Below, piece after piece: positions 1 to 64,000 of a stretch of DNA of 64,000 bases. The position numbers and the translations under genes were made by a program. Where the stretch lies: the NCBI GenBank assembly GCA_963713475.1, contig CAVQLY010000005.1:77955-141954 (forward strand), in the 5' to 3' direction. This DNA is from an uncultured Thermoleophilia bacterium. Its GTDB lineage: Bacteria; Actinomycetota; Thermoleophilia; UBA2241. The notes under the pieces were generated by a model. It was not told where the DNA came from. It searched no databases and saw only the letters and a list, made by a program, of their open reading frames with translations. How positions within the stretch are numbered: position 1 is the stretch's first letter; each line of letters begins with the position of its first letter.

Positions 1-316
1 TCCGGATAGAAGCCGGGCTTCCAGGCCGGGTACGCGTAGCCCGATGTCCCTGCGTAGAGCGTGGCCATCTCTCGTCCTGCCGTTCCTCTCGGGGCCGTTC
101 AGACGGGCGGCGCGCAGAGGAGGGTCCTGCCGCGCCACCCGTCTGCTTTGGACCTGCCCGGTGGCGAGCCCGGCAAACGCGCCGCCGTCGCTCCGCAGGG
201 CGGCGCTCCACGCCAACTCTGGGCTCGCGTCACCGGCGCCGCCCGCGGGAAAGCAACCAGCAGATGCGGGGATCGCTCACGCATCCGAGAGTCCACGACA
301 ACCGAGGAGATCGACG

Positions 317-2188
317 ATGAGCGCCCTTGCGCAAGACGTATCCCGGCCCGACCTCGAGGCGGTCCGCGAGCTCGCCCGGCAGCTGCGCGTCGACAGCATC
401 CGCTGCGTCGCCGCCGCCGGCTCCGGCCACCCGACCTCGAGCCTGTCCGCCGCCGACCTGATGGCCGTGCTGTTCGCCCGCCATCTGCACTACGACTGGG
501 TCCGTCCTGACAGGCCCGACAACGACCACCTCATCTTCTCCAAGGGGCACGCCTCGCCCCTCCTGTACTCCCTGTTCAAGGCCGTCGGCGCGATCAGCGA
601 CCGGGAACTGGTGGAGACGTACCGGCAGGCAGGTTCTCCCCTGCAGGGTCACCCCACGCCCGTCCTCCCCTGGGTCGATGTGGCCACCGGCTCGCTCGGC
701 CAGGGCCTGCCCGACGGCGTCGGCGTAGCACTGGCCGGCAAGCGGCTCGACAAGCTCGACTACCGCGTCTGGGTGCTGTGTGGCGACAGCGAGCTGGCCG
801 AGGGCTCGATCTGGGAAGCGCTCGACAAGGCTTCCTTCTACGAGCTGAACAACCTCACGGCGATCGTCGACGTCAACCGGCTGGGACAGTCCGGACCCAC
901 CGAGCTGGAATGGGACATGGACGAGTACCGGCGGCGCGTCGAGTCGTTCGGCTGCAGGGCGGTGGTGATCGACGGCCACGACCCGCAGCAGATCGACGAC
1001 GCCTTCGCCCTCGCAGAACGGTCGCAGGTGCCTACGGTCATCCTGGCGCGGACCGTCAAGGGAAAAGGTGTACCTGAGGTCGAGGACAAGAACGGTTGGC
1101 ACGGAAAGCCGCTGCCCGACGACGTGGCCAAGGAGGCGGTGCGCGCGCTCGGCGGCGTCACCGCGCGCACGGTCGCGACGCCCGCTCGTCCGGCGCGTCC
1201 GTCGGCCGTCGTCACCGCAGAGCGTCACCCCGTCTTGCTGCCCAAGTACGAGATGGGCATGAAGGTCGCGACCCGGGTCGCCTTCGGCGACGCGCTCGTC
1301 GCTCTCGGTGCCCGCCCGGAGGTCGTCGCCATCGACGGCGAGGTCGGCAACTCGACCTACACCGAGAAGTTCGGCAAGGCCTACCCCGACCGCTTCTTCC
1401 AGATGTACATCTCCGAGCAGCAGATGGTCGGCGCGGCCGTGGGCCTGAGCGTGCGCGGCTACGTCCCCTTCGCCGCGACCTTCGCGGCGTTCTTCGCGCG
1501 CGCCTACGACTTCATCCGCATGGCCGCGGTCTCCCAGGCCGACATCCGGCTCTGCGGCTCGCACGCCGGGACCGAGATCGGCCAGGACGGGCCCTCGCAG
1601 ATGGGCCTCGAGGACCTCGCCGCCATGCGCGCCGTGCACGGCTCCACGGTGCTCTATCCCAGCGACGCGAACAGCGCCGCGGTGCTGACCGCCGCGATGG
1701 CGGACCTGACCGGCGTGAGCTACCTGCGCACCACGCGCGGCGCGTATCCGGTGCTGTACGCGGCCGACGAGGCGTTCCCGGTCGGCGGGTCCAAGGTCCT
1801 GCGCCTGTCCGACGACGACCACGTGCTGCTTGCCGGCGCCGGCGTCACCGTGCACACCTGTCTCGAGGCCGCCGAACGGCTCATCGAGCGAGGGATCCCG
1901 GCGCGGGTCATCGACCTGTACTCGGTGAAGCCCCTGGACGCCGAGGGCCTGGTGGCGGCGGCCCGCGCCGCCGGACGGCGGATCGTCGTCGTCGAAGACC
2001 ACTACCCGGAGGGCGGCCTGGGGGAGGCCGTGCTGGCCGCCCTCGCGCCCTTCGACGAGGTGTTCCGTCTGGAGCATCTGGCGGTGCGCGGCCTACCGGG
2101 TTCCGGCACCCCGGCCGAGCTGATGGAGGCGGCCGGCATCTCGACCGGCGACGTCGAGGCGGCGGCGCTGCGCCTGCTCACGCACTGA
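317..2188 (+). CDS. tkt: Transketolase (N-terminal TPP-binding and C-terminal halves in one polypeptide)
   Basis: ORF 44..2188. Recognisable sequence starts at in-frame ATG 317 (MSALAQDVSRPDLEAV). Motif GSGHPTSSLSAADLMAVLF and downstream transketolase regions are present. The 91 upstream codons are Arg/Pro-rich and look non-coding. Confidence 0.85.
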   Translation: MSALAQDVSRPDLEAVRELARQLRVDSIRCVAAAGSGHPTSSLSAADLMAVLFARHLHYDWVRPDRPDNDHLIFSKGHASPLLYSLFKAVGAISDRELVETYRQAGSPLQGHPTPVLPWVDVATGSLGQGLPDGVGVALAGKRLDKLDYRVWVLCGDSELAEGSIWEALDKASFYELNNLTAIVDVNRLGQSGPTELEWDMDEYRRRVESFGCRAVVIDGHDPQQIDDAFALAERSQVPTVILARTVKGKGVPEVEDKNGWHGKPLPDDVAKEAVRALGGVTARTVATPARPARPSAVVTAERHPVLLPKYEMGMKVATRVAFGDALVALGARPEVVAIDGEVGNSTYTEKFGKAYPDRFFQMYISEQQMVGAAVGLSVRGYVPFAATFAAFFARAYDFIRMAAVSQADIRLCGSHAGTEIGQDGPSQMGLEDLAAMRAVHGSTVLYPSDANSAAVLTAAMADLTGVSYLRTTRGAYPVLYAADEAFPVGGSKVLRLSDDDHVLLAGAGVTVHTCLEAAERLIERGIPARVIDLYSVKPLDAEGLVAAARAAGRRIVVVEDHYPEGGLGEAVLAALAPFDEVFRLEHLAVRGLPGSGTPAELMEAAGISTGDVEAAALRLLTH

Positions 2189-2386
2189 GATCGCGGGCGG
2201 CGGGCGGCCCTCCAGCCTCCCGCCGCCTCGCGCAGCTAGGCCACGACGTGGAGGGCACGGAAGTGGCAGGGCCGGAGAAGCCGCCGTCGGGGAAGGGGAC
2301 GGCGCCGGAGCCGCTATGATGCAGGCTCCGCAGGGTACGACGGCGAACGAGGGTCACAGATGAGGGCTCATCCACGGAACGACGAC

Positions 2387-3667
2387 ATGCCCCGCAGCGG
2401 CGGCCGGCGCGGCACGCGCCTGCTGGCCGCCGCGCTCGCGGTCGCGACGCTCTCCCTTGCGGCGGGCGGCTGTGCCGCGGCCTCTTCGGACACGGCCCCC
2501 TCGGCCAGCCCGAGTCCGAGCCCCACGCTCTCCGCCGCCCACATCAAGATCACGCCTGCGAACCGCGCCCGTCAGGCCAAGCCACACCGCGGCATCACGG
2601 TGACCGTGCGCGACGGGACCCTGACCTCGGTGACGGCGCGGGGCGGCGGCGTCACCGTCGCCGGCGAGCTCGATCCCACCTCCACGACGTGGCAGAGCCG
2701 CTGGACCCTCTCGACCGACAAGCAGTACGTGGTCCGCGCCACGGCGATCGACGCCGAGGGCCGGAGCATCACCAAGGTGAGCCGCTTTCGCACGTTGAAG
2801 CCGGACACCACCGCCGATATCCAGATCTTCGAGGGACACAACGTCACCTACGGCGTCGGGATGCCGGTGATGATCACGTTCAGCAAGCCCGTCGAGGACA
2901 AGAAGGCCGTCGAGCGCGCGCTCGTCCTGAAGACCTCGCGCCAGGTCGTGGGCGCCTGGTACTGGGACGGCGACCAGGCGCTCTGGTTCCGTCCGCGCGC
3001 CTACTGGCCGCAGAACACCAAGGTGAGCTTCATCGGCCACTTCGACGGCGTGCAGCTCTCCCCCGGCGTCTACGCGACGCACACGCTGCGGCAGGACTTC
3101 AAGATCGGGCGCTCGCTCATCGTGGTGGCCAGTGCGAGCGGCCACAGCATGAAGGTCTACAAGGACCGCAAGCTCTACGCCACGTGGCCGATCAGCACCG
3201 GGCGGCCCGGCAAGGACACCCCCAACGGGACGTATCTCTCGATCGAGAAGGCGAACCCGCAGCACATGGTGGGCCCGGACTACGACATCCAGGTGCCCTA
3301 CTCGGTGCGCTTCACCTGGAGCGGCGACTTCATCCACGCCGCGCCGTGGTCGGTGGGCTCGCAGGGCTACGCCAATGTCAGCCACGGGTGCGTCAACGTG
3401 GCTCCGGACCACGCGCAGACGTACTACTACTGGTCGATCCCCGGCGACCCGGTGACGGTCACCGGCAGCCCCAAGGCGGGCGGTTGGGACGACGGCTACA
3501 CCGTCTGGTTCCTCTCCTGGAAGGAACTCGTCAAGGGCAGCGCGCTGCACAAGGCGGTGCGGGTGGGGCCGGACGGCAGTACCCTGGTCCGGCCCTCGGA
3601 GCTCAAGAAGTCGCGCGCGAAGGCGCCGCTCGGGCGGCCGAAGCCGGACAACGCCTCGCCTTCCTGA
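2387..3667 (+). CDS. L,D-transpeptidase lipoprotein (LdtMt2-like: Ig-like domains + YkuD domain)
   Basis: ORF 2360..3667. Signal peptide with lipobox LAAGGC after ATG 2387. Catalytic motif HAAPWSVGSQGYANVSHGCVNV. Confidence 0.85.
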   Translation: MPRSGGRRGTRLLAAALAVATLSLAAGGCAAASSDTAPSASPSPSPTLSAAHIKITPANRARQAKPHRGITVTVRDGTLTSVTARGGGVTVAGELDPTSTTWQSRWTLSTDKQYVVRATAIDAEGRSITKVSRFRTLKPDTTADIQIFEGHNVTYGVGMPVMITFSKPVEDKKAVERALVLKTSRQVVGAWYWDGDQALWFRPRAYWPQNTKVSFIGHFDGVQLSPGVYATHTLRQDFKIGRSLIVVASASGHSMKVYKDRKLYATWPISTGRPGKDTPNGTYLSIEKANPQHMVGPDYDIQVPYSVRFTWSGDFIHAAPWSVGSQGYANVSHGCVNVAPDHAQTYYYWSIPGDPVTVTGSPKAGGWDDGYTVWFLSWKELVKGSALHKAVRVGPDGSTLVRPSELKKSRAKAPLGRPKPDNASPS

Positions 3668-3718
3668 TCGGCGGCGACGACGGCCGGCCGCCTCACGGAC
3701 GGACGCCGGCCGGCCCGA

Positions 3719-4327
3719 TCAGAAGAGGTCGAACAGGTCGCCCGGACGCCGGGCGATGAGGTCCGGCTCGGCGCTCAGGAGCCGCTCCTCCCCGTGCCAT
3801 CCCCAAGCCACACCGACGGTGACGGCGCCGGCGTCCCGTGCCTCGTGCACGTCGCCGACCGTGTCGCACACGTACCAGGCCTCCCGCGACTCGCCGTAGC
3901 GCCGCCGCGCGGAGCGGATCTTGCGCGTCTTGCTCGGCTCCACGTCGCCGCCGATCACCTCCGAGACGCCGGTCACGCCGTGCTCGTCGAGGATGGCCTG
4001 GACGTCGGCGGTGCGACTCGACGTGATGACGACGACGGGATGCTCGGCCGCAAGGCGCTCGATGACCTCGGCCATCTCCGGGAAGAGGTCGGGGCTGGGG
4101 ACGGCGCCGAAGGCGTCCTCCACCTCGGTGACCACGCGCTCGGAGACGCCGGACGCGGCCAGCGCCTCGAACCAGTTCGTCTCGGTGAAGTCGAGGAACG
4201 TGGACGGGGTCGCGAGCTCGTCGAGCCCGTGCGCGCGCAGGGTGTCAACGAAGGCGCGCGACTGGTCGTCCAGCGAGTCGACGATGACGCCGTCGAAGTC
4301 GAACATGATCAGCTTGTCGCGCGACAC
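3719..4327 (-). CDS. HAD-superfamily hydrolase (phosphoglycolate phosphatase-like)
   Basis: N-terminal MFDFDGVIVDS (DxD motif). C-terminal CDTVGDVHEARDAG motif. Full-length 202-aa ORF. Confidence 0.8.
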   Translation of the reverse strand: MSRDKLIMFDFDGVIVDSLDDQSRAFVDTLRAHGLDELATPSTFLDFTETNWFEALAASGVSERVVTEVEDAFGAVPSPDLFPEMAEVIERLAAEHPVVVITSSRTADVQAILDEHGVTGVSEVIGGDVEPSKTRKIRSARRRYGESREAWYVCDTVGDVHEARDAGAVTVGVAWGWHGEERLLSAEPDLIARRPGDLFDLF

Positions 4328-4454
4328 GACGCCTCCCGGAGACGCATCAGATGCGCCAGACCTGGAGGGCCGGACGACCGGGCGGCAGCCTACCCGGCGC
4401 GCGACCGTGCGGCAACCCGGGGCGCCGGCGACGGACGACGAAGACGAGCGGTCG

Positions 4455-5771
4455 TCAGCGTGCGGCGGCCAGCAGGGCGGCGCGCATCCCGGCCCCGAGG
4501 CGGTGACTGCTCAGCTCCACGGTGATGATCGGGATGCCGTACCGCTCGGGCACGAAGCGGCCCAGCGAGCCGGTGATGTACGGGTCGTACCAGAGCTTGC
4601 CGACCGGGAGGCCGCTGAGCGCCGACATGCGCCGTCCCAAGGCGCGCGCGCCCGGGCCGCTGCAGTCGATGATGCCGCCCCGCGAGTGCAGGCTCACGAC
4701 GACGTCGAAGCGCCCACGGAGGTGCGCCAGCAGTGCCTTCGTCTCGGGCTCCGATCCCGGCGTCGACCCGCCGGTCAGGCCGGGCGCGCCCGGCTCGTTC
4801 AGGGGGCCGAGCCGCCGGCGCCAGTTCCGCGTCGGCAGGTTGCGGTTCAGGTCGACGTCGCGGGCGTTGCCGCGCGTACGGCGCGCGTGACCATCCGGGT
4901 TGGCGCACACCAGCACGTCGATGCGGGTCTGCGCCGGGAGCGCCCGCGGGTGCGCGAGAAGGTAGCTCACCAGCCGACGCGCGACCGGCGTCCCGGACTC
5001 GTTGCCGTGGACGCCGCCGACGACCAGCAGCCGCCGTCCGGCGCCGCCGAAGCGGGTGACGGTGATCGGCCGACCGCGGACCGAGCGCCCGATCGTGAGC
5101 GTGGTCAGTTCCTTCACGTCGAGGGTGGCCGGGCTGGAGGCGGCCGCATTGCCGGCCAGGTCCTGCGCCGCGACCGCGTAGTGGAAGACGCCCGCGGCGG
5201 CGGGAGTCCAGCGGGCGCGCCGCCACTCCCCCATGCTCGCCGAGCCCAGCGCCGCGGTCGCCACGGTCTCCCCCGCGGCGTCGCTGACGACGAGGCCCAG
5301 CTCGCGCGCCGTCGGGCTGAGCCGGTCGCGGACGCGGAAGCTCAGGGTCACGGCGCGGCCGGCGTAGCCGGCGGCCGCCAGGACCGTCACGACCGGCGCT
5401 TCGGTGTCGACGCACAGTTGCGCGACGCGCGCGGTCTCGGTGTTGCCGGAGGCATCCACGGAGTAGTACCGAAGCGCGTGCACGCCGTCGAACGAGTGAT
5501 CGGCGGGCGCCGGGATCTCCAGCGAGCCGCCTGCCGAACCGCCTACCTGCGCCGGCTGACCGTCGTCTATCGCCGCCCAGATCGCGGCGACGCCCGACCC
5601 GGCGTCGGTGGCGGCGAAGCGTACGACGAACGATGCGCGCTGCCACCCGGCGGGCGCGTCGCAGGTCGTCACGGGCGGAGTCGCGTCGGCCGCGGCCGCG
5701 GCCGGAGCGGCCTGAAGGAGCGCACAGGTCAGCGCCGCGAGCACGGCGGCCGCCAGCGGCGTCCATCTCAT
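4455..5771 (-). CDS. Secreted M14-family zinc carboxypeptidase/murein peptide amidase-like with N-terminal Ig-like modules
   Basis: ORF 4455..6020. Signal peptide starts at ATG 5771 (MRWTPLAAAVLAALTCALLQAAPAAA). Motifs GGVHGNESG, NPDG and DVDLNRN. Confidence 0.8.
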   Translation of the reverse strand: MRWTPLAAAVLAALTCALLQAAPAAAAADATPPVTTCDAPAGWQRASFVVRFAATDAGSGVAAIWAAIDDGQPAQVGGSAGGSLEIPAPADHSFDGVHALRYYSVDASGNTETARVAQLCVDTEAPVVTVLAAAGYAGRAVTLSFRVRDRLSPTARELGLVVSDAAGETVATAALGSASMGEWRRARWTPAAAGVFHYAVAAQDLAGNAAASSPATLDVKELTTLTIGRSVRGRPITVTRFGGAGRRLLVVGGVHGNESGTPVARRLVSYLLAHPRALPAQTRIDVLVCANPDGHARRTRGNARDVDLNRNLPTRNWRRRLGPLNEPGAPGLTGGSTPGSEPETKALLAHLRGRFDVVVSLHSRGGIIDCSGPGARALGRRMSALSGLPVGKLWYDPYITGSLGRFVPERYGIPIITVELSSHRLGAGMRAALLAAAR

Positions 5772-6007
5772 CGTCGGCACCCCCAGGATCACGGCCCGGG
5801 CGCGTCGCCCCCGGTCAGCGGAGCATAGCACCGGCCCTCGGGGGATCGACGGCGGAGCCGGCCTCGTGGCCTCTGCCGGCGGCTCCGGGCGACCGGACGG
5901 CCTGCTGCCGCTATCATAGGAGGCCGACAACCTTCGGTGGCTCTCGGCGCCGCGCCCGCCCGGGCACGCCCTCCGCCGCCGCACAACACAGCATCGAGAG
6001 GGGCGAC

Positions 6008-8092
6008 GTGCATCCCACATCCATCACCCGAGGCATCCATCGGACGGCGATCGTCGGCGCGGCGATCGCGCTGGCCCTGATGCTGGCAGCGCCGGCATTC
6101 GCCGCCAGCGGCTGGAAGGCCGCGGCGAGCGGCACCGGCGCGAACCTGACCGGCGTCGCGGCCCCGACCACCGGCCTGCGCTGGGCGGTGGGCGCCGGCG
6201 GCGTCATCGTCGCCTCCACCGACGGCGGGACGACGTGGGCGGCGCAGGCGTCGGGCACCACCCAGGACCTGCATGCCGTGGCCTTCGTGAGCGCGACCCA
6301 CGGCTGGGCCGTGGGCGCAGCCGGCGCCATCGTCGCGACCGCCGACGGCGGCGCCACGTGGACGCCGCAGACTTCGGGCACGAGCAGCGACCTGAACGGC
6401 GTCGCCTTCGTCGACTCGAGCCACGGCTGGGCCGTCGGCTCCGGCGGCGTGATCGTCGCCACCAGCGACGGCGGCGCTACCTGGACACCGCAAACGTCGG
6501 GTACGAGCAGCGACCTCCTCGGGGTCGCGTTCGCGGACGCGACGCACGGCTGGGCCGTCGGCCTCGGCGGAGCGATCGTCGCGACCAGCGACGGCGCCGC
6601 TTGGACGGGGCAGACGTCGGGCACCACTCAGACGCTTCACGCCGTCGCCGCCGCCGACGCGACGCACGTGGTCGCCGTCGGCTCCGGCGGCACGATCGTG
6701 GCCACCGCCGACGGCTCCGGCTGGGCGGCGCGGACCTCGGGCACGACGAGTGACCTGCTCGGCGTCGACTACGGCGACCCCGCGTATGTGTGGGCGTCCG
6801 GCGCGGGCGGCATCGTCCTCCGCTCGGCGAACGGCGGCGTCAAATGGGCGGACCAGGGGACGGGGTCGGCGCGCGACCTCGCCGCGGTCGCGTTCGTCGA
6901 CCCGGGTCGCGGAGCGGTGGTCGGCGCCGCCGGCACGATCCTCAGCACCACCAGCGGAGGGGTGGTCGACGCCACCGCGCCCAAGACGACCGCCACCGGC
7001 CTGCAGGCCGGCGCGACCAAGGGCTGGCGACACACCGCCCAGACCGTAGCGCTCAAGGCCACCGATGCCGGCTCCGGCGTGGCCGCGACGTACTACTCCG
7101 TCGACGGCGGCGCCCGGCAGACCTACGCCGGGCCGTTCGCCATCGCGGCCGCGGGCTCGCACGTGGTCAAGTACTGGTCGGCCGACTGGGCCGGCAACCT
7201 GGAGACCAAGCGCACCGGCTACGTCAACATCGACCTCAGCAAGCCGGTCTGCAAGGCGATCGGCAACATCACCGCCTACACCGGGACCTCCGTCAAATTC
7301 ATGTTCAAGGTGACGGACGCCAAGCCGACGTGCGGCGCCGGATCGGTGCGCATCTCGATCCAGAAGAACGGCAAGACCAAGCAGAGGATCACGATCTCGC
7401 GGACCACCTTCAACGTCGCGCACTCGCGCTCGGCCGTCGTGAAGCTCGCGGCCGGCCAGTACACCTGGGTGGTCACCGCGACCGACCTCGCCGGGAACGT
7501 CCAGAAGACCAAGGGCCATGCCAGGCTGACCCTCAAGAAGATGCCGCTGCCGACCCTGGCGGACGTCCAGCGGCGCCTGATCCAGCTCAAGTATCTGCCC
7601 TCCGGTGCGGTCACCGGCAAGGCCGACTACCGCACCTCACAGGCCCTCATGGCCTTCCAGGCCTGGAACCACCTCCCGCGCGACGGAGTCGCCGGCGTCC
7701 AGACGCGGAAGAAGCTCGCCAGCGCCTCGGTGCCCACACCGCGTCCGGTGAGCTCCGGCGGCCACTCTATCCAGATCTATCGCAGCCTCGGCGTCGCCCT
7801 CTGCATCGACAACGGGACGCTCGTGCGCGCCATCCACTGCTCCACCGGCCGGCCCGGCCTCGAGACGACGGCCGGCACCTGGTCCGTCTACCTCAAGTCG
7901 CTGAAGTTCTGGTCGGAGAAGTACAGCTCGTGGATGCCGTATGCGAGCTTCTTCCACGGCGGCGAGGGGCTGCACGGGTACGGGGACGTGCCCGCCTACC
8001 CGGCATCGCACGGCTGCGTACGCCTGCCGATGCCCGAGGCGCCGTGGGTGTACGACTTCGCCTACATGGGGAGCACGGTCTTCGTCTACTAG
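6008..8092 (+). CDS. Multidomain exported L,D-transpeptidase: about 8 Ycf48/BNR-like propeller repeats + Ig-like modules + peptidoglycan-binding domain + YkuD
   Basis: ORF 5633..8092. Likely GTG start at 6008 before the signal peptide (AIALALMLAAPAFA). Repeats of the form GGxIVATxDGGxTWxxQTSGTxxDLxGVAF. PG-binding-like segment LIQLKYLPSGAVTGKADYRTSQALMAFQ. Catalytic ASHGCVRLP. Confidence 0.8.
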   Translation: MHPTSITRGIHRTAIVGAAIALALMLAAPAFAASGWKAAASGTGANLTGVAAPTTGLRWAVGAGGVIVASTDGGTTWAAQASGTTQDLHAVAFVSATHGWAVGAAGAIVATADGGATWTPQTSGTSSDLNGVAFVDSSHGWAVGSGGVIVATSDGGATWTPQTSGTSSDLLGVAFADATHGWAVGLGGAIVATSDGAAWTGQTSGTTQTLHAVAAADATHVVAVGSGGTIVATADGSGWAARTSGTTSDLLGVDYGDPAYVWASGAGGIVLRSANGGVKWADQGTGSARDLAAVAFVDPGRGAVVGAAGTILSTTSGGVVDATAPKTTATGLQAGATKGWRHTAQTVALKATDAGSGVAATYYSVDGGARQTYAGPFAIAAAGSHVVKYWSADWAGNLETKRTGYVNIDLSKPVCKAIGNITAYTGTSVKFMFKVTDAKPTCGAGSVRISIQKNGKTKQRITISRTTFNVAHSRSAVVKLAAGQYTWVVTATDLAGNVQKTKGHARLTLKKMPLPTLADVQRRLIQLKYLPSGAVTGKADYRTSQALMAFQAWNHLPRDGVAGVQTRKKLASASVPTPRPVSSGGHSIQIYRSLGVALCIDNGTLVRAIHCSTGRPGLETTAGTWSVYLKSLKFWSEKYSSWMPYASFFHGGEGLHGYGDVPAYPASHGCVRLPMPEAPWVYDFAYMGSTVFVY
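6130..6960 (+). repeat. Tandem coding repeats of about 120 bp (propeller blades) inside the Ldt gene
   Basis: Near-identical 40-codon units are visible at the DNA level (e.g. gacggcggcgccacgtggacgccgcagac / gacggcggcgctacctggacaccgcaaac). Confidence 0.8.
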
Positions 8093-8102
8093 AAGCGATG
8101 GA

Positions 8103-8146
8103 GGGGCGCGGCGCAGCACGACGGCGCCGCGCCCCTTCTGCGTCTT
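8103..8146 (+). terminator. Intrinsic terminator after the Ldt gene
   Basis: ggggcgcggcgc-agcacgac-ggcgccgcgcccc followed by the T-rich run ttctgcgtcttc, 11 nt after the stop codon. Confidence 0.6.
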
Positions 8147-8448
8147 CAGAGGACGGCGGAAGGGCTCACCGCTGCAGCCTGAAGCGGCCGCCGTCAGCCT
8201 CGGGCAAGCGGTCAACGGAATAGTACGCTTGCCTTTGCGCCCATTTGCCGTACTCTGGATAAAGCACTCACGCTTCGGGGGACTCCGGGCCCGCGGATCG
8301 CGCCACGCGCAGCAGCAGACACCCGGCAGTCCGTCAGGTCCCCAGGAGGTCGAGGCTACCCTCGAACGACCACCCCGCTAGTTCCGCATGGTTCGGCCGC
8401 GCCGTGCGCCGGCGACCCTGCGTCCCATCCGCGAGAAAGTGACCCCGC

Positions 8449-9852
8449 ATGAAGATCCGTCTGATCGAACCCGCCCCCGCCCATGTCCACATGTGGTCCT
8501 ACACGTTCTATCCGCGCCTCGGTCTGCCCATGATCGGCGCCGCGCTCAACGCCGCCGGCCACGACGTGGTCATCTATTGTCCCCAGCTCTCGCCGATCGA
8601 CTGGACGGACGTGGAGGACGCCGACATCGTCGGCATCTCGACGACGACGTCGACGACCCCGGCGGGCTACGAGATGTCCGACCGGCTGCGCGCCGCCGGC
8701 GTGCCCGTGATCATGGGCGGCTCGCACGTCACTTTCATGGCCGACGAAGCACTGCAGCACGCCGACTATGTCGCGCGCGGGGAGGGCGGCGACTCCTTGA
8801 TGCTCGAGCTCATCGAAGCCCTCAGGGGCGAACGGCGACTCGAGGCCATCGCCGGCCTCTCCTACATGCGCGACGGCAAGGCCGTGCACAACGCGGCGCG
8901 AGAGGCGTGCGCCGACCTCGACACTCTGCCCGTGCCCGACCTATCGCTCATCGTCGGCACCGAAGGCATGCGCGCGACGACGCCCATCATGACGAGCTGG
9001 GGTTGCCCCTTCGCCTGCAACTTCTGTTCAGTCACCGCGATGTTCGGGCGCAAGTACCGCTACCGCAGCGCCGAGAGCGTCATGGCCGAGATCGAGGCCA
9101 AGCGCCCGGAGACGATCTTCTTCTACGACGACAACTTCGCAGCCGACAAACGCCGGCTCAAGAAGTTCCTTCGGATGTTCATCGACAGCGGGCTCACGGT
9201 CCCGTGGTGGGCGCAAGCTCGCACCGACGTCGTCGACGACCCCGAGCTTCTCGACTTGCTGCGGGAGTCCAAGTGCCAGACGCTGGCGATCGGCCTCGAG
9301 TCGGTCAACCAGGAGACGCTGGACAGCTACGAGAAGTCGCAGAGCCTCGCCGACATCGTGCGCGCAATAGACACGTTGCACGCTTGCGGCATCAACAGCC
9401 ACGGGATGTTCGTCCTAGGCGCGGACACCGACACTCCCGAGACGATCCGTGACACTGCGCGCTTCGCCCGCAGACACCACATCGACACGCTGATGCTCAA
9501 TATCCTGACGCCGGTTCCAGGCACGCAGCAGTTCGCCGACCTGGATGCCGCCGGCCGCATCTTCGACCGGCGCTGGGACCTCTACGACGGCCAGCATGTA
9601 GTCTTCAGGCCCGCTCGAATGAGTGCCGGAGAGCTGCAGCGCGAGACACTGAGGGCGTATGCGCGCTTCTACTCCTTCGGTCAGTGGCTCAAGTACCTGG
9701 CGACCTTCCGATACGGCACGATGGCGCTGTACAGCTGGCACTGGGTGTTCCTGCGCCGTTGGCGCAGGGAGAAGGGCAATCGGGACTACCTCGAGATGCT
9801 GAAGCATCTGAGCCCCGCCGGGCGGGTGACGGCCACGGGCGCACGGGGCTGA
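8449..9852 (+). CDS. B12-binding-domain radical SAM protein (class B), function unknown
   Basis: N-terminal B12-binding-like region. CxxxCxxC cluster motif WGCPFACNFCSV. Full 467-aa ORF. Confidence 0.85.
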   Translation: MKIRLIEPAPAHVHMWSYTFYPRLGLPMIGAALNAAGHDVVIYCPQLSPIDWTDVEDADIVGISTTTSTTPAGYEMSDRLRAAGVPVIMGGSHVTFMADEALQHADYVARGEGGDSLMLELIEALRGERRLEAIAGLSYMRDGKAVHNAAREACADLDTLPVPDLSLIVGTEGMRATTPIMTSWGCPFACNFCSVTAMFGRKYRYRSAESVMAEIEAKRPETIFFYDDNFAADKRRLKKFLRMFIDSGLTVPWWAQARTDVVDDPELLDLLRESKCQTLAIGLESVNQETLDSYEKSQSLADIVRAIDTLHACGINSHGMFVLGADTDTPETIRDTARFARRHHIDTLMLNILTPVPGTQQFADLDAAGRIFDRRWDLYDGQHVVFRPARMSAGELQRETLRAYARFYSFGQWLKYLATFRYGTMALYSWHWVFLRRWRREKGNRDYLEMLKHLSPAGRVTATGARG

Positions 9853-9893
9853 CGGCTCGGGCGGCGCGGAGGTCAGGAGCGCTCCTTCGGTCG

Positions 9894-12800
9894 CTACGCC
9901 AGCGAGGCCCGCAACTCTCCGGCCTCCTGGAGCGCGGGGCCGGCGCCGAGACGCTCGAAGATCTTCGTCGCGGCGTCGAGCGGCGCGACGGCCTCGGCCG
10001 CCCGGCCGAGAGCTGCCCGGCAGCACGCGAGGCCGAAGCGGGCGTGCGCCTCCTCATACGGCATCTCGAACCTCTGCCACCGCGAGGCGGCGTCGGCGAA
10101 GCCCGCCGCCGCCGTCTCGAGCTCGGTGTCCGCCTGCGCGAGAAGGGCACCCACGGTCGCGACGACGTTCTCGAACAGCGGCAGCCTCGGCTCCGGGAAG
10201 CCGGTGAGGCAGCATTCGAGGAACCCCGCCGCGATCGCACGCTCTCCGCACCGAAGAGCGGCTCTCACGGCGGTTGGGACGAGCTCGACGACCGCTGTGA
10301 CGGCCGGCGGCGACGCCAGGCACTCAGCCAGAAGCGCGGCCGCTTCTTCGGTCTCGCCGGTCCGCACAGACACGAGAGCGGCTCCGAGCAGGGCAGAACC
10401 CTTGAGATGTCCGATGTCACTCTCCCGGCCCCTGTCCGCCATCCAGGAAAGCAGCGGTGCTACCTGCGCGCCTTCTCCGCGCTCCGCGAGCCACTGCGCC
10501 AGCAGAGACCTGACGTACAGAGCATCGGAGACGTCGTCGCTGTCTTCCAGAAGTGCCAGCAGATCGGCAGCTTCCCTGAGCGCGCGGTCCCAGTCCCCTG
10601 CCTCGCGCAGATAGACGACGAGACCCACGCGGCAGTTCATCACGTACGCTTCCAGTCCGTGCCTGCGATCGAACTCCATCGTCTCTGTAATGGCGCGGCA
10701 GGCGGCGCGCGGCCCTTCCAGCGCGAAGATCGACACCGTGCGGTTGCCCTCGATGGCCGCGCGTTCGCGGCCAAGCCCCTGGGCTCGCGCAGCCGCGACC
10801 GCCCGTTCGTAATCCTCCATGCCCTTGCGATCGCCCAGCGTCAGACGCGCGTCCGCGCGGCAATGCAGCGCCACCGCCGGCTCTGGAAGCCCCAGGAGGT
10901 CGCAGATCTCCACCGCCCTGGTCGCCGCGTCGATCACCTCCCGTGGGTCACTGTTCTCGATCGACACGCTGAGAGCATGCATCCCCAGCACCTCGGCTTT
11001 CTCGGGGGATGGGCCGTCGTCGGCGAGCAGGCCCACGGCCTCCCGCGTCAGGCCGCGGTCGGACTCGCCCATCCGCGGAAGCGTGTGGGCCAACATGCAC
11101 ATCGCGACCGCCTCGGCCCGCCTGTCGCCTGCGGCCCGATACCGCTCGATGGCCTCCTCGAGGACCTCCGCCGCCTCCCGAAGGCGGTTCGTGAGGAAGA
11201 GCGCCTCGGCCAGGCGCGAAAGCAGCTTCGTCCACTCGGTGCCGTCAGGACCGGTGAGCTCCAGCGCACGCCTCAGGTGGCGCTCGGCCGCGGTCGCGTC
11301 GAGGCGCAGGGCTCGTTCGCCGGCGAGCGTGAGACTCCGGAGCGTCGGAGCGACGAGCGATGCAGCGAGCTGGTACGCGCCGTCGGCCCGGGCGAGCTCC
11401 CTGGCGGTCTCGTAGTGGTGGACGAGGATCTCGGCATACTCGGAGCTCCGCTCGCCGGTGGTCCGCGTGACCCACGTTGCGACGGCCGCGTGCTGCTGTG
11501 CCCGGACCCCGCGCGGCAGTTGTCCGTACGCGACATCGCGGGCCAGGGCGTGCCAGAAGAGGTACTCCTCTTCTCCCTGGATGGACGAAGTGATCACGGG
11601 ACGGATCAGGTCGCGTGCGGCGAGCGCGGCCATGATCTCGTCGACCGCCGAGAGATCGCGGCCGGAGAGCTCCGCGACGGCGCCTCCCCAGAACGTCTCA
11701 CCCACCACGGCCGCGTCGCAGAGCAGCGCTTTGTGCTCGGGCGGCAGCGTGTCGAGCCGGGCGGCGAGTACCGCCTGCACCGTCTTCGGCAGAGGCAGCG
11801 CCTCATCCACGAGGCGCAGGCCGGCAGGCGAAGGCGCCAGGTGGTCCCCATCGAGCAGCAGGCGCACGTACTGCTCGGCGTGGAGCGGGTTACCCGCGAT
11901 CAGCTCGACGATCCGCGAGCGGACGTCCGCAGCGAGCTCAGCGCCGAGCAGGTCATCGACGAGGGCGCCGGCTGCCCGGTCCGGGAGTGACGACAGCGTC
12001 AGCCGACGAAGGCGCTCAGCGCCGGTGGTGAGCGCGCCGTCGTGCTGCCGGAGCAGCTCGGGTCGCGCCGTCGCGACGACGAGAAGCGGGGCCTCGAGCG
12101 CCTCTGAGAGGAGATGCTCGATGAAGTCGAGCATGGCCCCGCCCGCCCACTGCAGGTCTTCGAAGACGAGGACCGTGGGCCGATCGGCGGCCATGAGCCC
12201 CACGAAGCGCGTCCAGGCCGCGAGGTTCTCCTCGCGGGAGGCGCGCGCGGCGTCCAGGCCGAGCAGAGGTCGAAGATGCTGCTGCAACCACGCCCCGTCC
12301 GCGTGTCCGCGCACGCCGGCCGCGAGCTTCGCCTCGACAGCGGCGACATCATCCGACTCGAAGATGCCCAGGTGCGCCTTGACGATGTCGGCCAGCGCCC
12401 AGTACGTGACGCCCTCGCCGTACGGCAGGCATCGCCCCTGCCTCCACGTGGTCAGGTCGGGCCGGGCGTCGAGGGAGCGCGCGAACTCGAGCACGAGACG
12501 GCTCTTGCCGATCCCCGGCTCGCCGATCACCAGCACGAAGTGACTCCGGACCCGGCGCGCGGCCGCGCCGAGCGCCTCTTCAAGCGCCTGCAGTTCCAGC
12601 TCCCGCCCGAGGAACGGTGACGACGTGAGCGCGGCGGTGCGAAGCCCGGTCCGCGCATACGGACGCCGGGCGAGCCACATCCGGACCGGCTCCGCCTTAC
12701 CCTTGGCGACGACCGGCGGCGCCTGCTCGTACTCGATCGCTTCGACGCTCAACTCATGGGCCAGCGCGCCGACGGCGACTCCCATCGGCGGAGCGCCCGC

Positions 12801-13307
12801 CTGGAGGCGGGCTGCGGTGTTCACCACATCGCCGGTGACGAAGCCGCGACCCGAGCGCGGGTCCACGTCGAGACGCACCAGCGCCTCGCCGGTATTGACT
12901 CCACAGCGAGCCTGCAGCGGCGTTCCGTCCGGACGTCTGAGGCCCACGGCACGCAGCGTCTCGAGCAGGCGGAGAGCGGCTCTGACCGCCCGTTCCGGAT
13001 CATCCTCGTGAACGACGGGGACTCCGAAGACCCCGACCACCGCGTCACCGATGAACTTCTCCACGATGCCGCCGTGAGACTCGATCACCCTGCGCGCGTG
13101 CGATGCGTACTGGCTGAGGAGGCGGTCCACGTCTTCCGGGTCCGCCACCTCGCTCATTGCGGTGAAGCCCACGAGGTCGCAGAAGAGAGCCGTCACGACC
13201 TTGCGCTCCTCGGGCCGGACGATGAGGCGACCGACCGGGGCGCCGCACGCCATACAGAAGCCGGCGTGGTCTGGATTCTCGGCGCCGCACGCGAGACAGG
13301 CGGTCAT
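9894..13307 (-). CDS. Zinc-ribbon + class III adenylate/guanylate cyclase + AAA/STAND ATPase + TPR protein
   Basis: N-terminus CLACGAENPDHAGFCMACGAP. Cyclase region VTALFCDLVGFT...GVNTGEALV. Walker A GEPGIGKSRL. Long helical-repeat C-terminus. No C-terminal HTH seen. Confidence 0.85.
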   Translation of the reverse strand: MTACLACGAENPDHAGFCMACGAPVGRLIVRPEERKVVTALFCDLVGFTAMSEVADPEDVDRLLSQYASHARRVIESHGGIVEKFIGDAVVGVFGVPVVHEDDPERAVRAALRLLETLRAVGLRRPDGTPLQARCGVNTGEALVRLDVDPRSGRGFVTGDVVNTAARLQAGAPPMGVAVGALAHELSVEAIEYEQAPPVVAKGKAEPVRMWLARRPYARTGLRTAALTSSPFLGRELELQALEEALGAAARRVRSHFVLVIGEPGIGKSRLVLEFARSLDARPDLTTWRQGRCLPYGEGVTYWALADIVKAHLGIFESDDVAAVEAKLAAGVRGHADGAWLQQHLRPLLGLDAARASREENLAAWTRFVGLMAADRPTVLVFEDLQWAGGAMLDFIEHLLSEALEAPLLVVATARPELLRQHDGALTTGAERLRRLTLSSLPDRAAGALVDDLLGAELAADVRSRIVELIAGNPLHAEQYVRLLLDGDHLAPSPAGLRLVDEALPLPKTVQAVLAARLDTLPPEHKALLCDAAVVGETFWGGAVAELSGRDLSAVDEIMAALAARDLIRPVITSSIQGEEEYLFWHALARDVAYGQLPRGVRAQQHAAVATWVTRTTGERSSEYAEILVHHYETARELARADGAYQLAASLVAPTLRSLTLAGERALRLDATAAERHLRRALELTGPDGTEWTKLLSRLAEALFLTNRLREAAEVLEEAIERYRAAGDRRAEAVAMCMLAHTLPRMGESDRGLTREAVGLLADDGPSPEKAEVLGMHALSVSIENSDPREVIDAATRAVEICDLLGLPEPAVALHCRADARLTLGDRKGMEDYERAVAAARAQGLGRERAAIEGNRTVSIFALEGPRAACRAITETMEFDRRHGLEAYVMNCRVGLVVYLREAGDWDRALREAADLLALLEDSDDVSDALYVRSLLAQWLAERGEGAQVAPLLSWMADRGRESDIGHLKGSALLGAALVSVRTGETEEAAALLAECLASPPAVTAVVELVPTAVRAALRCGERAIAAGFLECCLTGFPEPRLPLFENVVATVGALLAQADTELETAAAGFADAASRWQRFEMPYEEAHARFGLACCRAALGRAAEAVAPLDAATKIFERLGAGPALQEAGELRASLA

Positions 13308-13431
13308 GACTCACGCCCTCGGACCCGCTCGCTGCACCCCACGCAGTGCATCCGTCCCTCCCCGGCAACCTCCGTGATTGTACCGTGGGCGAGCGCTCCC
13401 CCCCAGGCCATGCGTCAGCCCGCGGGGAGGG

Positions 13432-15045
13432 TCAGGTCAGCGAGGTGACGAAGCCCGAGGACTCCGCGTCCTCGCCGCGGAGCACGGCCAGGTAACGCTC
13501 CCGGATCCTCTCCGTGACGGGGCCGATCCGGCTGCCGTTGACCATGCGCGCGTCGACCTCCTTGACCGGCGCGACGTAGGTCGAGGTGCCGCAGGCGAAC
13601 ACCTCATCGGCGATGTACAGCTCGGTCAGGTCGACCTCGCGCTCGCAGGTCTCGATGCCCAGACCTTCGGCGATCCGCAGCACGGTGTCACGGTTGATGC
13701 CCTCGAGCAGGTCGCTCGCCGTGCTGGGGGTGATGAGCACGCCGCCACGCACGATGAAGATGTTGGCGGCGCTGAGCTCGCATACGTGTCCCGAGGCGTC
13801 GAGGAAGATGCAGTCGTCGTAGCCGCTGTCGATGGCGTCCTGCTTGGCGAGCACCGAGTTGACGTAGGCGCCGTTGACCTTGGCGCGCGACGGGATCGCG
13901 TAGTCGGGGATGCGCCGCCACACGCTCGTCTTCAGGCGCGCGCCGTCGAGCGGCAGGATGGACTCGGCCCGGTACACGAACATGCTCAGCGTCGTCGTCG
14001 TGCCCCGCGAGCGCGTCCCCGGCAGTTCCTCGCTCACGTGGACGCTCACACGCACGAAGACGTCCTCGGTCACCTCGTTCGCGAGGACGACGTCACGGAG
14101 GGCCTGGACGAAGCGCTCCTCGCTCCAGGCCGGCTCGAACGTGTCGATGCCGATGATCCTCGCGGAGTTCACGAGACGCCGGTAGTGGTCGCCGAGGCGG
14201 AAGGCGATGGGCCGGCCGTCTCGCGCCAGAGTCACCGGCAAGACGGTGTATACGCTCAGCCCGTACAGCACGGCCGCGCTGGTGATGCTCAGGGTGGCGT
14301 CGCCGGTGGCGATGAGCTGGTCGCCGAAGTAGGTGACGGGATACACGTGGGCCATGCCGCGGATACTTCCAGAAGCCGGAGGCACATGCCAGCCGCGAGC
14401 TCGCGCCGGGCGCGCGGCCGACGAGCTGCGGGCGCTCCGGTCCGCGGCTACCGCCAGCTCCCGGGCCCAGAGCGCCAGCGCGGGCGCCGCCCGCCGCAGT
14501 GCACGCCACGCAGTGACGCCCCCGACGAGCGTGGCCAGCGGCCGGTGGAGCTCGCGCTCCGGCGTGTCGAGCACGACGCGCAGCACGGCCAGCGGCCTCC
14601 CGGCCGCCGCTTGCGCCAGCCACGCCGACTCCATGTCGGCGGCCAGGGCGCCCTCGCCGGCCAGCGCGGAGCGCTCGGCGCCGCGCACCACGTGATCGAC
14701 CGAGACCACAGGCCCGACGCGGACGCGCCGGATCCCCAGCGCCGCCAGCGCCGCGACCAGCGGGCCGCTGGAGCACTCGGTGATGCCCGACGGCCCGCGC
14801 ACCTCTGTGGCGACGACGACGTCCCCGGGGCGCAGACCCCGGTCGACCGCCCCGCAGAAGCCCGCGATCGCGACCACGTCCGCGGGGATGCGCGCGGCGA
14901 CCAGCGCGGCGGCCTGCGCCCGGGCCGCGCCCATGCCGGAGCACAGCACCAGCGCCCGAGGAAGACGGCTCTTCAGGGCCGAGCGCTCGAGGCGAAGCGG
15001 AGCGATCACGAGCAGACGAGCGTTTCGAGCGTTCACCTCGGCCAC
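13432..15045 (-). CDS. Apparent fusion: PNP_UDP_1-type nucleosidase/phosphorylase domain (14356..15045) + fold-type IV PLP aminotransferase-like domain (13432..14355)
   Basis: One uninterrupted 537-codon ORF. N-terminal part LLVIAPLRLE...SGMGAARA...GFCGAV...PGDVVVATEV. Ser/Ala/Arg linker. C-terminal part starts at internal ATG 14355 (MAHVYPVTYFGDQLI), which has a weak GGAAG upstream. Confidence 0.7.
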   Translation of the reverse strand: MAEVNARNARLLVIAPLRLERSALKSRLPRALVLCSGMGAARAQAAALVAARIPADVVAIAGFCGAVDRGLRPGDVVVATEVRGPSGITECSSGPLVAALAALGIRRVRVGPVVSVDHVVRGAERSALAGEGALAADMESAWLAQAAAGRPLAVLRVVLDTPERELHRPLATLVGGVTAWRALRRAAPALALWARELAVAADRSARSSSAARPARARGWHVPPASGSIRGMAHVYPVTYFGDQLIATGDATLSITSAAVLYGLSVYTVLPVTLARDGRPIAFRLGDHYRRLVNSARIIGIDTFEPAWSEERFVQALRDVVLANEVTEDVFVRVSVHVSEELPGTRSRGTTTTLSMFVYRAESILPLDGARLKTSVWRRIPDYAIPSRAKVNGAYVNSVLAKQDAIDSGYDDCIFLDASGHVCELSAANIFIVRGGVLITPSTASDLLEGINRDTVLRIAEGLGIETCEREVDLTELYIADEVFACGTSTYVAPVKEVDARMVNGSRIGPVTERIRERYLAVLRGEDAESSGFVTSLT

Positions 15046-15153
15046 GCCGTGCGACCCCCCGGTAGCGTGGCCTCACCCTACCAAACGCAGCCAGAGGCGC
15101 AGAGAGGGTAGAGTGCGGGTGACCTGGGGGCTACTTTGCGGAGGCGGGACGCG

Positions 15154-17847
15154 ATGATGACTCGGCTGTCCACCGGTGTTCTTCTGCTCGGACTCTTCGT
15201 GGCGCTCGGGGCCGTGGTCGCCGATACGTCAGGGGCGGCGCCCACCGTGCCCGATCCCGCCACCGGCTTCCTGCTCAACGGTCGCCAGCTCACCCCGCAG
15301 GGGGCGCAGGTGAGCCTCGGCAACTTCCCCACCGGGGGAGCGGTCACGGCGGACGGGCGGTTTCTCTGGACCGTGTCCGCCGGCCAGGGCGCCAACGACG
15401 TCCGCATCGTCGACACGGCTCGCCGGCGCGTGATCCAGGTCATCGCCCTCGCCGGCGCCTCGGGCGGCGTCGCCCTGGACTCGGGCCGCCGGCGCGCCTA
15501 CATCTCCGCCGTGGGCGTCTCTCGCTGGTGGCCGACGCAGACCGGTCTGCCCGGAGCCGCGGGCAACTACGTCCTCGTCTACGGCTGGAACGCGACGTCC
15601 GGCAAGGCCCACTTCGTCGATGCCATCCCCGTGCCCCCGCAGCCGGGAGCCCCGCCGATCCAGATGTTCCCGGTCCCGACCACCCCGTCGACAGACGCCT
15701 GGCCGCAGAAGCTCGCGGTCTCGCCCGACGGCCGCCGTCTGCTGGTGCCGCTCAACCTCGCCGGCAGCGCCGACGTGATCGACCTGCGGCACCACCGCGT
15801 GCGCAACGTCGTGACCGGCAGCTTCCCGTTCGGCGCGGCGATCCTGCCCGATGGCCGCACCGGCCTGGTGAGCAACGAGGCGGCCGGCACGCTCTCCGTC
15901 GTCGACCTGCGGAAGGGCGTGAAGCTCCGCGACATCCAGGTCGGCCCGCCGCTCTCGCATCCCCAGGGCGTCGTCGTCGACCGCGCGGGCCGGCGCGCCT
16001 ACGTCGCCCTCTCGGCCCTCGACGAGGTGGTCGTCGTCGACCTGCGGCGCCGGCGCGTCGAGCGCACGATCTCGGTGGGTCGCAGCGCCGGCCTCGGGAC
16101 GATGCCGGTGGCGCTCGCGCTCAGTCCCGACGGCGCGCGCCTGTTCGTGGCCGAGTCGGGCGCCGACGAGATCGCCGTCATCCGTCTTCCGAGCCCGAGG
16201 ACGAGGCCCCGGCTCGAGTGGACGCTCCTCGGGCGCATCCCGACCGCCGAAGACCCCCAGGCCGTGGCGACGGCCGCGGCCCGCGGCGGCCGCGCGGCCC
16301 AGCTCCTCTACGTCGCCGCCCGCGGCGTCGGCGTCGGCGCCAACCCGACCGGCCCTGTCCCCACGAAGCCCCTCGACCCCATCTTCTGGGCCTTCAACTG
16401 GCTCGCTCCCACCACCGACGTCTTCAGCCTCACCAGCGGGACCACGTACCTTCCGGCCATGGTCCGCGGCCATGCGGGGCTGATGCGGCTGCCGTCGGAC
16501 GCGACCGTCAAACGGCTCTCCTCCCGGGCGACGCGCCAGATCCACCCGCGCGACGCGCAGGCGGCTCCCGAGGGGACCCCGCTGCGCGCCGGCGGACCGA
16601 TCAAGCACGTCTTCTTCGTGGTGCGTGAGAACCGGACCTACGACCAGCTCCTCGGCGACCTCGGGCGCGGCAACAGCGACCCCCACCTGGTCGTGTTCGG
16701 GAAGAAGGTGACGCCCAACCTGCACGCCCTGGTCACGCGATTCCCGCTCCTCGACCACGTGTTCGCCAACTCGGAGGCGTCCATCCAGGGGCACTTCTGG
16801 ACCGCCGCGGCGAGCGTCCCCGACTACGTCGACCGCAACTGGGTGCAGGAGTACGGCGGGCGCGGGCGCCCCAACGACTTCGGCGTGTACGCCGTGACCT
16901 TCCCCGGCAACGGCTTCCTGTTCAACCAGGCCGAGCGCCAGCACATCTCGTACTTCAACTACGGCGAGGCGATCGCCGGCGATGAGCCGGACATCAGCGA
17001 TCGCGACCGCACTCCAGAGGTGCTGGCCGACGAGAAACTGGTGGCCGCCAACTCCGATCTCGGTCCGGGTTTCACGCCCGGCGGCACCTACCCCAACGAC
17101 CTGTCCATCGGCAGCACCGGCCAGCAGCCCTACCCCGGAGAGATCTTCAACTCGAGCTTCTCGACCCTCCCGAGCCCCCCGCCGGCGGGCAGCCTGTCGT
17201 GCATGGACTCCTTTCAGGCGAGGTTCGAGACGCAGCTCGCCGCCGACGCCGTCCCGACCTTCAACTACCTGACGATGACCGGCGACCACACGCGCGGCAC
17301 GCAGACCGGCTTCCCAACGCCGAACGCCATGGTGGCCGACTGCGACCTGGCGCTGGGCCAGCTCGTCGATCTGATCTCGCACTCGAAGATCTGGTCGTCC
17401 TCGGTCATCTTCGTCGTCGAGGACGACTCCCAGGACGGCGCCGATCACGTCAACGCGCACCGCATCCCGGTGGCGATCATCAGTCCCTACGCAAAGCAGG
17501 GCGCGATCATCCACCGGCGCTATGACCTGCTCTCGGTGGTGCGCTCGATGGAGCTGATCATGGGCATGAAGGCGCTCTCACTGAACGACGCGCTGGCGAC
17601 GCCGATGTACGACGCCTTCACCTCCGAGCCGCTCAACTCGGCCCCGGTGGACTGCCTCCCCGCCCAGGTCGACCTGCTGGAGCGGAACACGCAGGCCGCT
17701 CCCTGGGCGGCGCTCTCGAACCGCCTGGCGCTGGGCAAGCTCGACGCCGTCCCGCAGTGGCAGCTGGACGCGATCCTCTGGAAGTCGGTGTACGGCGCGG
17801 ACAGCACGCCGCCGCCGCCGGGGCCCGACGCGGAAGCATACGAGTAG
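15154..17847 (+). CDS. Exported YncE-like beta-propeller fused to a phosphoesterase (phospholipase C/acid phosphatase family) domain
   Basis: ORF 15136..17847. GGAGG lies 9 nt before ATG 15154. Signal peptide present. Phosphoesterase motif IKHVFFVVRENRTYDQLLGDL and C-terminal VVEDDSQDGADHV. Confidence 0.8.
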   Translation: MMTRLSTGVLLLGLFVALGAVVADTSGAAPTVPDPATGFLLNGRQLTPQGAQVSLGNFPTGGAVTADGRFLWTVSAGQGANDVRIVDTARRRVIQVIALAGASGGVALDSGRRRAYISAVGVSRWWPTQTGLPGAAGNYVLVYGWNATSGKAHFVDAIPVPPQPGAPPIQMFPVPTTPSTDAWPQKLAVSPDGRRLLVPLNLAGSADVIDLRHHRVRNVVTGSFPFGAAILPDGRTGLVSNEAAGTLSVVDLRKGVKLRDIQVGPPLSHPQGVVVDRAGRRAYVALSALDEVVVVDLRRRRVERTISVGRSAGLGTMPVALALSPDGARLFVAESGADEIAVIRLPSPRTRPRLEWTLLGRIPTAEDPQAVATAAARGGRAAQLLYVAARGVGVGANPTGPVPTKPLDPIFWAFNWLAPTTDVFSLTSGTTYLPAMVRGHAGLMRLPSDATVKRLSSRATRQIHPRDAQAAPEGTPLRAGGPIKHVFFVVRENRTYDQLLGDLGRGNSDPHLVVFGKKVTPNLHALVTRFPLLDHVFANSEASIQGHFWTAAASVPDYVDRNWVQEYGGRGRPNDFGVYAVTFPGNGFLFNQAERQHISYFNYGEAIAGDEPDISDRDRTPEVLADEKLVAANSDLGPGFTPGGTYPNDLSIGSTGQQPYPGEIFNSSFSTLPSPPPAGSLSCMDSFQARFETQLAADAVPTFNYLTMTGDHTRGTQTGFPTPNAMVADCDLALGQLVDLISHSKIWSSSVIFVVEDDSQDGADHVNAHRIPVAIISPYAKQGAIIHRRYDLLSVVRSMELIMGMKALSLNDALATPMYDAFTSEPLNSAPVDCLPAQVDLLERNTQAAPWAALSNRLALGKLDAVPQWQLDAILWKSVYGADSTPPPPGPDAEAYE

Positions 17848-17871
17848 GCGGTCCGGACCGGCGCCGCAAAG

Positions 17872-17912
17872 CCGGAAGGCCCGGCGGCTCTGAGAGCCGC
17901 CGGGCCTTCCGG
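17872..17912. terminator. Bidirectional stem-loop between convergent genes
   Basis: Perfect 18-bp stem ccggaaggcccggcggct / agccgccgggccttccgg between stop codons at 17847 (+) and 17938 (-). Confidence 0.6.
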
Positions 17913-17937
17913 TGAAGCTACGACGCTGGTGTCGTTG

Positions 17938-18144
17938 TTACGACAGCACGCGCACGTTGGTCGCCTGAGGCTTGTTGTTCTTGCCGGTGCCCTGCTCGAA
18001 CGAGACGGCCTGACCCTCGTCGAGGGACTTGAAGCCCTCGCTCTGGATCTCCGAGAAGTGAACGAAGAGGTCGTCGCCGCCCTCATGCTCGATGAAGCCG
18101 TAACCCTTGTCGGCGCTGAACCACTTTACTTTGCCTGTCGCCAT
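17938..18144 (-). CDS. cspA: Cold-shock protein (CspA family)
   Basis: [34 protein letters not shown] contains the RNP1/RNP2 motifs. Start taken at the internal ATG 18144. Confidence 0.9.
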
Positions 18145-18327
18145 GCTGATATCAATCCCTTCGCCCACTTTGGGGCAAACAAAAACGACGTGACTACCGC
18201 GTAGAAGTGCGGTGTGTCACGTCGCAATCCTGCGGGCCCACTCGGCCCGTCTTCGAACATCATAGCAGATTTCGCGGCGTCGTGCACGCGCCGCCGGCGC
18301 ACGCGCCCATCGCGCAGCCGTGGGACT

Positions 18328-19572
18328 CTAGCGGGCGGCGGTCGACTGCGGTGGAGCGGGGCCTGCCGGACCCGTCTCCCTCACCTCGGCGGGCCGCCGC
18401 CTCCCGCTCCGCATCCCGAACAGGAACCTGGTGACCGACCAGCGCCGCACCCCTTCGTAGAGCGCGAACGTGCCGAGGACCGAGAGCGCGAGCAACGCCA
18501 CCCACTGCAGCGGCTCCCACACCGCCCAGCCGACGAGGTAGAAGGCGAGGACCACGATCACCGTCTGGTGCAGCACGTAGACGGGATACGATCCCTCCGC
18601 CAGGTAGGCGAGGGCGGGCGAAGAACGGTCGAGGTAGCGCCTGCCGTAGCCCAGCAGCCCGACCATCATCAACCACGTCCCCATCATGCCCACATAGACG
18701 ATCGCGACGCGCTGTGGCGAGGGGTCGGGCAGCGAGTCGCGGAAGCCCTGAGTCAGTGACCACCACGCGCACAGGGCGAGACCCAGCGCGAGGGCCGGCA
18801 GGCGAAAGCGCTCGGCCGATTTGATGAAGGCCTCGTCCCGCACTACGAGGTAGCCGAGCACGAAGAGCACGAGGAAGTACCACACGCCCTGTCCAGACGG
18901 ATCGGGGAAGGCGTCGGCGACGAAGAGGAGGAACGCCGGCAGCAGCCACCAAACGAGCCGGCCGAGCCCGCGCGAGAGGCTCTGCAGGAAGGCGCCGCCA
19001 CGTCTGCCCCGCCCCCACGCGAACAGCGGCAGCGCGATGAGAGAAAGCATCAGCAGCAGCAGGATGAACCAGAGCTGGCCGAGGCCGAAGTACCCCAGGA
19101 AGTCGCTGCCGGCCTCAGAGCTGAACCGGAAGAAGTCGCCGCTCGAGAGGTAGTCCCAGTACGAGCCGGTGTACCCGGCGTTGGACCGCGCCCCGTAGTA
19201 GCACTGCGGCGGCACCAGGACGAGGACGCCGAACACGAACGGGACCCCCAGGCGCACGAAGCGCTCGCCCACGTACTGCCGGTTGCTGCGCTTGCGCAGC
19301 GCCAGGCAGGTCGAGGCGCCGGCCAGCAGGAAGAGCAGTTGCATGTGCCATGCGCGGACGAAGTCGAGCAGGTAGCTCAGAGGGATCGAGAGCTGGGCGG
19401 CCTTCACGTAAAAGGGGTCGTCGGCGTTGTAGACGCGCAGGGTGTGGAAAGGGAAGAGGAGCAGAACGGCCAGCACGCGCAGCCAGTCGATGTAGTGCTG
19501 GCGCGCGAACGACTGCTGCGGTGCGGGCGCCTCGAGCGTCCCGGCCTGCGTCTCCAGAGTCCCCACGTTCAC
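18328..19572 (-). CDS. Integral-membrane acyltransferase family 3 (OpgC-like) protein
   Basis: YIDWLRVLAVLLLFPFHTLRVY N-terminal motif, followed by multiple hydrophobic helices. Confidence 0.75.
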   Translation of the reverse strand: MNVGTLETQAGTLEAPAPQQSFARQHYIDWLRVLAVLLLFPFHTLRVYNADDPFYVKAAQLSIPLSYLLDFVRAWHMQLLFLLAGASTCLALRKRSNRQYVGERFVRLGVPFVFGVLVLVPPQCYYGARSNAGYTGSYWDYLSSGDFFRFSSEAGSDFLGYFGLGQLWFILLLLMLSLIALPLFAWGRGRRGGAFLQSLSRGLGRLVWWLLPAFLLFVADAFPDPSGQGVWYFLVLFVLGYLVVRDEAFIKSAERFRLPALALGLALCAWWSLTQGFRDSLPDPSPQRVAIVYVGMMGTWLMMVGLLGYGRRYLDRSSPALAYLAEGSYPVYVLHQTVIVVLAFYLVGWAVWEPLQWVALLALSVLGTFALYEGVRRWSVTRFLFGMRSGRRRPAEVRETGPAGPAPPQSTAAR

Positions 19573-19668
19573 GGCTCCCCCCGGCCCATGGCCCTTCCGA
19601 GAATCTACTCACTTCGGAGCCTGAGGACCAGCGTTTAGTGCGCCTCCCGGACGAGGAGGAGATCCGCG

Positions 19669-20355
19669 TCACTCGACCCACATGTCGAAACTGTAGTCGA
19701 GCCAACCCTGCCCACCGGCCGCGGTGTGCGTGGGCCGGGCGGGATCGCCGGAGTACAGCATCTCGTTGACCGGGCGCGCCGTCCACCAACTCTCGGTCAC
19801 GGTGTACTTGCCGGCCTCCGGGAACGGGCCCACGGGCAACATCACGTTGTTGCCGTACACGCCCGCGCCGATCGTGGGCTTGAAGGGCGTCGGCGTCCAG
19901 TCGGTCATCCAGAACCACTGGTAGAAGTCGTTCCACCACTTGTCCCAGACGTAGGGCCCCGTCCAGTGTGCCTTCACGGTCGCCGGGCCGTAGTGCTTGC
20001 TGTAGCCGTTCGGGCCCGTCACGTCGTAGCTGAACAGCACGTTCTTCGGAGCATTGTTCATGAACCCGTAGCCGACGCCGATCCACATCGCCATGAGCCT
20101 GACTTTGCCGTCTTTCGGGACCGCCTTGAACCAGTCCTTGAGGTCCGGGTCGTTGGGGTCGAAGGACTGATAGAAGGTCGCTTCGTCGATGAACTCCCCG
20201 GTCGAGGGTGAGTACTCCCACCACCAGGCATCCCAGACGGTCGATACGTCGGTGCGTGGGCGGTAGGTCTGCACCTTCTTGCCTGCGAGGGCGGGCGCGG
20301 CGAGCGCGCCCATGCAGACCGCGATACAGATGAGCAGAAGCAAGATGCGTTTCAT
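19669..20355 (-). CDS. Secreted Trp-rich protein of unknown function (paralog of 33851..34444)
   Basis: ORF 19669..20556. Signal peptide starts at ATG 20355 (MKRILLLLICIAVCMGALAAPALA). Shares GPYxWxxW...MTD...AGVxG...P..P...GxYxV with 33851..34444. Confidence 0.65.
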   Translation of the reverse strand: MKRILLLLICIAVCMGALAAPALAGKKVQTYRPRTDVSTVWDAWWWEYSPSTGEFIDEATFYQSFDPNDPDLKDWFKAVPKDGKVRLMAMWIGVGYGFMNNAPKNVLFSYDVTGPNGYSKHYGPATVKAHWTGPYVWDKWWNDFYQWFWMTDWTPTPFKPTIGAGVYGNNVMLPVGPFPEAGKYTVTESWWTARPVNEMLYSGDPARPTHTAAGGQGWLDYSFDMWVE

Positions 20356-20459
20356 CGAGCACCTCCAGTCGAGATGATGCGCGTGGCCGACCGCGCGGGC
20401 CGCCGGCAGATCGGCGCTCCACACACTCCGACTGTCGCGCGCCCGACGCGCCGCTGTCA

Positions 20460-20478
20460 TCACCGGAATCCGGTGATT
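20460..20478 (-). promoter_or_regulatory. P palindrome, copy 1 (atcaccggaatccggtgat)
   Basis: Perfect 8+3+8 palindrome, about 115 nt upstream of ATG 20355. In gene orientation it reads TCACCGG-ATT-CCGGTGA followed by TGAC. Confidence 0.6.
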
Positions 20479-20962
20479 TTGGGGCGGCCCAAGCGCGAGA
20501 GACGCCCGTCTGCAGGAGTGACGTTGGGGGGGCCGGAGGCGCGCCGGCGCCGGCACAACCGGGACACGCGGCGATCGCAGGCCCTACGCGCGCTCGAAGA
20601 TCCAGGCCGCGACCCTGGTGTTGAGTTCCTCGGCGCCAGCCTCACGGCGAACACCTGCAGCCGGTTTCCACGGCCGGGGATGGCGATGAGGTCCCGCCTC
20701 TTGCACGCGGCCGTCAATGGAACCAGGCAGAAGCGGGCGCCGGAGGCCGCGTTGAGGATCGCCCCGACCGGCGCCAGCGCGCCTGCCGTCGTCGTCGCCG
20801 GGAGAGGGTCTGCCGCGCCTGCCCGACAGGTCGTGTGCGTCGGTGATGGCTGTGATGGCCGAACGGCATACACACTGGCGACGTCGCCTGAAGGACGTCG
20901 ACCATGGACTCGAAGAGCCGTACCCGCGAACAGATGCCACGCGGGGCGGCACGGCATGGCAA

Positions 20963-20994
20963 GGGGCGGGCGGCCACGAAGGGCCGCCCGCCCC
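20963..20994 (-). terminator. GC-rich stem-loop after the surface-protein pseudogene
   Basis: ggggcgggcggcc-acgaag-ggccgcccgcccc, a 13-bp perfect stem 9 nt past the stop at 21003. Confidence 0.5.
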
Positions 20995-21002
20995 ATCAGT
21001 CG

Positions 21003-23023
21003 TCAGCGCCCGAGGCTCGGATAGACCTCGATGAAGTGCCACTTGCCCACGCCGCGGTTGCCGGCCTGGTCGTAGGCGACGACGCGCCAGCACCAGGTGC
21101 CGACGCCGAGGTCGCAGGTCACGGCGGTCACGAGGCGGTGATTGGCCGGGCGAACGCCAAGCTTGTACTGCTGGATCGGTACATGGTAGCGGGTGACCGC
21201 CAGCTTGGTGGTGACCCGCTTGGACGTGGCGTCGGTGACCTTGTAGGCGCACTGCATGATGCCGCCCTGCCACGTGACCGGGCTGCCGTAGTCGTGGACC
21301 ACCGGGGCGACGCTGTCGACGCGCACCGTGCACGTCTTGGCGGTCTCGACGTTGCCCAGGGTGTCGGCGGAGCGGTAGCTGACCTTCGTCGCTCCCTGGC
21401 GCTTGATGGTCACGTGGGTACCCCTGATCCACTTCCCCGAGGCGACGCGATACTCGGTGTAGGCAACGGGAGCGCCGTCGGGGGCCGCGGTAGCGACGAA
21501 GCGCAGGCTGACCGCGTGCCGCGCCCAGCCACCGCGGGCACCCTTGACCACCGTCGTCGGAGGATTCGTGACGAGCGGGGCGGTGAAGCTCATCTCCTCA
21601 CCGTAGGCCACGGCCTCTCCCGCGGCCTTGGCGCGGAAGTAGTAGGTGGCGCCCGGCGTCAGGCCGCTGATGCGCGGCGCTGAAGGCGCCCGTCGCGGTC
21701 CTGGCCGCCGGGGTCGTCTCAGTCGTGTAGGTCCCTGAGGCGGTCCCGTACTCGAAGGAGACGTTCACGGTCGTGCTGGATCCCAGGTCCTCGAGGGTGC
21801 CGTTCAGGGTGGCCGCCTGGCTGGTGACGGACGTGGCGGCGTTGGTCGCGACCCTGGGCGGGATGTAGGAGCTGCCCTTCAGCAGCGTCAGCATCGCCCA
21901 GCAGGTGCTGCGGAGCGTCGACTCGTCCTCGTCGTAGCCGCCGCCCTCCCAGTGCCCGTCCGCGAACTGGTTGGCGACGATGACGTCGCTGAAGTCCGCG
22001 TACCAGTCGATCCCGTTGAACGTCTCGATACCCAGCGCGGTGAACCCCTTCATGGCCGCCGCCGTGGCGATGTACGACGGCTTCTGCTGCCAGGGATTCT
22101 CTGAGGCGGGATCTCCGCGCCAGCCGTAGTCATTCGAGGAGTCGTAGCCGTTGGTCTTGTCGGCCCAGTGCGTGGTCATGAAGGTCAGGGCGTCCTGCAC
22201 GCGCTGGGTGGCGACGGTGTCGCCGCAGAGGCTCTGGTTGAACAGCAGGTGTCCCGTCTTGTAGGTGTTGATCCAACCCACCGTATTCGGTGTACGCGGC
22301 GCCGCCGAACGTCGGGGCCCGGGCGTAGTCGACTGGATGAAGTCGTTCCAGGTCGACAGCCGAGTGAGCGTGTCCGCCGGAATCGTGCAGCCCATGCTGT
22401 GGGCGGCGTAGCCGAGTCCCATGCCGACCCAGCCGGTCGCCGACTGGTCGCCGTAGGTCGCTGCCCTTGTAGTAGTACCAGGCGCCGTTGGCGTCGCCGG
22501 TGGTGACCTGCGCCGAGGCGAGCCAGTCGACCGCCATCTGCGCGACCTGCTTGTACGTGAATCCGTTCAGATCTCCGCCGACCACGGTGGCGTTCGGCGT
22601 CCCCGAGCGAGCGATCGCCATCAGGCAGGGGCCCGTCTGATAGGCATTGATGCCGTTGTCGTTCCAGTAGACCCAGTGGTCCGCTGGTTCATAGACCGCC
22701 GATGCGAAGAGGAAATCGAGCCCGGCCTGGACGTTTGCGGCGTAGGCATATGACGGATCGAGCGGGGCCTTGCGGAGCTGCTCGGCGTAGTGCTCGAGCA
22801 CCGCCACCGCGAAGCCGGTATTGGCGCTGTAGTACTCGTCCGACGGCCACGCGCCGGTCGGCGCTCCGCCGGTCGACTGCAGCGGCACGAGGTAGCCGAC
22901 GCCCTTGGCGAGCGCCGCGTCGATGTCGGCTTTGCTGGCGGCCCCGGCCGACGCGGCAAACACAAGGCCTAACAGGAGCAGCACCAGTACCAGCAGGACA
23001 GGGATGTGCCGAGATGTCTTCAT
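21003..23023 (-). pseudogene. Exported prenyltransferase/squalene-oxidase-repeat-like surface protein with Fn3/Ig-like C-terminal modules, disrupted by at least 4 frameshifts
   Basis: Signal peptide at ATG 23023 (MKTSRHIPVLLVLVLLLLG). Homology continues through ORFs 22130..23095, 21598..22422 and 21003..21611 in different frames (e.g. YYYKG|ATYGDQSATGWVGMGLGY, SAA|ISGLTPGATYYFRAKA). Confidence 0.7.
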
Positions 23024-23117
23024 TGGATCTCCCCTCCAGTCGATGCCAATCCAAGACCATCGACGCGGGGTATCGGCCCTCCCCGCAGCCGTCATCCCAT
23101 TCTAGTCCCACGCTCCT

Positions 23118-23480
23118 CGTCGCGTCGAGGGTGTCGGAACGTAGTCGTTGGCCGGTGGCTGCGGGCTCGGCCGCGATGCCTGACACCCAGGGATCGGAGC
23201 AGCCGCCACTCCAGGCCGCCGACGATGATCTCGAGTCCCTCCTCATAGGCCGCCTCGGAAAACGTGGCAGGCACGCTCACCGTCGCGTCGAGGGTGTCGG
23301 GACGGATTCATCGCCGGCGGCTGCGTTCTCGACCGCGATGACTGCCGCCCACGGGGCCCGGATCAGACCGCTCCGGGCGCCAGACCGGCGCCGCCCAGGG
23401 ATCAGAGGAGCCGCCGCTCCAGGCCGCCGACGATGATCTCGAGTCCCTCCTCGTAGGCCGCCTCGGAGAGAGTGGCGGGC
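23118..23480. repeat. Tandem duplication (about 165-210 bp units) of the TetR gene 3' end and downstream flank
   Basis: cgtcgcgtcgagggtgtcgg occurs at 23118 and 23281. ccaggccgccgacgatgatctcgagtccctcctc occurs at 23211 and 23419. ORF 23092..23280 re-encodes PATFSEAAYEEGLEIIVGGLE, which is the TetR C-terminus. Confidence 0.65.
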
Positions 23481-24025
23481 ATGCGGTCGGCGAGCTCGCT
23501 CGCCTCCTGGTCGAGTTCGTCGTGCGGCGCCGTCGCGCGCCGCATCACCGCCTGCGTCTCCAGCAGGAGGAAGCCCGTCTCGAACGCGTCGAGCACGCTC
23601 CAGACCTCGACGAAGGCTTCGATCGGCGCGCCCAGCGCGACGTAGAAGTCGCGCAGACGGCGGGCGAAGTCGAGCAGCGGCGGCTCGTCGCTGGCCGCGG
23701 CGGCGACGAGCGCGAAGGCGCGCGGGTGGCGCAGCGCCATCGCGCGCAGCGAGCGGCCGACCTGCTTGGCGCCGTCGCGCCAGGTGAGGCCGGGGCTGAT
23801 CGTCAGGTCCATCTCGGCGACGAGCAGGGCCACGATGTCCGCGACCAGAGCCTCGCGCGACGGCACGTAGTGGTAGAGCGTCATCGTGCCCACACCGAGC
23901 TCGCCGGCCACCTTGCGGAGGCTGAGCGCCTCGGAGCCGTCGCGGTCGACGACGGCCAGCGCGGCCCGCGCGATCGAGTCGCGATTCAGGTGCGCGTGGC
24001 GGTTTCCCCTGGGGTCCTTTGACAT
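23402..24025 (-). CDS. TetR-family transcriptional regulator
   Basis: ORF 23402..24313. Start at ATG 24025 (MSKDPRGNRHAHLNRDSIARAALAVV). HTH region LSLRKVAGELGVGTMTLYHYV. Confidence 0.85.
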   Translation of the reverse strand: MSKDPRGNRHAHLNRDSIARAALAVVDRDGSEALSLRKVAGELGVGTMTLYHYVPSREALVADIVALLVAEMDLTISPGLTWRDGAKQVGRSLRAMALRHPRAFALVAAAASDEPPLLDFARRLRDFYVALGAPIEAFVEVWSVLDAFETGFLLLETQAVMRRATAPHDELDQEASELADRMPATLSEAAYEEGLEIIVGGLERRLL

Positions 24026-24107
24026 CCGCGCAAGCTTATCAGAGGATAGTCGTACAGTGTACGAGTCCGGTCTCGCGAACACGTCACCGACCACGCAGGA
24101 GGGGAAC

Positions 24108-25484
24108 GTGAAACGCTTCATCTCTACGATCGTCCTTGCCTTGGCGCTGTTGCTCACGGTCGCCGCCGCGCCGGCGCTCGCCACGCCGCGCACCATCGTC
24201 GAACGACCGGCGGTGGCCTCCGCGGAGGCCCTCACGCAGCAGCTGCAGGCGGTCATGGCCGACCAGGTCATGCCGATCCTGGCCATGCAGGCCGTCGTCG
24301 TGAAGGACGGCAAGGTCGTCTACGTGAAGAGCCTCGGCCCGCGGTACGTCGACAACGCCGTGCCGGCCAACGACCTGCCCGTCATGAACGACACCAAGTA
24401 CCGCATCGCCTCGATCTCCAAGATGGTCGCGGCGATCGGCGTCATGCAGCAGGTCGAGAAGGGCAAGATCAGGCTCGACGCCGACGTGAGCCGCTACCTC
24501 GGCTTCACGTTCCGCAATCCCAACTTCCCGGGCGAGAAGATCACCGCCCGCATGCTGCTCTCGCACACGTCGTCACTCCGCGACGGCGACTACTACACGT
24601 TCCCCGCCACCGACAAGCTCAGCGACTACGTGACTCCGACGGGCGGCCACTTCGAGGATGGCGCCCGCTGGCAGACGCCGATCGACGGCACCGACGCCGG
24701 TCCCGGGCACTACTTCTCCTACCAGAACCTCAACTACGGCGTGCTCGCCACCATCCTCGAGTCGGTGACGCACCAGCGCTTCGACCGCTACATGTGGGCG
24801 CACGTGCTGAAGCCGCTCGGCTGCGACGCGAGCTACGACGTGCGCGCGTTCTCGCCCAAGGATCTGGCCAAGGTCGGCGTGCTGTACCGGAAGATGGACG
24901 ACCAGGGCGTGTGGGACACGGCCGGCCCGTGGTACCCGCAGGTCGACGACTACCGCGGCGTGCGCCCGCCGGCGCCGGTGGGCTCCGTCCATTACGTGCC
25001 CGGCACCAACGCGACGTGGGAGTCGCCCCAGGGCGGCCTGCGCATCTCCGCCCTCGACCTCTCGAAGGTCATGCGCATGTTCATGAACGGCGGCAGCTAC
25101 CACGGTCACCGGCTGCTCGAGCGGGCCACGGTGCGCCTCATGTTCAAGCCCGAGTGGACCTATGACGCGGCCGCCAACAACGGCGACACCCAGGGCTGGT
25201 GCGCGGAGTGGGGTCTCGGCGTGCAGATCCTCAAGAACGACCCGGACGTCGGCGACCGGCTCCTCCCCACGCCCGACAGCCCGCACTGGCAGGGTCACCT
25301 GGGCGAGGCCTACGGCATGATCAGCAACATGCTGTTCGACCGGCGGACCGGCGACGGCTACATCTACTACTGCGCCGGCATGGGCGCCGACCCGTTCGAG
25401 CACTGGAGCGACTACGCGCCGGCGTTCTTCTCCTTCGACTCGACGATCGTCCAGGCGATCTTCGAGAACTACTTCAGCAACTAG
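24108..25484 (+). CDS. Exported serine hydrolase (beta-lactamase/DD-peptidase family)
   Basis: GTG 24108 is preceded by aggagggg. Signal peptide present. SxxK motif in YRIASISKMVAA. Divergent from the TetR gene. Confidence 0.8.
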   Translation: MKRFISTIVLALALLLTVAAAPALATPRTIVERPAVASAEALTQQLQAVMADQVMPILAMQAVVVKDGKVVYVKSLGPRYVDNAVPANDLPVMNDTKYRIASISKMVAAIGVMQQVEKGKIRLDADVSRYLGFTFRNPNFPGEKITARMLLSHTSSLRDGDYYTFPATDKLSDYVTPTGGHFEDGARWQTPIDGTDAGPGHYFSYQNLNYGVLATILESVTHQRFDRYMWAHVLKPLGCDASYDVRAFSPKDLAKVGVLYRKMDDQGVWDTAGPWYPQVDDYRGVRPPAPVGSVHYVPGTNATWESPQGGLRISALDLSKVMRMFMNGGSYHGHRLLERATVRLMFKPEWTYDAAANNGDTQGWCAEWGLGVQILKNDPDVGDRLLPTPDSPHWQGHLGEAYGMISNMLFDRRTGDGYIYYCAGMGADPFEHWSDYAPAFFSFDSTIVQAIFENYFSN

Positions 25485-25505
25485 CGCCGACGCACACCCG
25501 AGGCG

Positions 25506-25539
25506 ACGACGGAGGGGGCCGGTCGGCCCCCTCCGTCGT
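25506..25539. terminator. Bidirectional stem-loop between convergent genes
   Basis: acgacggagggggcc-ggtc-ggccccctccgtcgt, a 15-bp perfect stem between stops at 25484 (+) and 25548 (-). Confidence 0.55.
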
Positions 25540-25547
25540 TTGGAACG

Positions 25548-26651
25548 TCAGTCCAGCGCCACGACCCGGTAGGTGTTCTCGCACGGCCGCCCCGCGCAGA
25601 CGTGCATGCGGCGCTCTTCCAGTTCGATGATCACGCTGCCCGTCGTAGGGCCGTCGTGCGGATCGTCCGGCACGGGATGAGCGCAGATCGAGGTCGGCGC
25701 GTTGACGTGATCCCGGAGGACGCCGGCGACGATGGCGAACGGGTCGTCGCCGGTAGCCATGCCCGCCGCCGTCAGCTCGCGCCCGCGCTCCAACCGCAGC
25801 CGCGATCCCGCGGATTCGGAGCGTTCGACGTCCTGCATCTCGGCGGCCGTGAAGTGGTTGGTGTGCACCAGCCAGCCGTCGGCCTCGATGGTCACCGCGC
25901 GCTCGGACGAGACCTCGAGGTCCCAGATGGCGCCGCCGGCCTCGGCGTTGAGGTGGTTGGAACCGCGGGCGCGCCCACGCATGCAGGCGCGTGCGTCCGC
26001 CTCCGCGCGCATGGCCGCCTCGAGCAGCCAGCGATGCTTGAAGGAGTTGGGCATCCCGGGGCGCTCGTCACGTGCGTAGAGCGTGTTGCCGTAGAAGGCG
26101 ATCCCGTGCGAGTTCACGCCGCACATGGGCAGGTAGGCGGCTCCGGTCAGCGAGAGGATGCGCGTGCCGTCGGGCACCGTCAGTGAGAGCAGCACCATGT
26201 TCTCGACGTCGGCCTCGATCCAGTCTTCGTTGTGCCCGACGACCGTGCGCCCCTGAGCGTTCAGTGCGAGACAGGTGCACCGGTCCGGAGGCCGCAGCGG
26301 CGCGGTCGCGCCCGGCCCCGCGGCGCCCGGCTCCGCGGCACAGAGGATCTCCTCGCCGCAGTTCAGCACGAGGAGCTTCTCGAACGGCACGCCCGCGCCC
26401 TCGGCCATGCCGGCGAGCTCGTCGACGTACTGTGGAAGCTCGCGTTCGGCGTGCCGTAGAAGCGGCAGTGCACGTGCTTCGGCTGCCGCGAACGACATCC
26501 CCGCGAGCCACTCGATGTGCTCCTCGTAGTAGGCGACCGAGCGCCGGATAGGTTCGCGCCCCGCCTCGCCCACCTGGCGCCCGATCTCCCGATGCGTTCC
26601 GCGCGCCTCGATCAGGGGCAGCGAAGCCTGCAGGTCCCGTCCCACCTTCAC
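25548..26651 (-). CDS. Peptidase C45 / acyl-CoA:6-aminopenicillanic-acid acyltransferase family protein
   Basis: The family pattern is recognisable: N-terminal GTHREIGRQVGEA, and a putative autoprocessing Cys in DRCTCLAL. Confidence 0.7.
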   Translation of the reverse strand: MKVGRDLQASLPLIEARGTHREIGRQVGEAGREPIRRSVAYYEEHIEWLAGMSFAAAEARALPLLRHAERELPQYVDELAGMAEGAGVPFEKLLVLNCGEEILCAAEPGAAGPGATAPLRPPDRCTCLALNAQGRTVVGHNEDWIEADVENMVLLSLTVPDGTRILSLTGAAYLPMCGVNSHGIAFYGNTLYARDERPGMPNSFKHRWLLEAAMRAEADARACMRGRARGSNHLNAEAGGAIWDLEVSSERAVTIEADGWLVHTNHFTAAEMQDVERSESAGSRLRLERGRELTAAGMATGDDPFAIVAGVLRDHVNAPTSICAHPVPDDPHDGPTTGSVIIELEERRMHVCAGRPCENTYRVVALD

Positions 26652-26822
26652 CTCACCTCTTCGTGGTCCTGGGCGAGCGCACGGAAGCCATGACGCCGGA
26701 GCGTCCGGGCGACCCGACCCCGCCGAGACTATCGCGGTACGGCGTGGTGCGCCGAGGCGCGGCGTCTTGTCGGCGATCCGTCGGCGTCAACTCGTGCAAG
26801 CAACTGCGCAGTTGCCGGCCGC

Positions 26823-27344
26823 CTACCACACGAAGGGCACCAGGCTGTGTCGTACCTCCTGGCGATACGCCTCGTACTCGGGGTGCTCCTCGCTCAGCCA
26901 GGCCTCCTCCCGGCGACGCTTGGCGTCCAGGAACAGCGCGCCGGCGCCCCACGGAGCCAGCACGACGGGCGACGACGCAAGCGACCAGGCCAGGGCGAGA
27001 AGGAGTACCCCGCCGTAGATGGGATGGCGGACGAGCCCGTACGCGCCGTCCCGCCTCAGGCTCGCCTCCGGGACGGGCTTGGGAAAGGGCGTGAGCTGCG
27101 TGCCGAGTCCGCCTGCCCCGCCTGCGAACAGATAGGTGCCGGCCAGCGCGGTCGGGCCGGCGATCAACAGACGCAGACCGCGGGTCCTGGCGGGCCATCG
27201 CCGCCCGCGCATCCCAGCCGCGACCATGGCGGCAAGGAGCAGGACCTGCACCGCCACCCACCCCTCTCCCCGCGGCCCCATCTCCGGAAAGGTCCAGGCC
27301 GCGCCCGCCGTGCCGGGTCCGTCCCGGCCTGCCGTCTCGGTCAC
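26823..27344 (-). CDS. Isoprenylcysteine carboxyl methyltransferase (ICMT/PEMT) family membrane protein
   Basis: LVRHPIYGGVLLLALAWSL and C-terminal RREEAWLSEEHPEYEAYRQEV. Confidence 0.75.
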   Translation of the reverse strand: MTETAGRDGPGTAGAAWTFPEMGPRGEGWVAVQVLLLAAMVAAGMRGRRWPARTRGLRLLIAGPTALAGTYLFAGGAGGLGTQLTPFPKPVPEASLRRDGAYGLVRHPIYGGVLLLALAWSLASSPVVLAPWGAGALFLDAKRRREEAWLSEEHPEYEAYRQEVRHSLVPFVW

Positions 27345-27583
27345 GATGCGCCTCCTCCGATCGGTGAGCGGAAGTCCTCCCGTCTCGTCCGGTCTTCTCT
27401 CCTCACGGCGCCGACGAGGATCTCAGGCCCGATGAAGACCGCGAGAGACGACCAAACGAGCCTATCACCGACCCACGCCTGGGCAGCGACGAGAAGCGTG
27501 AGGCCGATCGGATGGCCCTCGACGTCGCTCGGCCACGACTCCAGCCTGCAACCTTCAACGGCCGCTTCCCTGGACCGCGCTGC

Positions 27584-27589
27584 TAGAAT
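27584..27589 (+). promoter_or_regulatory. Candidate -10 hexamer TAGAAT for the ECF sigma gene
   Basis: Matches the actinobacterial TANNNT/TAGAAT consensus, 33 nt before GTG 27622. No convincing -35 element. Confidence 0.35.
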
Positions 27590-27621
27590 CCTGGCGTCCG
27601 CCGTCCCGTCGTGAGGTCCGC

Positions 27622-28344
27622 GTGGCCACACTCTCGCAGCCGACCCTTGCGCCGCCCCAGCCCGCCGCCGTGGTGGAGCAGTACGGGCGCCTCGTCTCCT
27701 CGATCTGCTGGCGCATGACGCAGGACCAGGATGCGGCGCGCGAGGCGGCGCAGGAGGTGTGGATCGCCGTCCTCGAGGGGCTGCCCGGCTTCCGCGGCGA
27801 CTCGTCCCTGTCGACCTGGATCTACACCATCGCGCGGCGCGTGGTCGGCCGCTATGCGCAGGCCCGTCGCACCCAGAACGTGCGCTTCCTCAGTGCGGCG
27901 TACGAAGCCCCGGGGGAGCTCGACCCCCCGGACACCCCCGACCTCGACCACGACCTGTGGGTGCGCGAGATGTGCGACCTGTGCATCTCCGGGATGCTCC
28001 AGTGCCTGGACCCCGACGTGCGCCTGGCCTATCTGCTGCGCGAGGTCGCCGAGCTGGACTACGACGACGTCGCCCGGGTGCTCGAGGTCCAGCCGGAGGC
28101 CGCGCGCCAGATGGTGTCGCGGGCGCGCCGTAAGCTGAACCGCTTCATGAGCGGGCACTGCGCCCTCGCCAACCCGACGGGCGCCTGCCGCTGCCGCATG
28201 CGCCGGCGGGTGCAGGACGTCGACCTGCCCGCCGAATACGCGCGCCTGCGGAAGACCAGGCACCAGGCGCGCGTCATCAAGGAATCCGAACAGGTGCTGC
28301 CGCCCAAAGATTACTGGCTGGAGTTGTCACAAGCCGTCGCCTAG
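27622..28344 (+). CDS. ECF-type sigma-70 factor with a Cys/His-containing C-terminal extension
   Basis: Sigma2 region AAQEVWIAVLEGLPGFRGDSSLSTWIYTIARR. Sigma4 region YDDVARVLEVQPEAARQMVSRARRKL. An extra 55 aa or so carries HCALANPTGACRC. Confidence 0.8.
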   Translation: MATLSQPTLAPPQPAAVVEQYGRLVSSICWRMTQDQDAAREAAQEVWIAVLEGLPGFRGDSSLSTWIYTIARRVVGRYAQARRTQNVRFLSAAYEAPGELDPPDTPDLDHDLWVREMCDLCISGMLQCLDPDVRLAYLLREVAELDYDDVARVLEVQPEAARQMVSRARRKLNRFMSGHCALANPTGACRCRMRRRVQDVDLPAEYARLRKTRHQARVIKESEQVLPPKDYWLELSQAVA

Positions 28345-28352
28345 GGCCACTC

Positions 28353-30764
28353 ATGTCCATAGAGAGCCCCGACCAGAGAGGGCTCGCGACCGGACGGGAG
28401 AGACCCGATGGAACCCACCACAAGGCCAGGCCGGACGGCCGCACCGCCTCGTTCACCGAGCGTCTCGCTCGCAGCAGCGCCAGCCACCCGTGGCGCACCA
28501 TGGGCATGTGGCTGGCGATCATCATCGCCGCCGTCCTCGGCGTGAGCTCGCTGCTCGGCGGCGGCCTCACCTCCGAGATGAAGCAGCACGGCCGCCAGCC
28601 CGACAGCACGATCGCCCAGCGCCTCATCGAGGATCGCATCACCGGCCCGCAGAAGACGACCGAGTTCGTGATCGTCCGGTCCGCCGCTTACACGGCCGAA
28701 GACGCCGCCTTCAAGGCCTACGTGACGGGGCTCGCGAGCGAGATCGATGGACTCGGCAGCGGCGTCGTCGAGGGCGTGGCCACCTTCTACCAGACCGAGG
28801 ATCCGACGCTGGTCTCCGAGGACGGCCACGTGATGCTCGTCCCGGTGATCCTGGCCGGTGACCTGAACGCGGCCATCGCCAACGTCGACGCGCTGCACGC
28901 CGTCGTCACCGCCGGCCAAGATGGGGACTTCACCGTGCAGCAGACGGGCGCCGCCAGCCTGAAGCAGATGGGCAACCGGCTCGCCGAGAGCGACATGCAG
29001 AAGACCGAGGTCTTCGGCGTGCCGGTCGCGCTGATCGTGCTGGTCGCGGTCTTCGGCGCCCTGCTGGCCGCGTTCATGCCGCTGATGCTCAGCGTCGTGA
29101 GCATCATCCTGGCGCTCGCGCTCACGGCCCTGCTCGGGCAGCTCTACCCCATGAACACCTTCGTGCTCAATATCCTCACGACGATGGGCCTCGCCGTCGG
29201 CATCGACTACACGCTGTTCATCCTCAGCCGCTATCGCGAAGAGCGTGCCCGCGGCCTGGAGAAGATCGAGGCCATCGCCGCCACCGGCGCCAGCGCCAAC
29301 CGGGCCATCTTCTTCAGCGGCATGACCGTCATCCTCGCCATGCTCGGCATGGTCGTCGTCCCCATCGACCTCACCATCAGCATGGGCATCGGCGCGATGC
29401 TGGTCGTCTTCACCACGCTGCTCACCTCGCTCACGCTGCTGCCCGCGCTGCTGGGCCTGCTCGGCGACCGCGTCAACGCCGCGCGCGTGCCGCTCCTGAG
29501 CCGGCTCGGCACGCGCCGCGCCAGCGGCCACGGCGGCGTCTGGGAGCGCCTCTCGCACAGCGTCATGCGGCGGCCGGTGATCTGGCTGGTGGCCGCCGTG
29601 ACCCTGCTCCTCCTGGCCGCCTCGCCCATCGTCTTCATGCAGACCGGCAGCACCGCCGCGACAGCGGCGGGCTACCCCGACGACCAGTACGCCAAGCAGG
29701 GCTGGGACACCCTGGGCCGCGACTTCTCGCTCGGCAAGGCCGACCCGGTCCAGATCGTCGTCGACGGGCCGGCCGGTTCCGCCGCCGTCAAGGCCGGCGT
29801 CGCGCGTCTGCAGGCCGCAGTCGAGGCCGACCGCCGCTTCGGGCCGGCGCAGGTCGCGGTGAGCAAGGCCGGCGACCTGACCGTGCTCTCCGCGCCGCTC
29901 GCCGGCGACCCCGCCAGCGCCGACACGCAGGACGTCGTCAAGCGCCTGCGTGACAGCGTCGTGCCCGCCGCCTTCGGCGCCACCGCCTCGCACGTGTACG
30001 TCGCGGGCACCACGGCCGGCGTGGTCGACTACCTCGACTTCTTCGATCGCTGGCTGCCGATCGCCCTGGCCGTGGTCCTGAGCCTCAGCTTCGTGCTCCT
30101 GCTGCTCGCCTTCCGCTCCGTGGTCATCCCGGCCAAGGCGATCCTGATGAACCTGCTCTCGGTCGGCGCGGCCTACGGCCTCCTCGTGCTGGTCTTCCAG
30201 AAGGGCGTCGGCGCCCATCTGCTCGGCTTCCAGCAGGTCGACAGCATCGAGGCGTGGGTGCCGCTGTTCCTCTTCAGCCTCCTCTTCGGACTCTCGATGG
30301 ACTACCAGGTGTTCCTGCTCACGCGCATCAAGGAACGCTTCGACCGTACCGGCGACACCCGCGAGGCCGTGGCCCACGGCATCGGCCGCACGGCCGGGAT
30401 CATCACCGGCGCCGCCGCGATCATGGTCTGCGTCTTCGGCGGCATGGCGACGGGCGAGCTGGCCATGTTCCAGCAGATGGGCTTCGGCCTCGCCGTCGCG
30501 ATCTTCCTGGACGCGACCGTGGTCCGCACGATCATCGTGCCGGCCGGCATGGAGCTGCTCGGCTCCTGGAACTGGTACCTGCCGCGCTGGCTCGAGTGGC
30601 TGCCGAACATCAGCGTCGAGGGACCTCAGCCGCCGGTCGGCGAGCAGCCGCCGGTCGAGGAGGGTGGCGAGCGCGAGGACGAAGCCGGCCACACCCGCAG
30701 GCCGCACGCCCAGGGCGCGCCCGCCTTCAGGACGCCGGCTCACGGGGGCGCCCCTGCTCGCTGA
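28353..30764 (+). CDS. MMPL-family (RND superfamily) membrane transporter
   Basis: 803 aa with two 6-TM bundles and two extracytoplasmic loops. GIDYTLFILSRYREE and GLSMDYQVFLLTRIKE motifs. Starts 9 nt after the sigma stop codon. Confidence 0.85.
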   Translation: MSIESPDQRGLATGRERPDGTHHKARPDGRTASFTERLARSSASHPWRTMGMWLAIIIAAVLGVSSLLGGGLTSEMKQHGRQPDSTIAQRLIEDRITGPQKTTEFVIVRSAAYTAEDAAFKAYVTGLASEIDGLGSGVVEGVATFYQTEDPTLVSEDGHVMLVPVILAGDLNAAIANVDALHAVVTAGQDGDFTVQQTGAASLKQMGNRLAESDMQKTEVFGVPVALIVLVAVFGALLAAFMPLMLSVVSIILALALTALLGQLYPMNTFVLNILTTMGLAVGIDYTLFILSRYREERARGLEKIEAIAATGASANRAIFFSGMTVILAMLGMVVVPIDLTISMGIGAMLVVFTTLLTSLTLLPALLGLLGDRVNAARVPLLSRLGTRRASGHGGVWERLSHSVMRRPVIWLVAAVTLLLLAASPIVFMQTGSTAATAAGYPDDQYAKQGWDTLGRDFSLGKADPVQIVVDGPAGSAAVKAGVARLQAAVEADRRFGPAQVAVSKAGDLTVLSAPLAGDPASADTQDVVKRLRDSVVPAAFGATASHVYVAGTTAGVVDYLDFFDRWLPIALAVVLSLSFVLLLLAFRSVVIPAKAILMNLLSVGAAYGLLVLVFQKGVGAHLLGFQQVDSIEAWVPLFLFSLLFGLSMDYQVFLLTRIKERFDRTGDTREAVAHGIGRTAGIITGAAAIMVCVFGGMATGELAMFQQMGFGLAVAIFLDATVVRTIIVPAGMELLGSWNWYLPRWLEWLPNISVEGPQPPVGEQPPVEEGGEREDEAGHTRRPHAQGAPAFRTPAHGGAPAR

Positions 30765-30793
30765 GATCTGCTCCCCGAGTGCCGGCGCACTTG

Positions 30794-30827
30794 GCGACCG
30801 GGGCCGGCGTCAGCCGGCCCCGGTCGC
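30794..30827 (+). terminator. GC-rich stem-loop after the MMPL gene
   Basis: gcgaccggggccggc-gtca-gccggccccggtcgc, a 15-bp perfect stem with no T-tract. Confidence 0.5.
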
Positions 30828-30954
30828 ATGCCCAAAGGACGACTCCGACTCCTGGTCACGGGCAACGCGACAACGCATCGCCGAGGGACAGTGCGTCTCG
30901 TCAGGCGGCATGTCGGCAGTCCTGCCCACCGCCACGCTCACCGTCGCCCAGGAA

Positions 30955-30971
30955 TCACTGGATTCCGGTGA
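30955..30971 (+). promoter_or_regulatory. P palindrome, copy 2 (tcactggattccggtga, one mismatch)
   Basis: Sits within the conserved context gccacgctcaccgtcgcccaggaa-P-agacaacgcc, about 69 nt upstream of ATG 31032. Confidence 0.55.
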
Positions 30972-31031
30972 AGACAACGCCATCCATCGCCCGTAGCGTT
31001 ACCTGTGACATCGCGCGAGAGGGGGCACCTC

Positions 31032-33491
31032 ATGAGCGACGAACCGACTTCCGAGAACTCTCCCACTCCATCAGACGAGGGCGGCCTGGTGATGAGGTCC
31101 ACCGACCCGCCGCCGGGACAGGTCGAGAGTGCGGCGGGCGAAAGCCGCGGGCGGTGGATGCGCTGGAAGGCGAGGGCGAACAGGATCCTCCCTCGCCGTC
31201 CGTCCGAGCCCGAAGATGGCATGACCAGCCTCGTACCAGGGGTCATCCTGTTCCTGTGTCTTCTGGGCGTGGCCGTGCTGTCCATCCTCGCGATCACGCT
31301 GCCCACTCCGCTGCCGGAGAGCGCACCGGTGGACCAGTACTCCGCGGCGCGGGCCATGGCCCACATCCGGTCGCTGGCCGCACGATCCCACGCGGTCGGC
31401 ACGCCGGCGCACGCCGAGGCGGAGGCGTACCTCATCGCTCAGCTGAAGCAGCTCGGGCTCGAGACCCAGGTGCAGCGGTCGCTTGGGGTCAATCCCGAGA
31501 ACCTCAAGGACGTGACACACGTGGAGAACGTCCTCGCCCGGCTGCGTGGCTCCGAAAGCGGAGGGAAGGCCGTCCTTCTGATGGCGCACTACGACTCCGT
31601 GCCGACCGGGCCCGGGGCAGCCGATGACGCCTCGGGCTGCGCCACCCTGCTGGAGACCGCCCGTGCCCTGACGGCCGGAGGCCCGTCGCCGGCGAACGAC
31701 GTCATCTTCCTGTTCACCGATGGAGAGGAAGAGTGGGTGATGGGCTCGGAGGCCTTCGTCCGGGAGCACCCCTGGGCGAAGGACGTCGGCGTCGCACTCA
31801 ACGTGGATTGCGAGGGCCTGACCGGCGGCGCAGTCAGGATCAACGACGTCAGCCCTGACAGCGAGTGGCTGATCTCAGAGTTGACCGGCGCTGCCCCAAA
31901 CGCCTACGCCACCTCCTTCATTCCGGACTTCGACCGCGTGTTCCCGACCGGTGGAGCCAACGACTTCACCACAGTCTTCAAGACTGCCGGCATTCCAGGC
32001 TTCCTGGCCAGCTCCGATGGCGGCCCCATCTATCACGTCAGCGTGCTGGAGGATCCTGCACACGTGCACCTGGACTCCCTGCAACACCAGGGGACGTACG
32101 CCCTTGCGTTCGCTCGCCGCTTCGGGAGTCTCGATCTCACCGTTGCGCATCACGGTGCGGCCGTCTATTTCAACGCGGTCGGGAACCACCTCATGGTCGT
32201 CTACCCGACCAGCTGGGTCATTCCGCTGGCGATCCTGGCAGCCCTGGCGTGGGCCTGCGCGCTGGTGTTCGGGCTGCGCTGGGGGCAGGTCTCGGTGCGG
32301 GGCATCCTCCTGGGGGTGTTGGCCTCGCTCATCGTCATGGCAGCCATGGCCGCGATGGGCTTCCTGCTCTGGCGCCTGATAACGACCATCTATCCGCAGT
32401 ACACGAAGTGGGGCGGTGACATCTTCAACGCCCTCTACTACTGGCTCGCCTTCCTGGCGCTCGGCGTGGGGCTGGGCGCGCTGCTCCACATCGGCTTTCG
32501 CACCCGGATCCGGACGGCGGAACTGGCGCTGGGAGGTCTGTCGGTGTGGCTGGCGTTGGCCGTGATCTTCGGCATCTGGGTGCCAGGCGCCTCCTACGTC
32601 GTCACTTGGCCGTTGCTGTTCGCCGGCATCGGCGTATCGGGATGGTTCGCCCTGCGCCACCGAGGCTCCGCGACGGCCTGGAGGATCGGCTGGCTGGTGC
32701 TGTATGCAGTCCCTGCCTTCGCGCTGATGGTCCCCTTGTTCTACCTGGCGCTGTTCCCGCCGGACTTCTGGATCGTCTTGCTCTTCGCGGGTCTGCTGGT
32801 CGGGCTGCTGGCGCCGCATCTTGCGATCGTCGCACGGCCGCGCAAGTGGTGGCTCCCGGTCCTCATGGGAGTCGTCGCCGTGGCCTTCCTCGTCGCCGGG
32901 CATCTCACGTCGGCCTACACGCCCCAGCGCCCGCTCCCCGACGGCGTCACGTATGCCCTGAGCGCGGACACGGGCAAGGCCTACTGGGTCTCGTGGTACG
33001 AGCTGGATCCCTGGACGGAGCAGTTCTTCCAGGAGGCGGACGCCGGCGGTGACTGCAGTGACATCTGGCCTGAGGTCACGTCGTCCTACAAGGCGCAGGC
33101 TCCTCGGGCCGATCTCGCTGCGCCGACTGTGGAAGTACTGCCCACGACGGCTTCCGGCATCTTCCGTCTGCGAATCGTACCGGCCCCGGGGACGTGGTCG
33201 ATCTACGTCAGCACCGTGCCAAAGGCGAGACCGGTCACGTACTACGTGGACGCCAAGCCTCTGAAGTCCGACGGCTGGACCGCCTACTGGGCTCCGCCCG
33301 CGGAGGGCTACAACCTGTCCGTGAAGACACGTGGTCACTCGCTCAAGCTGCGCGTGATGGCTCAGACCCTCGGGCTGCCGACGATCCCGGACTTCACGTA
33401 CGAGGCTCGTCCGGCTTGGATCGTGCCCTCGGAGGACTACTGGGAGAACACGACCTGGGTCGCCAAGACCGTCTCCCTTGAGAAGGAGTAG
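31032..33491 (+). CDS. M28-family metallopeptidase fused to a polytopic membrane domain
   Basis: ORF 31005..33491. ATG 31032 is preceded by gagaggggg. Motifs MAHYDSVPTGPGAADDASG and FLFTDGEEEWVMGSEAF, followed by about 8 hydrophobic helices. Confidence 0.8.
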   Translation: MSDEPTSENSPTPSDEGGLVMRSTDPPPGQVESAAGESRGRWMRWKARANRILPRRPSEPEDGMTSLVPGVILFLCLLGVAVLSILAITLPTPLPESAPVDQYSAARAMAHIRSLAARSHAVGTPAHAEAEAYLIAQLKQLGLETQVQRSLGVNPENLKDVTHVENVLARLRGSESGGKAVLLMAHYDSVPTGPGAADDASGCATLLETARALTAGGPSPANDVIFLFTDGEEEWVMGSEAFVREHPWAKDVGVALNVDCEGLTGGAVRINDVSPDSEWLISELTGAAPNAYATSFIPDFDRVFPTGGANDFTTVFKTAGIPGFLASSDGGPIYHVSVLEDPAHVHLDSLQHQGTYALAFARRFGSLDLTVAHHGAAVYFNAVGNHLMVVYPTSWVIPLAILAALAWACALVFGLRWGQVSVRGILLGVLASLIVMAAMAAMGFLLWRLITTIYPQYTKWGGDIFNALYYWLAFLALGVGLGALLHIGFRTRIRTAELALGGLSVWLALAVIFGIWVPGASYVVTWPLLFAGIGVSGWFALRHRGSATAWRIGWLVLYAVPAFALMVPLFYLALFPPDFWIVLLFAGLLVGLLAPHLAIVARPRKWWLPVLMGVVAVAFLVAGHLTSAYTPQRPLPDGVTYALSADTGKAYWVSWYELDPWTEQFFQEADAGGDCSDIWPEVTSSYKAQAPRADLAAPTVEVLPTTASGIFRLRIVPAPGTWSIYVSTVPKARPVTYYVDAKPLKSDGWTAYWAPPAEGYNLSVKTRGHSLKLRVMAQTLGLPTIPDFTYEARPAWIVPSEDYWENTTWVAKTVSLEKE

Positions 33492-33516
33492 GCGTCAGGC
33501 CCACGGGCTTTGATAC

Positions 33517-33685
33517 CACTGACGGAGGTGCTGCAGTTCCACCCCGCGGTGTTCTGCTGTCTCGGTGGCTGCCCATGAGGTGCGTGGAGCGCCTGCAAAT
33601 GGGCGGAGGCTGTGCGCTCTCGGCGTCACCCGTCTCGCAGACGCGAGGTTGAGTCAGGCCAGTCCCGTGGGCAGATCCGTGGGCA
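33517..33685 (-). repeat. Truncated tRNA-Cys 3' fragment (33517..33537) + type-1 conserved arm (33538..33685)
   Basis: ccactgacggaggtgctgcag aligns to ccgctgatggaggttttgcag of the other copies. The arm is roughly 85-90% identical by eye to 35279..35440 and 36786..36934. Confidence 0.6.
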
Positions 33686-33702
33686 GCAGGCCGGCCGCGA
33701 AA

Positions 33703-33734
33703 GAGGCCCGCCGCCCTCACGGGTAGCGGGCCTC
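33703..33734 (-). terminator. Hairpin H, copy 1 (GC-rich stem, GUGA loop in gene orientation)
   Basis: gaggcccgccgccctcacgggtagcgggcctc, 117 nt past the stop at 33851. Confidence 0.6.
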
Positions 33735-33850
33735 TTCGGGAAGCTGGCGGCCGGGTTCCGATCAGAGAGGCCGGGCCGCCTGCGAGAGGCTGCGCTCAGC
33801 ACACGTCTCGATCGGTAGCGCCGCCCAAGCCGCACTCGGCGGCCGACGCA

Positions 33851-34444
33851 TCACTTGACCACGAAGGTCACGTCGTCCCAACTGGTCCAGTCGTGCGGAG
33901 GCACGAGCTGGTACTCCCACGGATGGGCGAACAGCGGGTCGGCCATCGTGCGCGGGAACTTGTCGCTGTAGGACACCTTGTAGGTGCCGCGCGCGAGCGG
34001 CGGCATCGGGACGAGCCAGTCCCTGCCCCACACCCCCGCTTGGCTGCCGTTGTAGGGAGCGACCATCATTTCGGGATGGTCGGTCATCCAGGCGTTCCAG
34101 AGATATGGGGCGCCCCAGTAGCTCTGGCACGTGGAGGCATCGACCGTCTTGATCACCAACGCCGGCCGCGGAGACACTCTCGTGACCTCGAGCTTGATCA
34201 ACATGCTCTCCGACTGATTGATGATGCCGCCACGAGTGATGGCGACCCAGGAGGAGCCGACCCTGACGTCGGCCCTCGCCGTCGCGGGCACGCTCTTCGC
34301 GGGCCCCCACGTCATGGTCGCATCATCCACCCAGCTGACGCTTCCGTCGGGACCCACCTGGTAGTAGAAGTCGGCCAGCGCGGGCGCCGCGCTCGCCAGG
34401 AGCAACAGCAAGGCGCAACACAGCAGGAACAGCAGCTTCGTCAT
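33851..34444 (-). CDS. Secreted Trp-rich protein of unknown function (paralog of 19669..20355)
   Basis: GGAGGG RBS. Signal peptide MTKLLFLLCCALLLLLASAAPALA. Intact 197-aa ORF. Confidence 0.7.
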   Translation of the reverse strand: MTKLLFLLCCALLLLLASAAPALADFYYQVGPDGSVSWVDDATMTWGPAKSVPATARADVRVGSSWVAITRGGIINQSESMLIKLEVTRVSPRPALVIKTVDASTCQSYWGAPYLWNAWMTDHPEMMVAPYNGSQAGVWGRDWLVPMPPLARGTYKVSYSDKFPRTMADPLFAHPWEYQLVPPHDWTSWDDVTFVVK

Positions 34445-34508
34445 GACGCCCTCCGATCTTCGGCACTCGGACTACGAGATCATCATCGAAGCGTCGGGCG
34501 GCCCCGTC

Positions 34509-34527
34509 ATCACCGGAATCCGGTGAT
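34509..34527 (-). promoter_or_regulatory. P palindrome, copy 3
   Basis: atcaccggaatccggtgat, about 74 nt upstream of ATG 34444. Confidence 0.6.
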
Positions 34528-34564
34528 TCTTGCGTGCCGATGAGCGTGACAGATCGCAGTCGAT

Positions 34565-34602
34565 GCTCTGTGCGTGTGGGCAAAGTCCCCGAAACGGTGG
34601 CC
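34565..34602 (-). repeat. Box B, copy 1
   Basis: The reverse complement reads ggccaccgtttcggggactttgcccacacgcacagagc. It starts 10 nt after hairpin H copy 2 in gene orientation. Confidence 0.6.
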
Positions 34603-34612
34603 GGCCGCAGAA

Positions 34613-34644
34613 GGGGCCCGCCGCCCTCACGGGCGGCGGGCCTC
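34613..34644 (-). terminator. Hairpin H, copy 2 (fully paired variant)
   Basis: ggggcccgccgccctcacgggcggcgggcctc. The internal loop of the consensus is closed here by C-G/G-C pairs. Confidence 0.6.
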
Positions 34645-34779
34645 CGCGCAGAGTGAGCGGTATGGACGCGACCATTCCGCGCGCAATGGCGTGGGCGACG
34701 CGGCCGATACCGTCGTGAACTGGTTGCGACGTCACGCGGCTATCGCGGGCGGCCCGTGCGCGTCAGGCTGATGCGCTGG

Positions 34780-35031
34780 TCAGGCCACCGGCTTCGCCGG
34801 CGGTGAATGATGCCGCAACAGGGTCATGACGAATGTGACCACGGCGCCGATGATGCCCACCGCAAGTCCAAGAACGCCGCCGAAGGCGATTAGGGACCCG
34901 ACGGCGGTAGTACCCGTGCTGGATTGGTCGCTGATGGTTGCGCCGAGGACGAACGCGAGGACCGACACGGCGGCCAGCAGCAGGAACCACCACGTCCGTT
35001 TCCACTTCGATGTCGAGAGTACCCCAGACAT
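34780..35031 (-). CDS. Small two-TM membrane protein (83 aa), unknown function
   Basis: ORF 34780..35178. ATG 35031 is preceded by aaaggggcgggag. Sequence WWFLLLAAVSVLAFVLG...GVLGLAVGIIGAVVTFVM. Confidence 0.5.
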   Translation of the reverse strand: MSGVLSTSKWKRTWWFLLLAAVSVLAFVLGATISDQSSTGTTAVGSLIAFGGVLGLAVGIIGAVVTFVMTLLRHHSPPAKPVA

Positions 35032-35234
35032 GACTCCCGCCCCTTTCTGGCTCCGGCTCCGGGGAGTACCCCGAGAAGCGCGGAGACCGGCCTCGCGGGC
35101 CGGTCTCACCAGTGGCTCACCGCCGGTGCGTGGTGGCCGCGTACGTGCCGCCGACGGGTCAACGCCTCCCACAAGCATGGTACTCCCCGGTCAACGCGCC
35201 CTCGTGTTCATCGGGGCCACACGCGGAGAGAAGT

Positions 35235-35440
35235 TGGAGGCGGCGAGCGGAGTCGAACCGCTGATGGAGGTTTTGCAGTTCCATCCCGCAGTGTTCTGCT
35301 GTCCCAGTGGCTGCCCGTGAGTTGCACAGAACGCCTGCAAATGAGCGGAGGCTGTGCGCTCTCGGCGTCACCCGTCTCGCAGGCGCGAGATTGGGGCGGG
35401 CCAGTCCCGTGGGCAGATCGGTGCGCAGATCGGTGGGCAG
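35235..35440 (-). repeat. tRNA-Cys(GCA) 3' half (35235..35278) + type-1 conserved arm
   Basis: The reverse complement reads CTGCAAAACCTCCATC-AGCGGTTCGACTCCGCT-CGCCGCC-T-CCA, i.e. anticodon loop, T-arm, acceptor 3' strand, discriminator U and CCA. No 5' half is present. Confidence 0.7.
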
Positions 35441-35608
35441 CCCGGCCGATATCTGCGGACTGGGTTCGCCACGGCGGCGGCCCGTGCCGGCGCCGAGGAA
35501 CGCGACATCATGCGGCAGACGGGACGCCGTTCCACGGTCATGGTCAGGCGCTACATACGCGGCGGCAGTCTGTTCCGCAGCAACGCAGCCTCGGTGGTCG
35601 GCCTCTAG
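35441..35608 (+). pseudogene. Tyrosine-recombinase (integrase) C-terminal stump
   Basis: RYLRTGFATAAARAGAEERDIMRQTGRRSTVMVRRYIRGGSLFRSNAASVVGL. This is the box II region with the RRY catalytic-Tyr context. Nothing recognisable lies upstream. Confidence 0.6.
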
Positions 35609-35620
35609 AGAGGCTCGTGA

Positions 35621-35652
35621 AGAGGCCCACCGCCGTCACGGGTAGCGGGCCT
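35621..35652 (-). terminator. Hairpin H, copy 3 (degenerate, 2 mismatches)
   Basis: gaggcccaccgccgtcacgggtagcgggcctc, between the integrase stump end (35608) and the lipoprotein stop (35690). Confidence 0.5.
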
Positions 35653-35689
35653 CGGTGCGAAGAAGGCGGCCGGGACCCGGGCACTCAAC

Positions 35690-36394
35690 CTAAGGCGTGG
35701 GCGAGGCGACCGACACCGGGCGGAACTTGAAGTTGGGGGTCATGAAAAGATACCCCGACTCGCGCGTGGGGTAGACGAATCCCTCGGCCTCCTCGTCGGC
35801 TTCGAAGAAGTCCACCTCCCCCTGCGCGCGGTTGCCTGTCTCGGCCGCCCACACCAGACCCTTGGGGAAGTTGACCTCCGGGTCGAAGGGCGCCATGGCG
35901 TAGGTGACGACGATGTACGTCCTGCCAGCACGCAGGGTGACCGGCGCGACCTTGACGAAACGGTAGCACGCTTCCAGTGGACTGTTCCGCTGGACCATGC
36001 CTCTGACGAGCAGCTTCTTCGTCGCCATATCGTAGATGCCCGTGGGGTGGGCGTGGCGCAGCCCGTTGCCGCCGTCGTCGAAGTAGCCGAGGTGCGTCAC
36101 TTGGATGTCGACCGTGGGCTTGAAGGTCCAGCCGAGCGAAGTCTCACCGATGTCGGTGGTCGCGTCATCAGGGGGAGGGAACGTGGCGGCCGGGATGGGC
36201 TTGGCTCCCGGCGTCCACGTGTGGGTCGGAGTGGGCGTCGGCGTACTGCTGACGGTGGCAGCGACGCTCGGAGACGGTGCCGCAGTCCCGGTTGTTGCGG
36301 TGTCCGAGCCGCCGCAGGCGGCGAGCACCAGAGCTACGGCGGCGAACGCCGCCAGCGCGGCGGCCCAGATGATCTTCCTCAGACGAGATTCCAT
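35690..36394 (-). CDS. Lipoprotein, DUF4082-like beta-sandwich suggested (paralog of 39432..40094)
   Basis: ORF 35690..36412. GGGAGGGA RBS before ATG 36394. Lipobox LVLAACGG, then a Thr/Pro/Ser linker, then GWTFKPTVDIQVTHLGYFDD...RAGRTYIVVTY. Confidence 0.7.
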   Translation of the reverse strand: MESRLRKIIWAAALAAFAAVALVLAACGGSDTATTGTAAPSPSVAATVSSTPTPTPTHTWTPGAKPIPAATFPPPDDATTDIGETSLGWTFKPTVDIQVTHLGYFDDGGNGLRHAHPTGIYDMATKKLLVRGMVQRNSPLEACYRFVKVAPVTLRAGRTYIVVTYAMAPFDPEVNFPKGLVWAAETGNRAQGEVDFFEADEEAEGFVYPTRESGYLFMTPNFKFRPVSVASPTP

Positions 36395-36449
36395 GGCCCC
36401 GATCCCTCCCATCGTGTGACCACGTCGGACGCCGCGTCAGTCCGCCTTC

Positions 36450-36507
36450 GGGAGTCCCGTATGACGAGACTTGTACGCCCGGTTCGTCATGGCGACAAGC
36501 GTTTATC
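36450..36507 (-). promoter_or_regulatory. Type-2 leader/promoter block, copy 1
   Basis: gggagtcccgtatgacgagacttgtacgcccggttcgtcatggcgacaagcgtttatc. In gene orientation it contains TTGTCG-N17-TACAAG. Confidence 0.45.
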
Positions 36508-36557
36508 GCCCCTGCAGGCCGACGGGAGCGTGGCTGCCGATCTCGCGTGGCCGGACG

Positions 36558-36597
36558 TCCTCTGTGCGTGTGGGCCGGTCCACGAACGGCGGCCGGC
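36558..36597 (-). repeat. Box B, copy 2 (divergent, no adjacent H)
   Basis: Plus-strand sequence cctctgtgcgtgtgggccggtccacgaacggcggccggcc. Confidence 0.45.
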
Positions 36598-36741
36598 CAG
36601 TCGCAGGGAGGACGGCCGGTCTGCCGGCAGGGACGGTGCAGCAGGAGGGCATCATTGGGCAAGACGCAGGCAGCCATGCTGCTTCGCAGGAATGCGGGAC
36701 TGCAGCGGGCACCAGAAGGTGGCCAGGCACAGGACAGAAGT

Positions 36742-36934
36742 TGGAGGCGGCGAGCGGAGTCGAACCGCTGATGGAGGTCTTGCAGTCCCATCCCGCAGTG
36801 TTCCGCTGTCTCAGTGGCCGCCCCTGAGTTGCACAGAACGCCTGCAAATGTGCGGAGGCTGTGCGCCCTCGGCGTCACCCGTCTCGCTGACGCGAGGTTG
36901 AGTCAGGCCAGTCCCGTGGGCAGATGCGTGGGCA
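36742..36934 (-). repeat. tRNA-Cys 3' half (36742..36785) + type-1 conserved arm
   Basis: tggaggcggcgagcggagtcgaaccgctgatggaggtcttgcag. The arm aligns to the 33.5 kb and 35.3 kb copies. Confidence 0.7.
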
Positions 36935-36963
36935 ACGCCGCGGGCGACTTGCCGGTCGCGGAT

Positions 36964-36995
36964 GAGGCCCGCTGCCCTCACGGGGGGCGGGCCTC
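36964..36995 (-). terminator. Hairpin H, copy 4
   Basis: gaggcccgctgccctcacggggggcgggcctc, 35 nt past the stop at 37031. Confidence 0.6.
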
Positions 36996-37030
36996 CTGCT
37001 ATCAGATGTCCGGGTGCGTTCGGTACCCGA

Positions 37031-37531
37031 TCACCGTCCCGCGATGAAGATGTCTGCGTAGCCGGTGATGTAGACCGGCCCGGCCTCGTTCAGCGCAGAG
37101 GTGAGGCCTATCGCCTTCGTCTTGTGTCCGACCAGCCACTGGTACTGCGGCGAGGCGGCCGTCACCCGCCCGTTGGCCTGGAACCTGTAGGTGCTCACGA
37201 AGTTGTAGACGCCCACCTGGTAGCCGCTGATCGTCACGGGGGCGACGGCGTCAGCGTCGTACCCGCCGACGTAGATGGTCCAGTCCTCGATGAAGTGCTG
37301 GGTCCTGCCGGTGTACCGGCTGAGTGCGCCGCCGTCCCGCTCGACGTAGGCGATGTCGCCGTTGATGGCGCCCGTGATGGGGCCGAACCAGTCGCCAATG
37401 GGGTTGATGTCAGGAGCGACCGAGAGGTCCGTATGGCACCTGAGCGGCGCGTTGCTCTTGGACTGCGCCGCAGCCGGCCCCGCCAGCGCGAGCACGAGCA
37501 GTGCCAGAGTGATGAACAGTACCTTTCTCAT
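37031..37531 (-). CDS. Secreted beta-rich protein of unknown function (166 aa)
   Basis: ORF 37031..37696. GGGGAGG RBS before ATG 37531. Signal peptide MRKVLFITLALLVLALAGPAAA. Confidence 0.7.
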   Translation of the reverse strand: MRKVLFITLALLVLALAGPAAAQSKSNAPLRCHTDLSVAPDINPIGDWFGPITGAINGDIAYVERDGGALSRYTGRTQHFIEDWTIYVGGYDADAVAPVTISGYQVGVYNFVSTYRFQANGRVTAASPQYQWLVGHKTKAIGLTSALNEAGPVYITGYADIFIAGR

Positions 37532-37596
37532 TGCGCTACCTCCCCAGTGTCGTGACCTGCGATGCATCAGTGTGCGGCGTTCGCGGCGCACTGTCA

Positions 37597-37613
37597 TCAC
37601 CGGAATCCGGTGA
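37597..37613 (-). promoter_or_regulatory. P palindrome, copy 4
   Basis: tcaccggaatccggtga, about 76 nt upstream of ATG 37531. Confidence 0.6.
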
Positions 37614-37650
37614 TTTCTGGGTGCCGGCGAACGTGACAGATGCTGTCGGT

Positions 37651-37690
37651 GCGCTTGGTGCGTGTGGACAAAGTCCCCGAAGCGGTGGCC
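37651..37690 (-). repeat. Box B, copy 3
   Basis: The reverse complement reads ggccaccgcttcggggactttgtccacacgcaccaagcgc. It starts 10 nt after hairpin H copy 5. Confidence 0.6.
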
Positions 37691-37700
37691 GGTCAAAGAA

Positions 37701-37732
37701 GAGGCCCGCTGCCCTCACGGGTGGCGGGCCTC
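37701..37732 (-). terminator. Hairpin H, copy 5
   Basis: gaggcccgctgccctcacgggtggcgggcctc. It follows a roughly 210-bp slot (37733..37945) with no gene. Confidence 0.6.
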
Positions 37733-37945
37733 TGCCAGCTGAACTGAGAGCCGCCCGCCGCAGCTCGGGAGAATGCTGACAAGTCAGCCGTCCAAGACGT
37801 GCCTACCTTGTCGCTTCCCCAGCGCATCACGCCGGTATCCATCCCTAGCGTGTCGCGCTGCGCCATGCCGAGCATCTGCGACGGGCACCTTGATACTGCG
37901 CGCCTTCGGCGGCGGCCACAAGCGTTGGCCCCAGCGTTCAGGCAA

Positions 37946-37979
37946 GAAGGCCCGCTGCCCTCACGGGTGGCGGGCCTCC
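37946..37979 (-). terminator. Hairpin H, copy 6
   Basis: gaaggcccgctgccctcacgggtggcgggcctcc, 17 nt past the GYD stop at 37995. Confidence 0.6.
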
Positions 37980-37994
37980 TGCTGTCGTGCGCCG

Positions 37995-38288
37995 TCAGGG
38001 CAACTGGCTCACAAGGCCGGCGAACTCCTCAGGCGTGAAGGCGCGGAGCGTCTGAGTGGTGACATAGCCCTGAGCGGCCAGCGCCATCGCCGTCACGGCT
38101 GCGACCTCGTCGCTGGGACCTTCTGCCACCGCCACGTAGTCGTAGGCGCCCATCGTGGCTCTGAAGCAGACCATCTTCCCGCCCGCGGCCTCGAGCGCCT
38201 TGATGCCCGCGTCGATCCGCGCCGGCGCGCCCTTGAGGTCGGCAAGTCCCTTCGGGGTCATGTTGAAGAGAAGGACGAACTGCGCCAT
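37995..38288 (-). CDS. GYD-domain protein (97 aa)
   Basis: MAQFVLLFNMTPKGLADLKGAPARIDAGIKALEAAGGKMVCFRATMGAYDYVAVAEGP, with the characteristic G-x-YD core. Confidence 0.8.
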   Translation of the reverse strand: MAQFVLLFNMTPKGLADLKGAPARIDAGIKALEAAGGKMVCFRATMGAYDYVAVAEGPSDEVAAVTAMALAAQGYVTTQTLRAFTPEEFAGLVSQLP

Positions 38289-38376
38289 GGTGCACCTCCT
38301 GTGCCGTGGCGTCGCATCCTCTGTGCGGCGCCGTCACCAACCACCTCTACGGTAGGTGTGGCGAGCGCCGCCGTCT

Positions 38377-38393
38377 TCACCGGAATCCGGTGA
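38377..38393 (-). promoter_or_regulatory. P palindrome, copy 5
   Basis: tcaccggaatccggtga, about 96 nt upstream of ATG 38288. The upstream context gctcgccgtcgcccaagaa is conserved. Confidence 0.6.
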
Positions 38394-38441
38394 TTCTTGG
38401 GCGACGGCGAGCATCGGCGGCGACTTCCCCCGGCCAGCAAA

Positions 38442-38473
38442 GTGGCCCGCTGCCCTCACGGGTGGCGGGCCTC
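38442..38473 (-). terminator. Hairpin H, copy 7
   Basis: gtggcccgctgccctcacgggtggcgggcctc. It is followed in gene orientation by a truncated box B. Confidence 0.6.
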
Positions 38474-38583
38474 TGTGTGAGGCGGGCGGCGGTCACAAGG
38501 CTCCTCGGGCGCATGACGAGTGGCGATCCCGGCGACGCACCGTGCCGGATGCGGAGCCGTCCAGTCAGTAGGTTGTCGGCATG

Positions 38584-39124
38584 TCACGGGGCGGGACTGG
38601 CGGTCGGCAGATCCTTCAGGTGCACGGTCTTGTCGTACACGACTCTGTTTGTGCTCTTCTGGTCGTTGTCGTTGGCCCCGACGCTTCCCGCGAGGCCCTC
38701 CTCCGCAGTCCAGACCAGGCTGTCGGGGTCGTCCGGCGCCTTGGCGATCTGGAAGCCCCACGTGTAGCCCGAGTCCTTGTTGTACATGGTGAATCGAATC
38801 GCTGTCCTTCCACCGGTTCTTCTTCACGTATTCCGTGATGTCGATCCACCCGCTGTCGTCGAGGTAGCCGGCCTTCTTCACAAGGTCCCCGTTGACATAC
38901 GCCTTGCCCACTTCATCGACGTTGTAGATGCGGAGATACCATCCTTCACTCGCCGGAGTGGGGCTGGGCGTCGGGCTGACGGCCACCGCCGCGATGGGCG
39001 AGCTCGAAGGCGAGTCAGACGCAATGGTAGTTGTGCCACCGCAGGCTGCGAGCACCAGAGCCGCAGCGATGAACAGCGCGAGCGTCGCAACCCAGATGGA
39101 CTTCCTCAGGCTTGAGCGTCTCAT
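38584..39124 (-). pseudogene. Lipoprotein (lectin-like beta-sandwich?) with one frameshift near 38790
   Basis: ATG 39124 gives MRRSSLRKSIWVATLALFIAAALVLAACGG...ITEYVKKNRWKD. The sequence then continues in another frame as (AIRFT)MYNKDSGYTWGFQIAKAPDD... to the stop at 38584. Confidence 0.6.
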
Positions 39125-39181
39125 GACTCCGATCCCCCCCCATCGCGCCACCACGTCGGACGCCCGTGCCGGTCCGCTCTC

Positions 39182-39239
39182 GGGAGTCCCGTATGACGAA
39201 ACTTGTACGCCCGGTTCGTCGTGGCGACAAGCGTTTGTC
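39182..39239 (-). promoter_or_regulatory. Type-2 leader/promoter block, copy 2
   Basis: gggagtcccgtatgacgaaacttgtacgcccggttcgtcgtggcgacaagcgtttgtc. Confidence 0.45.
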
Positions 39240-39288
39240 ACCGTCGCCGGACAACGGGTGGGTGGACCGCTTTCGGACCTGACCGGAC

Positions 39289-39332
39289 GCTCTGTGCGTG
39301 GACGGAGGCCCCTAGACGGCAGTCGGTCGGCC
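39289..39332 (-). repeat. Box B, copy 4 (divergent)
   Basis: gctctgtgcgtggacggaggcccctagacggcagtcggtcggcc, starting 9 nt after hairpin H copy 8. Confidence 0.45.
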
Positions 39333-39341
39333 GTCGCAAAA

Positions 39342-39373
39342 GAGGCCCGCTGCCCTCACGGGTGGCGGGCCTC
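39342..39373 (-). terminator. Hairpin H, copy 8
   Basis: gaggcccgctgccctcacgggtggcgggcctc, 59 nt past the stop at 39432. Confidence 0.6.
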
Positions 39374-39431
39374 TGGCGAGACGAACGACCCTGCCCGCCA
39401 TACCTCGGGTCTACGGCGCCCGCGAAGTGAC

Positions 39432-40094
39432 CTAGAGCGGCTTGTACTTGAAGTTGGCGGTGATGAACTCGTTCGGGTTGGTCGGCGGGTAGACGAACTC
39501 GTCGGTCAGCGTCTCGCGGTAGCCTACGTACTCGATCTCGGGCGCGAAAACCAGCCCCGTCGGGCCGTTGACCTCGGGGTCGAAGGGCGGGTATGGAGAC
39601 GGTGGCCACCACGTAGGACGCGCCCGCCGCGAGGGTCACGGGCTGGATCCTCGTGAAGCGGTAGGCCCCGTCCAGCGAGCTCTTCTTCTCGACGGTGGTC
39701 TTCACCAGCAGCTTCTGTGTGGATACATCGAAGATGCCCACTGGATGCGGGTGGCGCAGGCCGTTCCCGCTGTCGTCGAAGTAGCCGAGGTGCGTCACTT
39801 GGATATCGACCGTTGGCTTGAACTCCCAGCCGTTCGTGCTCGACTGGAAGCCCTCTGTAGTGCCCTCCTGAGCAGGGATGGATGCGGCCGGGATGGGCTT
39901 CGCGCCAGGCGCCCAAGTACCGGTCCAGTCGGCGTCGGCGTACTGCTGATGGTGGCAGCGACGCTCGGAGATGGTGCCGCAGTCCCAGTCGTTGCGGTGT
40001 CCGAGCCGCCGCAGGCGGCGAGCACGAGAGCCGCGGCGACGACCAGCGGCCAGCGTGGCAGCCCAGATGGACGTCCTCAAACGAGACGTTTCAT
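39432..40094 (-). pseudogene. DUF4082-like lipoprotein paralog of 35690..36394, with at least 4 frameshifts
   Basis: ATG 40094 hits a stop after 5 codons. Homologous segments (IWAATLAA; LAACGGSDTATTGTAAPSPS; GWEFKPTVDIQVTHLGYFDDSGNGLRH; FDPEVNGPTGLVF...ANFKYKPL*) lie in three different frames. Confidence 0.6.
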
Positions 40095-40150
40095 GGTCCC
40101 GATCCCTCCCATCGTGTGACCACGTCGGACGCCCGCGCCGGTCCGTCGTC

Positions 40151-40207
40151 GGGAGTCCCGTATGACGAAACTTGTACGCCCGGTTCGTCGCGGCGACAAG
40201 CGTTTGT
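40151..40207 (-). promoter_or_regulatory. Type-2 leader/promoter block, copy 3
   Basis: gggagtcccgtatgacgaaacttgtacgcccggttcgtcgcggcgacaagcgtttgtc. Confidence 0.45.
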
Positions 40208-40348
40208 CACGCCGGAGACCGAACGTCCGCGTCGCTCAGGCGCGATGGTCCATTCAGCCCGATTCGAGTAGCTTCGACGGGATGTCGGCATCTAGGCCGT
40301 CAAGAGTGTCGATGCACACAGAGTAGGCATCCATGCGCGGAGAGAAGT

Positions 40349-40540
40349 TGGAGGCGGCGAGCGGAGTCGAACCGCTGATGAAGGTTCTGCAGTCGTCAGG
40401 CGGTCATGCGCGCCGGTAGTCGCCTGGACGCGATTGTGCTGCAAAGTCCAGGTTTCCGGCCGCCCTCCGTGATGCGCGCTGCACGGCTGTGGTGCGCCGT
40501 GCTGAGGCGTCTTATCGGCCGTTCGTCGGCAGGTGAGCCG
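40349..40540 (-). repeat. tRNA-Cys 3' half (40349..40392) + type-2 conserved arm
   Basis: tggaggcggcgagcggagtcgaaccgctgatgaaggttctgcag. The arm (tcgtcaggcgg...gattgtgctgcaaagtccagg...gaggcgtcttatcggc) aligns to 46711..46857. The outside flank gcggagagaagt is shared with the 35.2 kb copy. Confidence 0.65.
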
Positions 40541-40643
40541 CCTGGCAACGCGATGATTGAAGGCCAGGGGGCTGCCTTTGCGGATCAGCTCGGTCTCTTG
40601 CCGGCGACCCTACGTCGGCGCCATCCCCGGCCCAAGAGGCAGA

Positions 40644-40680
40644 GAAGCCGCCGATGGGGGCTCACCGGCGGCTTCTTTTC
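40644..40680 (+). terminator. Plus-strand intrinsic terminator with no annotated plus-strand gene upstream
   Basis: gaagccgccg-atgggggctca-cggcggcttc followed by tttt. Confidence 0.45.
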
Positions 40681-40859
40681 GCTACGGTCCTTCTGTCAAC
40701 GGGGTGACGGGGCATGCGACCTCGAGTCGCTTCAAGGCGGCTCGACGTCGTGTCGATTGCCGGCACGTCTCGCAGCTGGCAACGACGGCCCTCACCACCC
40801 CGCGCCGGCCCAATCGGCGGCACGAGCCGGGACGCGAGGCGACCCCGCCTTCACCGTCG

Positions 40860-42734
40860 TTAGTACTCCCTTTCCACCGAGCGCCGCCGGCGCCGCATCG
40901 CGATGATGCCGAGAACGCCGAGCACCACCACAGCGCCGACAACGACGAACACCGTCGTGGAGCCGCTTTTGCCGGACGAGGTGCCCGTGCCCATCGTCCC
41001 CGTCAGGGGATGGACGAGACGGTAGGTGTCTATGTTGAAGTAGCAGTAGAGGACCGAGCCTTGCTGGCCGCTCGGGGCATCGCTGGGCACTTCGACCCAG
41101 CCCGCCCAGTCGCGGGTGTTGAAGGCCTGCAGCGAGTCGGGGTAGGCGAGGATGGCATAGGGCGCGGCGTCGTAGAAGAGCTGCTGCATCTGCCTGACGA
41201 TCTCGATGCGCTTCGTCTGGTCGAGGGTCCGAGACTGCTGCTGGAAGAGCCTCGTGTACTCTGGGCTCGTCCAGTTGCAGTCGCTGCCAGTGCCGATCTG
41301 CTTCGGCGTAAACAGGCCGAGGATGTAGTTGGGGTCGGGCTCCGCGGTCCAGTACCACACGCACATGTCCCAGTCGGGCGCGAAGGTGTCGGCCTCCCAG
41401 TTGAGTTGCATGTCGCCGAACGCGCTGGGGTCAATGACCTGATAGGTCACCTTGATGCCCACGTCCTTGAGCCAGCCTGCGATCAGCTTGGCTGCCGTCT
41501 GGTCCTCGACGGAGTCGGTCGTCGCGGCGAGGCGCAGGTCCAGCTTCTTGCCGGCAGGAGTCTCGCGGTAACCGTCTCCGTTCACATCGCCGTAGCCGGC
41601 GGCGTCGAGGATCTGCCTCGCTGTGGCCGGGTCGTACCTGAACGCCGTCGCGGCCGGTGGCTGCAAGTGATACGGCGAGTACGGCACCATGAGCGTCGAG
41701 CCGACCGTGGCGTATCCGCTGTAGGCCAGCGCGACCACTTTCTCGCGGTCAACGGCCCAGTTGACGGCCTGCCGGAAGCGCTGGTCGAGGAGCACCGGAT
41801 TGCCCTTCGAGTCCGGGCTGTCGTAGCAGTTCATCGCAAGTTGGCTGAAGCGCCAGAGCGCGCCCTCGACGCCGGAGAAACCAGGCCGGGTGGAGACGGA
41901 GGCGAACTGCGCCATCGGTACGTCGATCGCGCCGGCGAGCGCGCCCGACTCGAGGTCGCTGACCATCGAGCTGGGGTTCGAATATGTCTGGAAGATGACC
42001 TCGTCCACCTTGGGAGCGCCGGCCCAGTAGTCCTTGTTGGCGACGAGGCGCACGAACTTGCCCTTCTGCCACTCGACGACCTGGAACGGCCCGCTGCCGA
42101 TCACCGGGGGGTTGTTCTGGAACGTCGTCCTCGCCGCCTTGCCGCTGACCTTGCTCCAGATGTGCTCCGGGATGATCGGCACGATCATCTGCAGCATGTT
42201 CGCCTTAGGCGCCGTGGTGTAGATCTTCACGGTGACGTCGTCGACCGCCACGGCCTTCGTGATCCCGTCGGTGTACGAGGCGAGGTTCCAGAGGTTGTTA
42301 TCGAGCTGGTAGTTGAACGTGAAGGCGACGTCTCTGGCCGTGAGCGGTACGCCGTCCTGCCACTTCACCCCGCTGCGGATGGTGAAGGTCCACACGGTGC
42401 CGTCGGGGGACACGGACCACTTCGTAGCCAGCTCCGGGCGCGGCTGCAGCGTCTTTGCGTCCAGGCTGGTGAGGAAGTCGTAGTTCATGTGGTAGAGCTG
42501 GTACGAAGTGGCCTGCCAGCCGACGAAGGGGTTCAGGCTGTCCGGCTCCTGGACCCACCCGACGCGCAGGATGGACGCGGCGCCGGGCGACGCGCTGGGG
42601 GACGCGGCCGGGGACGCGGCCGCCGAGCCGCACGCGAAGAGCAGGAGGGCGAGCGCGACGGCTGCCGAGACGACACGGCCTCCTCCGAGACCTCCAGCGT
42701 GGCTGCGGCAGCGACCACTGTACACGTGCCTCAT
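40860..42734 (-). CDS. ABC-transporter substrate-binding protein, family 5 (peptide/nickel type), with lipobox and C-terminal TM anchor
   Basis: ORF 40860..42875. ATG 42734. N-terminus LLLFACGS. Family-5 core LRVGWVQEPDSLNPFVG. C-terminus TTVFVVVGAVVVLGVLGIIAMRRRRR. No permease or ATPase genes nearby. Confidence 0.8.
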   Translation of the reverse strand: MRHVYSGRCRSHAGGLGGGRVVSAAVALALLLFACGSAAASPAASPSASPGAASILRVGWVQEPDSLNPFVGWQATSYQLYHMNYDFLTSLDAKTLQPRPELATKWSVSPDGTVWTFTIRSGVKWQDGVPLTARDVAFTFNYQLDNNLWNLASYTDGITKAVAVDDVTVKIYTTAPKANMLQMIVPIIPEHIWSKVSGKAARTTFQNNPPVIGSGPFQVVEWQKGKFVRLVANKDYWAGAPKVDEVIFQTYSNPSSMVSDLESGALAGAIDVPMAQFASVSTRPGFSGVEGALWRFSQLAMNCYDSPDSKGNPVLLDQRFRQAVNWAVDREKVVALAYSGYATVGSTLMVPYSPYHLQPPAATAFRYDPATARQILDAAGYGDVNGDGYRETPAGKKLDLRLAATTDSVEDQTAAKLIAGWLKDVGIKVTYQVIDPSAFGDMQLNWEADTFAPDWDMCVWYWTAEPDPNYILGLFTPKQIGTGSDCNWTSPEYTRLFQQQSRTLDQTKRIEIVRQMQQLFYDAAPYAILAYPDSLQAFNTRDWAGWVEVPSDAPSGQQGSVLYCYFNIDTYRLVHPLTGTMGTGTSSGKSGSTTVFVVVGAVVVLGVLGIIAMRRRRRSVEREY

Positions 42735-44170
42735 AGATGCTCCTTTCGGCGCCCGCGGGGGGAGGCGCTCCCGGCATGACGCGCGTACGCTTCGAAGGTT
42801 CGCATGATCGCCGCGCGGACGAGGCCGGGTCGACGGCCTCGCTCCGCGGCGCGGTCGCCGGTCTCGCCAGCCCAAGCGACGGTCCGCACCATCGGCCAGC
42901 GCAGCGGCTCCGGCGGTAGCTTGGCCCGCGGCGGGCCAACGACCGGCATGCGGCTCCAGCGGTCGTCCTCGCCGAGGACGAGCGAGGCGAGGATGCGGCC
43001 GCCGAGCCTGGTGGCAGCCAGTCCGTGCCCTGAAAACCCGAGCCCGGCATGCACGCTGCCGTCCGGAGAGCTCTCGAAGAACGGGAGTCCCGACGGCGTC
43101 AGGTCCATCGGGCCGCTCCAGGCGGCATCGACACGGACGCCGTCGAGTTGCGGGAACAGCCAGATCAAGCAGCGGGCCGCGACCTCGGCCATCCGTGCCG
43201 AGGACGGGTCGGGCGCGGCGATGCGGCCCGCGAAGACCGCGCCCATGGCGCCTCCGCCGACGGCGATACGCCCGTCGTCGGTGGTGCGAAGGTACGCCGC
43301 CAGCTCCCGGACGTCAGCGAGCGGCGCTCGACGTCCACCCGATCTGCGCGATCAGCTCCGGGATCGGTTCGTCACGACCATTGCGTTCGTGCAGACGGCG
43401 AAGGCGCGACGGAAGTGCGGCCGGGACGCTGCCCACGCCCCGTTTGCCAGCACGACACGCCGTGCCGAGACGTAGCCGCCCGGCGTCTCCACACGCGCCG
43501 GGCGGCCCGGCGTGAAAGCGGTCATGGGAGTGCCTTCGCAAATCCACACGCCGCGCTCGAGAAGCACGCGGCGAAGCTCGCGCGCCAGGCTTGCCGGCTG
43601 GATCACGGCGAGGTCGTCGGTCACGACGCCGCCGCAGAAACGCGGCGAGTCGGCGACCTGCCGCGCCGCGGCGGCATCGACGACCCGCAGCCGGCCGGCG
43701 AGCCCGTGCTTCTCCAACAGGCGCAGATCCTCGTCGCCCGGATCCTCCTGCCATTCCACGGTCTTCGCGTACAAGATGCCGTTCGAGTGCAGGCCGATCG
43801 CGGCGTGATGCCGTGCAGTCCACGCCTCAAGGCCCGGCACCTCGTCTGCAGCGCCGCGGCGTACTCGATCCCCTGCTCCTCGCCGAGATGGTGGCAGAGG
43901 GAGGCGACCCCGATCCACGACGGCGAGAAGAAGCCGCCGTTGGAGCCGCTCCCGCCGGCGCCACACACGTCCGCCTCAAGAAGCGTGATGCCGAGATCCG
44001 GCCGGCGCTCGCTCAGTTCGTAGGCAGTCCAGAGGCCCGCGAAGCCGCCGCCCACGACGCAGACGTCGGCGTCCGTCTCCTCAGCGAGCGGAGGGCACGG
44101 GGAGGGTCGATGCGCAGGGCTTCAAGAGCCAGTAGCTGCGCGCACCACGGCGGGGACGCACGCGCCATCA
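42731..44170 (-). pseudogene. FAD-dependent (DAO-family) oxidoreductase, with at least 4 frameshifts
   Basis: Segments SYWL..., DADVCVVGGGFAGLWTAYEL, GGSGSNGGFFSPSW, VITDDLAVIQPASLAREL and the C-terminal HAGLGFSGHGLAATRLGG lie in ORFs 43621..44055, 43352..43966 and 42731..43246 in different frames. The stop overlaps the SBP start (ATGA). The 5' end is approximate. Confidence 0.65.
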
Positions 44171-44249
44171 TCGGCGGTTTGTCTGTGGCCTCGTCGCACC
44201 GTCGTCATCTGAGGACACCTGGCGACCGCTCAGCGGGTTCGCCATGTGT

Positions 44250-44777
44250 AGTTGTACTTCTGCGTATGCAGGACGGATCAGGTTCTAACCCTTGTATTCT
44301 CAATTCGCAGGACGTTCGTGATGAATGAAGAGGTCTCATCGTCTTGACATGCACTCGATGAGGATGTCGATGCTCCCGCGAGGCAGGCACGTCGAGACGC
44401 TGTCAGCGCCGCAAGCCTGTCGGCGACGACCTCAGGCTGTCGGCCTGACTTTCAGCCGATGACGACCTCTCTCTCCAGGCTAGGGCGGCGGGTTGAGTAC
44501 GCATGATGTCGAGAACAGCCGCGTAAGAGGCGGTCCAGCCGGTTGCGTACCGTCTGCATCGACTTGCCGACAATGCGCGCATGTCGGCGTGCGAGCGACG
44601 ACCGTCTTCCTGCAGCAGGCTGATGATCTGCAGGTCGAGCTCGTCGAGCTCGAGACGCTGGGGCGGTTTCTGTCTCTTCGCATCGATTCGCGGCGATGGC
44701 CGGCGCAGACCTGCAGAAGGGAGTTGCACTGTGGGTGCTTGTACGCGTAGAGTGGAGTATGTCAATTCTTTTGCCAT
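44250..44777 (-). pseudogene. Lrp/AsnC-family regulator, frameshifted (ends approximate)
   Basis: LDELDLQIISLLQEDGRRSHAD, then in another frame ARIVGKSMQTVRNRLDRL, then further shifts (VLDIM...). Confidence 0.5.
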
Positions 44778-44896
44778 GAAGTCGTCATTAGTTACCATGA
44801 TTATGAGATATTTCTTGACTATCATCCTCTACCTTTCCATATTGCTGAGATAATGCCATATGTAAGAGGGGTGAGCGGATTGCGCGCGCGTGAACT

Positions 44897-45169
44897 GTGT
44901 GCCGCACCGTCGCTGCTCGATCGCGCGCGGTGCCTATACTTCCCGGGTTGCCACGGTTGCGAGTGTCCCACTGGGGCTACCTGCTTAACGGCAGAATGCG
45001 AGTGAAATACGCCAACCACGAAGAAGTCATCACGGCAGGGGAAGCCTACTATTTGGCCCCGGGTCATATTCCGGTGATGGAAGAAGATTGTGAGATGGTC
45101 GAATTCAGCCCCAAAGACGAAAGCCGGAGGATGCTGGCGTTCGCAAGTCGCAGCACGGCGCCGAAGTGA
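44897..45169 (+). pseudogene. Cupin-domain protein, probably 5'-truncated
   Basis: ILPGLP...HWGYLLNGRMRVKYANHEEVITAGEAYYLAPGHIPVMEEDCEMVEFSP. The expected N-terminal 40-50 aa or so are not recognisable upstream. Confidence 0.45.
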
Positions 45170-45440
45170 CTAGGTGTTCCAGTCGCTCACCGTACGGTGG
45201 TGAGGACACTGTCGGCTCACTTCATTCCGCGATGGCTCTCCGGCAGGACTGTAGGCGTCGCCCCGGTCAACCTGCAAGGGTCACAGGAGCTTAGAGCCTC
45301 CGCTGCCATGTGCCGCATCCGGAGGTGGCGGAACTCGAGGCCCCCGGCCGGGTCGAAGCGCTAAATCAGCCGTCCGCGCCGAGCGAACACGACGGTGCCG
45401 GGTGGTGTCCGTCCCGCGGGTGCCGCTGCATCCGCCACGC

Positions 45441-45689
45441 TTAGCCCCCCGGCACGGCTGGGGCGGGATGCTCCGGCTCGGCGGTTGCCTGCCGCTGGAG
45501 CAGATCGAGGATCTGGTCGGTGTTCGCTCGGATCGCCGTGACGTTGTTGAAGATCCACTTCGGCGGAGCGCTGTCCGGCATCGCCGCGATCCGCGACGCG
45601 AAGTCGAACTGGCCGGCACGCGGTCCCAGCCACTTCGCCAGCAGTACAGCGACGGCAACGATGGGTATGAGCACTGCGATGCGCTTCAT
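45441..45689 (-). CDS. Small N-terminally anchored hypothetical protein (82 aa)
   Basis: MKRIAVLIPIVAVAVLLAKWLG followed by a soluble tail. No homology recognised. Confidence 0.4.
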   Translation of the reverse strand: MKRIAVLIPIVAVAVLLAKWLGPRAGQFDFASRIAAMPDSAPPKWIFNNVTAIRANTDQILDLLQRQATAEPEHPAPAVPGG

Positions 45690-45797
45690 GCGTTCCTCCT
45701 GTCAGACGCTTGCCCGTACCGCCGGAGCCGGCGTGAGCACGAACTCCCTCCCGAAATCTCCTGCGCCGCCGCGACTCTGGCGGAGGCGCTGATCCGC

Positions 45798-46436
45798 TCA
45801 CGCGCCCGAGACCAGATGCCCGTGGCTCCGCCGCTCATGACGTCTGACCAGCAAGTCGGCGCCCGTCACAGCCGCCGCGCCCATGGCGCCAGGTAGATAG
45901 AGGAGTGCGAGAGCCTCCACCCTGTCTTGATCGGGCGTGAGTCCCCTCGCCCAGACGATCCAGCCCACGACGAAGGCGGCGTAGGCGACGGTCGCGAGCA
46001 GACGGAGGATGTCGAGCCGCACGTGCTCACGCCGGCGCGGCGAGAGGTCACGCAGCGCGTCGACGGTGAGCCACACGGCCACGGCGAGGGACGCCGCGAC
46101 GACGACCGTCACGGCTGTCCATGAGAGGTTCTCTTGGGACATGCCCAAGAGGCTGCCCAGCGCGCCGACGGCGAGGAACGCGACGACCGCGCCGACGATG
46201 AAGCCCAGGATCGCCCCAAGCGTGGCCGTGACGTCGACGTGACGGCCGTACAGCGACCACGCGAGCAAGGGTGCGAGGAGCACGGCTGCGACCACGAGGA
46301 CGCCCCACCCGCCAAAGGTGTGCACAAGCAACGCCGGCAGCCCCACGACGATTGCGATCGCTGCGGCCGTCAGCAGGCCGCCGTCGCCCGCCTGCAGCGC
46401 ACGCGGGCCCACCTTGAAAGTCCGAGCGGATGCCAT
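45798..46436 (-). CDS. Polytopic membrane protein, unknown function
   Basis: ORF 45798..46508. ATG 46436. Six hydrophobic segments. Confidence 0.5.
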   Translation of the reverse strand: MASARTFKVGPRALQAGDGGLLTAAAIAIVVGLPALLVHTFGGWGVLVVAAVLLAPLLAWSLYGRHVDVTATLGAILGFIVGAVVAFLAVGALGSLLGMSQENLSWTAVTVVVAASLAVAVWLTVDALRDLSPRRREHVRLDILRLLATVAYAAFVVGWIVWARGLTPDQDRVEALALLYLPGAMGAAAVTGADLLVRRHERRSHGHLVSGA

Positions 46437-46666
46437 GACGCTCGCCCCCTTCACCCCTCGGTCGGCACGGCGTCGACGCGCCGCGCCACATAGATGGAAT
46501 ATGCCCAACCGTGCATGAGTACTCCGTTGTGCCGGAGTGGAGGATGACTCTCTTCATCGGCGAGCAGCGTAGCTGACGGCGGGCGGCGGGCCTCTTCTCA
46601 CTGCCGATTCGGAAGGAAATGGGCAGGAGGCGGCCACAAGAAAGTGCCCATTTGCAGGAGAAAGAT

Positions 46667-46857
46667 TGGAGGCGGCGAGCGGAGTCGAACCGCTGATGGA
46701 GGTTTTGCAGTCGTCAGGCGGCGGTGCTGGGCCGGAGCGTCCCGTGCGCCATTGCGCTGCACAGTCCGAGTTACCGATTGGACTCGATGCTGCCTCGTCC
46801 TCGGCTGTTGTGGGTCGTGAGGAGGCGTCTCGTCGGCAACTTGTCGGCAGTGCCGCG
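46667..46857 (-). repeat. tRNA-Cys 3' half (46667..46710) + type-2 conserved arm
   Basis: tggaggcggcgagcggagtcgaaccgctgatggaggttttgcag, then tcgtcaggcgg..., homologous to 40393..40540. Confidence 0.65.
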
Positions 46858-47201
46858 AGGGTTCACGAATCGGCATGATCCCAAGGCGCTAACCCGGTTG
46901 CGCCGCGCCCACGGCCAGCTCCAAGAGGAGACACCAACCAGTGCGAGACCAAGCCCTGGACCGAATCGCCGGCTGGACGGACGCGCTGGTGGCTGGTCCA
47001 GCCCGTCCGTCCATACCGGCAGCCCCCCAAGGGGGTAAGGGGGACATGTCGCGCCGCCATCCGGGCGGTTTCCCTGCACATCTTTGACACGAGAGAGACG
47101 GAAGCTCCTTGGCCAACCTGCGTGGACCACAGGGAGCTTGGACGGCGACGCCGGCGTGAGTCGGAGTGCGACAGCACCGGCGTCGCCCTGTACGTCTTCA
47201 G

Positions 47202-48777
47202 TCAGACAAGCTCGCGGTCGGAGGTCACAGCTGCGTCGGTCGGCACAACGACGACGGGCGCGAGGAGGGGCGGAAGCCCAAGCGCCTGACGCTTGACCGG
47301 AGGCAGAGCCTCCAGGAAGAGCTCGTCGACCCGATCCTTCTCTTCCTGGGACTGGCCAGTCAAGGCCGATACGAGTATGTACGCAGCGAAGTTGACAGCA
47401 AGGCCGACGACTCCGGCTGTGAGTCCGCCCAATTCCGGGATCGCGTCGATCCACTTGGTCGTCAGCACGATAGCGACGACGGATCCACTGATCATGCCGC
47501 TGATGGCGCCGTATCGGTTGCCGAACTTCGTGAACATGCCGAGGAACAACGGGATGGAGATCTGGATGATCAGGTAGTAGGACATCTGCGCCAGCAGCTG
47601 CAGACGCGCCATGTTGAAGGTAGCGTAGGCCAGCACCGCGGCGATGGCCATGAAGCGGCCATGCTCGTCTTTGCGATGCAGCGTCAGCTGACTGTCCTTC
47701 AGCGGCTTGAAGTGGTTGACGATGTCGTTTGCGATCTGCGTGCCGCAGACCTGGACGCAGCCGTCCACGTGGCCCATGGCTGCACCGAGTACCATGACGA
47801 CTCCCAGACCCAGCAGCCAGACGCCGCCGTAGTGCTGCAGAGATGGTGAACCAGGTCGTGGTCGGACTGTCGATGGCCGCTGGCAACGTCGCCGCGGCCA
47901 GCGTGAAGATGGTGAGAAAACCGTAGAAGATGCCGGCGATGCCGATGCCGTATACCGTGCCGGCCTTCACCGACTTGACGCCGCTCGCCGTGTAGATGCG
48001 CTGGAAGCTCATCGGCCAGGCCAATGCGCCGATGGTGCCCATGAAGATCAGCGAGAACACGTAGAACACGCCGTACCCGCTGCCGGGCATCCCCGCCAGA
48101 GTCGTCAGTATCTCCGGTAGCTGTGCCAGGTTGGAGTAAGGAGCCGGCGAGTTCCGTCCGAAAGAATGACGAGGCACACGACCGCGGCGACGAGGTAGGC
48201 GACGATGCCCTGCAGCATGTCGGTCATGATGAGGCCTCGCATGCCCATGCGAACGGTCCAGTACTGCCGGACGACGATGAGGGCAATGCCCACCAGCAAG
48301 CAAGTCGTCAGTGACCAGGCGCCGGCCGTGGAGACCTCGAAGAGGAGGGCCATCGCCTGCAGGCCGAGGATGACCCATGGCAGGACCGCGACGATGCCGA
48401 TGACGCTGGCCACGATCTTCACCCAGCTGCTGTTGAAGCGGAGCTCCAGAAGGTGGGGCTGCGAGCGCAGGTCGTACCGGTGACCCCAGCGCCAGGCGCG
48501 GTTGCCCATGAAATACATGGCGGTCAGGCCGAGAAGCGAGTAGGCGAGGCAGTAGAACATCAGCGTGCCGAGAGTGACGCCCAGCGAGACGAAGGCGATG
48601 AACATGGCGCCCGGGAACCACGACTGGACGTACGACATGCCGATGAAGGCGGGTCCGTAGCGGCGTCCGCCGACCGCGTACTCGTCGAAGTCCACGTGGC
48701 CCCGCTGCTTCGTGAAGTAAAGAAGCGCCGATCACGATGGCGTAGAAGATCGCGATACAGGCGAAGACCTGCCACAT
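47202..48777 (-). pseudogene. Sodium:solute symporter (SSS) family transporter, with at least 3 frameshifts
   Basis: ATG 48777 gives MWQVFACIAIFYAIVIGASL. Continuations are found in ORF 48105..48695, in a 47.8-48.1 kb segment (GMPGSGYGVFYVFSLIFMGTIGALAWP) and in ORF 47202..47795. Confidence 0.7.
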
Positions 48778-48778
48778 G

Positions 48779-49064
48779 TCACACCCCCGTCTTCTGAGCG
48801 ATGGAGGGCTCGACGTGCTCTTCGTTCTCGCCCCTGACGGACTGCACCCCGTAGCAGCGCCCAGATGGCGAAGAAGATCCACAGGGCGTTCACGTTCCAG
48901 TACCACATGGAGAAGGGCAGGCCCAGGATCACGAACCCGGACTTCCAGTGTGACCCCCAGAGGTACAGCGGCGGGAACAGCGCGGCCACGAAGGGGACGA
49001 GGAACAGGACTGCGAAGACGGTGGTGACCGTTCTTGATGAAAGCCCGCGCAACCACTCTTTCAT
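48779..49064 (-). pseudogene. DUF3311-like small membrane subunit preceding the SSS gene, one frameshift
   Basis: MKEWLRGLSSRTVTTVFAVLFLVPFVAALFPPLYLW...WIFFAIWALL. The natural C-terminus (GVQSVRGENEEHVEPSIAQKTGV*) is in another frame, and its stop lies 1 nt from the SSS ATG. Confidence 0.5.
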
Positions 49065-49161
49065 GCGAACTCCTCTTGTAGCGGGAAGGTCAGCAGCTTG
49101 ATCACGGATCGAGGTCCAGAGGCATAGGCTTCCTTTCGCGTTGGGATAACGGCCATGGCTC

Positions 49162-50103
49162 TCAGACGCGCCGCAACTGGTCGTCCCAGTCCGGAGCCAG
49201 CGTCTCGAAGAGGGCTCTGCGCAGGTCCCAGAGCCCGTACTTGTAGTAATCGAAGTCGCCACCGGACCAGGCCTTGGCGTTGACGAGGCCCCAGAAGCCC
49301 CACTTCACGTCTGCGACCATGCGCACCACCTGTACTCGCGCCCAGAGGCGCGGGTCCCAGTGGCCGAGGTAGGACTCGATGGCGTGTCTGGTCTGAGCCT
49401 CGTCGAAGAAGTTGAAGCCGACGAATACGCCGATCTCGTAGGCGCGCTCGTTGTTAGAGGCGTAGTCGTAGTCGATGAGCCTCATTGGCTTGGGCGGGAC
49501 GGCAGTGGAGCGCATGTAGTTGCCGGCGCCCGGGTCGTTGTGGCAAGGGACGATGTCGAGCCCCGAGGCGATGAACCTCGCCTTGGCCTCGTTGTACGCG
49601 CTGAGTACGGCCTGCACCCACTGCGGGAATGTCGTGCCGTCGCGAAGCACCTGCTCGTAGTGCTCGTCGACCATGTCGAACACCGTCTTGGTCTGCGGCA
49701 AGGGTGGGCCCGAATTCCAGGAACGAAAGAGGCCCATGAGCTCGGCGCACACGTCCGGCGCCCGACCTCCCACGCGGTACAGGTCTGGTAGCCCTCCAGG
49801 AACTCCCCCACCTCGATACCGGACACCGGATCCTGGAAGTAGACGGCCGGGCCGACACCCACCTCGGCCGCGTGCAGCGAAGCGGCGGCGGCGGTCGCGC
49901 GATCGATGAACCCCTCGGTCCCAGGACCCGGAACCTTGACGAAGAACGGCCCGTCGGCGCCGCCCACCTCCACGCGGTAGTTGCTATTGGTGAGCCCGCC
50001 CGAGCACCGGCGACACCGTGAGCTCCCGGTCGCCCCAGATGCCGGGAACCCTGCCAGCACCGTGCGCAGTTCGTTGGCGGTTCTCAGGACGCGGCGCGTT
50101 CAC
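49162..50103 (-). pseudogene. Phosphotransferase (APH/choline-kinase family), frameshifted
   Basis: GGLTNSNYRVEVGG...FVKVPGPGTE in ORF 49482..50060. Catalytic CHNDPGAGNYM and IDYDYA in ORF 49162..49773. The GTG start overlaps the upstream stop (GTGA). Confidence 0.6.
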
Positions 50104-51043
50104 GACGCCTCCTTCATCCATCGCTCGACCTGGCCTTCCGTCACCGCGAACCGGGCCTTGAACAGCCGCCAGTGGCCGTACCGCTGGTACTCCACTGGGG
50201 AGTCCGGGTCCTCCGCCCTCGCGATGGAGCCGATCAGGCCCCAGCGAACGTCGTCGGCGACGCCGTACAGGTGGGCCCGGGCGAGCCGGGCCACATCTGG
50301 CTCGCCCAACCTCGCCTCGAAGACCTCGGCCGCATCCGCGACGAACGGGACGAACTCCGTGAGCACGGAGCCGAGCTCCTCCAGCGGGTCCATACGGGCC
50401 GTACTGCGTCCAGCCGACCAGCCGGACCTCGTCGCCGCGGAACATGAGGTTCGAGACCGCGCCATCGCCGTGGCAGGGCACCGGCTCCGCCGGAGCATCC
50501 AAGAGGCCGCGAATCTGCGTGAGAAGGTCGACGAGGCTGGCGACCGGGGAGCGGGACGGCGAGCGCGCTGTCGCGGACGTGCCCGTAAAGACTGTCGATC
50601 TGGTCGAACACCGACACCACGGGAAGATCGACGGCCAACTCGGCAAACCGGCGTCGCGCATCCAGCGACGCGCGCCATAGGCGCGGTTCGAGATGGAGAC
50701 GGTAGAGCGTGCCGAGCTTCCACTCCCCATCCAGCACCTCCTGGACGCTGATACCGGCAGCGGCGTCGTGGAACACGAGCGGCGGAGCGATACCGGCGGC
50801 CGCGGCTACCTCCATGGCCGCGAACATGGCCGGCTGGTCCACCCGGACGAGGGCCGCCGGCCTGAGGCGGCGTGCGACGAGTCGCGCGCCGCCGGGAGAG
50901 GTGGCGGCGAAGAAGACACTGTCCCCGCCGACCCATGAAGGGCTGGCGATGGTCGGCAGCGCCGGCGCCCACGCGAGACGAGCCAGCTCATCCGGGAGGA
51001 GCCCACTGAGGCCCAGGCCGTCCACCACGGCGGTCTCAGACAT
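50100..51043 (-). pseudogene. Second phosphotransferase (APH/choline-kinase family), with at least 2 frameshifts
   Basis: MSETAVVDGLGLSG..., then PCHGDGAVSNLMF, then the C-terminus LYGVADDVRWGLIGS...WMKEAS*, in three frames. The start overlaps the amidase stop (ATGTCTGA). Confidence 0.6.
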
Positions 51044-52441
51044 TGGAGAGCTCCCCGCCGACAAGGTTCGGCCAGGGCAGTTCGAGGTCGAGCGCCTCCT
51101 CGAGCAGAACGGCCACGCGCAGTACGTCGGCATCGCGGAACCGCTTCCCGACGATCTGGACGCCAATCGGCATCCCGGTGTCTGCGGTCCGCCCGCCGCA
51201 GATGCTGGCAGCGGGCTGACCCGTCTGGTTGAACCAGGCGGTGAAGCTCGCGTGGTACAGGAGCGGCACCCCGGGGGCTGGGCCGAATCTGTCGGCAGGG
51301 AACACGGGGACGGGCATGACCGGCGCGACGATGAGGTCGAGGTGCTCCGTGGCGCGCGACGACACGGTCTCGCGTCGCCGCCACGATGTTGGCGGCGGCC
51401 ATGGCGTCCGAGCCGCTCACACCGCGCGCCGTCTCGCACCACTCCTTTACGATGCCGAGGAGGCGCTCCCCGTGGTGGTCGGGCGCGCCGTCCGCTTCGG
51501 CCAGCGCACCCAACTTGAGGCCAAGATCCAGAGCTGCGTATTCGTCGTCGGTGACGTCGAGCCGAAGCTCCTCGACTTCCGCTCCCCACGACACGAGCTG
51601 TTCACCAGCCTTGGCCACGACGGCGAGCGTCTCGTCGTCGGCGGGCAGCCCGTACCCCATGGCCGTGAGCATGGCCACGCGCTTGCCGCGGATGCGATCG
51701 ACGCCCCATGTGGCTGCCTCGAACTGGCCGGGCAGGCACCACGGGTCGCTCGCATCCGCTTGGCCAACGCACACGAGCATGGTCTCCAGGTCGGCGGCGC
51801 GGCGCGCCATGGGCCCAGCCGAGCGGGCCATGCTGGCCGGCGCATATGCGATGCGCCCCTGGGTCGGCTTGATCGCCGCGGCGCCGCAGTGCGCTGCCGG
51901 AAGCCGCACCGAGCCGGCGACGTCGGTACCCATCGCGACGGGCACGACGCCGGCCGCCAGCGTGACGGCCGCTCCGGCGCTCGATCCACCCGGGGTGTAC
52001 TCCGGACCCCACGGGTTGCGGATGACCCCGAACTCGAATGATGCCGGATGCCAGCATGCCAAAGTCCGGCATGGCGGTCTTGGCGACGAGGACCGCGCCC
52101 GCCTCCTTGAGGCGCAGCACCGGTGCCGAATCGGCCACTGAGACGCCGGCGCCGTCGTGGACAGCGCTGCCGTGCCAGCGGCGAAGGCCAGCGACCCGGT
52201 AGCTGTCCTTGACCGTCACGGGGACGCCATCAAGAGGGCCGAGGCCGCAGCCGGCGCGGAAACGTTCCCGGCTGGCTTCCGCCGGCCGCAGGCAGTCCTC
52301 GTTGAAAGCGGCGATCGCATTGAACGAGTCCTGAGCAGCATGGGCGGCCTCGAGCGCAGCCTCGGCGACTTGGACGGGATCGAGCTCGAGCGTCCGGTAC
52401 AATGCGGCGAGATCTCCTGCGCTATGGTAAGAAGCTCCCAT
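51036..52441 (-). pseudogene. Amidase-signature (AS) family amidase, 2 frameshifts
   Basis: N-terminal ORF 51602..52441. AS motif GGSSAGAAVTLAAGVVPVAMGTDVAGSVRLPAAHCG in ORF 50806..52062. C-terminus in ORF 51036..51365. Confidence 0.7.
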
Positions 52442-52487
52442 TTAGCTCCCCCAAAGTAATACCTTTTACCGGTATTGGTATGGATAT

Positions 52488-52501
52488 TTGGTCCGTACCA
52501 A
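52488..52501. promoter_or_regulatory. HutC/DasR-type operator-like sequence ttggtccgtaccaa
   Basis: Resembles the TGGTCTAGACCA-type half sites. Lies in the comparatively AT-rich divergent region between the amidase operon and the GntR gene. Confidence 0.35.
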
Positions 52502-52621
52502 AATATAGCCGCACAGTAGACCCAAATTCCGACCTCGTCAAGGGGGTCTCAGGAGTCCATCTTGGTCCCGCTGATGCCCGGATCGAACCGGAATGCTTGT
52601 CGGACAGCAGACCATTTGTGG

Positions 52622-52627
52622 TATGAT
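52622..52627 (+). promoter_or_regulatory. Candidate -10 (TATGAT, with upstream TG) for the GntR gene
   Basis: gtggTATGATtt lies 32 nt before ATG 52659. A possible -35 TTGTCG sits at 52597 with a 19-nt spacer. Confidence 0.3.
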
Positions 52628-52658
52628 TTAGGCATCATGCGAGGGAAAGCAGCAAGTC

Positions 52659-53489
52659 ATGGCTACGAAACAGCAACTGCTTGATGATCTGGAGGCGCGC
52701 TGCGCCGCGCTCCGTGCGCAGGGCGGGGGCAAGCTGCCGCCGGAGCGCGCACTCGCGGAGGAGCTCGGGGCTTCTCGCTCCACCGTCCGCCGAGCACTTT
52801 CGGAGCTCGCGGCGATGGGCGCGGTCACCATCCGGCGCGGCCGCGCCGGCGGCGCGGTGGTTGAGGGCACGCCCCGCACTGGGCGCGAGCGGCGCGAAGA
52901 GCGACTCCTCGCCGTCTGGAGCACGGATGGCGGCAAGGTCACCCGCAGCCTCAACCACATCAGCGGGATTCCCCAGACCCTGGCCGGAGAGGGGCTGGCT
53001 GTGGGTATTCGCGTCCTCTCGCTGGCGCTCGAAGCGCCAGACCCCAAGATCGCAGAGCGGCTGGGCGTCGACCCGGTCGAACCGGTGGTCGCGCTGACCC
53101 GCATCCGCGTCGCCAATGGGCAAGCCCTCTCCCTCGAGCGCATGTACCTCAGCTATGGCCGCTTCCCCACCCTCGTGGAGGAGGGCCTCGGCGGCGCGAC
53201 GTCCATGTACCTGCTGCTGCGCGAGCGCTACGGCGTATCAGTCGCGTATATTGAGGAGGAGATCGAGATCGCGGGGGCCACGCCGCGGGAAGCTGCACTG
53301 CTCACGATCGAGACGGGCGCCCCCGTCCTGGTGCTTCACAGGCTGGCTTCGGACACGGACGGCGTCCCCATCGAGTGCTCCTTCGACCTCTTTCGCGGCG
53401 ACCGGACGCGCCTGACCGTGCGGACCGCCGACGCGAGCGCCGCGGCCGCAGGCAACGCGCTAGGGGTGGCGCTCAAGCCAAAGCGATAG
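52659..53489 (+). CDS. GntR/HutC-family transcriptional regulator (wHTH + UTRA domain)
   Basis: KLPPERALAEELGASRSTVRRALSELAAMGAVTIRRGRAGGAVV, followed by a UTRA-like C-terminus. Intact 276-aa ORF. Confidence 0.85.
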   Translation: MATKQQLLDDLEARCAALRAQGGGKLPPERALAEELGASRSTVRRALSELAAMGAVTIRRGRAGGAVVEGTPRTGRERREERLLAVWSTDGGKVTRSLNHISGIPQTLAGEGLAVGIRVLSLALEAPDPKIAERLGVDPVEPVVALTRIRVANGQALSLERMYLSYGRFPTLVEEGLGGATSMYLLLRERYGVSVAYIEEEIEIAGATPREAALLTIETGAPVLVLHRLASDTDGVPIECSFDLFRGDRTRLTVRTADASAAAAGNALGVALKPKR

Positions 53490-53554
53490 CACGATGCCCC
53501 AATGGGCGGGCCTCCGCACAAATCGGCAGCCAGGCGGGTCCCGGTGCGATTCGC

Positions 53555-54804
53555 CTAGGTTGCGGGACCAGGCGCCACCGCGAGCACGCTCTGCAGAAGC
53601 ATTTCGGCCCCAGCCTCGCAGTGCGCCCAGTCCGTGTCCTCCACCTCGGCGTGGCTGCGACCGCCGATACTCGGCACGAAGATCATTGCGGTCGGGGCGA
53701 CCCTCGCCACGTACACCGAGTCGTGACCGGAGCCGCTGACGAACGACATCGGCGAGTGGCCCAGGTCTGCGGCCACGCGGCGGACCACGGCAACCAGGCC
53801 GTCATCGAACTCGGTGCGCCCGGTCCGCCAGGGGGGGTCTATCCGAAGCCCGCATCCGTGCGCCCCCGCGATGGCCGAGAACGAGCCGGCCAGGTCATCC
53901 CAGGCGCGAACCGCCAGGTCTTCGTCCCACGAGCGCATGTCGACAGTGAAATGGACGTGGTCGGCAATCACGTTGGAGGCGTTCGGGCGCACATCGAGCC
54001 TGCCGACCGTGGCGACCAGGCCGCCGGACGTCTTGGATGGCAGCTCGCGCGTCGCGAGCACCATCTCGGCGGCAGCTACGAGTGCGTCGTTGCGCCCCTC
54101 CATGGGCGTGGTCGCCGCGGATCGGCCTGCTCCTATTCCACATGCACGTGGTACACGTGCAGACAGACGACGCCTCTGGGAATGCCAATCACCGCTCCGG
54201 CGGAGTCGAGGATCGGCCCCTGCTCGATGTGCAGCTCGAGGTAGGCACGAACCGGCCAAGCCACGCATGGAACGTCCCCGGCGTACCCAATGCGCCGTAG
54301 TTCCTCGCCGAAAGAGGCGCCACTCTCGTCCCGGAGCCCGCGCACCCAGCCCGCCCGCAGCTGGCCGGACCACACGCCGGAGCCGAGCTTGGATGGCGTG
54401 AACCTCGCACCCTCCTCTGCCGTCCAGGCCGCGAGCATCAGCGGCCGCGCCGTGACCACATCGGCGTCGGCGAGCGTGCGCATCACCTCGAGCCCGGCCA
54501 TGACGCCCAAGGTGCCGTCGAAACGGCCACCCCGGGTCTGCGAATCGAGGTGCGACCCGATCATTACCGGGGCCGCGGCTTCATCGCGTCCCCCCCGGCG
54601 ACCGAAGATGTTGCCCATCTCGTCGACTACCACGCTCGCCTCCGCCTCCCTGAGCCACGCTGCGAGCTGGTCCCTGGCGCTCTTGTCCTCGTCGCCGAGC
54701 GCAAGGCGTGTCACACCGCCCCCAGGGGTTGCGCCGATTTCCGCCATCCGATCGAAGGCGGCCTTCAACCGCCGACCGTCGATCCGCAGCTCGTGGCTGG
54801 ACAT
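53555..54804 (-). pseudogene. M20-family amidohydrolase (allantoate amidohydrolase / N-carbamoyl-amino-acid hydrolase type), one frameshift near 54135
   Basis: ATG 54804 gives MSSHELRIDGRRLKAAFDRMAEIG...GSHLDSQTRGGRFDGTLGV...ELHIEQGP. The sequence then continues as GAGRSAATTPMEGRNDAL... in ORF 53555..54373. The junction gtggaatagga is consistent with loss of one A. Confidence 0.7.
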
Positions 54805-55533
54805 CCTGCCTCCCGTGGGTCGTCGTATCGTGACGCGCTCTTTGGCAGAGGGTACGCGCTCGGCATGTTCCCTGCGCATTGTGGCGCGGCTCTGCCATGA
54901 GTATCAGACCCGAGAGACAGTCGCCAAGGGGATGACGCTGGAATCACTTCATCGCAAGTGGCAATCGACTCCTCCCCGACGTCAAGCCCCGTCGTGCAGT
55001 GCAGGGATGGGTCTTCCTGGGGCTGACATGCATCTCGGCCAGCGGAACAGCTCCTTCCGAAGCGCCCACGCCCCCACTCGACTCTGGCGAGTTCTGCACG
55101 CTGCTCCTCATCGCTTTCGCCTCGCACAGCCAGTCACCCTCCGGTGGCCCGGCTCCCCGACTCGCCCATCATCACGAGACCGTGCCGCCGCCGCAGCTTG
55201 GTGATCGTCTGCCAGACCTTCACGTGGTCGGCCTCGACCCCGTTGGCGGCGAGCGCCTCCGCGCAGGTGGTCGGGAGGCATTTGTTGGAGGTCTTGAGAT
55301 TCTGTGCGACGCACAGAAACGCTCGCGGTGCAGCCAGTCCTCCCCTCTTGCCGACGCATGGCCGACCCCATCGGAGAGGCACTGGGGCTCGCGCGACTGG
55401 GTAGCGGGGCGGTGTCCGGTTCCGCAGTCCCTCGGTTGCCGGCCTTCACCGGGGGCCGACCTACCGCCTTTGTTGCCGACGTTGGTGCCTGCGTGGTGGC
55501 AGGGAACGCCGCCAGTCTCGGAATCGGTGCTGC

Positions 55534-55552
55534 GCACGATACGCAATCGTGC
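55534..55552 (+). promoter_or_regulatory. 7-5-7 palindrome gcacgat-acgca-atcgtgc
   Basis: A second copy at 62380..62398 has arms acacgat/atcgtgt. The outer position changes on both arms (G..C to A..T). Confidence 0.4.
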
Positions 55553-55582
55553 CAGGAACGTAGTCGCACTGACTCCACGCGA

Positions 55583-55622
55583 CCGGGTGCCGTATCGGGG
55601 ACTATGCTCACACGTACAGAAC
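55583..55622 (+). repeat. Box B, copy 5 (divergent, no adjacent H)
   Basis: ccgggtgccgtatcggggactatgctcacacgtacagaac. Confidence 0.45.
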
Positions 55623-55741
55623 GTCCGGTCGGGCGCAATGCTGGGAGACGCCCCGATCAGCCTGCTGGAGTGACAATCGCCCAACGGGCCTATCTCTAGC
55701 CACGCCGGGCACCTCCCGCAGTAGGAGGGAGGTGAGAAGCC

Positions 55742-56296
55742 ATGAGAGGACCGTACCGCAAGTACGGCGTCTTGGCGCTGCTCGCGCTGCTCCTGCTGCT
55801 CGGTTTGCTGCTGGTCGCCGCACCGGCAGGCGCGGAGACCCGGACCGCCTACACGGCGACCACGACCTACCTTCCCGACGACCCCGACAACGCCCCCGGC
55901 AACTGGGTCTTGTACGAGAAGAAGCAGGCCTGCGCTCTGGACATTGTCGAGGTCTTTTGGACCGAGTGCAGCGACCCCCGCCGGACCGGCAGGAACGTCC
56001 AGCATCTGAACAGCTACGGGCAAGGACACTTCTGGGGGCAGGGCGTCTTCAATCCCTTCTGGGCGATTCAGTACCTGACGGGAACGCTCTACGTCGACTA
56101 CGGGGGAGGCGGCGTCTGGGAAGGCAGCTCGACCGCGACCTACGACCGCAAGACCGGGACGACCCAGACTGGCGTGGACTACGGCGTGTCCGGCAGCGTC
56201 GCCGGATTGCGTGCGACCTACACCGTCAGAGAGACTGCTCAAGGCAACACCTTTGTAACCACCGTCACCGAGACCGGGTACATCATCGAGCCGTGA
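55742..56296 (+). CDS. Secreted protein of unknown function (184 aa)
   Basis: RBS ggagggagg. Signal peptide GVLALLALLLLLGLLLVAAPAGA. Intact ORF. Confidence 0.7.
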   Translation: MRGPYRKYGVLALLALLLLLGLLLVAAPAGAETRTAYTATTTYLPDDPDNAPGNWVLYEKKQACALDIVEVFWTECSDPRRTGRNVQHLNSYGQGHFWGQGVFNPFWAIQYLTGTLYVDYGGGGVWEGSSTATYDRKTGTTQTGVDYGVSGSVAGLRATYTVRETAQGNTFVTTVTETGYIIEP

Positions 56297-56325
56297 CCTC
56301 TGCGGCTGCAGCGGGAGGAACAAGG

Positions 56326-56357
56326 GAGGCTCGCCACCCGTGAGGGCAGCGGGCCTC
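56326..56357 (+). terminator. Hairpin H, copy 9
   Basis: gaggctcgccacccgtgagggcagcgggcctc, 30 nt past the stop at 56296. Confidence 0.6.
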
Positions 56358-56367
56358 TTCAGCGCTC

Positions 56368-56406
56368 GGCCACCGTTTCGGGGACTTCGCCCACACGCAC
56401 AGAAGC
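56368..56406 (+). repeat. Box B, copy 6
   Basis: ggccaccgtttcggggacttcgcccacacgcacagaagc, starting 10 nt after hairpin H copy 9. Confidence 0.6.
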
Positions 56407-56660
56407 GCGACTGGAGGAGGGGCAAGAACCGCGGCGGCCGCCCTGGGAGGCGGCCGGGGGGCGCCAGGCAATGGAGCTGCCGGCGCGGTGGTCTGGTTCT
56501 GACGGTTCCTGAAATCAACCATAGCACCGGGACCGGAACGGTGCGCCGTTGCATGGCGGCCCGCCGGCAGTCTTCCGCTGGAAGTCGGCTACGACGGGCG
56601 CGTCGTCATTCTCGGCCGCGCTCGCGGCACGGGACAAGGGGCTGAGGGGTCCGGCAGGTT

Positions 56661-56773
56661 GACGACGAAGAACGGCCCCGGCGCCGTCCTGCGACCCGGG
56701 GCCGTCTGCCTCCGGCGGAGCGGGGACAGAACAAGGGGACCTACGCCCCTCCTAGCGCGTTCCGCCGACTGCA
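56661..56773 (+). repeat. Element E, copy 1 (about 110 nt, two predicted hairpins)
   Basis: ggccccg-N15-cggggcc, then ggcggagcggggacagaacaaggggacctacgcccctcctagcgcgttccgccgactgc. Confidence 0.5.
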
Positions 56774-57007
56774 CCCACGTTGTCGGTGCGTTCCGGCATC
56801 CCTTTAGCCTCGAGAGTAGTCAGTCCGGTAGACGCGACGCCAGCGCCAGATGCGGGACCGGGCGCCGAAGCCGCCTGGCATCGCCTGACGCAGGACGACC
56901 CCGCCGCGAAACGTCCAACTAGGCGCTAGACGAGTCAAACGTCAGCGTGCAGGGTCGTGAGGGTAGCCTAGACGATGCTGGAGCCACCGACCAGGGTCGT
57001 TGCCGAT

Positions 57008-57114
57008 GGACGCAGAAGCGGCCCCGAAGCCGAAGCCCGGGGCCGCCCGTCACCGGCGAAGCGGGGCAGAACGAGGGGACCTGTGCCCCCTCCTAGCGCC
57101 TTCCGCCGGCTGCG
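57008..57114 (+). repeat. Element E, copy 2
   Basis: ggccccg-N10-cggggcc, then ggcgaagcggggcagaacgaggggacctgtgccccctcctagcgccttccgccggctgc. Confidence 0.5.
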
Positions 57115-57377
57115 CCTCTGTTCTCAGCCATGGGCCATCCCCTTGGCGAGCCTGGCTTGGGGGGATCAGGATGTTGTTAGCAAAACGGAGAGGCAGCCCT
57201 TCGTCAAGCGCGGGCCCGCGCGTGGGGGCCGCCTACGGGTCTAACCGGCACCGGTGGATTGTGGCCCTGCCGACGACCGCTCCGACAGCCGATGCTCTGC
57301 GTATCATCAGCAGTCAAACGTTTCGCACTAGGGATGCAGAACGGTCCGCCGCCAGTGAGCTGCCTGGGTGACGATGA

Positions 57378-57409
57378 GAGGCTCGCCGCCCGTGAGGGCA
57401 GCGGGCCTC
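57378..57409 (+). terminator. Hairpin H, copy 10
   Basis: gaggctcgccgcccgtgagggcagcgggcctc, closing a gene-less stretch of about 1 kb. Confidence 0.6.
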
Positions 57410-57418
57410 TCCATGACC

Positions 57419-57458
57419 GGCCACCGTTCTAGGGACCTCGCCCACACGCACAGAACGC
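57419..57458 (+). repeat. Box B, copy 7
   Basis: ggccaccgttctagggacctcgcccacacgcacagaacgc, starting 9 nt after hairpin H copy 10. Confidence 0.6.
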
Positions 57459-57493
57459 GACCTCCCTCTGCCACGCTCGCCGTCGCCCAAGAA

Positions 57494-57510
57494 TCACCGG
57501 ATTCCGGTGA
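57494..57510 (+). promoter_or_regulatory. P palindrome, copy 6
   Basis: Context gccacgctcgccgtcgcccaagaa-tcaccggattccggtga-tgacaacgcc, about 106 nt upstream of ATG 57609. Confidence 0.6.
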
Positions 57511-57608
57511 TGACAACGCCACTCACCACTCCCATTGTGGAGGTGGGAAGGAGGCGAGAGATAGCAGGGACAGTGCATCGTGAAGGTTGAATCGAAGAGA
57601 AGCTGGTC

Positions 57609-57883
57609 ATGGTCTTCATCACGTTGTGCAGAGTGAGGTCCAGGCATCTCGAAGGGGCACACCGCCCGCCGCCTCGACTACGGTATCCCGAGGGGATGCG
57701 GGTGTTGGGCGAGTGGTGGCTGCAGACTCCGGACCCTGAGGTGATTCTGATTACAGAAGCGAACAGCGCGGCCCCGATGCTGGCTGCGCGTGCGGCTTGG
57801 GATGATGTCTTCGACATCACGATACTCCCGGCCGTCAGGCCGAAGAAGGGATGGCGATCGCCCGTCAGGCGATGGCGGGGTAG
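57609..57883 (+). pseudogene. DUF3303-like small protein with one frameshift near 57840
   Basis: MVFITLCRVRSRHLEGA...YPEGMRVLGEWWLQTPDPEVILITEANSAAPMLAARAAWDDVFDITILP. The natural-looking end EEGMAIARQAMAG* is in another frame (TAG 57881). Confidence 0.55.
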
Positions 57884-57916
57884 CGGACGGGTCTGCAGCC
57901 GCGGGCGATGCAGCAA

Positions 57917-57948
57917 GAGGCCCGCGACCCGTGAGGGCAGCGGGCCTC
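57917..57948 (+). terminator. Hairpin H, copy 11
   Basis: gaggcccgcgacccgtgagggcagcgggcctc, 34 nt past TAG 57881. Confidence 0.6.
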
Positions 57949-57980
57949 TGTTAATGCCGAAATGTCTAGCCTATGGCGAA

Positions 57981-58122
57981 GGCTCAGACGGCCCCCGTCC
58001 TTGCCAAGAATCGTGCCAACATGCCAATCCGAACGATGGGGATTGTGGCAGTGTATGGGGCTGTGTGGAGGCTGGAGGAGCACCGCAGGCACGGTCAGGG
58101 TTGATGAAAATCGTGTCGCGGC
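57981..58122 (+). repeat. Leader block R4, copy a (about 140 bp)
   Basis: ggctcag..ccttgccaagaatcgtgcc..gattgtggcagtgtatggggctgtgtggaggctggaggagcaccgcaggcacggtcaggg..atcgtgtcgcggc. Aligns to 61979..62118. Confidence 0.6.
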
Positions 58123-58223
58123 CTGTGAACGGCTGCCAGAAGGGGTCCGAAGCCAAGACTGGGAGGGGGCAGCGCATCGGGCACACCGTTTCTTCAGCCA
58201 GAACGAAGCGCGGGGGGTCTGAA

Positions 58224-61200
58224 ATGGTACGCAAGGGCCTGTTCATGGTCGTCTTCGCGACTGCCACGTTGTGGTTATTGTGGCCGTCATCTCGCCGACG
58301 GCGATGGCTGCGGCGGGGTGGGTGACGACGCAGCTCACCGACAACGACTACAGCAACAGAGTTCCCGGAGTCTCGGGTGACCGGGTGGTGTGGATGGCGG
58401 GGGAGTTACAGGCGGGGGTCAAGACAGTAATACCTGGAGGTCTACACGTGGAAGGAGGGCGACTCTGGCCCCACTCAGATCACCCACAACCTCACCCGGA
58501 TTACGCCGCAGGTCTCCGGCGATCGCGTCGTCTGGGTCGGATCCATGGCTCCTACAACGCGACGGCGCCTCTACACGTGGGAATCGGGCGACGCCGCGCA
58601 ACACTGATCGTCGACGGCCTGGGGCAGACCCCGAGTACGCAATCTCAGGCGATCGGGTGGCGTGGGTAGACATTCCGGACTATCCGGGAGGTTACAGCGC
58701 CGCGGAGGTCTACACTGGAAGGTGGCGGCTGCGCCACGCGGGTCACCGACAACGCCGTTCCGGATGGCTACGTGCAGGTTTCCGGCGACGGCTGGTGTGG
58801 GCCGCAGGGGACATGCCTGGACCAGGGAGCCCAAAGGCGCCGGGGAGATGAAGACCTGGAAGGTGGACGAAGCTGCACGCGGGTGACGACAATGACCATG
58901 ACGACTGGTGCACGATGGTCTCCGGCGATCGGCTGGCGTGGCTCGGGAGCGCGGATGCCTCCTCGATCGAAGACGTCTTCACTGGAAGGTGGGCGACGCA
59001 GCGCCACACGGGTCACTCGGGCCGTGAGTGCGAGCGATCTCCGGGTCTCCGGCGACGTTCGCCTGGCGGGCGCTATAGGGGGGCCGATAGATGACAACGA
59101 GGTCTTCACTTGGCAGGTCGGCGACCGGCCCGACAAGGTTGACCGACGACGACGGTAACGACGGATTCGTGGGGCTCTCCGGCAATCGACTAGTGTGGGC
59201 CTCGTGGCCGCATGGTAGTTCTGAGCCTTGCGAGATCTACACATGGGGGCCGGTGACGTCGTACCGACCAGCTCACCGGCATCAGCAGGACTGGGCGCGA
59301 CGGTTTCGGGAGAACGGGTTGTCTGGAGCTACCTGTACAGTCACAAGCCAGATTCGTACTGCCGTACCGCTCCCGGCGGCGTGGGCAATTTGGTCTCCCC
59401 GACGCACCTGACGAGGCGACTGGTACGCGGACTCTGGCCCCGCTTCGCTTGGGATGCAGCAGCGATGCAATCTCCGGTGTAGACGGCTACTCGTACATGC
59501 TCGACAGGACCGGGGACCGTGCAGACACGGAGGTAGATCCCACGGACGCGGCAGTGCTCGGCTTCGCACCGTGGACCGACTACCAACCGGTCGATATGCG
59601 ACCGTCGCCACAGGCGACGTCAACAACGACGGCAAGGCGGACATCGTGACGGCGAACGGCGGCGACTCCACCGTCAGCGTACTGCTCGGAAGGGATGACG
59701 GCAGTTTCCAAGCGAAGGACGATACGAACTGGAGTTGCGCGTGCAGTAGCGTTGGCGAGTTCAACGGCGACGGCAAGCAGGACGTGGCGACGAGGAACAC
59801 CGATGGGCACGGTCTCGGGTCGGTAGCGTGCTGCTGGGCAACGGCGACGGCACTTCAGGGCAAGGTCGACTATCCGACGGGTGGCAGCGGAACCGACGTG
59901 GCCGTGGGCGACTTCAACGGCGACGGCAAGCAGGATCTGGCCGCGACGTCGTCGCAACGCGAACAAGGTCGGTGTGAGGCTGGGCTACGGCGACGGCAGC
60001 TTCAGGGCCAGGGCCGACTGGTCGGCACAGTGAGAGTCACGTTGGTCGTAGGTGATTTCAACGGCGACGGCAAGCATGCCCTGGTGGTGGCGAACGGCCA
60101 GGAGCATTGGACGCGAGCGTGCTGCTCGGTGACGGGGGCTGGCAGCTTCGCCGGCAAGATCGACTTCACGACGGGTGACGGCCCTACCGAGTCGCCGTGG
60201 GTGACTTCAACGGCGACGGCAAGCAGGACCTGGTGACGGCGAACGTTTCGATTCGGTGGCGACAAGGTCGGCGTGCTGCTTGGGGAAGGCGACGGCAGCT
60301 TCGCCGGACCTATCGACTATGCGACCGGCTAGCTCGCTCGGTCGGTCGCCGTGGGTGACTTCAACGGCGACGGCAAGCAGGACCTGGTGACGGCAACGTC
60401 GACGGCGGCGACGTCAGCGTGCTCGGGGATGCGGCGACGGCACCTTCGCCGGGGCAGCGGCCTTCAGCGTGGGGTCTGGGGCGTCCTCGCTCGCCGTCGG
60501 CGACTTCAACTCGGACGGCCGGCCTGACCTAGCTGCGGCCACAATGCATTGCTCTACGGCGACACGGTCAGCGTCCTCATGAACGCCGCCGCGGGCACGG
60601 CCACCATTTCAGTGACTTTGCCGATGGTGTCTGGTACTTCCACGTGAGGGCTGTGAACCGAGCGGGCTACGGTGGCCCGACCAGCACGCGAGAGGTACGC
60701 ATCGACACGGCGCACAATACGTTGCCGGGCAGCAACGTGACGGTCGACCTTGAGTCGGACATCTGCGTGATGTTCGACAGCGTCAGCGCGCCCGGCACGA
60801 CGACGGTCACGACGAGCCCCGTCAGTCCCGGTCCCGCCCCCGGCGAGTTGCTGGTGCTTGGCGGCCTCTACTTCGCGTTCTCGACCACGGCTGCATACCA
60901 GGGGCCCATCAGCATCTGCCTGCCCTATGATATTACCGGTCTCAGCGATGCCGAGCAGCAGGGCCTCGTCCTCCTACATTACGACGACGGTGTCTGGGTC
61001 AATGTGACGGACTCCGTGGACATGGTGAGACACATGGTCTGCGGCTCGGTCCAGCATCTCTTGGTTCGCGGTCGCCTATCCCAACCAGCCGCCCGCGGTT
61101 GGCGCCCTCAGCGCCCCGGTCGACCCCGTCAAGGTGGACACGCCCGTCGTGGCCTCGGCCGGCTTCACCGACCCCGGCATCCTCGACACCCACACGGCGC

Positions 61201-61828
61201 TCTGGGCCTGGGGGGACGAGACGTCACCCGGCAGCGTCACGGAGGTCAACGGCTGCGGCACGGTCTCGGGGACGCACACCTACCTCAAACCGGGCGTCTA
61301 CACCGTGACGCTGACTGTGACCGACGATGACGGCGCCTCGAGCCAGCGCGTCTACGGGTACGTCGTGATCTACGACCCGAGCGCCGGGTTCGTCACCGGC
61401 GGCGGGTGGATCCTGTCGCCTGCCGGGGCGTACGTGCCCGACCCGGGCGCTGACCGGGACGGCCAGCTTCGGCTTCGTCACCAAGTACCTGAAGGGTGCC
61501 ACGGTGCCGACCGGCGAGACCGAGTTCGTGTTCCAGGCCGCGGGCACATGAACTTCCAGTCGACCAGCTACCAGTGGCTGGTTGTCTCCGGAAAGGACAA
61601 GGCCCAGTACAAGGGCAGCGGCACGATCAATGGTTCGGCGGCAACTACGGCTTCATGCTGACCGCGCTCGACGGACAGGTCTCTGGCGGCGGCAATCTCG
61701 ACAAGCTGCGCATCAAGATCTGGGACAAGACCAGCGGTGAGGTCATCTACGACAACAAGCCTGGTGCCGCGGACACTGCCGACCCGACCACGACCCTCGG
61801 CGGCGGCAGCATCGTCGTCCACAATTAG
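58224..61828 (+). pseudogene. Giant exported surface protein (SGDRVVW-type repeats, 7 FG-GAP/VCBS-like repeats, PKD-like domain), broken by at least 10 frame changes and an in-frame TAG
   Basis: ATG 58224 gives signal peptide MVRKGLFMVVFATATL. Motifs VSGDRVVW, ISGDRVAW and TVSGERVVW occur at 58.3-59.4 kb. VGDFNGDGKQDLV occurs 7 times at 59.6-60.5 kb. YFHVRAVNRAGYGG and THTYLKPGVYTVTLTVTDDDGAS follow. The end GGGSIVVHN* is at 61828. The pieces lie in 12 or more ORF-track fragments. A TAG occurs at about 60330. Confidence 0.65.
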
Positions 61829-61978
61829 GAGTACGGACAATCCTGAGCCTGAGGCACGGAGGCGGCCGGCCCCTCCGTGCCTCTTCGCCCTGGCTCTGCT
61901 ACCCGCGAGCAGCTTGTTGCTGCCGACCTTGGCCTGCTGCGTGTTGGCGGCGACCCTGTCCGAGCTGTTGGGGATATC

Positions 61979-62118
61979 GGCTCAGCCCCCTTCCTTGCCA
62001 AGAATCTTGCCGACATGCCCATACGAGACAGTGGAGATTGTGGCACTGTATGGGACTGTGTGGAGGCTGGAGGAGCACCGCAGGCACGGTCAGGGTCGAC
62101 TGAAGATCGTGTCGCAGC
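61979..62118 (+). repeat. Leader block R4, copy b
   Basis: cggctcag..ccttgccaagaatcttgcc..gattgtggcactgtatgggactgtgtggaggctggaggagcaccgcaggcacggtcaggg..atcgtgtcgcagc. Confidence 0.6.
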
Positions 62119-62379
62119 GATTTGGACCCGACACAGGTCTGAAAATCGTGTCGCCGCCCGGTCGGCACAGGTCACGCGAACCTGTGTGGCAAACGAAAGG
62201 CGCTCCTGTGCTGCTGGTCTTCACCCTCTGCCGACGTCGAGGCGACTCACTGGGGACCTAGTAGCGCCCGCGCAGCTCTTCACGAGGTGGAGCGCCATGC
62301 GCCCCGGTCCCCTGGCGGCCCCCGAAGAAGACGGCGTGCGCTTGGCAGAAGCCGCCTCTAGCCTCTGCTCGCGGTCTGC

Positions 62380-62398
62380 ACACGATACACAATCGTGT
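62380..62398 (+). promoter_or_regulatory. 7-5-7 palindrome acacgat-acaca-atcgtgt
   Basis: Second copy of the 55534..55552 palindrome, 25 nt upstream of P copy 7. Confidence 0.4.
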
Positions 62399-62422
62399 CC
62401 GCGCCCCGACGTCCCCTGAGAA

Positions 62423-62439
62423 TCACCGGATTCCGGTGA
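62423..62439 (+). promoter_or_regulatory. P palindrome, copy 7
   Basis: gagaa-tcaccggattccggtga-agacaacccc, about 150 nt upstream of ATG 62582 and about 320 nt upstream of ATG 62753. Confidence 0.55.
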
Positions 62440-62581
62440 AGACAACCCCGTTCTGCGCCTCCATGATGACGATGGGAGGCATTGATCCGCCGGACGCACC
62501 ACCGCGGCCACCAGACACCGGGGGGGAGCCGCTGGTGAGGCCGGACCTCTGGGAGCCAAGGGGCCAACCACGGGAGGGAGC

Positions 62582-62700
62582 CATGAAGGAGCTTCTGCTC
62601 CTCATCGGACGAGCACGACTGCCGACGCGCTGTCCAACCAGCTGGACTCGGGCTCGCTCCTCTGCCCGGCCCGCTGGTGGATTCCTCGGGGGTCCCGCAG
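62582..62700 (+). pseudogene. Possible remnant of a paralog of the 63825 gene
   Basis: Strong RBS gggaggg before MKELLLLIG. In a second frame STTADALSNQLDSGS resembles ATTTADQIAQLQKAV of the 63825 product. Very short and degenerate. Confidence 0.3.
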
Positions 62701-62752
62701 GTTCAAGTCGGCGGTGCGCTGAAGCGCCGCCTGAGATGGAGGTGTATGCCCG

Positions 62753-63274
62753 ATGAAAGCCAAGAAACCGATCCTTCTTGTCGTGCTCCTTGCGTTCGTG
62801 CTCGTGCTGGCGTTCGCGCCGGCGGCCTCGCGAAATCGCAGCCCGTCGCCGCATCGGGCTCATGGACCTGGGTGGGCGGCGAGGGCGGGACGAACAGAGT
62901 GCTCGTCCAGCGGACACCTGTTCATCAAGGGCTACGAGATCGGCCAGTGGTCCGGCACGTTCACGGCCACCAACACGTACGAGAACTACGTGGGGACGGT
63001 CTGGTTCGACCCCGCCAACCCCGATACTTGGTACTCCCTGCGGGCGAAGCTCTGGATCCACTTCGCGGATGCCACCGTCGACATGGGCGGCGGTGTGCTC
63101 CTTCATGGTGACATGACCATGCTCGTCGTCTTTGATGGCTACGACTGGGTCCAGGGAGCCACCTGGAAGATCCACAACGGGACGCGTGGCCTGAAGCATC
63201 TCGGAGGCGCGGGCACCCTTGTCGGGACTACGACGGGGATGGACTACGCCGGCACCATCTGGACTCAGAAATAG
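62753..63274 (+). pseudogene. Secreted protein of unknown function, probably 2 compensating frameshifts near the N-terminus
   Basis: GGAGG RBS. Signal peptide MKAKKPILLVVLLAFVLVLAFAPAA. Codons 27-55 are Arg/Ser/Pro-rich, while the alternative frame reads AKSQPVAASGSWTWVGGEGGTNRVLV. The remainder (GHLFIKGYEIGQWSGTF...GTIWTQK) is clean. Confidence 0.55.
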
Positions 63275-63345
63275 CGACGGCGGCCAGGAGCGCGAATCGA
63301 AGAACGGAGGTCCTTCGGGGTCTCCGCTATCCTGCGCCCCGCCAA

Positions 63346-63377
63346 GAGGCCCGCCACCCGTGAGGGCAGCGGGCCTC
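63346..63377 (+). terminator. Hairpin H, copy 12
   Basis: gaggcccgccacccgtgagggcagcgggcctc, 72 nt past the stop at 63274. Confidence 0.6.
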
Positions 63378-63425
63378 TTCTGCGGGCTGTAGAAGTCGCC
63401 GCTGACGCTCGCTGTCGCACAAGAA

Positions 63426-63442
63426 TCACCGGATTCCGGTGA
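63426..63442 (+). promoter_or_regulatory. P palindrome, copy 8
   Basis: gctcgctgtcgcacaagaa-tcaccggattccggtga-agacaacgcc, about 390 nt upstream of ATG 63825. Confidence 0.55.
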
Positions 63443-63824
63443 AGACAACGCCGTGCCGTGTCTCCAAGATGGGAGTCGGGAGGCGTTGATCCGCCGGCGG
63501 CGCCATGCGGCCACCACGGTATGGCAGGGAGCCACTGGCGAGTTCGCCCGCGGGCCGGTCGTCGTGATGTGTGGGGAGCGGCCGGCAGCAAGAAGGGTCC
63601 AGGGCCGACTCCAGGAGGGGGCAGCGAATGGGGCACACCGTCTTGTCCACGTGATGCACGCTCGCCTGCGTTCCGTCCCTAGCCCCTGCACCCGCAAGCG
63701 CCACGCGCGGCGATGATGAGGGACGAACGGGCAGTGCAGCGTCCCTAGGGAGCCAAACACCGGGTCCCGGGTCTGGGGACCGGTTCAGTGATAGGGAATG
63801 CGCCAATCCAAGGAGGGGAACGTC

Positions 63825-64000
63825 ATGAGAAGGCTCGTTCTGTACCTCGTCTGCGTCGCCCTTGCGTTCTTGCTCGTGACGCCGGCGGTGGCCAGCGCCA
63901 CGACCACGGCCGACCAGATCGCTCAGCTCCAGAAAGCTGTCGCGGCCCTGCAGATGCTGACCGCCCAGCAGGGCCTACAGATCCAGGTGCTGAAGGCACA
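63825..64000 (+). CDS. Secreted protein, 5' part only (runs off the window)
   Basis: RBS aaggagggg. ATG 63825 gives MRRLVLYLVCVALAFLLVTPAVASATTTADQIAQLQKAVAALQMLTAQQGLQIQVLKA. Not in the ORF track because no stop is reached. Confidence 0.6.
   Translation, partial: MRRLVLYLVCVALAFLLVTPAVASATTTADQIAQLQKAVAALQMLTAQQGLQIQVLKA

Follow-up and report, generated by a model that had tools for sequence, protein, structure and literature searches.

The DNA analysed here (the window, 64,000 nt in length) carries, from 55.5 kb to its end, a plus-strand array of genes separated by recurring non-coding blocks, which are designated H, B, P, R4 and G. A counterpart array lies on the minus strand. The window was compared with contig L001, which is 96% identical to it. 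The features of the two arrays are as follows.

33483..40532, minus: counterpart array with 8 H, P at 34503, 37590 and 38370, B copies, an aptamer at 35089-35178 and four D2 copies
55535..55551, plus: 5+7+5 palindrome CACGA-TACGCAA-TCGTG, left edge of the plus-strand array
55585..55621, plus: weak B copy (8 mismatches in 37), without H before it or P after it
55742..56296, plus: intact gene, 184 aa, signal-peptide-like N-terminus, no Pfam family above cut-off
56326..56357, plus: H hairpin, 29 nt after the stop of the 184-aa gene
56368..56404, plus: B block, starting 10 nt after H
56405..57377, plus: gene-free slot of ~1 kb, with two internal copies of ~140 nt (~56650-56790 and ~57010-57150)
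57378..57409, plus: H hairpin opening a long-form H-B-P junction, H to P 86 nt
57419..57455, plus: B block within this long-form junction
57468..57538, plus: P module, with upstream stretch CCACGCTCGCCGTCGCCCAAGAA, palindrome 57494-57510, -35-like ATGACA, 17-nt spacer and -10-like CATTGT (57533-57538); a short leader with GGAAGGAGG follows
57609..57883, plus: DUF3303 gene, frameshifted in the window, intact (91 aa) in L001
57917..57948, plus: H hairpin, 33 nt after the DUF3303 stop, followed by R4
57981..58122, plus: R4 copy a, non-coding, ending in the core-like ATGAAAATCGTG (58104-58115)
58165..58189, plus: G block GGGGGCAGCGCATCGGGCACACCGT, inside ~58 nt resembling 63592-63647
58224..61828, plus: FG-GAP/VCBS-type surface-protein gene with many frameshifts and D5 repeats; 1094-aa FG-GAP ORF on L001
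61851..61883, plus: another terminator-like hairpin, GAGGC...GCCTCTTC, with ends as in H; -34.3 kcal/mol, z -3.6
61979..62152, plus: R4 copy b, core CTGAAGATCGTG at 62100-62111, second core copy at 62139-62150
62381..62397, plus: second 5+7+5 palindrome, CACGA-TACACAA-TCGTG
62418..62467, plus: putative P promoter, palindrome 62423-62439, -35-like AAGACA, -10-like CATGAT (62462-62467)
62466..62555, plus: c-di-GMP-II-GAG aptamer, 40.8 bits, barely above the gathering score of 40
62753..63274, plus: secreted-protein gene, 173 aa, N-terminal part locally out of register relative to L001
63346..63377, plus: H hairpin, exact consensus, 71 nt after a stop, opening a short-form H-P junction, H to P 50 nt
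63400..63470, plus: putative P promoter, palindrome 63426-63442, -35-like AAGACA, -10-like CAAGAT (63465-63470)
63470..63557, plus: c-di-GMP-II clan aptamer, below threshold (GCG-variant model, 33.6 bits vs 47.9)
63617..63641, plus: second G block
63825..64000, plus: start of a secreted-protein gene cut by the window end; 477 aa on L001, with a weak collagen-repeat match

The 184-aa protein is identical on L001 and has a homologue in L010 behind a P promoter; homologues of the 173-aa protein sit behind P promoters in L003, L012 and L022. The initial annotation read 57609..57883 as a DUF3303-like gene and 58224..61828 as that of a giant surface protein. In the window, the former is out of frame, the ATG at 57609 reading through to 58325, and the latter consists of many short ORFs, with dozens of mostly single-base deletions relative to L001. 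Because the frameshifts are clustered, mostly single-base deletions, in more than half of the cases (57 of 110) adjacent to an identical base, and absent from L001, those of both genes are probably assembly errors of the long-read type. The DNA between the arrays had been called a decayed island, which is doubtful on the same grounds; in L001 mostly intact genes lie there, including an amidase, a GntR and an M20 peptidase gene. The slot at 56405..57377 shows no coding-phase signal and no gene is called in it on L001; it does lack a gene, as had been proposed, but its sequence is conserved in other species (parts in L027 and L007). Extension with L001 showed that the array stops ~1.5 kb past the window edge, where a third R4 copy lies; the 2.5 kb that follow contain neither a tRNA nor a called integrase gene.

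Comparison of 55.3-64 kb with the reverse complement of 33.3-40.6 kb by blastn gave 42 matches, all intergenic and 41 of them co-oriented, which confirms that the blocks keep the same polarity relative to the genes in both arrays. The longest matches were H-B-P units (139-142 nt, 80-81% identity) and one H-P unit (103 nt, 89%). The shared sequence extends beyond the short hairpin to B and P. No coding similarity between the arrays was detected by blastn, and tblastx matches fell almost only in the shared non-coding modules. The blocks had been described as exact reverse complements, but only some H copies are exact; whole modules are 74-90% identical and copies 74-100%. Nor do the arrays face each other: they diverge, with minus-strand genes (GYD, DUF4082 lipoproteins, small secreted proteins) on the left and plus-strand genes (DUF3303, FG-GAP, collagen-like protein) on the right. 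The initial observation therefore stands as to blocks that are real, exceed chance and are oriented by gene, and fails as to exactness, open frames and facing arrays.

H (GAGGCCCGCCACCCGTGAGGGCAGCGGGCCTC) occurs in 11 copies at no more than 3 mismatches, compared with 0 in 100 shuffles, and a 12th copy with 4 mismatches lies at 35622. The plus strand carries four copies (56326, 57378, 57917 and 63346) and the minus strand eight, the latter within 33.7-39.4 kb; H is confined to the arrays and absent from the ~30 kb of ordinary genes at 1-33 kb. For 10 of the 12 copies a stop codon lies 16-135 nt upstream, always in sense orientation, and in most of the metagenome cases inspected a same-strand gene end is found shortly upstream. 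The exact 28-nt H core is present in more than 120 metagenome stretches, and many of these copies have a second hairpin just upstream. The consensus folds at -29 kcal/mol (z -4.8), as against -34 kcal/mol for the opposite strand, which would read as G-U pairs the two C-A mismatches that H keeps. Its variants are mostly single changes that break a pair, not compensatory ones; H is conserved in sequence, beyond structure, and a plain terminator would not need such conservation. Only 1-5 of the 9 nt after the stem are T, and a consensus scanner made no terminator call for H; a CTCTTC or CGCGCTTCT tail follows the same kind of stem in the riboswitch terminators and the FG-GAP gene's terminator of the same DNA. 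H is most likely a terminator with conserved sequence. With its GUGA loop of the GNRA type and its short CUCUUC tail, the hairpin would end one unit and shield the next promoter from read-through.

The closest parallel to H is TRIT, the 'Tuberculosis Rho-independent terminator', a conserved-sequence hairpin found only in Mycobacterium and numbering 147 copies in M. tuberculosis, for which an extra factor recognising the motif was suspected (Gardner et al. 2011, PMC3152330). Both are multicopy gene-end hairpins restricted to a high-GC actinobacterial lineage, conserved in sequence and structure, with a poor U-tract. Their sequences differ, and TRIT is mostly bidirectional and centres on about position -8 with respect to the stop codon, whereas H follows the stop by 16-135 nt in fixed orientation.

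P (GAATCACCGGATTCCGGTGAWGAC) has 8 copies in the window with 0 expected (shuffles gave none). Three are in the plus-strand array (57491, 62420 and 63423), and two lie beyond the arrays, at 20456 (minus) and 30952 (plus). It was also found at 20 loci in 8 Thermoleophilia MAGs. In an alignment of 40 sites (window plus the 8 MAGs), GAA-palindrome-(a/t)GACA was invariant and the spacing to a -10-like hexamer was constant at 17 nt. The module consists of a perfect 17-bp palindrome, TCACCGGA-T-TCCGGTGA, which abuts a -35-like (A/T)GACA, and, after a spacer of 17 nt, a -10-like YAnnnT. Only ~3 of 6 positions of the -10 agree with TATAAT, and the consensus scanner made no promoter call for P. From this arrangement we infer that P is a promoter and its palindrome, at about -43, the operator of a putative dimeric regulator; no regulator gene adjoining P sites was found within the window. 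An alternative -10, AAGAAT, overlapping the palindrome start, would place the palindrome inside the transcript. Class II CRP/FNR-type regulon promoters are alike in having a palindrome ~43 bp upstream of the inferred start, abutting the -35, before many functionally related genes. The P motif TCACCGGATTCCGGTGA had no match in the literature text searched and, to our knowledge, matches no regulator site. The outer TCAC...GTGA of the palindrome resembles BldD-box half-sites, with a spacing of 9 nt against 5 for BldD.

A transcript from P would begin directly with a c-di-GMP-II-GAG-type aptamer or else with a short leader that has a strong ribosome-binding site; where a P site lacks a riboswitch, GGAAGGAGGTGA and a start codon occupy the same place. 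The aptamer at 35089-35178 scores 60.6 bits as c-di-GMP-II-GAG and is followed by a terminator-type expression platform, and the sub-threshold aptamer at 63470..63557 is 80% identical to it. The gathering score of c-di-GMP-II-GAG (Rfam RF03169, clan CL00127), a variant defined by changed binding-site nucleotides, is reached by the aptamers at 35089-35178 and 62466-62555 and by 15 more in 18 MAG loci. At 11 sites the distance from the palindrome to the Rfam aptamer start is 27-29 nt, and therefore the first base pairs of stem P1 that actually form begin ~7 nt after the -10, where the transcript would start. Unlike in the family at large, the aptamer is here welded at this fixed distance to one conserved promoter-operator module. 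No paper establishing the ligand of the variant was found in the literature, and a ligand response of these leaders is putative. A typical place for c-di-GMP-II riboswitches is upstream of surface-anchor protein genes (PMC9481103), and the 5' leaders that hold the present aptamers likewise belong to genes for surface or secreted proteins. The genes behind P belong to many unrelated families, nearly all with signal-peptide-like N-termini.

B is present in 3 copies at no more than 3 mismatches (0 expected), with weaker copies at 55585 and 37654 and a B core at 36561; it is conserved and separates H from leaders of several different types. The G block shared by 58165 and 63617 is real, as initially annotated, and was not found in MAG loci L003-L027. 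In metagenome copies a few downstream modules are joined to H at fixed distances, namely +27 for B, +31 for E and ~+49 for R4 and for F, the conserved R4 stretch CTTGCCAAC... starting 48-51 nt past the end of the searched H core. These distances hint at block-wise copying or site-specific joining.

R4, which had been listed as a shared leader block, is indeed repeated at 57981 and 61979, but it is non-coding and no leader: its copies on other contigs lead into the 3' half of a tRNA-Phe. In this respect it looks like an arm of an integrative element's attachment site. The D2 copies of the minus-strand array have a tRNA-Cys-like 3' part, and tyrosine-recombinase fragments lie within the arrays. 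The 5+7+5 palindrome could represent an operator or a site resembling a recombinase core; the copy at 55535 and the core at the R4 end have ATCGTG in common. The arrays would sit in flexible DNA with attachment-site-like repeats (R4 with its tRNA-Phe-like core, and D2) and integrase fragments, and small elements that integrated repeatedly are the probable cause of the clustering. Tandem accretion of tRNA-targeting integrative elements and their integrase-less (cis-mobilisable) derivatives offers a parallel, in that direct repeats, here R4 and D2, lie inside the arrays. R4 ends, as their repeats do, in an anticodon-loop-like core that leads into a tRNA 3' half in other contigs, the tRNA-like part of D2 is in the window, integrase C-terminal fragments are nearby and the last R4 copy marks the array end. 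Unlike in such elements, an intact tRNA or integrase is absent from the window and L001, R4 in the window lacks the tRNA remainder, and recombination is putative.

These traits raise the question whether the modules are recombination or mobility sites instead of, or besides, expression signals, with self-contained cassettes of promoter, leader, gene and hairpin joined or swapped at H/B/P boundaries by a site-specific recombinase or by homologous recombination using the modules as portable homology arms; H might also resemble REP elements and have an enzyme of its own that copies it. This would account for the fixed spacing of H to each of several different downstream modules, for junction partners that switch exactly at the B end (B after the GYD gene leads to P in the window, H-B in L079 to other sequence), for related cassettes having other neighbours in each species (a 197-aa gene beside a SnoaL-like gene in L007), for the attachment-site-like repeats and tyrosine-recombinase fragments inside the arrays, and for an H sequence kept, mismatches included, far beyond terminator needs. 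We nevertheless regard it as unlikely. Expression signals explain more simply the sense-oriented H behind genes and P with its fixed -35/-10 followed by a leader; no RYYYAAC/GTTRRRY core site lies within 60 nt of any H in the window; and the Pfam-scanned ORFs, which cover part of the window, include no intact gene for an integrase, a REP-associated transposase or any other transposase. Cassette order is the same over 18 kb in the 96%-identical L001, and turnover is therefore not fast. Moreover, P follows only 3 of 113 H copies and 25 of 38 testable P sites have no H within 260 nt, so the two are independent elements, not one mobile unit. Integron cassette arrays are similar in their small unrelated co-oriented genes parted by a recurring imperfect-palindrome element; they differ in that here each gene has its own promoter, attC core sites are missing, IntI was not found and the hairpin also occurs at dispersed single genes. 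REP/BIME elements share with H the abundance as extragenic hairpins and the second hairpin upstream of many metagenome copies, but H has no 5' GTAG and one orientation relative to genes, and no RAYT gene was seen.

That H, B or P are small-RNA genes or antisense-acting RNA structures appears very unlikely. The P palindrome with its TTCTTGGGCG tail would, for example, terminate antisense transcripts, and H would work on the antisense strand; indeed, a terminator scan flagged an opposite-strand terminator at the P palindrome 63442-63426, H is the stabler as antisense RNA, fully paired with two G-U pairs, and the gene-free slots hold conserved sequence. Yet the GUGA loop belongs to the sense transcript, H has a constant orientation to the upstream gene, and the GACA and -10 spacing beside the palindrome would be left unexplained. 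Against Rfam, H, B, R4 and the slot gave only weak terminator-like matches below threshold, and the predicted folds of B, R4 and G-block RNAs were not superior to those of shuffled sequences. The mirrored H-B-P order could also suggest that the plus-strand array arose from the 33-40 kb array by inverted segmental duplication, a reading with next to no probability: the gene families differ, the same modules are dispersed over many contigs of other genomes, and the lack of DNA-level coding similarity refutes it.

Expression signals remain the reading that we prefer. Terminator, promoter and riboswitch are strand-specific transcription signals, which would explain why polarity is kept relative to the genes, and the arrays would look mirrored only because they are transcribed in opposite, diverging directions. 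The initial interpretation that polarity is tied to the genes and not to the chromosome strand is retained, while its wider picture changed in five ways. In head-to-tail units an H module directly adjoins a P module, at a fixed spacing of ~50 nt in the short form and of ~88 nt in the long form, which includes B. The occurrence of the blocks is not limited to the two arrays: since they recur in 8 species-level Thermoleophilia MAGs (P at 40 sites, window included) and on more than 120 metagenome contigs (H), the modules are lineage-wide, and the lineage carrying them is that of uncultured soil and sediment Thermoleophilia. On balance, we think it rather probable that H, B and P are standardised transcription signals of a lineage-specific set of secreted and surface-protein genes in these bacteria, in which each gene would form a transcription unit of its own.

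The intergenic blocks shared by the minus-strand array (33-40 kb) and the plus-strand array (55.5 kb to the window end) are real and statistically solid. At up to three mismatches, the 32-nt hairpin block found after stop codons (H, GAGGCCCGCCACCCGTGAGGGCAGCGGGCCTC) has 11 copies in the window against none in 100 shuffles, and B, the C-rich stretch between H and the leaders, has 3 copies against 0 expected, plus weaker ones; P, a palindrome with a -35/-10-like module, has 8 copies against 0 expected. When 55.3-64 kb was compared by blastn with the reverse complement of 33.3-40.6 kb, 42 matches were obtained, 41 of them co-oriented and all of them intergenic. The longest matches were H-B-P units, 139-142 nt long and 80-81% identical, and an H-P unit with 89% identity over 103 nt; the similarity extends well past the hairpin, contrary to the refuting condition of the initial annotation, under which only the hairpin would be shared. 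The repeat R4 (57981-58122 and 61979-62113) and the short G block (58165 and 63617) were also confirmed as real. The initial annotation called the blocks exact reverse complements, which is correct for some H copies but not for the rest, and described the arrays as facing each other, whereas their transcription runs away from each other. An inverted segmental duplication was rejected as the origin of the arrays, since blastn gave no gene-to-gene match between them.

A 12th H copy has four mismatches. Eight copies lie on the minus strand at 33.7-39.4 kb and four on the plus strand, at 56326, 57378, 57917 and 63346. In 10 of the 12 the hairpin is 16-135 nt 3' of a stop codon, always in sense orientation, and a same-strand gene end just 5' of H was likewise seen in most metagenome contigs inspected. 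The element folds at -29 kcal/mol (z -4.8) with a GUGA loop, and two C-A mismatches are kept in it, which on the opposite strand would be G-U pairs. Like an intrinsic terminator, H is a stable GC-rich sense hairpin after a stop codon, but it differs in the missing U-rich tract: the first 9 nt past the stem hold 1-5 T, short of five T in eight positions, and a terminator scanner made no call on any window copy. The tail (CUCUUC...) is as weak as those of the riboswitch terminator and of the hairpin at 61851-61883 that belongs to the FG-GAP gene. H is not the general terminator of this genome: the ordinary genes that fill about 30 kb at 1-33 kb of the window have no copy.

The exact 32-mer was found again in different species-level MAGs, and a 28-nt core in more than 120 metagenome stretches among the matches listed. 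Few compensatory changes were seen among the variants, a sample biased by the way the copies were gathered. Many metagenome copies (loci L028-L147, for example L095, L036 and L081) have upstream a second conserved hairpin, GCGGCCCGGACGCCCGGTGGCCGGGTCCGGGCCGC, together with TCGCCTCACACAGA, and H is often preceded there by the second hairpin and ...CACACAGA. The best precedent is the mycobacterial TRIT, a terminator hairpin of conserved sequence for which a recognising factor was suspected (PMC3152330); both are hairpins at gene ends with a conserved sequence. By this analogy we take H to be a TRIT-type terminator and insulator, a reading that leaves the conservation of its sequence unexplained.

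Species-representative genomes were searched with AATCACCGGATTCCGGTGA, and of the 25 loci returned, 8 uncultured Thermoleophilia MAGs account for 20. The alignment of 40 sites from the window and the MAGs reads ccacgctcaccgtcgcccaaGAA, TCACCGGATTCCGGTGA, (a/t)GACA, 17 nt and YAnnnT, with (A/T)(A/T)GACA, the 17-nt spacer and YAnnnT conserved over these 40. In the plus array the predicted -10 hexamers are at 57533-57538, 62462-62467 and 63465-63470. About 7 nt 3' of the -10-like hexamer, the sequence goes on either with the aptamer core GGGAGGCG or with GGAAGGAGGTGA and a start codon; the aptamer core or the ribosome-binding site begins where a sigma-70 transcript would start, 6-8 nt past the -10. 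A sigma-70 consensus scan called no P site, the -10 being weak and too far from TATAAT. Behind P lie genes of many unrelated families (GYD, DUF3303, M28 peptidase and proteins with a Cys-x-Cys-His motif among them, and many without a family), and nearly all of them begin with a signal-peptide-like N-terminus. Together these features look like those of a regulon promoter; its palindrome, which has its centre near -43 and adjoins the -35, would on our inference be the binding site of a dimeric regulator. With an alternative -10 (AAGAAT) the palindrome would fall within the transcript. No regulator gene adjoins the P sites of the window, where only an unrelated GntR/UTRA protein was found, in the central region. 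The P promoters outside the arrays and the aptamers found by Rfam search are as follows.

Putative P promoters outside the arrays and c-di-GMP-II-GAG aptamers
20456-20479, minus strand: P promoter before a secreted protein of 228 aa; the leader is aptamer-like but degenerate
30952-30975, plus strand: P promoter before an 819-aa M28 peptidase
35089-35178: c-di-GMP-II-GAG aptamer (RF03169, 60.6 bits; gathering score 40 bits)
62466-62555: c-di-GMP-II-GAG aptamer (RF03169, 40.8 bits; gathering score 40)
63470-63557: sub-threshold relative (33.6 bits, GCG-variant model)

Between the arrays, the aptamer at 35089-35178 and the sub-threshold one at 63470-63557 match at 80% (blastn). In the plus array each aptamer begins 27-28 nt past the P palindrome, and the distance from the palindrome to the start of the Rfam match is 27-29 nt at 11 sites. 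The aptamer at 35089-35178 is followed by a terminator hairpin that overlaps the 3' strand of P1; past 62555 no clear counterpart of such a hairpin was seen. Right after the 62466-62555 aptamer and 5' of the 173-aa gene, a short ORF (MKELLLLIG..., 62584-62752, plus strand) has a strong ribosome-binding site and may encode a leader peptide or small protein.

Two of the related loci call for separate mention. A contig binned as 'Bacteroidales' (L020, MFD00032.bin.2.42) carries a typical P promoter at 2943-2959 and an H-like hairpin at 4254-4285, and is probably a mis-binned Thermoleophilia contig. Rfam also gave strong matches to PYLIS_2, the pyrrolysine insertion sequence of mtbB, at L016 3039-3138 (minus strand, 72.5 bits) and L013 7910-8000 (plus strand, 50.6 bits), both in one Thermoleophilia MAG, MFD02979.bin.2.115, so that the lineage may have methylamine methyltransferases that contain pyrrolysine.

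The spacing between H and P takes two forms. In the short form, 49-50 nt at six junctions in four genomes and 59 nt at a seventh, an H module (H plus about 20 nt) abuts a P module (about 26 nt, then the palindrome); the long form spans 86-93 nt at four junctions, three of which contain the B core. After B the sequence switches among the P module, a CGTCCGG-type leader (before DUF4082 lipoprotein genes) and a third type. Among the metagenome copies, families follow H at fixed distances: B at +27, E (GAGACAGGAGAAAGCCGGTGAGACCTGTGCC) at +31, and R4 and F (...GCCATCGTAGCCACGGACTGA) at about +49, E and F being absent from the window. There is no H nearby at 25 of 38 P sites, and P follows H in only 3 of 113 H copies among the matches listed; P and H are independent elements. 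We take this pattern to reflect standard units set compactly head to tail; in view of the fixed junctions, block-wise exchange is the main rival explanation. A third conserved leader family with the inverted repeat GGTGACAAACGCTTGTCGCC stands before DUF4082 lipoprotein genes at 36432-36564, 39164-39296 and 40133-40265 (minus strand), and the slot at 37750-37945 holds a gene-less remnant.

The initial annotation had listed R4 as a leader block, a view that did not survive alignment: in at least 7 of 22 unique copies the repeat continues by way of CTGAA(A/G)ATCGTG into a variable loop, which is followed by a T arm (GTCAG-TTCAATT-CTGAC) and by CCTCGCC-A-CCA. This continuation, which the two window copies do not have, corresponds to the 3' half of a tRNA-Phe-like gene; the crossover would fall in the anticodon loop. 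A small gene or transposase relic was rejected for R4: a 28-codon frame looked conserved in 5 copies, but in-frame stops occur in 11 of 22, there is no codon periodicity over the 22 copies, and no Pfam hit was obtained. As structured RNAs, R4, the G block and H+B were rejected too, their folds being no better than shuffles and no Rfam family matching. D2 is built in the same way as R4. It ends in a tRNA-Cys-like 3' part (CTGCAAG, resembling an anticodon loop; T arm AGCGG-TTCGACT-CCGCT; CGCCGCC-T-CCA), and the tRNA-like core is matched in 4 of the 5 copies; ARAGORN found no whole tRNA in D2. These repeats and the features that accompany them are listed here.

Repeats, recombinase fragment and palindromes
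33483-33696, 35225-35438, 36732-36945, 40339-40532 and 46657-46850, minus strand: five aligned copies of the D2 repeat, 190-214 nt
35354-35608, plus strand: tyrosine-recombinase C-terminal fragment (...LRTGFATAAARAGAEERDIMRQTGRRSTVMVRRYIRGGSLF...; Pfam 13 bits), between an H hairpin and a D2 repeat
55535-55551 and 62381-62397: 5+7+5 palindrome CACGA-TACRCAA-TCGTG, whose stem equals the anticodon stem implied by the tRNA-Phe remainder adjoining R4

The recombinase fragment converges on an array gene and is 83-89% identical to fragments in the related loci L021 (83%) and L079; tyrosine-recombinase fragments in L021 scored 38.8 and 24.6 bits, and others occur in several metagenome loci. In two MAGs an array begins directly after tRNA-Ser and tRNA-Arg genes. 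No intact integrase was found with R4, only fragments. No intact tRNA was present in the window, in the sister metagenome contig L001 or in 21 loci bearing R4 or D2, and a search for intact tRNA-Cys in the window, L001 and 41 related loci showed only unrelated tRNAs near some arrays. R4 resembles the attachment site of a tRNA-targeting tyrosine integrase in that some copies run into the 3' part of a tRNA, but in these sequences neither a cognate integrase gene nor an intact target tRNA was found with it. From this anatomy R4 and D2 look like attachment-site arms left by repeated integration, D2 probably by successive events, and the two palindromes may be operators or core sites for a recombinase. 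Copies of R4 divide the plus array into three blocks, of which the first runs as far as the DUF3303 gene, the second is the FG-GAP gene and the third holds the 173-aa and collagen-like genes.

Other repeats were noted as well. The gene-free slot (56405..57377) holds two copies of about 140 nt, 56650-56790 and 57010-57150, each with a hairpin and a T-rich tail on the minus strand, which may be small RNAs or remnants; beside them, 56420-56530 is conserved in the MAG locus L027. At 6180-6963 (plus strand), six tandem units of 120-123 nt within a long ORF form a repeat-domain protein unrelated to the arrays.

The giant surface-protein gene annotated at 58224..61828 (the FG-GAP gene) has no open frame in the window, and the DUF3303 gene (57609..57883) is also out of frame; the window copy of the 173-aa gene is frameshifted too. 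L001 (ENA ERZ25039545 contig_57151), which shares 96% identity with the window between 45.8 kb and the window end, carries a 1094-aa FG-GAP ORF and an intact 91-aa DUF3303 gene. Most of the differences consist of one base deleted from the window, with 87 deletions and 23 insertions in all; they are clustered, 53 indels falling between 58.5 and 60.5 kb, and 57 of 110 adjoin the same base.

Clusters of single-base indels relative to L001, biased to deletions and often beside the same base
47000-50500
57000-57500
58500-61700

The related MAGs come from the Microflora Danica (MFD) series, which was assembled from long nanopore reads. Given this origin and the clustering, deletion bias and same-base context of the indels, the frameshifts are more likely to be assembly errors than decay. 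A larger difference is that 58009-58562 (554 nt, covering the last part of R4, the G block and the gene start) is absent from L001. Following the contig beyond the window, as the initial annotation had proposed, located the array end and yielded neither the tRNA nor the integrase it had asked about: on L001 a 477-aa collagen-like gene comes before a third R4 copy, past which the genes lie on the other strand, so the plus array ends about 1.5 kb past the window, marked by the last R4 copy, and on this extension no tRNA was found and no integrase gene was called.

The modules were also compared with other known mobile or repetitive elements. An integron attC site was rejected for H, as no RYYYAAC ... 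GTTRRRY core sites lie within 60 nt of any of the 12 copies; integrons moreover express promoterless cassettes from a common promoter, whereas most genes here have their own promoter module, and no intI was found among the ORFs scanned, which cover part of the window. REP/BIME elements have a 5' GTAG, occur in both orientations and go with a RAYT transposase, while H is preceded by ...CACAGA and keeps a constant orientation relative to genes, and no RAYT gene was seen among the window ORFs scanned. On reading the aligned flanks of H-B-P, no terminal inverted repeats or target-site duplications of the MITE kind were evident. A literature search with the exact H and P sequences gave no match, and the P motif was not found in the literature searched. 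Most likely the modules are ordinary in kind: a promoter-operator peculiar to the lineage, a riboswitch family already known and a terminator like TRIT, serving a secreted-protein regulon whose genes cluster in integrative-island DNA. They are new in detail, as no motif was found in the literature searched.

A different account would join the junction modules and the tRNA-derived R4 and D2 into a cassette-accretion system, with H recognised by a dedicated protein rather than acting as a plain terminator. Thermoleophilia genomes would take up self-expressing cassettes (promoter-operator, optional cyclic-dinucleotide riboswitch, secreted-protein gene and hairpin) and shuffle them at defined sites, a functional parallel to integrons but of different build, and CTGAARATCGTG and CACGA-N7-TCGTG would be sites of possible cassette breakpoints. 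We regard this as improbable; it is kept alive by three unexplained features, namely how strictly the sequence of H is kept, what B does and why the junctions are fixed. The window and L001 are collinear and showed no presence/absence polymorphism.

For genome scanning, mirrored arrays of intergenic repeats can be plain transcription punctuation, and apparent gene decay in long-read MAGs should be compared with sister contigs before it is accepted. With 40 promoter sites and over 15 aptamers, the regulator could be sought and the riboswitch tested. If the reading as a promoter-operator, riboswitch and terminator is right, it would provide a ready-made promoter-operator motif and a lineage-specific terminator for a class known almost only from metagenomes, and would define a regulon in which secreted and surface proteins are linked to a c-di-GMP-II riboswitch of a variant type.
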